Positions 1-32,000 of a stretch of DNA of 32,000 bases are shown piece by piece. The stretch comes from Candidatus Saccharimonadota bacterium (lineage in GTDB: Bacteria; Patescibacteriota; Gracilibacteria; UBA4473), in the NCBI GenBank assembly GCA_965228485.1, contig OZ245819.1:300001-332000 (forward strand). Reading direction: 5' to 3'. The notes under the pieces were generated by a model, which was given only the letters and a program-made list of their open reading frames with translations, was not told the DNA's origin and made no database searches. The translations under genes were made by a program, and so were the position numbers. Each line of letters opens with the position of its first letter. Position 1 is the first letter of the stretch.

Positions 1-1
1 G

Positions 2-571
2 TCGGGTCTTTATATTCGGGATATTGCGACCGCTTGTTTAGATTGTATTGCTAAAGGTGAAAAAGGAAAACGCTGTACTCCCAATCAAGCTAAAGCTCGG
101 CACGAGCTACTCGGAAAAACACTTCATGCTATGCAGTTTACCGATGGTGTACTTAGGTGTTCAGAAGGCGAAAATGACTCCCCTTGTGAACAAACCTGTC
201 AGAGATTTCATAGAGAGGTCTGGCAATGTGCTAATTTCCCCCATAACTGTCAGCCAGATTCATTGGATACTCGACAACAAGGAATTGTGAGAGATGTAAT
301 TAGGGCTCAGAGAGAAAATGTGGTGTGTGAAACACTCGCCATCCAAGCTCAAGAAACCTGTCATCGAAATGGAGGAATCGCTGGTAAAAAAACAGCATCA
401 GGAGTTGCAACAGTAGACAAAACCATAAGTAACGAGAAGACTTTACTTTCAGCACAAGAAAGCCTAAACAAATGTGGAAAATGTCCACATAAAGAAGCTT
501 GTAACTCACTCATAAATACCCTACGATCAAAAGCGGAAACAATTGCCTTAGCAGCAGACAATGATTGGTAA
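2..571 (+). CDS. Cys-rich hypothetical protein, N-terminus off the left edge; paralog of 813..1493
   Basis: Frame 2 is open from nt 2 (SGLYIRDIATACLDCIAKGEKGKRC...), so the listed 131..571 ORF is only the tail of a longer CDS. TAA stop at 569-571. 13 Cys in 189 visible aa. The C-terminal block HRNGGIAG...ESLNKCGKCPHKEAC aligns with DHGGITG...ESLANCGNCPHKSGC of the next gene. Confidence 0.6.
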   Translation, partial: SGLYIRDIATACLDCIAKGEKGKRCTPNQAKARHELLGKTLHAMQFTDGVLRCSEGENDSPCEQTCQRFHREVWQCANFPHNCQPDSLDTRQQGIVRDVIRAQRENVVCETLAIQAQETCHRNGGIAGKKTASGVATVDKTISNEKTLLSAQESLNKCGKCPHKEACNSLINTLRSKAETIALAADNDW

Positions 572-744
572 AATAATTGATGCATAGATCCCATGAGCAA
601 GAACCTTTTGAATCTGAAAAAGACTACTTACAAGAAAAGATAATAGACTCAGGGGGCTTCCAAGAAAATTCAAATAAAAACTTGCAACTAAGTTGCTTTT
701 CAATAAATTCCTGAGTGTTAACACTTTTAATAGGCATAAAAAAC

Positions 745-772
745 TTGACTTAGGCATGCCTAATCATAGAGT
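745..772 (+). promoter_or_regulatory. sigma70-like promoter candidate (TTGACT, 16 nt, TAGAGT) with an embedded perfect palindrome TAGGCATGCCTA
   Basis: TTGACT at 745-750 and TAGAGT at 767-772, about 40 nt upstream of the ATG at 813. The 12-nt perfect palindrome at 751-762 fills the spacer. An extra TAGGCAT half-site lies at 731-737. Confidence 0.35.
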
Positions 773-812
773 GGGAGCACTTACAAAAAATATTTTTTAA
801 ATTTTATAAAAA

Positions 813-1493
813 ATGGCTATCAAATCTCCTGATCAAGCGCTTTCGGAACTTAAACATCATCATGGACACGAACACAATCATGATAAGAAGTTCACTATTT
901 CATCTAAAGAAGCAACTTCTCAACTAGACACCGCAAAAGACTCTACGGACAAGATTGTTAATGTTTGGAGTGGAGCGAGGGCTAGAATTGTTGAGCTCAT
1001 CCCTGAACTAGGAGATACCTGTTTAGATCATCTAACTCACGGTTGTGGTGGATGTGAAAAAGCTGGAACGACTCGAGTAGTAGACGCACAAACTCAAAAA
1101 GAAGTAGTTATCGCTAATGCAAAAACACTAAAAGAGCAGTTTGTTAACATCGCTGCAGAAAAAGTAGCCACTCTTACTGCTGACGAACAAAAAGAAATTG
1201 CTCCAGCTATTGATGCCATTGCAAAACTACTAGATCAAATCTCTGTACTTCAAGAAGAAATCAACAAAGCTTGTGTTTGTTGTTGTGCTGATCACGGAGG
1301 AATTACTGGGAATCCTGTTTCAGGAGTCAAAGGCGTAAGTTCAAGTGGAAAAGATATGGCAGCACTAAATACAGCTAGAGAGTCTTTGGCAAACTGTGGA
1401 AATTGTCCTCATAAATCAGGATGCCAAAACCTTTTAAGTTCCTTAGCTGCTCAAATTAGACAATCTAGACCTGCAAGAAAAAGGAGTTTCTAA
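813..1493 (+). CDS. Cys/His-rich hypothetical protein (putative metal-binding)
   Basis: 226-aa ORF with ATG start and TAA stop. N-terminal His run HHHGHEHNH. 10 Cys, including HGCGGC, CVCCC and CGNCPHKSGC. The C-terminal ~60 aa is paralogous to the upstream partial CDS. No family recognised. Confidence 0.7.
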   Translation: MAIKSPDQALSELKHHHGHEHNHDKKFTISSKEATSQLDTAKDSTDKIVNVWSGARARIVELIPELGDTCLDHLTHGCGGCEKAGTTRVVDAQTQKEVVIANAKTLKEQFVNIAAEKVATLTADEQKEIAPAIDAIAKLLDQISVLQEEINKACVCCCADHGGITGNPVSGVKGVSSSGKDMAALNTARESLANCGNCPHKSGCQNLLSSLAAQIRQSRPARKRSF

Positions 1494-1503
1494 TGTTTAA
1501 AGA

Positions 1504-4500
1504 ATGCCTCCTAAAAACCCCGACAAAGATCCTTCTCTAGGCGGTTTGGATGCTTTAAAAAGCGCAATAGAAGCACCAGAGGGTGCTAGAAATTTGTTTG
1601 AAGAATATAAAAACAAAAAAGGAGAAAATATTCCTTTCGATTTGTTCTATGAAGAATTCTTACAGGATTTAGAGTATTATAATGATACAGAGGCTTTAAA
1701 TGAACTTAAGTCTGAAGAAGGGAAAAATTACCTAAAACAAGTACATGAAAACTTGATAGGAACAGAACAGTCCCCAGAAAAAAAAATTAATGAGTTCTAC
1801 GACAAAGAACTCCCTGATATCTATAAGAAACTAAAACAAGCAAAGTTTCCAAAACGAGTTGAATGGAACGATGTAGTTGATCATCTAAAATCTACAGGAA
1901 GAGAAGACTTCGCTAAAGAGTTAGACAATTCCCCTTTAAGCTATCAACTCTGGACTCGTTTCAGAAAAGAACAAATTGATCTTTTTAATACCTCTGAGAA
2001 CCAAGGTATAGATAAATTTTTAGCCAGTATTAGCATTGATTTGCTTGATGATAAAGACAAGGCTCTTGCAGCTTATCAAGCGGCAACAAAACTGACACGT
2101 AAAGAAAATGCCGATTACTTTCTAGCCAAACTTGAAGTTGCTAAAACATCATTTCGACAACAACAATCCAAAGACTACCGAGCCATAGCTCAGCGAGTTG
2201 GAGATTCAGCGATTGCGCAAGCGATGATCGCTTCTTTTGAATCCACAGCGACGCTAAAAGACCGAGATAAATATCTAAATTCGGATGACAAAGAAGGCAT
2301 CAAAACCAAGGTTGCTGAATATGCCCCTGTCATCGCTGAAATCAAAGAAACAACGACCCGGCTCGCCCCTCGACTGGAAAAATCTCCCGAGCTCAAAGCC
2401 AAGTTTGATCAAGAAGCTCAAAAGTATGACCGAGAAAAAAGAACTTATGATGCCAACTTCTACTCACCAAAAGACTACCTAAAATTTCTTGGTAAGATCA
2501 ACGAAGAGCTGGACAAGAAAGATCAAAAGATCGAAGAAGCCCGACAGAAAATCGAAGGTAAAACTTTCGACCAACTCCCGACTCTACCAGACGCTGATCT
2601 CACCTATGAACAATTTAAGGATGAGCTCAAAAAAGCTAATTTTTATGGGATTGATAAAGAGGTTAATGCTCTTCCCGAAGTTCGAGCAATAATCCGTCGC
2701 AAAAATGAAGCCCTACATGCTCAATGGCTAGAACATCGTGAAGCCGATATTCAGAAAGTCCTCTATATCGTAGAATCCAAAAGTTTCAACGATGTCCCTG
2801 ATCTTCCCAAAAAAGAACTCAACTACAACGAGTTCCGAGATGAACTCAAGAAACGAAACTTCTATCCACTCACACCTACTCAATTCAAAAATGAACGTAT
2901 CCGAGCCGCTGTTCAGAAAAAGAATCAAGAACTTCATGAGAAGTGGTTAACCGAAAGACAAAAAGTTCTCGACAAAGCCCGAGAACAAAAAGAAGCTGCC
3001 AAGCTTGATGCTTTCAAACGAATCGATCAGGCTCGGTTACCAAGTGATCTTCCTCCTGATCTTAATTTTAAGGACTTCTGTCAGGAGCTTCTCGACGTGA
3101 AAATTTATGATATTCCTCACGAAACTTATCAGATTCCCGAGATCAAAGAGGCTGCGATTGCCAAAACTGAAGCTCTCTTTTCAGAATACCAAGCCAATCA
3201 GAAATCTGAGAAAAAAGAAGCTCAAGAAGCAGTACCTCAAGAGATCATTAATCGGATAAATACCAAGAAGCTAAATCAGGTAAAGAACCTCCCTCCAACC
3301 GCACTAAAATACGAAAACTTCAAAGACCTTCTCAAAGCACAGAACTTCTATAAGCTGACTCCCGAGGAAAGTAAAAATCCTCATATCAGACGAGCCCTAA
3401 GACTCAAGAACCAAGCCCTACTTGATGAGCATAACCGACTCCAGGAAAACCGAGTCAAAAGCGCCCTTACTTCGATCAAGTCTCGTACAGGTGATGCCCT
3501 CAAAAAACTTACTCCTGAAGCCGCCGATTCTTACGAAGCTTTTCGTGATCAGCTAAAAGCACAGAAATTCTATGACTTAGATTCTGATCTTTTCGCGAAT
3601 GAAAATATCCGAAAAGCTATTCGAGCAAAAAACGAAGCCCTCTATAAAAAGTGGTCGACTCAACAGAAAAAAATCCAAGCTTCAGCGCTAGAGTCCGTCG
3701 ATAACGCCAACCACAAAGCCACCGTTGAAGCCATTGATACGTTCGGAGCTAAGACCGCAAAAGAAGCGGCGACTTTCGACAAGTATGAACAATTTGAAAA
3801 GCAATTTTTAACCGATCATCCAGAGACGAAAGCGCATTTCTTTGACCGACAAGGCTACAAAAACTTACTTCGATCATACTGGGCTGATTTACAACTAAAA
3901 GAAGACCAAGATGCTGACGCCGAAAGTTCTGAAATAGAAAACAAAGACGACGCTGAAAAGAAAAAAATCCCTGAACACTATCAGATTAAGTGGAACGAAC
4001 TCGATGAACGCCTCAATCCAAAAGATCAGGCAAAAGGGATTGATCGTTTTTCTCGATTGCTTGGACGTTCAGAAAGTGGGTTGCAGACCCTTATGCAAAA
4101 CTTTCATCAGCCGTTGGGAACTTTCTTGATTGAGACTTTGGCGACGATTCCGCAAGATCGTTTTGATCGACTTATGAGTGCTCTAAAAGATGTCCCATTA
4201 GAATCCAATAACAAAGGACAAGCCTCTGAGTGGCTCAAGACATTCTGTGAAACCATCGGGATTGGATTCCTGCAAAAAGAAACCTCTGTTGCCTTTAGTA
4301 ATTTGAAACAAAATTATCAAACCTACTTTGGAGCGAGTCTTTCTAAAGCCTGGGAAATCGACCTCCCAGAAGAACCGGTTGAAACGCCTGAAGATACCGA
4401 TGTTCCTGAAGTTGTATCAGAAACAACAGATGTTGATATAGACGAAGAACTCGCTGAAGATGACGTTGAAGGATCAGAGGAAGAAGACGAAATTGACATA

Positions 4501-5781
4501 GAAGTTCCAGAAGTAGATGAAGAAACGTTAGTCGATGAAGACGAAAGCCTCGTCGATGGCGGTGAAGCAATGGTTGATGAACTCATATCAACTCTAGAAA
4601 TTGAGGAGGACATTGATGTTCCAGAAATGGTCGATGATACGGAAGTAGACGTTCCCCCTGTAGAGGTAGATTCAATGATAGATGAAGTTGAGCTAGAGGT
4701 GGATACTGTTGAACCTCCAGAAACACTCGATTCAGATCAAATAGAAGCACCAGAAAACATAGACATTGAACCAGAATTGGAAGACGGTGAAGTAATCGAT
4801 GATATGATTGATGAGACTTTTGTAGATGATGAATCCCCTACTCTAGAAGCCGACAATGAAGGTGATGATGAAACAGTAGAAACAGAGATTGATGCCGATA
4901 GTCTAGATATAGTAGATAACACTACTGAAGAAAATACAGAAGGTAATGAAGATGACTTCTTTGGAGATATTGAAACTCTTATTGATGATCATGAAGTTAC
5001 CGATGTTCCCCCTGCCGAAGCAGATTCAGCTGATACAGAAGTTGAAGCCCCTGTAGATACTTTACCTGAGGAAATCCCAGAAGAAGACGAGACAAAAGCT
5101 GAAAAAGAAGTAGTTGAGACTGAAAGACCTGAGCCAAAACCTTCAAGCATAGAAAACGTAATACTCGCTCCAGTACAGCCAGAATCCCAAGAAGCGGAAA
5201 AAGTAGAAGCCATAAACCAATGGCAGGAATTTGTCCGAGTAAATACTCCAACCGAAGTTTTTGCCGAAGAACGCCCAGCTCCAGTAACCATCAATAAACA
5301 TGCCAAAATAAAAGACTGGAAGGAAGTGTCCGTGAATGAAAAAGGTGAAATCGAACTTCTCACCGATAACTCTCTCTGGGAACAATTGGAGAATCATCCG
5401 CTTCATCAACAACTACTTCGGATTCACCTGAAACAATTTTATGCGCTGAGTGATGAAGGCTTCCATTTCTATACGACGCTTTACCAAGAAATGTACTTTG
5501 GGTCTGAATATACCTCTGTGGGCAATCTCCTAGAGAAAATAAAAAGCTACTGCTTAGTGAGCTTTGGAGTCAATGTGAACATCGTACATTCTCCATACGA
5601 TAAACAAGAGATCACCAATAAAGAAGCCCAACAATTATTTGGAGAGGTTGTTGCTCGTCTTCACAGAACTCGAAACCTCCACTTTATTCGAATTGGTTTT
5701 GTGAATGGAAACTTAGTCGTTCAAACCGATAATAAAATTTGGAAATTCTTCGTTCAAATCGATGAAAGTCTAGCGGCTTAG
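1504..5781 (+). CDS. giant (1425 aa) hypothetical protein with five tandem ~73-aa domain repeats, a long D/E-rich tract and a C-terminal globular region
   Basis: Uninterrupted 4.3-kb ORF starting 10 nt after the previous stop. No signal peptide or TM segment seen. No known catalytic motif recognised. Confidence 0.85.
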   Translation: MPPKNPDKDPSLGGLDALKSAIEAPEGARNLFEEYKNKKGENIPFDLFYEEFLQDLEYYNDTEALNELKSEEGKNYLKQVHENLIGTEQSPEKKINEFYDKELPDIYKKLKQAKFPKRVEWNDVVDHLKSTGREDFAKELDNSPLSYQLWTRFRKEQIDLFNTSENQGIDKFLASISIDLLDDKDKALAAYQAATKLTRKENADYFLAKLEVAKTSFRQQQSKDYRAIAQRVGDSAIAQAMIASFESTATLKDRDKYLNSDDKEGIKTKVAEYAPVIAEIKETTTRLAPRLEKSPELKAKFDQEAQKYDREKRTYDANFYSPKDYLKFLGKINEELDKKDQKIEEARQKIEGKTFDQLPTLPDADLTYEQFKDELKKANFYGIDKEVNALPEVRAIIRRKNEALHAQWLEHREADIQKVLYIVESKSFNDVPDLPKKELNYNEFRDELKKRNFYPLTPTQFKNERIRAAVQKKNQELHEKWLTERQKVLDKAREQKEAAKLDAFKRIDQARLPSDLPPDLNFKDFCQELLDVKIYDIPHETYQIPEIKEAAIAKTEALFSEYQANQKSEKKEAQEAVPQEIINRINTKKLNQVKNLPPTALKYENFKDLLKAQNFYKLTPEESKNPHIRRALRLKNQALLDEHNRLQENRVKSALTSIKSRTGDALKKLTPEAADSYEAFRDQLKAQKFYDLDSDLFANENIRKAIRAKNEALYKKWSTQQKKIQASALESVDNANHKATVEAIDTFGAKTAKEAATFDKYEQFEKQFLTDHPETKAHFFDRQGYKNLLRSYWADLQLKEDQDADAESSEIENKDDAEKKKIPEHYQIKWNELDERLNPKDQAKGIDRFSRLLGRSESGLQTLMQNFHQPLGTFLIETLATIPQDRFDRLMSALKDVPLESNNKGQASEWLKTFCETIGIGFLQKETSVAFSNLKQNYQTYFGASLSKAWEIDLPEEPVETPEDTDVPEVVSETTDVDIDEELAEDDVEGSEEEDEIDIEVPEVDEETLVDEDESLVDGGEAMVDELISTLEIEEDIDVPEMVDDTEVDVPPVEVDSMIDEVELEVDTVEPPETLDSDQIEAPENIDIEPELEDGEVIDDMIDETFVDDESPTLEADNEGDDETVETEIDADSLDIVDNTTEENTEGNEDDFFGDIETLIDDHEVTDVPPAEADSADTEVEAPVDTLPEEIPEEDETKAEKEVVETERPEPKPSSIENVILAPVQPESQEAEKVEAINQWQEFVRVNTPTEVFAEERPAPVTINKHAKIKDWKEVSVNEKGEIELLTDNSLWEQLENHPLHQQLLRIHLKQFYALSDEGFHFYTTLYQEMYFGSEYTSVGNLLEKIKSYCLVSFGVNVNIVHSPYDKQEITNKEAQQLFGEVVARLHRTRNLHFIRIGFVNGNLVVQTDNKIWKFFVQIDESLAA
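2560..3666 (+). repeat. five in-frame tandem copies of a ~60-73-aa protein repeat (consensus about LPxLPxxxLxYxxFxDxLKxxxFYxLxxxxxxNxxIRxAxxxKNxxLxxxW)
   Basis: Copies start near 2560, 2779, 3025, 3265 and 3495. Examples are FDQLPTLPDADLTYEQFKDELKKANFYGIDKE...IRRKNEALHAQW and FNDVPDLPKKELNYNEFRDELKKRNFYPLTPT...VQKKNQELHEKW. They are divergent at the nucleotide level. Confidence 0.7.
4354..5130 (+). repeat. D/E-rich low-complexity acidic tract (~260 aa) inside the 1425-aa protein
   Basis: The translation is dominated by D, E, V, T and P with recurring (D/E)VP(E/P) motifs: DTDVPEVV, IEVPEVDEE, DIDVPEMVDD, VDVPPVEVD, VTDVPPAEAD. Confidence 0.7.
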
Positions 5782-5955
5782 AAAGTTCAATTGAAAAAGA
5801 TTTGCACACAAGACAAAACTTTTTAGAATCCTCTAGCTTCTTACCCCGAGTAAAGGCGGAGAGCGTTAGCGCGCCTTTATGAGGAAAAGGAGTTTAAGTG
5901 AGTTATGCGAAATTTTTCTTAAAATGGAGCTCAACGAACTACAAACGACACCGAC

Positions 5956-6045
5956 GGAGGGATGGCAGAGTGGTCGAATGCACTGGTCTTGAAAACCAGC
6001 AGGGCGGCAACGTCCTCCAGGGTTCGAATCCCTGTCCCTCCGCCA
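5956..6045 (+). tRNA. tRNA-Ser (anticodon UGA), type II with long variable arm, CCA encoded
   Basis: Acceptor GGAGGGA/TCCCTCC. Anticodon stem CTGGT/ACCAG with loop CTTGAAA (TGA). Variable arm GGGCG-gcaa-CGTCC. T arm CAGGG-TTCGAAT-CCCTG. Discriminator G plus CCA. Confidence 0.95.
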
Positions 6046-6052
6046 TTAAAAA

Positions 6053-6092
6053 ATCTGAGTAGCCCCAGCGGGGTTAGTCAGATCTTTTATTT
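6053..6092 (+). terminator. rho-independent terminator candidate for tRNA-Ser
   Basis: 14-bp stem with one G-G mismatch (ATCTGAGTAGCCCC-agc-GGGGTTAGTCAGAT), followed by CTTTTATTT. Confidence 0.6.
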
Positions 6093-6185
6093 GCACGAAG
6101 TGCAAGGTTCGAGCCAGACCAGGTTCGACCGAAAGCCCAAATCTTTGATTTGGTGCTGAAGGCTTCGGTGAAGACGAAGTCGAGC

Positions 6186-6220
6186 AAGAAGTATCCCTGT
6201 CCTGACTTCTTTTTTCTTTT
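6186..6220 (+). terminator. second hairpin plus T-tract whose loop carries a partial copy (ATCCCTGTCC) of the tRNA-Ser 3' half
   Basis: AAGAAGT-atccctgtcctg-ACTTCTT followed by TTTTCTTTT. Nucleotides 6193-6202 are identical to tRNA positions 6028-6037. Confidence 0.4.
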
Positions 6221-6257
6221 GGAAGAACGGGATTCTGAACCAGACTACGCGAAGCGC

Positions 6258-6277
6258 GGGTTCGATACGAAGTCACG
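6258..6277 (+). repeat. 20-nt direct repeat copy A (GGGTTCGATACGAAGTCACG)
   Basis: Matches 6385..6404 at 19 of 20 positions. Lies 26 nt upstream of the duplicated tRNA 3' end. Confidence 0.75.
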
Positions 6278-6302
6278 CTAAAAACTTTTCAAAAATTTAA
6301 GT

Positions 6303-6323
6303 AATCCCTGTCCCTCCGCCATT
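6303..6323 (+). repeat. 21-nt exact duplicate of the tRNA-Ser 3' end (AATCCCTGTCCCTCCGCCATT), att-like
   Basis: Identical to 6027..6047 (3' T-arm strand, acceptor 3' strand, CCA, plus 2 nt). No 5' tRNA half precedes it, so it is not a second tRNA gene. Confidence 0.85.
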
Positions 6324-6384
6324 TTAAGAAATTGGGCTTATGTCCGATTTTTTAAAATATTTGGAAAACATGAGAACCCAATTA

Positions 6385-6404
6385 GGGTTCGATACAAAGT
6401 CACG
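6385..6404 (+). repeat. 20-nt direct repeat copy B (GGGTTCGATACAAAGTCACG)
   Basis: Matches 6258..6277 at 19 of 20 positions. Lies 61 nt downstream of the duplicated tRNA 3' end. Confidence 0.75.
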
Positions 6405-6454
6405 AAAGTTAAAACTCCAAATTAGAATTGAAGAATCCCATCCTCTCTACCAGC

Positions 6455-6493
6455 AAAAAAGCGCTCAGAGTTATAACTCCAAACGCTTTTTTA
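6455..6493 (-). terminator. bidirectional hairpin terminator downstream of csp
   Basis: AAAAAGCG...GAGTTA/TAACTC...CGCTTTTT with an A-run on one side and a T-run on the other. It begins about 20 nt past the csp stop. Confidence 0.55.
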
Positions 6494-6513
6494 TTTCTTT
6501 GATGTTTAATGTT

Positions 6514-6705
6514 TTACACTAAATCAACATTGTCTGCCTTTGGACCTTTTTCAGATGTTCCCATTTCAAAAGTGACAACATCACCTTCATTGAGATCATC
6601 AAACGCGATGTTAAGGTCGTTAGCATGAAAGAATAGATCTTTTGCGCCTCCTTCAGGAGCAATAAATCCAAACCCATTAAGCTTCTTTTTAACAGTACCT
6701 TGCAT
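6514..6705 (-). CDS. csp: cold-shock domain protein (CspA family)
   Basis: 63 aa. GFGFI (RNP1-like) and FFHANDL (RNP2-like, usually VFVHxS) motifs. Ends [21 protein letters not shown], typical of CSD proteins. Confidence 0.9.
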
Positions 6706-6860
6706 AGAGAGAATGATTAAAAAATATTTTCCACTAGTTAAATGTTCAGGAACATATTTTTACACAACTTCTAAAACGATATACCTATTGGAGATCAGAC
6801 TTTACACATGCCAAAGTAAAAAGCTAGTAATTTGTTTCGTTTTATTGAAAAAATTAAAAA

Positions 6861-7091
6861 CTACCGTTTATTCATACTGTCTAGAAACTTGTTCAGAGCT
6901 TTTTCGGCATGAACAATCATAGACAATGGTTTGTTGATGTAATGGATTGTTAGATCGGTAAGATCGTCAATCTTTTTCATCAATCGTGTTGCGATAATTA
7001 CCGTTCGAGTAATAACGATTGCTAAGATCAGGAATCCTGCCCCGAAGCAGAGCATCATAATTTCTTTGGCGTTTTCTAAAATGTAATCCAT
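6861..7091 (-). CDS. small single-pass membrane protein (DUF948-like architecture), hypothetical
   Basis: 76 aa. One N-terminal hydrophobic helix (MMLCFGAGFLILAIVITRTVIIA) followed by a helical tail. ATG start, TAG stop. Confidence 0.55.
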   Translation of the reverse strand: MDYILENAKEIMMLCFGAGFLILAIVITRTVIIATRLMKKIDDLTDLTIHYINKPLSMIVHAEKALNKFLDSMNKR

Positions 7092-7154
7092 GTTTTTTTA
7101 TTTTATCGCAATTTCAAATTTATTTCTAGGGCTTTTGTCTTAAAAAAGCAAATC

Positions 7155-8573
7155 CTACCCCTGTATTTTTTTCTGTAGAACCTGCATTACCATTGGAGGG
7201 TTAGCTGATCCTCGTGATTTTTTCATCACTTGCCCCATCAGGAACTGGATTCCTTTATCTTTTCCATTTTTAATATCCTCAACCACAGATTGATTTTCAG
7301 CCATCACTTCATCCACCCAAGCTTCGATTTCTCCACTGTCAGATTTTTGTTCTAGTCCTAGATTTTCCATAAGTTCTTTGGCTGATTTCCCATTTTCCAT
7401 AGCGGCTTGGATGATTTCTTTGGCCGCACTTGATGAGATTTTTCCATCTTCTTGCAGATTGACTGTATCGGCTAAATGTTCTGGAGTAATTTCTGACTTA
7501 GTCCAATTAGTATCAGCCAAAACAACCGAAAGGAAAAGATTGGCGACCTTTTTCGCTTTCTTATTTAGGGTGATAGCTTTTTCGTAGAAGGTATAAAGTT
7601 CTGGAGCTTCTGTAATTTTTAGGGCTTCGGCTTCAGTCAGACCAAGATCGTCTTGGTATCGGTGAAATTTCGCGAGAGGCAGTTCAGGAAGAGAAGCGTT
7701 GATATCTTCTATTTCTGCCTTAGTAAAGGTTACTGGTGGCAGATCAGGCTCTGGGAAGTATCGGTAATCATGAGCCGACTCTTTATCTCGTAAAAGCTTT
7801 GTTTCTTCTTTATCATCCAGCCATCCAACGGTTGTTTCTTGGGTAGGAATTGATCCTTTTTCCCAGGCTGATTTCTGTTTTCTCAATTCGTATTTCAGCG
7901 CTTTGTAGAGAGAGGTAAAAGAATTTAGATTTTTAATTTCTGTTCGAGGGTAAAGTTTATCTTCCCCTTTTGGTCGAAGCGAGATAGAGGCATCAAATCG
8001 CATCATCCCCTTCTCCATATCAGCATCGGAGGCATCGACCGCTCGTAAGATTTTTTGAATTTCTTGAGCCAAAACTCGAGCTTCTTCAGGGTCTCTAAGG
8101 TCTGGTTCAGTTACAATTTCTACTAATGGTGTTCCGGCTCGATTATAATCACAGAGGGTTCCATTAACTGTATGTGTAAGCTTTCCAGCATCGTTTTCTA
8201 AATGCACTCGAGTAATACCGATCGTCTTTTTCTCCCCTCCTTCAAGCTCAATGTCTACCTGACCATCTAGAGAGATTGGTTGATCGTATTGAGATATTTG
8301 AAATCCGTTTGGAAGGTCTGGGTAAAAATAATTTTTTCGATCAAATTTTGAAAACTCTTGTATTTCGCATCCTAGGGCTGCAGCTCCTCGAACCCCTTTC
8401 TCTAAAGCCGTTTTGTTTAGCACTGGCAACATTCCTGGGAATCCCATACAAACTGGGCAAACCCGGGTATTTGGCTTCGCGCCAAAAGCGTCATTATCAC
8501 AATTACAGAAGAGTTTTGTTTTGGTACTCAGTTGAGCGTGAATTTCGAGACCGATAATTACTTCTAATTCCAT
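7155..8573 (-). CDS. gatB: aspartyl/glutamyl-tRNA(Asn/Gln) amidotransferase subunit B
   Basis: N-terminal sequence is ELEVIIGLEIHAQLSTKTKLFCNC...CPVCMGFPGMLPVLN. Length and C-terminal YqeY-like tail fit GatB. I prefer the ATG at 8573 over the TTG at 8585 used by the ORF track. No gatA or gatC is adjacent. Confidence 0.93.
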   Translation of the reverse strand: MELEVIIGLEIHAQLSTKTKLFCNCDNDAFGAKPNTRVCPVCMGFPGMLPVLNKTALEKGVRGAAALGCEIQEFSKFDRKNYFYPDLPNGFQISQYDQPISLDGQVDIELEGGEKKTIGITRVHLENDAGKLTHTVNGTLCDYNRAGTPLVEIVTEPDLRDPEEARVLAQEIQKILRAVDASDADMEKGMMRFDASISLRPKGEDKLYPRTEIKNLNSFTSLYKALKYELRKQKSAWEKGSIPTQETTVGWLDDKEETKLLRDKESAHDYRYFPEPDLPPVTFTKAEIEDINASLPELPLAKFHRYQDDLGLTEAEALKITEAPELYTFYEKAITLNKKAKKVANLFLSVVLADTNWTKSEITPEHLADTVNLQEDGKISSSAAKEIIQAAMENGKSAKELMENLGLEQKSDSGEIEAWVDEVMAENQSVVEDIKNGKDKGIQFLMGQVMKKSRGSANPPMVMQVLQKKIQG

Positions 8574-8683
8574 ATTTTTTTCCAAATCAGAGTCATTCTA
8601 AGCATTTGTTAAAAACCCTCAAAAAAAATAAGTCTAAAACTGGTAAAAAGATGAATTTTATGATACAATGGAGGGATTTTTTC

Positions 8684-8995
8684 ATGAAAAAAGAAATTCA
8701 ACAACTGATCTTAGAGAGTTTATTCTTGTCAGTCTCTGCCAAGAAGAAGCTTCTCGAAAAACTTGATTCCCTCAGTGATAATCAAGCAAAAGTAATGTTA
8801 TCACTTCTGGAAACAGCTCAAAAACATCAGAATTTTTTGATTGAAAAAGCCACTCAAGACAAACAGTTTCTTGCCAATATCAAACACGATATTCAACAAG
8901 AAAAACGACACGATGACCAGATTCGTGAAGAAATTAACCAAACAAAAGAAGCTCAAGTACTCGAAAAACTTGAAGCTGAAATTGATAAGCTCTAA
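8684..8995 (+). CDS. hypothetical coiled-coil protein (103 aa)
   Basis: ATG at 8684 is preceded by GGAGGG (8670-8675). The longer 8606 start has no such support. K/E/Q-rich heptad-like sequence. The stop lies 5 nt before the 1547-aa gene. Confidence 0.6.
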   Translation: MKKEIQQLILESLFLSVSAKKKLLEKLDSLSDNQAKVMLSLLETAQKHQNFLIEKATQDKQFLANIKHDIQQEKRHDDQIREEINQTKEAQVLEKLEAEIDKL

Positions 8996-9000
8996 CAAAA

Positions 9001-12000
9001 ATGAAAAACTTCTTTCAATCGGCTTACGGCACAGAAAAAGTATCTAGATTTATTTTCTTAGAAGAAACTGGTGGAGAAACTCTCCCAGCAAGTTTTACAG
9101 CGGAAGATGGAAATACTGATGCGGCACGTCAACAGGCGGAATTTAGAGCCATGATGGATAAAATTCCTGAGAAATATCGAGACGTTGCCAGAGATTATTT
9201 AACCAGAACTGCCGAACTACATGATTTTGATAATGAAAGTGGTCTAGATGGACATGAAGCTGGTAACTTCTTAGATGCCATGGAAGGAAGGGCAAATCTT
9301 ATTGCCAGTAGTGAAACGGTTGCGAGAGCTCTGGACAAATTTGGAGATAACATTGAAGATATTCTTCGAGTGATTGTCACTCTAGAGACGGAACAAGTAG
9401 ATAGATTCCTCGATAGTGGTTTAGAGCAAAATTTATCACCAGATAAACTAGTAGCTCGAGCTAGGGCTATTAATATCTTGAATACGAGACTCGAAACTAT
9501 GAAAGCTCAAACCGCTGCTAGAGACTTAGGTAATTATATTGCAGGCAGAAATATTCCCCCTCGGGGAACGCCGGAATATGAAGAAGTAATGAGACAACAT
9601 GCTATCAGACATGGTGTTTTAGAAAGAAACAATGATGAAGACGGCAGTTATCCTGATATGAGTTTAGAAGAGATTGAGCAGGCTCTATTTGAAAAAAGAC
9701 ATGCACACCGTGCTCCAGTCTACCGACATGCCACGGAAACATTAGACCTTATGCTAAATAATAGGACTGATGAAGGGACGGTCCTTAGAGTCGCTCAAGA
9801 ACTTCAGGGAAACGCTGGAGAACCGACCAGAATCGCATTAGATGCCTATGGAGCTAATCCAGCAGACAGAGAAACGGCTGGAGAAAACACTTTATCTGAT
9901 GAACAAATCAGAAATACTGAAACTTTCCTTCAAACAATAGAAGGTTATAAACCCGACCTTTTGGCAGATGCATTAGCCGTTAGAGAGGCTATCAGAGCAA
10001 ATGATCTAAATACTACTAAAACCGCTCTCGAAAAAGTTGTTTCGGAAGCTCTCGATACTGTAAGTGGATGGAATCTTAGTACTGATAAATATATGAATGA
10101 TGATGGAGAATGGATCACCTTTTCTGCGGAAGCGATAATGAACGATCCAAATGCTATGATTCAAGCCCTTAGAGAATTAAATGATACGACCTCTGCCTCT
10201 AGAGAAACCAGCAAAAGAACCCGTGAAGGGTTAAAAACTGCTAGAGAGGCTGGCGGTGAACTTAGCGAAAGAGAAAATAGTATTCTTGACAGTTACAAAG
10301 CAGCGCTTGAGGCTGATGGAGCTTCTAACGAAGCGAGCCAAAAGTTTGATGAAATGGTCCAAATGGTCAAACGAATAGATCCTATCTATGCAGAAAGAAT
10401 GTTGGCCAATAGAGCTACAATGATTGATAATATGGCAAAAGATATGACCTTTATGAAGGTTCTTGATGCTGATATTTCTGCCAACGGTTCTGAAGGACTC
10501 GGAAGTCTTTTAGCTATTTATGATGATATGAAGGGACTTTACGGAACTTTTAATTTCACTGATGAGAATGCAGCCATAGCTCGAGAAGTTATGATTTTTG
10601 CAGCTAGCATGATGATTCCATTTGGGGCTATTATTAATGTAGCTGGAAGAGCTGTTGGAGGAGCCGCACGACTCGCTATACGGGGGGCGACCAGAACTAA
10701 AGTCGTTCAAGGTTCTGGGAGCAGGCTTGCCAGTATGATGCCAACACGTGGAACTGGACTTGTAGATGATGCCGGTCGAGTTGTTGCTAATGGAACGCCT
10801 GGACGAGAAGCTTTGATGGCCGTTCAAAATTCAGTGACTAGAGCTAAAGGAGGTAAAGCCGCCGCTGATGCTATTGCTGCAGGAGAAAAAATTGAAGATG
10901 TTCTCAGAATTGCAGGACAAAGAAATATCACCTTGAAAGGTATCCTAGAAGCTGCCGAAGGAAATGCTGCAGCTCTTACCGCCATTCGTACTAACATGGT
11001 AAAATATGTTGCCGCGGCTGGCGATGATGTGGCCGCTCTTAGACAGTTAGTCGTAACCGCTGGTGATGATGCCGCTGCTATAGGTGTCATTCGAGGTAAT
11101 ATGGCTAAATTTGCAGCAGCGGCTGGTGATGATGTAGCTCAAATTAACCGTCTAATGGTACTTGCTGGTGATGATGCGGCCGCTATTGCTACTTTAAGAA
11201 CACAACTTGGAGAAATAGTCAAAGCTAGCGAAGGTGCTGCTGCACAGCTCATTGCCCAAGGAGCTAAAGTTGATGAAGTTTATTTAGCCGTAATGGCACA
11301 AGGAGGAAAAGTTGATGACGTACTTGCGGCGGTTAAAGCCGCAGGAGCTTCTGTTGATGATGCTGCTGTCGCTATTATTGCCAAAGGTGGGAAGATTGAT
11401 GATGTATTTGTTGCCGTTAAAAATACTGAAGGAAATATTAATGCCCTTGCTGCCCGAATGGTACAGCAAGGTAAAAATGTTGATGAAGTACTCGCTGGAG
11501 TTAAAGCTGCTAGAGCTTCTGTTGATGATGCTGCTGCCGCTATTATTGCCAAGGGTGGGAAGATTGATGATGTATTTGTTGCCGTTAAAAATACTGAAGG
11601 AAATATTAATGCTCTTGCCGCAAGAGTTGCTCAACAAGGAAAAAACATTGATGAAGTACTTGCTGGAGTTAAAGCCGCTAGAGCGTCTGTTGATGATGCT
11701 GCTGCCGCTATTATTGCCAAGGGTGGTAAAGTTGATGAAGTCTTAGCTGCTGCTAAAACTGCTGGCTCTGCCGTTGATGATGTATTGGCTAAAGCTATTA
11801 CTCAAGGAGCTAAAATCGATGACGTACTTGCGGCTGCCAAAACTGTTGGCTCTGCCGCTGATGATGTACTCGCTAAAGCTATTGCAAATGGGGCCAAAGT
11901 TGAAGATGTACTCGCTGCCGCTAAAACCGTTGGAGCCGCTGTTGATGATGTACTCGCTAAAGCTATTGCCCAAGGAACTAAGCTTGAACGAATTATTCAA

Positions 12001-13644
12001 GGAGCCGCTGTAAGTGAAAGACAACTAGCCATTAAGGCCTTAATTGAAAGCAAAGGAAGTCTACAACAAGCTATTAAGAATATGGATAATCCAGCGATTC
12101 TATTTAGATATGCTGACGATGCCGGAGACTTTTCACATGTATTACGACAATTTGCTCTTACCGATGATGCGCTTGCAAAACTACCACAGCAGTTATCTGC
12201 GCTGGGAGAACGAGAAGCTTTTCTGGCAAGAGTTGCAAAAATGCCTCATGGACCACTTCGAACTAGAGTGGATGAAATATTTGGCATGAGAACACTCGCC
12301 AGAGTCGAGTCTAATGCGCTAAAAGCTCGTCTAGGAAATGCTCTTTCTGGTCCGTATGAAAAACTTATGGAAGGAACTTCCGCTATATTACAAGGTTCTT
12401 TAAGACGTAACATTGACGGTGCTTTAACAAAACTCGAAAATCGAAACCTTCCAGGACTAAATCGATTACTTAAAGATTTGAGGTTCCAACTACAAGGACA
12501 AGCCGCAAAAGCGGCTCCTCTATGGGAGGGTTTAATTGCTCGAGTGACCGCCACACTTCCTGCGGATGCAAGAGCTATTGCTCTTAGAGGGGTGCCAGCA
12601 ACACTTGCTGTTGCCGCTGTACACGAAGCTACACCAGCCGTAGCTGATACAGAGAGACGAGATGAAGAAGAGATTATCGCTCCTGTTGAAACTGACAAAG
12701 AAAACGAAAGACCTAAGTTTGATAATGTAGATGCCCTCATTGAAGGTCTAACGCTTGATCACATGGCTCATCCAAAAACTCGAGGAGAAGTACTCGCAAT
12801 TTTGGCTAAATATCAAGCAGAATATAATCAAGGAGACTGGGTAAAAATTGGTCTAGAAATTGCCAAAGTATTTGGTGTCGAAGAAGGATTTGAAACCAGT
12901 AAAGAAGAAATCTACGCTGATGGAAGTAAACTTCGAGCCTTTGGAGCCAAAGTCCAAGAAATCATTAATCATGCTAATGAATTTAAACCTGATATAAATC
13001 GTGATGGTAAAGTAGGACGACAGTCACTTATTGATCTTGAAACGGCTATTCAAGCCCGAGCCGCTGACTTAGCGTTAAGTGGTGAAGGTATTACAGAGGA
13101 AACTGTGGCTGCTCGACGAACAGAACTTGAAGCTATTGCAAAAATAGAAGATCCAAATGAGAGAAATATCAAATTTGCTCAAGCTCTAGGATTCCAAGTA
13201 CCAGAAGGAGAAGCTGGACAAGCCGCTGCTCGCCGAGTGGTTGATCAAATGGCTAGAACCGTTGGATTTGATCCAAGCGAAGGACTCACGCCAGCAACAA
13301 TGGAAAAAGTTCTTGATCATAATTGGAGTCTGACCCCAATAAGAGCACTAACCACTAATGATTTTTCTTCACTATCTGATGCAGAAAACACTCAGATCAA
13401 AGAAGTTCTACAAGGTAATGCTGATCGAGCTGAAAGAACTGGGAAAATTGCTGAGGCCTTTGGATTTAGTCTTTCAAAAGGACCTGATGGTAAATACCAC
13501 TACAATACCGAAGCTAGAAATTTTGTAGAAGACCTACAAAAAGCTCTTGGTTTTGAAGGTGGTGATGTAGATGGTGTTCTTGGACCAAAAACTCTTGGAG
13601 CTCTAAGAGAAAAAGATCTTCGAACGCTGACTATCGGTTCATAA
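9001..13644 (+). CDS. giant (1547 aa) Ala-rich repeat protein with C-terminal peptidoglycan-binding-like motifs
   Basis: Uninterrupted 4.6-kb ORF. One hydrophobic segment (VMIFAASMMIPFGAIINVAG). A nested tandem-repeat core. The C-terminus VEDLQKALGFEGGDVDGVLGPKTLGALRE resembles the PG_binding_1 consensus (LGy..g.vDG.fG..T..Al), with weaker earlier copies (FGVEEG, LGFQVPEG, VGFDPSEG, FGFSLSKG). Confidence 0.85.
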   Translation: MKNFFQSAYGTEKVSRFIFLEETGGETLPASFTAEDGNTDAARQQAEFRAMMDKIPEKYRDVARDYLTRTAELHDFDNESGLDGHEAGNFLDAMEGRANLIASSETVARALDKFGDNIEDILRVIVTLETEQVDRFLDSGLEQNLSPDKLVARARAINILNTRLETMKAQTAARDLGNYIAGRNIPPRGTPEYEEVMRQHAIRHGVLERNNDEDGSYPDMSLEEIEQALFEKRHAHRAPVYRHATETLDLMLNNRTDEGTVLRVAQELQGNAGEPTRIALDAYGANPADRETAGENTLSDEQIRNTETFLQTIEGYKPDLLADALAVREAIRANDLNTTKTALEKVVSEALDTVSGWNLSTDKYMNDDGEWITFSAEAIMNDPNAMIQALRELNDTTSASRETSKRTREGLKTAREAGGELSERENSILDSYKAALEADGASNEASQKFDEMVQMVKRIDPIYAERMLANRATMIDNMAKDMTFMKVLDADISANGSEGLGSLLAIYDDMKGLYGTFNFTDENAAIAREVMIFAASMMIPFGAIINVAGRAVGGAARLAIRGATRTKVVQGSGSRLASMMPTRGTGLVDDAGRVVANGTPGREALMAVQNSVTRAKGGKAAADAIAAGEKIEDVLRIAGQRNITLKGILEAAEGNAAALTAIRTNMVKYVAAAGDDVAALRQLVVTAGDDAAAIGVIRGNMAKFAAAAGDDVAQINRLMVLAGDDAAAIATLRTQLGEIVKASEGAAAQLIAQGAKVDEVYLAVMAQGGKVDDVLAAVKAAGASVDDAAVAIIAKGGKIDDVFVAVKNTEGNINALAARMVQQGKNVDEVLAGVKAARASVDDAAAAIIAKGGKIDDVFVAVKNTEGNINALAARVAQQGKNIDEVLAGVKAARASVDDAAAAIIAKGGKVDEVLAAAKTAGSAVDDVLAKAITQGAKIDDVLAAAKTVGSAADDVLAKAIANGAKVEDVLAAAKTVGAAVDDVLAKAIAQGTKLERIIQGAAVSERQLAIKALIESKGSLQQAIKNMDNPAILFRYADDAGDFSHVLRQFALTDDALAKLPQQLSALGEREAFLARVAKMPHGPLRTRVDEIFGMRTLARVESNALKARLGNALSGPYEKLMEGTSAILQGSLRRNIDGALTKLENRNLPGLNRLLKDLRFQLQGQAAKAAPLWEGLIARVTATLPADARAIALRGVPATLAVAAVHEATPAVADTERRDEEEIIAPVETDKENERPKFDNVDALIEGLTLDHMAHPKTRGEVLAILAKYQAEYNQGDWVKIGLEIAKVFGVEEGFETSKEEIYADGSKLRAFGAKVQEIINHANEFKPDINRDGKVGRQSLIDLETAIQARAADLALSGEGITEETVAARRTELEAIAKIEDPNERNIKFAQALGFQVPEGEAGQAAARRVVDQMARTVGFDPSEGLTPATMEKVLDHNWSLTPIRALTTNDFSSLSDAENTQIKEVLQGNADRAERTGKIAEAFGFSLSKGPDGKYHYNTEARNFVEDLQKALGFEGGDVDGVLGPKTLGALREKDLRTLTIGS
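11017..11990 (+). repeat. nested in-frame tandem repeats with 105-nt (35 aa), 168-nt (56 aa, near-identical) and 84-nt (28 aa) periods
   Basis: AGDDVAxL units at 11017 and 11122. GTTGATGATGCTGCTG(T/C)CGCTATTATTGCC recurs at 11353, 11521 and 11689. Three 84-nt units (VLAAAKTxGxAxDDVLAKAIxxGxKxxD) span about 11740-11990. Confidence 0.9.
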
Positions 13645-13669
13645 AATCTTCATTTTTTACATTCGCTGC

Positions 13670-13698
13670 TTGACCCTTTAGTAAGCAATTCCTAGAAT
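13670..13698 (+). promoter_or_regulatory. sigma70-like promoter candidate for pgk (TTGACC, 17 nt, TAGAAT)
   Basis: -35 box at 13670-13675 and -10 box at 13693-13698, 27 nt upstream of the pgk ATG. Confidence 0.45.
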
Positions 13699-13724
13699 TT
13701 GCGTGATTACAAATTCCCCTATTC

Positions 13725-14885
13725 ATGCAAATCAAAAAACTTACTTCAGAAGCGGTTAAGGACAAGATTGTGGCTATTCGCGTAGATTTCAATGTCCCTA
13801 TTGATAATGGGAAGGTTTCGGAAAACACCCGAATTGCAGAATCAATCCCTACACTAAAATTTTTATTGGAAAATGGAGCGAAAGAAATTCATATTCTTTC
13901 TCATTTAGGACGACCAAAAGGAGCCCCCGACCCGAAATATTCTCTAAAGGTTGTTTTATCAGAACTAGAATCACTTCTCGGTAAGTCTGTTGAGTTTAGA
14001 GAAACACTCACCAGTGGGGAAAGCCGAATTCAACTTCATGAAAATGTTCGATTTTACGCTGGGGAAAAGAAAAATGCTCCAGACTTTATCCAAGAACTTC
14101 TTAGCCTCAATGCCGAAGTTTTTATCAATGATGGTTTTGCCGTTTCACACCGACCACACGCTTCGGTAATTGGTCTAGCAAGCTATCTTCCCGCTTACCC
14201 AGGATTTTTGCTTCAAAAAGAAATCGATCATCTCTCCCCTTTCCTTTCAGATAAAAAGATCGAAGGGCTTACGGTTGTAGTTGGAGGGGCGAAAATCGAA
14301 ACTAAGGTTAAAGTTCTTGAGCACTTTGCTCAAACCGCTGAAAATATCATTATTGGAGGGGCTCTTGCTAATACCTTTTTAGCGGCTCAAGGTTTCAATG
14401 TTGGAGAGAGCTTTTATGAAGAAGATCAGTTAGATATTACTCGAAAGATTATTACATTGGCAGAAAAAAACCAAACAGGACTACACCTCCCAATTGATGT
14501 TATTTGTGCTGATAGTATGGAATCAAATGAGACGGTTGATATTCCAACTCAAAATGTCATGGGAAGTATGAAAATTTTTGATATGGGAATTAAAACCATA
14601 AATAGTTATAAAGAAATTCTTCAGCACTCTAAAACGATTATTTGGAACGGTCCTTTGGGATGCTTTGAATTCAAACCATTTGAAAAAGGAACTCGTGAGG
14701 TTTTAAAAACCATAGCGGCTCAAAAATCAGCTCAAACTATTCTTGGTGGAGGAGACACGCTTGATGCACTTAAGAAATTCGGAGTAGAAAAAGATGCTTT
14801 CACCCATGTCTCTACTGGAGGTGGAGCCATGCTTGAGTTTTTAGAAGGAAAAGATCTTCCTGGAATTGAAGTTTTAAAATCATAA
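13725..14885 (+). CDS. pgk: phosphoglycerate kinase
   Basis: RVDFNVPIDNGKVSENTRI and ILSHLGRPKG motifs, and C-terminal STGGGAMLEFLEG. 386 aa. Confidence 0.95.
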   Translation: MQIKKLTSEAVKDKIVAIRVDFNVPIDNGKVSENTRIAESIPTLKFLLENGAKEIHILSHLGRPKGAPDPKYSLKVVLSELESLLGKSVEFRETLTSGESRIQLHENVRFYAGEKKNAPDFIQELLSLNAEVFINDGFAVSHRPHASVIGLASYLPAYPGFLLQKEIDHLSPFLSDKKIEGLTVVVGGAKIETKVKVLEHFAQTAENIIIGGALANTFLAAQGFNVGESFYEEDQLDITRKIITLAEKNQTGLHLPIDVICADSMESNETVDIPTQNVMGSMKIFDMGIKTINSYKEILQHSKTIIWNGPLGCFEFKPFEKGTREVLKTIAAQKSAQTILGGGDTLDALKKFGVEKDAFTHVSTGGGAMLEFLEGKDLPGIEVLKS

Positions 14886-14985
14886 CAATAAAATCTCTGG
14901 CTTGCCCAGAGTCTCAATAAAAAATATCATCTAATCTGTTTGTTGGTTAGATTCTAGACAAGCTAGAAATTTAAAATTCAAAAAT

Positions 14986-15906
14986 ATGACAATCAAAGTT
15001 TTTGGTCACAAATCACCGGATACCGATGCTACTGGAAGTGCTATTATTGCCGCTTGGTACTACAACAATATTCTTGGAAAAGACGCTACTCCTTATATCC
15101 TGGGAGAACTCAATCCTGAAACAAAATTTGTTTTGGATTACTGGGGCCTGGATATTCCAGAAATCATCACAAAAGTTGATGATGGTGACCAAGTGGTAAT
15201 CGTCGATACCAATAATCGAGACGAGCTCCCTGATAATCTAGAAAATACTGAAATTTTAGAAATCATTGATCATCATAAATTCTCGGGAAACCTCAGTACA
15301 AACTACGTGGTTAAAGTAACCATCAAAACATTGGCATCAACGGCTTCTGTCATTGGCCCAATGATGATGAATGATTGGGATAAAGTGCCAACCGAAATCA
15401 AAGGACTAATCTTGAGCTGTATTCTCTCTGATACGCTTGAATTCAGAAGTCCAACCACCACGGACTGCGATCGTCGAATGGCTGAAAATCTCACTGCAGA
15501 GCTGGGAATTGATATGCATGAATATGCCACAAAAATGTTTGAGGCCAAATCAGATGTTTCTGATTATTCTGATAAAGAACTGGTAACCCTCGATAGCAAA
15601 GTTGCTGAATTTGGTGGTAAAAAATACCGAGTAGGAGTTATTGAAACAGCCAGTCCAAAAGTGGTTTTAGACCGGAAAGACGAACTAATGAAAGCTCAAG
15701 TTGAAATTTGCGATGAAGAAGGGGTAGAAGAAGCTTTTCTTTTCATCATTGATATTCTCAATGAAGAAGCAGTACTTCTGGTCCCAAATGAAGCGACAAA
15801 AACTATGGCTGAAAAATCTTTTGACGCTCAAGTTGATGGCGACACCGTTACACTTCCAGGCATTGTTTCACGAAAAAAACAGATCATTCCAAATCTGAAA
15901 GTTTAG
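14986..15906 (+). CDS. ppaC: family II (Mn-dependent, DHH/DHHA2) inorganic pyrophosphatase
   Basis: VFGHKSPDTDATGSAI, VDTNN and IIDHHK motifs, with a C-terminal DHHA2-like region. 306 aa. Confidence 0.88.
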   Translation: MTIKVFGHKSPDTDATGSAIIAAWYYNNILGKDATPYILGELNPETKFVLDYWGLDIPEIITKVDDGDQVVIVDTNNRDELPDNLENTEILEIIDHHKFSGNLSTNYVVKVTIKTLASTASVIGPMMMNDWDKVPTEIKGLILSCILSDTLEFRSPTTTDCDRRMAENLTAELGIDMHEYATKMFEAKSDVSDYSDKELVTLDSKVAEFGGKKYRVGVIETASPKVVLDRKDELMKAQVEICDEEGVEEAFLFIIDILNEEAVLLVPNEATKTMAEKSFDAQVDGDTVTLPGIVSRKKQIIPNLKV

Positions 15907-15923
15907 TGCGTTTTTAAAAAGGA

Positions 15924-16835
15924 CTATTTTTCTCCCCAACCAAGCTTGTTTCGAAGTGTTCGGAAATAATAAGACTTCTTCAGACGAATAAACCGAGCGG
16001 TTCTGGTCGCTCTCTGAAGAGTAATTTCATCGGTTGACTTAAGAGAAAAGTGAATTTGACCATCAATCGTCATACTGATTGAGTCGACTCTGGCATCAAA
16101 ATCCAAGTGAATTCGACCCGTTGCTGGTAATACAATCGGACGGTGACTTAATCGATGTGGTGCTACCGGCGTAATAGAAATTGCCTCGAGTCTTGGGGAC
16201 ATGATTGGCCCTCCTGCACTCATTGAGTAAGCGGTTGATCCTGTTGGTGTTGAAAAAATCAAACCATCACTTCTATAGGTAGAAAGAAATCGTCGATCAA
16301 CTTTTACATTAAAATTTGTCAAACGAGCTTGTCCTCCATGACCAAAGACAATTTCATTAAGGCCATAAGCCCTGAAGACTCTTTGTTTTTTACCTTTAAA
16401 GTCTTTTCTAAACACGAATCCCTTAAGCAGGATTCTTTCATCAACCGTGAATTCTCCTTCAAAAATTTTTGATAATCCTTCAAGTGCATTTTGAGGCGTT
16501 AATTCAGAAAGGAAACCAAGTGTTCCAAAGTTAATTCCCAAAAGAAACCCATCTTTTTTCTGAAGGGTTCGAATCATTTTTAGAAGTGTACCATCTCCTC
16601 CAATACCAATTTTTAGATCGTATTTCTTCTCATCATCAATCATTGGCACGGCATTGTGCAGCATTGACACGGTTCTTACATCCCCATGGATTTCTTTAAT
16701 TCCCCGTGCATGAAAAAAACGAAGCATTTCTCGCATAAAGGCGGTTTCTTCTTTTTCTTTTTGCGGCTTGTGATGACAGTAGATCGCTACTGTTTGAAAC
16801 TTTGGTTTTGGGGCGGAAGTCTTTTTTCGTGACAT
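15924..16835 (-). CDS. nadK: NAD kinase
   Basis: GGDGTLL and NFGTLGFL motifs, plus TPTGSTAYSMSAGGPI. AGGTGA lies upstream of the ATG. Confidence 0.93.
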   Translation of the reverse strand: MSRKKTSAPKPKFQTVAIYCHHKPQKEKEETAFMREMLRFFHARGIKEIHGDVRTVSMLHNAVPMIDDEKKYDLKIGIGGDGTLLKMIRTLQKKDGFLLGINFGTLGFLSELTPQNALEGLSKIFEGEFTVDERILLKGFVFRKDFKGKKQRVFRAYGLNEIVFGHGGQARLTNFNVKVDRRFLSTYRSDGLIFSTPTGSTAYSMSAGGPIMSPRLEAISITPVAPHRLSHRPIVLPATGRIHLDFDARVDSISMTIDGQIHFSLKSTDEITLQRATRTARFIRLKKSYYFRTLRNKLGWGEK

Positions 16836-16921
16836 TCATCACCTTTTATACGGAAAAAAAACGTTTGGTCAAAAGTATAAATAAAATATTTCAGATATTT
16901 GACAAATGAATAAAAACTATT

Positions 16922-17542
16922 TTAAAGAAAACATTTACGTCCCACTCTCACGATATCTATCCCCTCTTCCAACGCGAGATGATAATCACGAGAAGTTCCT
17001 GCAGAAGTTTTCCCCTCTGGTAAATATTTATCCCTCAGTTGTATAAGAGCCCTGAATTCCTGTCTCTTTTCTGTTTCAGCAAACTCTCCCCATCCCATAT
17101 TTGAAAGCCCAACAACCTGTAAGTTTTTAAAGTCTTTTATCTCATCAAGAAAATTTGGGAGTGATCCAGGTAAAATCCCTCCCTTCTGAGGATCATTGGT
17201 AACATTTACCTGAATAAACACCTCTAATGAATTCTTCCCAAGTTTTTCACTGAATATTCGAGCGTGCTTGAGATTATCTAAACTATGAACTACAGAGGAA
17301 AAATTAATAATTTCTGGAATTTTTCGTGACTGGATTCTTCCAATAAAATGAACGACTTCTCGAGGGAAATTTCTTTCTTCTAGTTGTTCAGCTCTATTCT
17401 CCCCTATTCCTAAAAAACATTTCTGTACTGCAAGTAATGGTAATAGAGAATGTACTAATTCGGATTCCCAATACTTGGTAACCGCTATTATTTTTTTACC
17501 AGACTGGGATACTTCTTCGAAAACTGAATTGTTGAGTTTCAT
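16922..17542 (-). CDS. yggS: YggS-family pyridoxal-phosphate homeostasis protein
   Basis: AVTKY (PLP Lys context), GENRAEQLEE, HFIGRIQSRK, and C-terminal VRVGRKCF. 206 aa. Confidence 0.8.
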   Translation of the reverse strand: MKLNNSVFEEVSQSGKKIIAVTKYWESELVHSLLPLLAVQKCFLGIGENRAEQLEERNFPREVVHFIGRIQSRKIPEIINFSSVVHSLDNLKHARIFSEKLGKNSLEVFIQVNVTNDPQKGGILPGSLPNFLDEIKDFKNLQVVGLSNMGWGEFAETEKRQEFRALIQLRDKYLPEGKTSAGTSRDYHLALEEGIDIVRVGRKCFL

Positions 17543-17588
17543 TTGGTTCCTGCGCTCTCTAATACTAGAATAACGACTGAAATTGAAA

Positions 17589-18485
17589 ATGACAAAAACT
17601 AAAAAAATATTTTTCTTTGGAACCCCTCAGATAGCCACCCCCAGCTTGGAGGCTATAGCCACTTTAGAAGGTGTTGAGATTGTTGGTGTTGGAGTTATTC
17701 CTGATAAGCTGGTAGGAAGAAAGAAAATCCTTACCCCTTGTCCTGTAAAGCTTAAAGCTCGAGAGCTAAATCTCCCTATTGTAGAAATAAGCAATAAAAA
17801 GGATCTTACCGATTGTTTTGAAAATTATCAGTTTGATCTGGGAATTGTCATTGCCTTTGGGATGTTATTTCCAGAGCATGTTTTGAATATGCCTGAATTC
17901 GGAGTTGTAAATGTGCACTTTTCATTACTTCCTGAATATCGAGGCGCTTCTCCCGTACAAAGCGCCATCCTTGATGGAAAAAACACCAGTGGTATCACCT
18001 GGCAAAGAATGGTAAAGGCCCTAGATGCTGGAGACATTCTCTGGCAAAAAGAATATGATATTAGGAATAAAAACACGCTCCAAGTTTGGGAACAATTCGC
18101 TCAATATACGGCTGAAGAGTTTTCTGAATTTCTGCAGAATTATTTAGACAGTAAAATCACTCCTATTGTTCAAGCAGAAACAACCGCTACCTTTTGTGGA
18201 AAATTTGAAAAAAAAGATGGAGCTATTAATCCATTAGAAGAAGGAGCCTCGTCAATTTATCAAAAATTTTTGGCCTTTACTCCATGGCCAGGAATTTTTC
18301 TTCCAACAGATAAGAGAAATTTAAAAATACTTGAGTGCTCTCTTGAGTCTAACAAGGGAATAATGCTTCCCTGTAAAGAAGGTGAGATTTTTATAGAGAC
18401 TGCCCAACTAGAAGGGAAAAAACCCAGTAAAATGATAGATATTCTCCGTGGGGCTCCAGATTTGTTGGAAGGTTATAAAAAGTAA
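17589..18485 (+). CDS. fmt: methionyl-tRNA formyltransferase
   Basis: IFFFGTPQIATPSL and NVHFSLLPEYRGASPVQSAILDG motifs. The ATG at 17589 is preferred; a TTG at 17583 is possible. Confidence 0.92.
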   Translation: MTKTKKIFFFGTPQIATPSLEAIATLEGVEIVGVGVIPDKLVGRKKILTPCPVKLKARELNLPIVEISNKKDLTDCFENYQFDLGIVIAFGMLFPEHVLNMPEFGVVNVHFSLLPEYRGASPVQSAILDGKNTSGITWQRMVKALDAGDILWQKEYDIRNKNTLQVWEQFAQYTAEEFSEFLQNYLDSKITPIVQAETTATFCGKFEKKDGAINPLEEGASSIYQKFLAFTPWPGIFLPTDKRNLKILECSLESNKGIMLPCKEGEIFIETAQLEGKKPSKMIDILRGAPDLLEGYKK

Positions 18486-18522
18486 TTGGGAAAATGCCCT
18501 AAATCAGGTAAACTCTAAAAAA

Positions 18523-18750
18523 ATGAAAAACAAAATCCCCTATTTAGCGATTCTTAGTTTTGGAAACTTAGTGTTTTTTGCCTTTTTGCTTTTAACTCTA
18601 TTACTTCAATTTTTGTTCTTTCCAAAAGCCTTCGCTTTTTTGTGGGGAGCTCAGTTAGTGCTTGGAACCATCATGACCTACGCTAACTGGCGTTTTTATA
18701 CAAAGACGAATATTTCATTTGATGACGTTCTTACTGATCTCAAAAAATAA
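18523..18750 (+). CDS. small two-TM membrane protein, hypothetical
   Basis: 75 aa from the ATG at 18523; the track's upstream extension overlaps the fmt 3' end. The stop TAA overlaps the next gene's ATG (TAATG). Confidence 0.55.
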   Translation: MKNKIPYLAILSFGNLVFFAFLLLTLLLQFLFFPKAFAFLWGAQLVLGTIMTYANWRFYTKTNISFDDVLTDLKK

Positions 18751-20792
18751 TGAGTGCAATACTATTCTTGGCTGTCATTGGTTTGGGTATTTGGATATGG
18801 AACCTTTCCTCACGAATAGAGGTTCTAGAAAGAAAATTGGATGGTAATAATAAGTCCATAAAAATTGACTTTACCACCAAAAATCAGACTTCTAAAACCG
18901 TTGAAAAAAGACTTCCTTGGGAACCGGCCGGTAAAACACCCTCTGTTGCTAAAAAAACCACCGAACCAGTTAGACCTAAAAAAGAGTTCCGCCTGGAAGA
19001 ATTTATTGGTCAAAAGCTTTTCCCAATTTTAGGAGCGACGTCAATTGTTCTTGCTGTTGGATTTTTTACTCTTTGGGCTTTCGCTAACGGCTGGGTTGGA
19101 CCAATGGGAAGGATTGCTTTGGGCGTCATGTTCTCTCTTGTGCTTATTGTCCTCGGAGAATTCATAAGAAAAAAATATCCTCATTTTTTCCAATATTTCA
19201 CAGCTGCTGGAGTCGCAGGGCTTATCATTACCACCTTCATGGCACGATACCACTACGAGTTTTTAAGCTCCTTAGAGAGCCTTATACTTTATACCGTTGA
19301 AGCCGCTGCAGGAGTAATGTTAAGTCTGAGATACAACTCCCGTATTCTTGGAAACTTTTCAATATTGGGGGCTCTTATTGCCCCTTTCCTAATTGATGCT
19401 TCAGATCCAAATATCTTTGGATTACTTGGTTTTGTTTGCATTATCACCCTCGCGGGATTTATTCTTGCCTCACAGAAAAAATGGCCTGAAATTTATACTT
19501 TTTTGCTTATTTTTTCGACGATTTTTGAGCTCATGTCTATTGATGAGTTTAAATCAAATCCGAGCGTTATTAGTCCTATTATATTGCTTGGATTCATCTT
19601 CTTGCTCCACACGCTCATTGGAGCGGGCGGTTTAATGAGACTCTGGAAAGAAAACATTGCACAGTCCCATCTAAAACCAAAAGAACAGGATATTTATGAA
19701 GTAATACTTTTTTCTCTTTCATTACTTGTAGCAAATCTACTGGCTTTCAATATATTTAATCATCTTGATTGGAATCACTTTGGATTTGTTGTCGGGTTTG
19801 AAGCGTTAGTACTTTATGGATTAGCCGAATGGTTTCGAGGAAAACGTTGGCAACTCTTCCATATGGTCACTCTGTCCAGTAGCTTGGTATTTTTACTCTT
19901 TGCTACTATTTGGGAACTTCAATCGGAAGACATTATAATTCTTACGCTCACTCTTATTGGAGAAGGCGCTCTTCTCTGTTTTGCTGGACAGGCTTCCCAA
20001 CAAAAAGTATTCGATATTTTTGGAAAAATTGCACTTTCAATTGCCTTCCTTCTTATATTCGAAATTGAAGATGCTACGCTGAGTTTACTCTCAATTTTAT
20101 CTCTTATTGCAGCTCTTGTTTTCTCTGTTGGCAAACCTAAAACCGAACTTGAAAAAGTCTGGCTTGGCGTGAGTTTACTCTTCAGTTCCATAATGATATT
20201 TTTCTGGTCAATTGAACAGAGCTCTTTACCTACCACCCTTACACCTGCTCCAGTAGTAATTTGGTCTTTGGTACTTCTCGCTGCTGGTATAATAAAACAA
20301 AACACCATTGTAAGAGTCGCGAGTACTATCGTCTTTGTTCTTATGGCGGTGATTTCTATGGAAGAAATGCGATATGGGGAATATATTATTAATGCCTCTT
20401 TATTTGCTTGGATTTTCTTAAATGGAGCGGCTATTTATTATACTCAAAAAACTGATCAACGAGACACACTTCTCGACCAATTTATAAATTATGGAGCCCT
20501 TATCATCTTAACATTAGGATGTTTCTTCTTTGCGGGAGAAACTTACACCGAACCCTACCTCACCATCACCTGGCTTGTTTGGGCTTCCCTACTCCTCACC
20601 GTTGGAGTGGTTCAAAAATGGGTAGATATAAGATATGTCGCACTCGGAATATTCTTACTAATTATTGCTAAATTATATTTTGTAGATGTTTGGCAGTGGG
20701 AAGTTTGGGGTCGTTTTCTGGCTTTCTTTGCTCTTGGGGTTTCTTTGCTTGGCGTTGGTTTCTTTTATCAAAAAATATGGACAAAAAAATAA
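18750..20792 (+). CDS. polytopic membrane protein, DUF2339-like
   Basis: 680 aa. An N-terminal TM helix is followed by a short coiled segment (RIEVLERKLD) and a Lys/Pro-rich linker, then more than 15 hydrophobic helices. This is the DUF2339 architecture as I recall it; not verified by search. Confidence 0.8.
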   Translation: MSAILFLAVIGLGIWIWNLSSRIEVLERKLDGNNKSIKIDFTTKNQTSKTVEKRLPWEPAGKTPSVAKKTTEPVRPKKEFRLEEFIGQKLFPILGATSIVLAVGFFTLWAFANGWVGPMGRIALGVMFSLVLIVLGEFIRKKYPHFFQYFTAAGVAGLIITTFMARYHYEFLSSLESLILYTVEAAAGVMLSLRYNSRILGNFSILGALIAPFLIDASDPNIFGLLGFVCIITLAGFILASQKKWPEIYTFLLIFSTIFELMSIDEFKSNPSVISPIILLGFIFLLHTLIGAGGLMRLWKENIAQSHLKPKEQDIYEVILFSLSLLVANLLAFNIFNHLDWNHFGFVVGFEALVLYGLAEWFRGKRWQLFHMVTLSSSLVFLLFATIWELQSEDIIILTLTLIGEGALLCFAGQASQQKVFDIFGKIALSIAFLLIFEIEDATLSLLSILSLIAALVFSVGKPKTELEKVWLGVSLLFSSIMIFFWSIEQSSLPTTLTPAPVVIWSLVLLAAGIIKQNTIVRVASTIVFVLMAVISMEEMRYGEYIINASLFAWIFLNGAAIYYTQKTDQRDTLLDQFINYGALIILTLGCFFFAGETYTEPYLTITWLVWASLLLTVGVVQKWVDIRYVALGIFLLIIAKLYFVDVWQWEVWGRFLAFFALGVSLLGVGFFYQKIWTKK

Positions 20793-21958
20793 CATTACTG
20801 GCTTTTGGCTTTCTTTCTTTTTTTAGTGTTATTGGGGTCTCTCATGCACGTATGGCGGATATTTCCCCGAGTACAGATCGATTTGAACAGAAGATTGATT
20901 TTACTGTGGAAGGTATCACGACTCCAAAGGTTGTCACTTTTGAGACCAGTCAAAGACTTGGAAATTTCCAGGCTCTGCAAAATAGTGATAATGGTGAATT
21001 TATTCATTTTGAAGCTTCTACACAATTCAGTGAAGCTGATTGGGGAATGTATTTAGAATCTATAAGTGAGACAATAGATGGAAGATCAAGCTACCTTCAG
21101 GATCAGAAGACAAATACCAGTGTAACTTTTGACTCTAACAACCAGAATCACATTGTTACTTTTGATAATACTGAAGCTCGATATTTGATTTCTGAAATAG
21201 ATATCACTCTTAGTTCAAATACAATTCCACCAGATTATGTTTCTATTAGAGCCATGCTTCCTGGTAGTAGTGAATGGAAGACTATTATCGATCAAAAACG
21301 ATTTTCGTCCCGAATAACTTTTCCAAAAATTCAACCACAAAAAATTGAAGTTATCTTGGAGAGCAACAACCTTCTTAGAGTTTCAGAAATTGATTTTTCT
21401 AATGACGTTAGACAGAAGTCTCGCAAAGAACGAATTCATTTTTATGCTTCTGAGGGACAAAATTACACTCTATTTACCCAGCCTAGTTTTGGACAGGAAA
21501 GAATCAGTGGGATTAGTACACAAGGTTTAAGAACTGATAATAACACTCCCGTTTTTGATCTTCCTCAGGCACAAAAAAATGAAGGTTATAATCCAGATTT
21601 TGATCTTGATGGAATTAATGACCTTCAAGACTTATGTCCAAAAGTAGCCGATGAAACTAATGCTGATATTGATGGCAATCAACGAGGGGATGTTTGTGAA
21701 GATCCAGATCAAGATTACTATTTCTCACATAAAGACAATTGTCCATTTGTTTATAACCCTGATCAAAAAGACTCTGATGCTGATGGGTTGGGAGATAAAT
21801 GTGATGAAAGCGATGATCGAACAACAGAAAAAGATGATCTGCTGATTACTATCAGTTTCATTGTTATGGTTTTGGCTCTTATATTTCTGATCACTAAGAG
21901 TGCCCTAAATATGAAAAAAGAATCTCAAAATACAAGTAACGAAGATGATGAAGAATAG
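20777..21958 (+). CDS. secreted, C-terminally membrane-anchored protein with thrombospondin type 3 (Ca-binding) repeats
   Basis: Start MDKKITLLAFGFLSFFSVIGVSHA is a signal peptide and overlaps the upstream gene by 16 nt. TSP3 motifs lie at about 21590-21817 (NPDFDLDGINDLQDLCP; DNCPFVYNPDQKDSDADGLGDKCD). C-terminal TM segment LLITISFIVMVLALIFLI. Confidence 0.8.
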   Translation: MDKKITLLAFGFLSFFSVIGVSHARMADISPSTDRFEQKIDFTVEGITTPKVVTFETSQRLGNFQALQNSDNGEFIHFEASTQFSEADWGMYLESISETIDGRSSYLQDQKTNTSVTFDSNNQNHIVTFDNTEARYLISEIDITLSSNTIPPDYVSIRAMLPGSSEWKTIIDQKRFSSRITFPKIQPQKIEVILESNNLLRVSEIDFSNDVRQKSRKERIHFYASEGQNYTLFTQPSFGQERISGISTQGLRTDNNTPVFDLPQAQKNEGYNPDFDLDGINDLQDLCPKVADETNADIDGNQRGDVCEDPDQDYYFSHKDNCPFVYNPDQKDSDADGLGDKCDESDDRTTEKDDLLITISFIVMVLALIFLITKSALNMKKESQNTSNEDDEE

Positions 21959-22436
21959 TATTTTAGACGTTCTTAAAAACTTAGAAATTACTTTTGAATA
22001 CTACGAGCACCCAAGCTTTGATACTTGCGAAGTCTCTAGTGAGTTTCATGTCTCACAAGGCTTTCCTGGTCAGAGAGCAAAAAATCTATTTTTAAGAAAC
22101 AAAAATGGAAAACAACATTTTCTTGTGATGCTCCCGCATCATAAAGATTTCGATAAAACCTATTTTAGAGAAATTTCTGGTCAAAAATGTGGTCTCGCTT
22201 CTGATGATCGTTTAGATAAATACTTGAAGGTAAAACCTGGACATGTCTCCCCTTTAGCACTCATTAATGATACTGAAAGAGAAGTGCAAGTATACTTAGA
22301 CGAAGAACTGATGAATTCATCCTATATTCATATTCACCCAGGAGAAAATACCTCAAGTGTTCAACTTATGCCTGAAGACTTACTTAAATTTCTAAATCAC
22401 CTGGGTTATGAACCAGCCGTTCATAATTTTAGCTAA
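21945..22436 (+). CDS. YbaK/ProX-type aminoacyl-tRNA deacylase domain protein
   Basis: 163 aa. AKNLFLRNKNGKQHFLVML, GHVSPLALIND and IHIHPGENTSSV match the YbaK/prolyl-tRNA-synthetase-associated editing domain pattern. Overlaps the upstream gene by 14 nt. Confidence 0.7.
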   Translation: MMKNSILDVLKNLEITFEYYEHPSFDTCEVSSEFHVSQGFPGQRAKNLFLRNKNGKQHFLVMLPHHKDFDKTYFREISGQKCGLASDDRLDKYLKVKPGHVSPLALINDTEREVQVYLDEELMNSSYIHIHPGENTSSVQLMPEDLLKFLNHLGYEPAVHNFS

Positions 22437-23509
22437 GATTTTATTAAAGCTCGATTCCAGGTAAAGAATGCCAGAATTAACCAGAAATTTAGAATATTGG
22501 TTATCCCTGGTAAAAGAATCAGAAAAGCTACGAAACAGAGTCCATGCATCCAGGTATTTTTTAAGTTTATACTTCGCCAAAGTTGTAAGAGTCCTAAAAG
22601 AAGCACGCTTCCGAAAACTCCCCATTCAGTCCAAAAAATCTCTATTCCTGTTAGTAAAAAATCTGTTGGCAAAACAGTCGTTGCAGAAGTGTCTACGAGG
22701 TACTCTATTCCCTCTGAAAAACCGACACCCCATAAAGTCTGTGTCTGAGTGAAATCAAAATTCAATGCTCCAAACGACTGCCATCCCCAAAATAAAAATC
22801 CTAAAAGAAAAGCTACAAAAACAACTAACCATAATGTTTTTGTTTTACGCCAAAGAAATTTTCGTTGATACCAAAACTGTATTAAAGCAAATAATAAAAT
22901 AATTCCGACCAAACTCCCCTGTTCCAGGAACTTTAATCCCACGATAGATAGAAATGCTGCTAACACTTGGTTGGGAAAATTTTTCGCCGATTCTAAAGTC
23001 TGAAAATGTACATACCACAAAATAATAAACACGCCTGATAATACTGGTAAAGAAATGTCTTCTCGAATGAGCAAGTAGTTCACTATCAATCCTACCAAAA
23101 ACAGCCAATAGAGAGTCGTTTGGCTTAACGGTATTTTTGTCCAGCACAATGGAAGAAAAGCTCCTATAAGAAAAAATATCATCCATAGATTTTTTTCAGG
23201 ACTTTCCGAAACAACTCCATTAATAACAAAGGCTAAGACTATTAAAAGCGCGCCAGTAAATGTTTGGAATGAAGGTTTAGAAAGCTTCTTATATACAAGA
23301 TATTGAAATAAGGTAAGCCAGATAAAGGCTCCTACTAAAAATGGAATTATAAGAGCGAATTCTGGAGCATGAAAACCAAACTGAAAAGTATGGTCTACCA
23401 CCGTAATTCCCTGAGTACACCCCCAAAAAAGCAAAAAAACAATTAATCCTAATACGCCAAAAAAAGGAAGTATATCAATTCGATCAACGGTAAATTTGAT
23501 CCACTTCAT
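22433..23509 (-). CDS. polytopic membrane protein, possibly O-antigen-ligase/Wzy-like
   Basis: 358 aa with about 10 hydrophobic helices. The loop LWGVGFSEGIEYL...GIEIFWTEWGVFG faintly resembles Wzy_C. The family call is weak. Confidence 0.7.
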   Translation of the reverse strand: MKWIKFTVDRIDILPFFGVLGLIVFLLFWGCTQGITVVDHTFQFGFHAPEFALIIPFLVGAFIWLTLFQYLVYKKLSKPSFQTFTGALLIVLAFVINGVVSESPEKNLWMIFFLIGAFLPLCWTKIPLSQTTLYWLFLVGLIVNYLLIREDISLPVLSGVFIILWYVHFQTLESAKNFPNQVLAAFLSIVGLKFLEQGSLVGIILLFALIQFWYQRKFLWRKTKTLWLVVFVAFLLGFLFWGWQSFGALNFDFTQTQTLWGVGFSEGIEYLVDTSATTVLPTDFLLTGIEIFWTEWGVFGSVLLLGLLQLWRSINLKNTWMHGLCFVAFLILLPGITNILNFWLILAFFTWNRALIKS

Positions 23510-23517
23510 TCAACGAA

Positions 23518-24936
23518 TTAAGAAGCTATTTCTTTAGCTCTTCTCGCTCGCTCCTGTAGCTTGGCGGTAATCTGTTTAGCAAGCGTTTCAAGGCTCTTAT
23601 CTAGTGCTGCTCTCTTTTCATTAATAGCGAGTACGAAAGGCCTTAGTCCATCATAGAACTCTTGTTTTGGCAGTGGCATAATATTACTTTTTGCAAACTT
23701 TGATTGACGCACAAACACCCCAATTTCAGGCGCTCCTTCTTGTTCTACAAGCATATCAACACGTGGAGTTGGATAGAGCGTTTCCTCATGCCAAGACTGA
23801 AGATTGTCTTTCTCTATAGCAAATTTTAAAAATCTCCAGGCCGTATCTGGATAATCAGTTGTTCTAGAAACCGCTAGAGCTTTTACATTCCCAACCACTC
23901 GCCTACTAGCACTAATGCTTGGATCTTCCATCTGAGGGAGAAAAGCCACTCGAATGTTTTTGTCACTAATAAAATTTTGTCGTCCGCTTTTCAGTTCTTC
24001 TAATAAGTCTGATAGTGTTTTCAGATCTTGAGAGTAAGCAAATACCATAGAAGTTTTTCCTCGGGCAAAAGCTTCCAAATCTTTTGTTTTACTATCTTTG
24101 CTGGCAAGTAATTCATTCCATGAATGATGTTTAAATCGATTGTCAGCAAAACTTGTGAAGAAATTAAGCGCTTCTACCCCAAGATTTTGCTTTCTTCCGT
24201 TTTCGGCTTCTGATTGTGATTTATCAAACAAAGCCTGAGTTCCACTCTCATCAAAGAATCCTACTCCCATCTGAAGCATCAGGTTTTCTAAAAGTTCTGG
24301 ACCATAGTTCATATTATCAAATCTTCCCATTGCCACTCCCGAAGCTGAAAAACGCTCAAAAGAATTATCTTCTTTGGTCAAAGCCTCAACATCAGATTTA
24401 AACCCCGTCCAAGTCCGAGCAGGCAAATTACTCTCTGGCAATCGGTCAGCAATATGCTCTTCATTAAATATCAGTGCTAGGGTTTCAACGGCTAATGGCA
24501 CTCCATAAATTCTTTCGTTTTGGATCAAAATTTCATTTGCCACCTGAACAAAAGTTGCTCGAAAAGCTTCGGCGGTAAAAGTCTCATCATCGGCACTCAC
24601 GGGTAAGACTTTCCCAGTATTATGATAGAGCCATTCACCATCTGCAAAGATGATATCTGGACCTTTGTCTTCAGCTAATTGATCGGTAAAGTACGACTTC
24701 ATCTCTTCTGTATCGGAAAAAGAAACTACTTTAAAGCGAAGGTTTGGAACGCCTAATTCTGCCACGAATTCTCTCGCCAAAGAATTAAAGAAGGCTTCTT
24801 GTTCGGTTGTCCAAATTTGCATAATTACGGCCTTCCCAGTTTCTGCTGTATCTGCCGTTTCTGCCACATCTTTTCTTTCACAAGCTGTGATTGAAAAGAG
24901 TAACACCGTTGCCACAAAAAATTTTAGCCACTTCAT
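23518..24936 (-). CDS. extracellular solute-binding lipoprotein (ABC-type, family 1-like)
   Basis: MKWLKFFVATVLLFSITAC has a lipobox (ITAC). PDIIFADGEWL and IYGVPLAVETLALIFN are typical of sugar-type SBPs. Start uncertain (24936, 24957 or 24960). No permease or ATPase gene is adjacent. Confidence 0.7.
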   Translation of the reverse strand: MKWLKFFVATVLLFSITACERKDVAETADTAETGKAVIMQIWTTEQEAFFNSLAREFVAELGVPNLRFKVVSFSDTEEMKSYFTDQLAEDKGPDIIFADGEWLYHNTGKVLPVSADDETFTAEAFRATFVQVANEILIQNERIYGVPLAVETLALIFNEEHIADRLPESNLPARTWTGFKSDVEALTKEDNSFERFSASGVAMGRFDNMNYGPELLENLMLQMGVGFFDESGTQALFDKSQSEAENGRKQNLGVEALNFFTSFADNRFKHHSWNELLASKDSKTKDLEAFARGKTSMVFAYSQDLKTLSDLLEELKSGRQNFISDKNIRVAFLPQMEDPSISASRRVVGNVKALAVSRTTDYPDTAWRFLKFAIEKDNLQSWHEETLYPTPRVDMLVEQEGAPEIGVFVRQSKFAKSNIMPLPKQEFYDGLRPFVLAINEKRAALDKSLETLAKQITAKLQERARRAKEIAS

Positions 24937-24979
24937 ACTGATCCATGCTACCCACATCAATCGGAAAAATCAACGATTC

Positions 24980-25279
24980 TTACCTTGCGGATTTATTGAT
25001 TTGAATTTCTGTAACTGATGCTGGCAAATCACACTCATTTAAATGCTCCATAAACTGGTGAGTCTGCATAAATAAGGCCGAACTTCCAGAAGCTGATTTT
25101 GTTTTTATGGTTAATTTTCCCGCCTCAAATTTCTGAGGTGCCCACTCTTCAGTAAAATCCGAATACTCATGGTTAATAAGATAACGAGCCTTCTCACACA
25201 CCAAAGATCCTAGAGCTTGTGACTCTAAATTATATTTTTTTGCCGCTTGAAACATAAAATTTTTCGCTGGTTCAAACAT
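24980..25279 (-). CDS. DUF721/DciA-like small protein
   Basis: 99 aa. The pattern M..AKN....AAKKY.L......VC......, then GKLTIKTKSASGSSALFMQTHQFMEHLNE, resembles DUF721 as I recall it; not verified. Confidence 0.5.
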   Translation of the reverse strand: MFEPAKNFMFQAAKKYNLESQALGSLVCEKARYLINHEYSDFTEEWAPQKFEAGKLTIKTKSASGSSALFMQTHQFMEHLNECDLPASVTEIQINKSAR

Positions 25280-25334
25280 AACAAGTTATAATTAGAATGT
25301 TCGTTATCAAGTTATCCTCATTAATAAACTAAAC

Positions 25335-25649
25335 ATGACTGAAAATCAAGTAACAGAAATTCAAAAATCACTTCAAAAACAAGAAGTGTTGCTGCAACAA
25401 ATTGCCACAACTCAATTAGAAATTTTGGAAGTGGAAAAACAGAGAGCCAGAAGCGAGAAGTACCAAATATTTTTTCAGATTGCGAAAGTAATTTTCTGGG
25501 GGCTTATCATCTGGATAGCTATTGTCCAAACCCAAAAACTTACCACTATGGTGGTTGATCGATTTGTTTCTCAAAACTCTCCAAGTGCCGTTATAAACAC
25601 TACGACCAACAGTGCTCAAGATTTATTAAATGAACTTCTGAGTTATTAA
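25335..25649 (+). CDS. hypothetical protein with an N-terminal coiled coil and one TM helix
   Basis: 104 aa. TM segment IFFQIAKVIFWGLIIWIAIV. Its stop overlaps the convergent gene's stop. Confidence 0.5.
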   Translation: MTENQVTEIQKSLQKQEVLLQQIATTQLEILEVEKQRARSEKYQIFFQIAKVIFWGLIIWIAIVQTQKLTTMVVDRFVSQNSPSAVINTTTNSAQDLLNELLSY

Positions 25650-26161
25650 AGACTCTCAAGATCAACAAAAAGTGTCACCAAAAGGCTTCTTTTTTTTTCT
25701 GGCTCACTTACCCAGGTAATCATTTTTATTTTTTCCAAAGCTTTGTGATAACGCTCTAGCCACATAATGTCGACAAATAAATCGAGTGATTGATTATCCA
25801 CCATTTTATCCCAAATACCTTCTTTTTGTTCTTCTGCCGCGTTAATAAAACCCTCCATTTGTTCTAGTAGGAAGGACGGGAAGCCTGAGGTATTATGAAC
25901 TTTTGCCATCGATAAAAAACGATGAGCATTATCCGCTAACTCATCAACTTCACCACATAAATCTTCCACATAAGCTTCTATTGCTCGTTGTCGTGCCGTA
26001 AAAGCATTCCATTTCTGAAGGGCAATTCTATCGGCAATTCTTTCAGCAAAAGAAGCCTTGGTTTTTTCTGCTAGAGGCAAAACTTCTACCGTCTGCGCCG
26101 TAGCTTCTACCGTCTCTACTGGTAAATCACTTCCCTCTTCTAATACTCGCTCATCTGACAT
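25646..26161 (-). CDS. hypothetical protein (171 aa)
   Basis: Clean ORF with ATG start. No recognised motif. Confidence 0.55.
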   Translation of the reverse strand: MSDERVLEEGSDLPVETVEATAQTVEVLPLAEKTKASFAERIADRIALQKWNAFTARQRAIEAYVEDLCGEVDELADNAHRFLSMAKVHNTSGFPSFLLEQMEGFINAAEEQKEGIWDKMVDNQSLDLFVDIMWLERYHKALEKIKMITWVSEPEKKRSLLVTLFVDLESL

Positions 26162-26229
26162 TAATTACATTATTTAAATAATAACTAATTAATTCAAATC
26201 TATTTTAATAAAACATTAATAACCGAAGT

Positions 26230-27357
26230 CTATTTTCCTTTAACTTTCAAAATCAACTCAATCGCATCACCTCTTGTAATGAGGTAATCCATTTCTGAGT
26301 TCGTAATATAACTCGGTGGTTCTTCTAGTTTGAGTAATTCTTGCCGATATCCTTCGTACCAAATCTCCGTCTCAGAAATATCTGTTCCCTCTATTTCTAA
26401 TACCATTTTGCTCGCCTCTGCGGCGTTAATCGTTTGAGCTGGTTTCATCGTTCCATCTGGATATCCAGACATCACGCCAAGCTCTACGGCTTTTGCTAAA
26501 AAAACTCTGTACCAAGCATTTTTCTCTAAGTCTGGGAATTTAACAATGTGAGACTCCTCAGGGTTTGCCGATTTATCAAAAGCGAGCGTCAACATCTTGG
26601 CAAACTCCGCTCGATTCACCGTGTTTTCTAATTTAATTGTTCCATCTGGATATCCAGATATCCAGCCCTCTTCTACAGCTTGGAGGACTGATTCGTAAAG
26701 GGGATGGTCTAAGGCGAGGTCGGTAAAGAGCAGCTTCTCTTTTAAAGGAATCTCTCGAGGATTTGAAAAATCAATATTGTCTGTTATCAAAATGTTTCCA
26801 AATGATTGATAAGAAACTTCATTATCAGAAATCCACTTAAAATCAGAAAAAGAATCTACACTAGGCGAAAAATCTAAACAACTATACTTTTCTAAAAAAA
26901 TTAACTCATCTTGTTTGCTAAGAGATTCTCTAATTTCTTCAATATCAAAAATACAATACCCCGTGTTGTTAACTCCATCTTTCCAAACTTTAATGGCTAG
27001 TTTTTCTCCTGAGGGAGAAATTATTCTCTCAAAAAATAAAAGATTTTCTGTTTTATAATCTTCCTTAACTAAATTCCTAAAACGATATTTTTTACCTGTA
27101 GACAAATCGAACACTCTAATTGGTAAAGCTATATCCTCACTAAAACCGTGAATAAGAAGGTTTTCTAAAATGATTGGCTTGTTTTGCTTCTCTTCCCACT
27201 CCACTCTATCTATTCCATTCTCTAAGTACAAAAAACTAAGTTTACTATCATAAAAAACTTTCCAACTATTATACTCTCCTACAACTGTAGAAGAAGCACG
27301 TACTCCATAACTAAAAAACAAAACTCCACAAAAACCGAAAATAAATAATTTCTTCAT
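26230..27357 (-). CDS. secreted protein with two C-terminal SLH (S-layer homology) domains, copy 2
   Basis: Signal peptide MKKLFIFGFCGVLFFSYGVRA. SLH motifs FTDL..HPLY...GWISGYPDGT...VNRAEFAKML and FPDL..NAWY...GVMSGYPDGT...INAAEASKMV. The C-terminal ~160 aa is about 90% identical to that of 28332..29402. Confidence 0.85.
   Translation of the reverse strand: MKKLFIFGFCGVLFFSYGVRASSTVVGEYNSWKVFYDSKLSFLYLENGIDRVEWEEKQNKPIILENLLIHGFSEDIALPIRVFDLSTGKKYRFRNLVKEDYKTENLLFFERIISPSGEKLAIKVWKDGVNNTGYCIFDIEEIRESLSKQDELIFLEKYSCLDFSPSVDSFSDFKWISDNEVSYQSFGNILITDNIDFSNPREIPLKEKLLFTDLALDHPLYESVLQAVEEGWISGYPDGTIKLENTVNRAEFAKMLTLAFDKSANPEESHIVKFPDLEKNAWYRVFLAKAVELGVMSGYPDGTMKPAQTINAAEASKMVLEIEGTDISETEIWYEGYRQELLKLEEPPSYITNSEMDYLITRGDAIELILKVKGK
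26239..26720. repeat. ~480-bp duplicated segment (SLH-anchor coding region), copy 2
   Basis: Hand alignment to 28345..28825 at an offset of about 2105 nt gives roughly 85-90% nucleotide identity by eye. Confidence 0.8.
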
Positions 27358-27740
27358 TCTAATCTAGCCTTAATAATATCTAAAAAATAATCAATATCAA
27401 ACACAGGACCAACATCATATTTCCCAGTAACATTATGATGAGCAAGAATTCCGTTAAACTTGTCTACTTCCTCATTATAAAAGATTCTATCACTATCTTT
27501 TTCTGGGTAATGATACCAACTGTATTTACTAACTTCTTCTTTAGAAAGCTTGTCATAATTATGGGGATTCTCATATTCAAAAAATTCGATTGGAATACCA
27601 TAACGTTCTTCTATATTTAACAAAAGCTTTGCTAAACTCCCTAACTGATCATCTGTATAGTTTTGCCAATACTCATGTCTAATATTATCAACACCAGAAT
27701 CTCTTGTCGGAGCAGGTGTGGCACAGCCCACCTGGTCCAC
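27354..27740 (-). pseudogene. C-terminal fragment of an amidase_2-type N-acetylmuramoyl-L-alanine amidase (5'-truncated paralog of 29404..>32000)
   Basis: YTDDQLGSLAKLLLNIEERYGIPIEFF...GILAHHNVTGKYDVGPVF aligns with YSDLQYQELDRLLVYIEESVGIPYEFF...GVVSHQNVTGKWDTGPAF. The N-terminal half of the domain, including the first Zn-ligand His (LHGTAG region), is missing. The only start is a GTG. This is the only TGA stop in the window. Confidence 0.65.
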
Positions 27741-27770
27741 AACGTTTCCAATAAATTTATATATAATATT

Positions 27771-28265
27771 TTATAAAGACTCTATTACAATTGGTGTTCT
27801 AGGATTAGCCGAAGAATGCACCCAATGTTCCGGCGACAATACATAATTTTTTCGTACTGGGTTCTCTTCAATATAATTTTTCTTTTGGATAAAAAACTTT
27901 TCACTTTCTATAAGCTGAGGCATGTTAGTTTTTTGCCAAATACTAAATCTATCATCCCTCATAAACAAATCCGCCACTCGTGGTTCGGTTTTCTTTATAT
28001 TTTTAAACAACTCTAAGGCTGTATATTTCTTAAAATCTCTCAAAAAACCTGAAACATCAGAACTCTGAACCAATAAGTGAATATGATTTAACATAAAAAC
28101 ATAAGCATAGACTCTGAGTTCTTTATGTTCTTGGCAGTGAATCAGAGAATCAGACAAAATATCCCAACGATCATATCTATCAAAAACATAGTACCAACGA
28201 TTTACTGTACAGGTTATAAAGTAAATTTCATCGTTCAGTTCTTCATTTATACGAAGTGAAGGCAT
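27771..28265 (-). CDS. HUH-Y1 transposase, IS200/IS605 TnpA or REP-associated tyrosine transposase (RAYT)-like
   Basis: 164 aa. HUH motif NHIHLLV. C-terminal SIWQK...YIEENPVRKNYV...PEHWVHSS matches the RAYT/Y1_Tnp pattern (WQ, YIxxNPV, W.wSS). Confidence 0.8.
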   Translation of the reverse strand: MPSLRINEELNDEIYFITCTVNRWYYVFDRYDRWDILSDSLIHCQEHKELRVYAYVFMLNHIHLLVQSSDVSGFLRDFKKYTALELFKNIKKTEPRVADLFMRDDRFSIWQKTNMPQLIESEKFFIQKKNYIEENPVRKNYVLSPEHWVHSSANPRTPIVIESL

Positions 28266-28287
28266 TTTTATATTAAATAAACATCAT

Positions 28288-28317
28288 GGAGCCAGTGCTC
28301 TACGAGACACTCGCTCC
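28288..28317. other. imperfect 10-bp-stem hairpin between the SLH gene stop and the transposase start
   Basis: GGAGCCAGTG-ctctacgaga-CACTCGCTCC with one C/C mismatch. It could be the terminator of 28332..29402 or a transposase-recognised subterminal/REP-like hairpin. Confidence 0.4.
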
Positions 28318-28331
28318 GACATTTTTTAGCT

Positions 28332-29402
28332 TTACTTATGACGATCCTTTACCTTTAGGATCAAATCAATCGCATCCCCTCTGGTAATGAGGTAATCCAT
28401 TTCCCCGTTTGTGATATAACTCGGTGGTTCTTCTAGTTTAAGTAGCTCCTGCCGATAGCCTTCGTACCAAACTTCCGTCTCAGAAATGTCTGTTCCCGCT
28501 ATTTCTAATACCATTTTGCTTGCCTCTGCGGCATTAATGGTTTGCGCTGGTTTCATCGTTCCGTCTGGATACCCAGACATCACACCAAGCTCTACGGCTT
28601 TTGCTAAAAAAACTCTGTACCAAGCATTTTTTTCTAGATCAGGAAACTTCGTAATCAGACCTTCATCAGGGTTTTCTGATTTTCCAAAAGCAAGCGTCAA
28701 CATCTTGGCAAACTCGGCTCGATTCACTGTATTTTCTAATTTAATTGTTCCATCTGGATATCCAGATATCCAGCCTTCCTCTACTGCTTGGAGGACTTTT
28801 TTGTAGAGAGGATGATTTAGAGAAAGATCTATGAAAGGAGAAATAATATTATTCAATTTCTCCACATTCTTTCTGGCTAGAGGATAGTTTTGAATTAGTT
28901 CATCTCTCCTTTCTAGCAATAAACCTGATCCAACCACCTTAATAACACTTAAGTCTGAACCACTTTCACTAGTTTCAAAAATTGTATAATTCTTATTTTT
29001 ATCAAATCCAGAAATAGCCTTAAAAGTAAAATCTGTACCATTAAAATCTGGATCAAAAAAAGATACTGGTGGGTAAACATAACCGAAAAATAGATCACTA
29101 ACGCACCACATTTTCTTATCAACATCCAAACACAGATCACTATTTGCCGCCTCATCACCAATTTCAAATATTTTTATATCTTCAATTTCATAAAAAGCAT
29201 TGAGCCAATATTTATCAAAATCCAGTTCAGCCCCTCCTCCATAATCCACCCAACGTCCTATCTGGATTGGGTCTGTTAAGCTGCGAGCCTGCTTCAAAAA
29301 ATCTTGATCATAAAAATATCTCGGATTACGAATTTCTATTTGAGCCTGTGCCACAGAAGTAAAAAAAACTTGTAACAGTAAAAGAGAAATTATTTTTTTC
29401 AT
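28332..29402 (-). CDS. secreted protein with two C-terminal SLH domains, copy 1
   Basis: Signal peptide MKKIISLLLLQVFFTSVAQA. It has the same two SLH domains as copy 2, but the N-terminal ~190 aa is unrelated. Confidence 0.85.
   Translation of the reverse strand: MKKIISLLLLQVFFTSVAQAQIEIRNPRYFYDQDFLKQARSLTDPIQIGRWVDYGGGAELDFDKYWLNAFYEIEDIKIFEIGDEAANSDLCLDVDKKMWCVSDLFFGYVYPPVSFFDPDFNGTDFTFKAISGFDKNKNYTIFETSESGSDLSVIKVVGSGLLLERRDELIQNYPLARKNVEKLNNIISPFIDLSLNHPLYKKVLQAVEEGWISGYPDGTIKLENTVNRAEFAKMLTLAFGKSENPDEGLITKFPDLEKNAWYRVFLAKAVELGVMSGYPDGTMKPAQTINAAEASKMVLEIAGTDISETEVWYEGYRQELLKLEEPPSYITNGEMDYLITRGDAIDLILKVKDRHK
28345..28825. repeat. ~480-bp duplicated segment (SLH-anchor coding region), copy 1
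   Basis: Partner of 26239..26720. Confidence 0.8.
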
Positions 29403-29403
29403 T

Positions 29404-32000
29404 TTATTGTGATTTATGTTTTAAATTAAAATGTTCTTGATTAAATGCTGGTCCAGTATCCCACTTACCTGTCACATTCTGGTGAGAAACCACACCTTTA
29501 AATTTATTTAAAGCTTCATAATAGTCTAACACAATTTGTCTTACCTCTTCATCTTCAGACGGAGTGCCTCTTGCCTCTTTAGGAAAATAACTAAGTTTGT
29601 TCGACTTATAATTGTCGTCATTAAAGAACTCGTAAGGAATTCCAACAGACTCCTCTATGTAAACTAACAGCCGATCTAGTTCTTGATATTGCAAATCAGA
29701 GTATGGCTCCCATCTTTTTATATTCTCAGAATCCCCTCCCCACTTCCAACTATTAGTCCAAGCTTTCCAGTTAAGTGGAAAAGACTTCTTTGCCAATGGG
29801 AATCTGTCCCTATTTTTCACACTTGGATTTGCCCCTGTATTAATAAGTTCTATGCCAAGCGTATTGATGTTATGCCACCCCTCAACCTGAGTATGATAAT
29901 TACTCCCATAACCAACATGTGATAATTGAACCCACGGAGCTCTTAATTGAACAATCTCGCCCAATTGATCTACAAAAAAATGGGCAGTAATACAGTCTTT
30001 TTTAATACTTAAACTTGTTTTTATATTATCAGCCACTGAACTTGCTGACCCTGTTCCAGCAGTTCCATGAAGAACAACATGCTGTAATTTTTTACCTTTA
30101 GGGCGAGCCCAATTACAATAGTTGGGAGCATATTTCGCAAACTCAACCCATTCTGGCCGGATCACCGTCGCGATTACCCACCCCTCAATTTCCCCAGAAC
30201 GAACTTTGTACCAACGACTCGTTTTATATTTATCAATATATTTAACTCCATCTTCAGCTTTTCCTAAAACTACTAACTCACTATTAACTTCTGGAATAGT
30301 TACTAATATTTTAGAATTCTGACTCTTGGCTTCGTAAATCTTCACCCCTTTGATACTCGTTTTAAATTTTCTCTCTTCGATTTCTTTAGGCTCAGATATT
30401 AACGGAATTTTCGCCCCTTCAACAAAGACATCATTTCTCAATACTCTAAGCCCAACATTGTTATCTTTAAGCGTCTCATAATCACCTTTAAATAGAACTT
30501 TATAAACTTTAAAGCTATCAACTAAAACTTCTGATTCAAAAGGTTCAATTACCCACTCATCTTCCTCTATTAAAATATCTGAAATTAATTTCCACCTCCA
30601 ATCAGAATACAATATATCCCATTTTCTTTTTCCAGTGTTTTTAAGTTCTACAAACCACTTGCAATGCAATTCACTACAATCTACTTCTGAAACTTTGTAA
30701 TCATAACTGTAATCTCCTGCTTCGGATTCTAAATCTATTAACCATGAAACAACTTTTTGAATAAGTACTTTCCCTTGTTTGTTTTTAATAACAAAGCTTC
30801 TTTCTGACGACTCATTGTAATCAAATAAACTTGTTTTTAAATATGGAGAAATATCTGATTTTATAGTCTCCTCCCAAATACCACTCCCTTTTGTCCATTG
30901 GTACTTGGCAATAGCACTTTTAGAAGTTATATCTTCTGAATCTGGATGAGAAAAATTAAGATTTAAATTTTCTCCCTTCTTAGGGTAATCTTCTGTTTGA
31001 TCTTCAAAGATAATAAATGAATATTCCCAAATTCTTCTTTCTCCGTCATTTTCTTTGAGGGTAAATTCTATTTGGTTTTCGCAGCTATCAACGGCCTCTA
31101 TTTCTACCACTTCACTCAAATCTGAGGATTTATTGTTTGAGCCAACTGATATCCCCCCTAAATGAGTATAGGCTTCATTGAGTGAGCCTACTTTGTAAGA
31201 AACAAACCCATTTCCTTGATCTTGATAGTTATCAAGCGTAAGTGAGGTTTTTTGAGATGAAATATCTTCTCGAGATTGGCCAACGTAAACTTTTACTTGC
31301 TCTGCTTTATAGGGTTTATAAAAATTTAGATAAAGACTTTCTTCACACTGTAGGGCTCGAATTTGAGAAATTTTTTCTGGAGGTTTACTTCCACCACCAG
31401 ATACAACGGCTTCACTGAGTGTTTCTGGCATAATTTCTGACCCTAATACTCCCATTACGGCATGATCGTTTTCTGCTTCAATCCAGTAGGAAAAATCTCC
31501 ATCAGGAAAGGTCGTTCGATCAATCGTAATATTGAATTCATCAGGATTTATTGTTGGAACAAGGTTTGTCTGGCAGGTTCCAGTATTACAGGTATAGAAA
31601 ATCTCTGCCCGATTCAACTCTTGAGTACTAACAATAGTAACCGTTATTGTCGGGTCACCGCCATTTGCCCAATCGGTTGAATCTGTTACCAACGTAATAA
31701 CGGGCGCATCTAATTCGTGACCTGTTGGTGAATTTATAAATTGAACCGTACTAAAACTGGAATAAGAATCATCAACAAACTTTGTCCGATATCTCCAATA
31801 CCAATCCTGGCTCACCTTACTGTCAATATTATAAAAGTTATCCGTCAGAACAATCGCCGGATCCCAGGAGTTATACAGTGAAGCAAATTCTAATTCATAC
31901 TCAACCGCTCCTGGATCATCTACCCAGCGAACAAATGTATCATTAGGCGTATAAGTAGGACCTGTATTTAGAAAATCTTTAAGAACATTAATATTCGCGC
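29404..32000 (-). CDS. large multidomain cell-wall hydrolase: Ig/FN3-like repeats, SH3b, and a C-terminal amidase_2 (N-acetylmuramoyl-L-alanine amidase); N-terminus off the right edge
   Basis: I translated 31816..31998 by hand and the frame stays open to the window end, so the track's GTG at 31815 is not the true start. SH3b-like segment GVKYIDKYKTSRWYKVRSGEIEGWV at about 30150-30360. Amidase motifs VVLHGTAGTG, AHFFVDQLGEIVQL, NINTLGIELIN and SHQNVTGKWDTGP. Confidence 0.85.
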   Translation of the reverse strand, partial: ANINVLKDFLNTGPTYTPNDTFVRWVDDPGAVEYELEFASLYNSWDPAIVLTDNFYNIDSKVSQDWYWRYRTKFVDDSYSSFSTVQFINSPTGHELDAPVITLVTDSTDWANGGDPTITVTIVSTQELNRAEIFYTCNTGTCQTNLVPTINPDEFNITIDRTTFPDGDFSYWIEAENDHAVMGVLGSEIMPETLSEAVVSGGGSKPPEKISQIRALQCEESLYLNFYKPYKAEQVKVYVGQSREDISSQKTSLTLDNYQDQGNGFVSYKVGSLNEAYTHLGGISVGSNNKSSDLSEVVEIEAVDSCENQIEFTLKENDGERRIWEYSFIIFEDQTEDYPKKGENLNLNFSHPDSEDITSKSAIAKYQWTKGSGIWEETIKSDISPYLKTSLFDYNESSERSFVIKNKQGKVLIQKVVSWLIDLESEAGDYSYDYKVSEVDCSELHCKWFVELKNTGKRKWDILYSDWRWKLISDILIEEDEWVIEPFESEVLVDSFKVYKVLFKGDYETLKDNNVGLRVLRNDVFVEGAKIPLISEPKEIEERKFKTSIKGVKIYEAKSQNSKILVTIPEVNSELVVLGKAEDGVKYIDKYKTSRWYKVRSGEIEGWVIATVIRPEWVEFAKYAPNYCNWARPKGKKLQHVVLHGTAGTGSASSVADNIKTSLSIKKDCITAHFFVDQLGEIVQLRAPWVQLSHVGYGSNYHTQVEGWHNINTLGIELINTGANPSVKNRDRFPLAKKSFPLNWKAWTNSWKWGGDSENIKRWEPYSDLQYQELDRLLVYIEESVGIPYEFFNDDNYKSNKLSYFPKEARGTPSEDEEVRQIVLDYYEALNKFKGVVSHQNVTGKWDTGPAFNQEHFNLKHKSQ

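Follow-up and report, generated by a model that had tools for sequence, protein, structure and literature searches.

How two neighbouring genes come to encode surface proteins with nearly the same cell wall anchor but heads that show no detectable similarity, and what such proteins do behind genes for peptidoglycan amidases, is the question raised by a locus in a bacterium related to Candidatus Peregrinibacteria, Peribacteria and Gracilibacteria. Within the window, the whole 32,000-nucleotide stretch that was analysed, five genes follow each other on the minus strand: amidase 1, SLH1, a transposase gene, the relic of a second amidase gene and SLH2. All five were found in the order and at the positions given by a first-pass annotation made from the letters of the DNA. 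The tight junctions that it described can be read directly: SLH1 starts one nucleotide after the stop codon of amidase 1 (TAAaATG), and the stop codon of the relic overlaps the start of SLH2 (ATGA). A search of this strand for terminator-like sites found none inside the array, and the five genes probably form a single transcription unit.

Both SLH proteins end in a wall anchor with two SLH repeats that Pfam recognises, followed by a degenerate third one (28332..28835 in SLH1 and 26230..26727 in SLH2, minus strand). The Pfam SLH model matches two stretches in each protein, with 55.9 bits for SLH1 (gene 28332-29402) and 62.2 bits for SLH2 (gene 26230-27357) against a cut-off of 20.8, whereas the third repeat (WYEGYR...ITRGDAIELILKV), ending in ITRGDAIELI, was recognised by eye and by family conservation alone. 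The window anchor shows homology to an SLH domain of known structure, that of Bacillus anthracis Sap (3PYW, E 6.5e-9), and from this homology the putative triple-SLH module is predicted to bind the cell's own secondary cell-wall polymer. The mechanism by which SLH trimers anchor to the pyruvylated form of this polymer has been described (PMC6030368, PMC10435577); among the window proteins scanned, a 32-kb part of the 1.295-Mb genome, no PS_pyruv_trans domain (csaB) was detected. Over the last 165 amino acids, 148 are identical between SLH1 and SLH2 (90%, E 1e-106), and the 495 nt of anchor DNA contain 76 differences (84.6% identity), of which 52 fall on third codon positions. These values are close to the first estimates of about 91% over ∼158 amino acids and of a similar stretch of ∼480 bp. 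The similarity begins abruptly at F(T/I)DL and runs to the stop codon.

Tandem SLH repeats also anchor Sap and EA1 of B. anthracis, its BSL proteins and SpaA of Paenibacillus alvei, and there, too, several proteins with different functional domains use one anchor type. In the window, however, the anchor is C-terminal, the hydrolase is a separate polypeptide and the host is a candidate-phyla bacterium. In a survey of 15 candidate-phyla genomes, SLH and CsaB were reported to be lost (bioRxiv 10.1101/2021.05.31.446380).

Each SLH protein has a signal peptide and, between this and the anchor, a head that had been judged unrelated to that of the other protein. At the level of sequence we came to the same result, as BLASTP found no similarity between the two heads and profile-profile comparison aligned the signal peptides only. 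Head 1 (28836..29402 including the signal peptide, minus strand) is an orphan domain predicted to be beta-rich, which is orthologous to the head of P0004 from the related genome L001 (55-57% identity). When 1.84 billion representatives were searched exhaustively with its profile, head 1 had relatives in its own cluster only, and its AF2 model is too poor for use (pLDDT 43). Head 2 (26728..27357 including the signal peptide, minus strand) is predicted by AF2 to be all-beta, with 16 strands (pLDDT 66.6, pTM 0.64), and resembles part of a beta-propeller, its best Foldseek matches in the PDB being propellers of the prolyl-oligopeptidase type, TolB and WD40 (TMq 0.5-0.59). Homologues of head 2 occur in P0121, P0014, P0006, P0007, P0008, P0011 and P0005; with the orthologue in the related genome it shares 30-33% identity over the head alone and 46% by the best whole-protein local alignment. 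The orphaned head 2 has diverged at about double the rate of head 1, which is still paired with its enzyme (dN 0.75 vs. 0.35). No match to a known family of inhibitors, immunity proteins or activators was obtained for either head, and across the protein family at least seven unrelated head types are found on one anchor type.

The enzyme in front of SLH1 is a secreted giant N-acetylmuramoyl-L-alanine amidase (29404..32000, minus strand), of which the window holds the C-terminal 864 codons in a frame that is open at the window edge. Since its alignment with the 1203-aa amidase of L001 (45% identity over 897 aa) begins at L001 residue 315, about 314 N-terminal residues lie beyond this edge; by eye, the N-terminus of the L001 enzyme resembles a Sec signal peptide. 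The Pfam Amidase_2 profile (PF01510) matches across the catalytic domain (29632..30093, minus strand, residues 636-789 of 864) with 43.5 bits against a cut-off of 26, and the profile of the amidase family matches the structures of AmpDh2, AmpD and XlyA (E 1.7e-11) as well as AmiD. Ig/FN3-like repeats and an SH3b domain, which had also been read into this enzyme, found no support in the Pfam scan.

Do the two amidase/SLH pairs then represent a duplicated cassette, as the first-pass annotation proposed? The relic in front of SLH2 (27354..27740, minus strand) comprises 128 codons, of which residues 16-122 are amidase-derived. It gave no match in a Pfam scan and, with the N-terminal portion of the catalytic domain missing, does not constitute a complete Amidase_2 domain. 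Residues 16-119 align with the final ∼110 residues of amidase 1, with an identity of only 38%, and the cassette is therefore not a recent duplicate. The relic is closer to the amidases of the related loci L085 and L086 (50-52%) than to amidases of the amidase-1 type (33-38%). By these alignments the two modules are old paralogues, the second of which has a decayed amidase.

The high similarity of the anchors of such old genes can be judged against L001, in which both SLH genes have an orthologue and their order is kept. Anchor identity amounts to 90.3% within the window and 95.2% within L001, compared to 68-72% between the genomes. The same holds true for third codon positions (68.5% and 82.5% within the window and L001, 41-44% between genomes) and for dS, which is 0.78 and 0.33 within the two genomes and saturated between them. 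In global alignments, the orthologous heads share 55% (head 1) and 33% (head 2) identity between genomes, and in four-taxon bootstraps the heads cluster by type in 1000/1000 replicates, while the anchors cluster by genome in 1000/1000. This indicates that both partner genes are older than the split from the related genome and that their heads were inherited vertically. Since heads group by type, anchors group by genome and synonymous sites are shared within genomes, we conclude that the anchors have been overwritten by each other through interlocus gene conversion, which was limited to the SLH module and took place independently in both lineages. The dN/dS of 0.075 for the window pair shows strong purifying selection on both anchors, and a dS of 0.78 means that their last homogenisation is old. 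Concerted evolution by interlocus gene conversion is known to make paralogues resemble each other more than their orthologues, at synonymous sites as well, and to leave a tract that breaks off sharply where homology ends (PMC2720389, PMC3966226), and this is the pattern seen here. In contrast to gene conversion in general, the tract here covers a single domain of two proteins that are otherwise unrelated, a situation found in parallel in both genomes. Nearly identical anchors that arise by occasional copying from gene to gene are a modest new twist on known themes.

The anchors could also be alike for reasons other than gene conversion, namely independent recent acquisition or duplication of the domain, convergence on a lineage-specific polymer or an assembly error. 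Some convergence at the protein level is expected, since both anchors must bind the same polymer, and the window pair is, judged by dS, not very recent. However, third positions are shared at synonymous sites within genomes and not between them, which selection on the protein cannot achieve, and both genomes contain both genes in the same order with orthologous heads. An assembly artefact is ruled out, because the copies differ at 15% of bases (76/495) and the two-gene layout recurs in L001 and L002, two independent assemblies of one relative. Replacement of an anchor by homologous recombination would be gene conversion under another name. Such explanations are already disfavoured, and we regard them as very improbable.

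The idea of a homogenised anchor has thus been confirmed in two genomes, while active shuffling, as implied by the 'swapped heads' of a 'diversifying cassette', does not agree with the presence of an own orthologue for each head in the related genome. A search for anchor copies yielded only two from the window genome, and no recombinase besides the transposase was seen. A recombinational surface-variation system such as Campylobacter fetus sap, in which several silent cassettes with a common conserved segment are exchanged at one expression site and the variable parts are thereby reshuffled among close relatives, was considered and rejected, because only two anchor copies were found, each with its own coupled start, and their heads have stable orthologues in L001 in unchanged order.

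Gene conversion accounts for the anchors; the function of the partner proteins has to be approached from their gene neighbourhood. The pairing of hydrolase and SLH gene, noted first for the window, has been kept, with tight coupling, in every close relative whose gene context could be read. Of the 14 family members with such context, 11 (SLH1, SLH2, P0004, P0121, P0005, P0006, P0007, P0008, P0009, P0010 and P0014) directly follow an Amidase_2 gene or relic, with junctions that range from an overlap of 8 nt to a gap of 30 nt. Among generic SLH genes of the same phyla, an amidase is the upstream neighbour in only 2/38 cases. In addition, P0018 lies directly behind a gene for an M23 peptidase, and P0015 has an amidase 300 nt downstream. 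Among 168 loci, the amidase HMM matches these loci only. The secreted enzymes of the related loci are very large (1203-3569 aa), and the amidases of L085, L086 and L088 bear SLH repeats themselves. Since the head-2 family is found beside rather diverse amidases, co-variation of head and enzyme is only loosely shown.

The SLH proteins might be ordinary surface or S-layer-associated proteins that bind, for example, a substrate or a host through a propeller-like head and share an operon with the amidase only because envelope biogenesis involves both. SLH proteins abound in these phyla (PMC13059738), the heads are diverse, one of them like a generic propeller piece, and SLH2 and P0121 persist under selection without an amidase. 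Yet direct adjacency, often with overlapping codons, is frequent in the family and rare for other SLH genes, it spans divergent loci that have no other neighbours in common, and it extends to another hydrolase class in the M23 peptidase followed by P0018. That the genes are mere neighbours is therefore improbable in our view.

We consider it rather probable that the locus consists of two tandem, anciently diverged modules, each made up of a secreted peptidoglycan amidase and a translationally coupled partner with signal peptide, variable beta-rich head and C-terminal triple-SLH module. The head would recognise the cognate hydrolase and hold or control it on the wall of the producer, and the partner could act either as a restraining, self-protecting factor or as a docking, activating factor. 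The partner is most likely a protein that, anchored to the wall, modulates or docks its cognate hydrolase. The anchors would be free to homogenise, as each has to match one and the same wall polymer, while the heads would not be, since they would serve different enzymes. A pure tethering role seems unnecessary in L085, L086 and L088, whose amidases have their own SLH repeats. As SLH2 and P0121 persist without an enzyme, these two proteins may have an independent function.

Such a partner would have precedents. In the lytABC operon of Bacillus subtilis, the amidase LytC is encoded beside LytB, a wall-bound enhancer that has the same wall as its target and modulates LytC (PMC7176660). Here as there, the gene of an N-acetylmuramoyl-L-alanine amidase adjoins that of a secreted partner, and in some related loci the enzyme has an anchor of the same type as its partner. 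The two systems differ in the enzyme (Amidase_3 in LytC, Amidase_2 in the window), in the wall-binding repeats and in gene order, as lytABC has the partner first and the window the enzyme first. LytB contains a SpoIID-like domain; none was found in the window proteins. In Clostridium thermocellum, the SLH-anchored scaffoldins SdbA, OlpB and Orf2p dock enzymes by cohesin-dockerin pairs. They share with the window proteins a C-terminal SLH anchor, which is putatively triple in the window, and a head that in the window proteins is predicted to bind protein, as well as tandem genes with a common anchor and the idea of a wall-bound adaptor for a secreted enzyme. Unlike in these scaffoldins, no cohesin or dockerin was detected in the window proteins.

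A different use of a restraining partner would be protection from a weapon, with amidases and M23 peptidases that hit the wall of a host or neighbour and a wall-anchored head that blocks the cognate enzyme. Polymorphic toxin systems contain peptidoglycan-amidase effector/immunity pairs (e.g. Tae/Tai), orphan immunity genes included. As in such pairs, an enzyme gene is followed by a small, tightly coupled partner gene, with stop and start codons that overlap or almost touch, the partners are highly diverse, as the seven or more head types on one anchor illustrate, and the partner has been kept after enzyme loss in two lineages; SLH2 would then be an orphan immunity gene retained after loss of its toxin. 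The very large size of the secreted enzymes fits a weapon as well, related Gracilibacteria have been described as epibionts, with SLH proteins that are thought to make contact with the host (PMC13059738), and B. subtilis delivers LytC together with LytB onto recipient cells (PMC7176660). However, the partner here is anchored to the wall by SLH repeats, Pfam scans revealed neither a secretion apparatus nor a toxin-delivery domain, no head resembles a known immunity family or fold, and amidases with their own SLH repeats look meant to remain on the producer's wall. We therefore hold a weapon with self-protection to be possible but unlikely, and attack on, or attachment to, another cell is speculation.

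The amidase of the second module was destroyed at a breakpoint now occupied by a REP-associated tyrosine transposase (RAYT) and two REP-like hairpins, while the SLH2 gene stayed intact. The transposase of the first-pass annotation could be specified as RAYT (27771..28265, minus strand, 164 aa), as it matches NCBIfam NF047646 with 81.6 bits (cut-off 80) and Pfam Y1_Tnp with 26.9 bits, contains the HUH motif NHIHLL in its translation and is flanked by inverted hairpins. These lie 5' (28288..28320, minus strand, DNA fold z -4.3) and 3' (27706..27738, minus strand, z -3.1) of the gene. Their 14-nt core, GTCGGAGCGAGTGT at 28307-28320(-), is inverted relative to the partner copy at 27706-27719(+), with 0.19 expected by chance. 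As in known RAYT-with-REP systems, a lone HUH tyrosine-transposase gene is placed between two inverted hairpin-forming repeats, but here the two flanking copies are the only ones visible in the 32-kb window. The 3' hairpin overlaps the nominal GTG start of the relic reading frame, and the first ∼13 codons of the relic fall inside it. L001 retains a relic of 25 codons at the same place, and a 63-nt block inside the window relic (27383..27445, minus strand) is 92-93% identical in DNA to a non-coding gap in L001, compared to only 69-72% for other conserved segments of the two genomes.

The genes reported by the first-pass annotation at the right-hand end of the window were all found in place on the minus strand. 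The ORF list puts the start of amidase 1 at GTG 31815 (29404-31815); its frame runs without a stop up to the window edge, and alignment to the orthologue on L001, a contig of a related genome, places about 314 N-terminal residues beyond that edge. The sole significant Pfam domain of this protein is Amidase_2 (43.5 bits, cut-off 26), and the Ig/FN3 and SH3b domains previously assigned to it have no Pfam support. SLH protein 1 (SLH1, 28332-29402) starts one base past the amidase stop (TAAaATG) and is followed by a REP-associated tyrosine transposase (RAYT, 27771-28265; NF047646, 81.6 bits with a cut-off of 80) and by a 128-codon relic of a second amidase (27354-27740), with a stop codon that overlaps the SLH protein 2 (SLH2) start (ATGA). 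Both tight amidase/SLH junctions were read in the sequence as described before. Inverted hairpin repeats at 27706-27738 and 28288-28320 on the minus strand lie on either side of RAYT and have a common 14-nt core, of which the window holds two sites, both flanking RAYT (0.19 expected by chance). The RAYT gene is located exactly at the truncation point of amidase 2, and the 3'-side hairpin covers the nominal GTG start of the relic. Since no terminator-like sites were found on the minus strand inside the array, the five genes may form a single transcript. With gatB, pgk, NAD kinase and formyltransferase genes as neighbours, all of them housekeeping genes, the array belongs to the chromosome of a small candidate-phyla genome, and a prophage origin is rejected. 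Both SLH proteins are recorded from a single 1.295-Mb contig. Within a species-level collection of genomes, the C-terminal SLH module has its closest relatives in Candidatus Peregrinibacteria, Peribacteria and Gracilibacteria.

SLH1 and SLH2 have near-identical C-terminal SLH modules (anchors), as had been estimated by hand alignment: 148 of 165 amino acids are identical, and 76 of 495 nucleotide positions differ, 52 of them third codon positions. The similarity sets in abruptly at F(T/I)DL and runs to the stop codon. An assembly artefact does not account for it, since the copies are 15% divergent and a relative shows the same layout in each of two independent assemblies. Each anchor comprises two Pfam SLH repeats and a conserved tail ending in ITRGDAIELILKV, by eye a degenerate third repeat, and shows homology to the SLH domain of Bacillus anthracis Sap, for which a structure is available (3PYW, E 6.5e-9). 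The ligand of SLH trimers is a secondary cell-wall polymer that is pyruvylated (PMC6030368, PMC10435577); no CsaB was found among the scanned proteins of the 32-kb window.

The dissimilarity of the N-terminal domains (heads) was likewise borne out, as BLASTP gave no match and profile-profile comparison aligned the signal peptides only. An all-against-all comparison showed that the common anchor carries heads of seven or more unrelated types, and Pfam at permissive thresholds returned nothing reliable for any head. Head 1, that of SLH1, is an orphan: an exhaustive profile search against 1.84 billion representatives recovered its own cluster only, and its structure model is too poor for a fold comparison (pLDDT 43). 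The head 2 family has eight members, namely SLH2 and the homologues P0121, P0005-8, P0011 and P0014. The AlphaFold model of head 2 (pLDDT 66.6, pTM 0.64) is all-beta with 16 strands and best matches parts of the beta-propellers found in prolyl-oligopeptidase-type enzymes, TolB and WD40 proteins, with TMq 0.5-0.59 and a best E of 6.5e-4.

The history of the anchors became apparent from the related genome, in which L001 encodes, in this order, a 1203-aa amidase, P0004 and P0121; an independent assembly from a second sample, L002, has the same layout. The L001 amidase is the orthologue of amidase 1 (45% identity over 897 aa), while P0004 carries head 1 (55% identity to the SLH1 head) and P0121 carries head 2. 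The two anchors are 90.3% identical in amino acids inside the window and 95.2% inside L001, compared to 68-72% between window and L001. Third positions agree at 68.5% and 82.5% within the same genome and at 41-44% between genomes; anchor dS is 0.78 and 0.33 within genomes and saturated between them. Paralogous anchors are therefore closer than orthologous ones in both genomes, synonymous sites included, which upholds the earlier notion of a homogenised anchor. In a four-taxon bootstrap heads clustered by head type and anchors by genome, each in 1000 of 1000 replicates. Protein-level selection alone is not a sufficient explanation for the shared synonymous sites, and the pattern is one of concerted evolution by interlocus gene conversion, confined to the SLH module and acting independently in the two lineages. 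With the higher of the two dS values, conversion in the window is not recent, and strong purifying selection acts on the two anchors (dN/dS 0.075). The same tendency is seen in two more genomes: the anchors of P0014 and P0018, from one contig, are 67% identical, and at most 48% to any other, and those of P0007 and P0008, from one assembly, 78%, and at most 61% to any other. As orthologue pairs are absent, these cases are no proof of conversion. The assembly of the latter pair, GCA_054001735.1, has its two amidase-partner modules on separate contigs (L003 and L169), and P0008 is followed by a further SH3-containing gene.

The first-pass annotation had regarded the two halves of the array as a duplicated cassette with swapped heads, a view that the sequences do not sustain. 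Identity of the amidase-2 relic to amidase 1 is just 38%, against 50-52% to the amidases at L085 and L086, two further loci, and on L001 a 25-codon remnant of the same amidase is found within the 121-nt gap separating the two SLH genes. It follows that the ancestor had two old, already diverged amidase-partner modules in tandem. Amidase 2 decayed in both lineages. Each head was inherited vertically, with orthologues in L001, and this stable inheritance in the same order speaks against a diversifying cassette. A cassette for antigenic variation was rejected as well: only two anchor copies were found from this genome, each with a coupled start, and the order of both heads is that of L001. At the end of the relic, a 63-nt block (window 27383-27445, minus strand; L001 5671-5733) shows 92-93% DNA identity to its counterpart in L001, which is part of the non-coding gap. 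Other conserved segments of window and L001 are 69-72% identical, with saturated synonymous sites. None of the four differences in the core of the block changes an amino acid in the old amidase frame, a frame without start codon in L001. The block may be a promoter or leader of the SLH2-type gene, or the mark of a very recent enzyme loss; as a promoter it had no statistical support.

The proposed pairing of a murein hydrolase with an SLH protein was followed in relatives by inspecting the genes around all close family members on record. P0004, P0005, P0006, P0007, P0008, P0009, P0010 and P0014 each have an Amidase_2 gene directly upstream, the two genes overlapping by up to 8 nt or lying up to 30 nt apart. 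Adding SLH1 and the relic cases SLH2 and P0121, 11 of 14 family members stand behind an Amidase_2 gene or its relic, compared to an amidase upstream of 2 of 38 assorted SLH genes of these phyla (those of L001 and L003). For the remaining three, P0018 has an M23 peptidase before and an amidase after it, an amidase follows P0015 at a distance of 300 nt, and the neighbour of P0013 is a partial ORF with no match. Since the paired loci have no other neighbours in common, the two genes form a conserved module, and residual synteny does not explain their pairing. A family amidase HMM matched no locus beyond the family ones among 168 loci, a metagenome scan with the amidase alignment gave no matches, and a metagenome scan with the anchor recovered no additional modules, its matches being for the most part distant SLH proteins of the Firmicutes type. 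On L086 (1-9257, 10655-11587) two hydrolase-partner modules make up an array of four genes, in the order giant M23+SLH protein, DKNYY+SLH partner, SLH+Amidase_2 protein and SLH partner with propeller-like head; a gene of the MliC lysozyme-inhibitor family is located nearby on the opposite strand.

Each of the amidases, which are of the AmpD/XlyA type and predicted to be secreted, precedes a translationally coupled protein that bears an SLH wall anchor and is likewise predicted to be secreted; one enzyme was lost while its partner was kept, and the anchors but not the heads were homogenised. Most probably, the head would recognise its cognate hydrolase and, on the wall of the producer, would restrain, dock or activate it or protect against it. 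The anchors would be freely exchangeable between partners, because both must fit the same polymer. The partner could instead be a pure tether for the hydrolase, against which stands that some related amidases bear SLH repeats of their own. A restraining or immunity-like role is favoured by the gene order, the diversity of heads, the retention of an orphan partner, and the faster divergence of the orphaned head 2 (dN 0.75 compared to 0.35). The closest functional precedent documented is the LytC amidase of B. subtilis with its enhancer LytB (PMC7176660). It seems rather unlikely that Peregrinibacteria and their relatives use such hydrolases as weapons. In that case the giant secreted peptidoglycan hydrolases would target the wall of another cell, and the partner would be a self-protecting inhibitor with a head specific for its enzyme. 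Gene conversion would then keep the SLH anchor of the inhibitor matched to the producer's own wall polymer, and orphans such as SLH2 would be retained as protection against the enzymes of relatives. Such a guard family would be previously undescribed.

A full-text literature search returned no paper connecting Peregrinibacteria with SLH proteins or the amidase module. According to a survey of 15 candidate-phyla genomes, the group has lost both SLH and CsaB (bioRxiv 10.1101/2021.05.31.446380); in contrast, our loci L004-L083 include dozens of SLH-encoding contigs from Peregrinibacteria, Peribacteria and Gracilibacteria, and a 2026 paper describes an epibiotic Gracilibacterium with 8-10 SLH proteins (PMC13059738). 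SLH anchoring, modular heads, an autolysin with a partner, gene conversion and RAYT are already known; what is new is a variant of these, a conserved amidase-partner module whose anchor is homogenised in a domain-restricted manner. The genomes of candidate-phyla bacteria are tiny, and many of these organisms live attached to other cells. To our knowledge, little has been established about the ways in which they reshape their own wall or breach that of a host, and a conserved two-gene module of a giant wall hydrolase and a wall-anchored partner with interchangeable heads offers a concrete, testable handle on both. The array is also a clean natural case of domain-restricted gene conversion, in which the shared-ligand part of two proteins is homogenised and the parts serving different partners diverge. 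If the partners are enzyme-specific inhibitors or docking factors, they would represent a new class of autolysin regulators.

Elsewhere in the window, two giant plus-strand ORFs (1504-5781 and 9001-13644; 1425 and 1547 aa) have zero Pfam matches. Together with a thrombospondin-type-3-repeat protein (20690-21958) and a DUF2339 membrane protein (18750-20792), they are probably surface proteins of a kind that candidate-phyla genomes typically encode. A single tRNA gene (5956-6042, plus strand) lies within the otherwise ORF-poor stretch 5781-7155.
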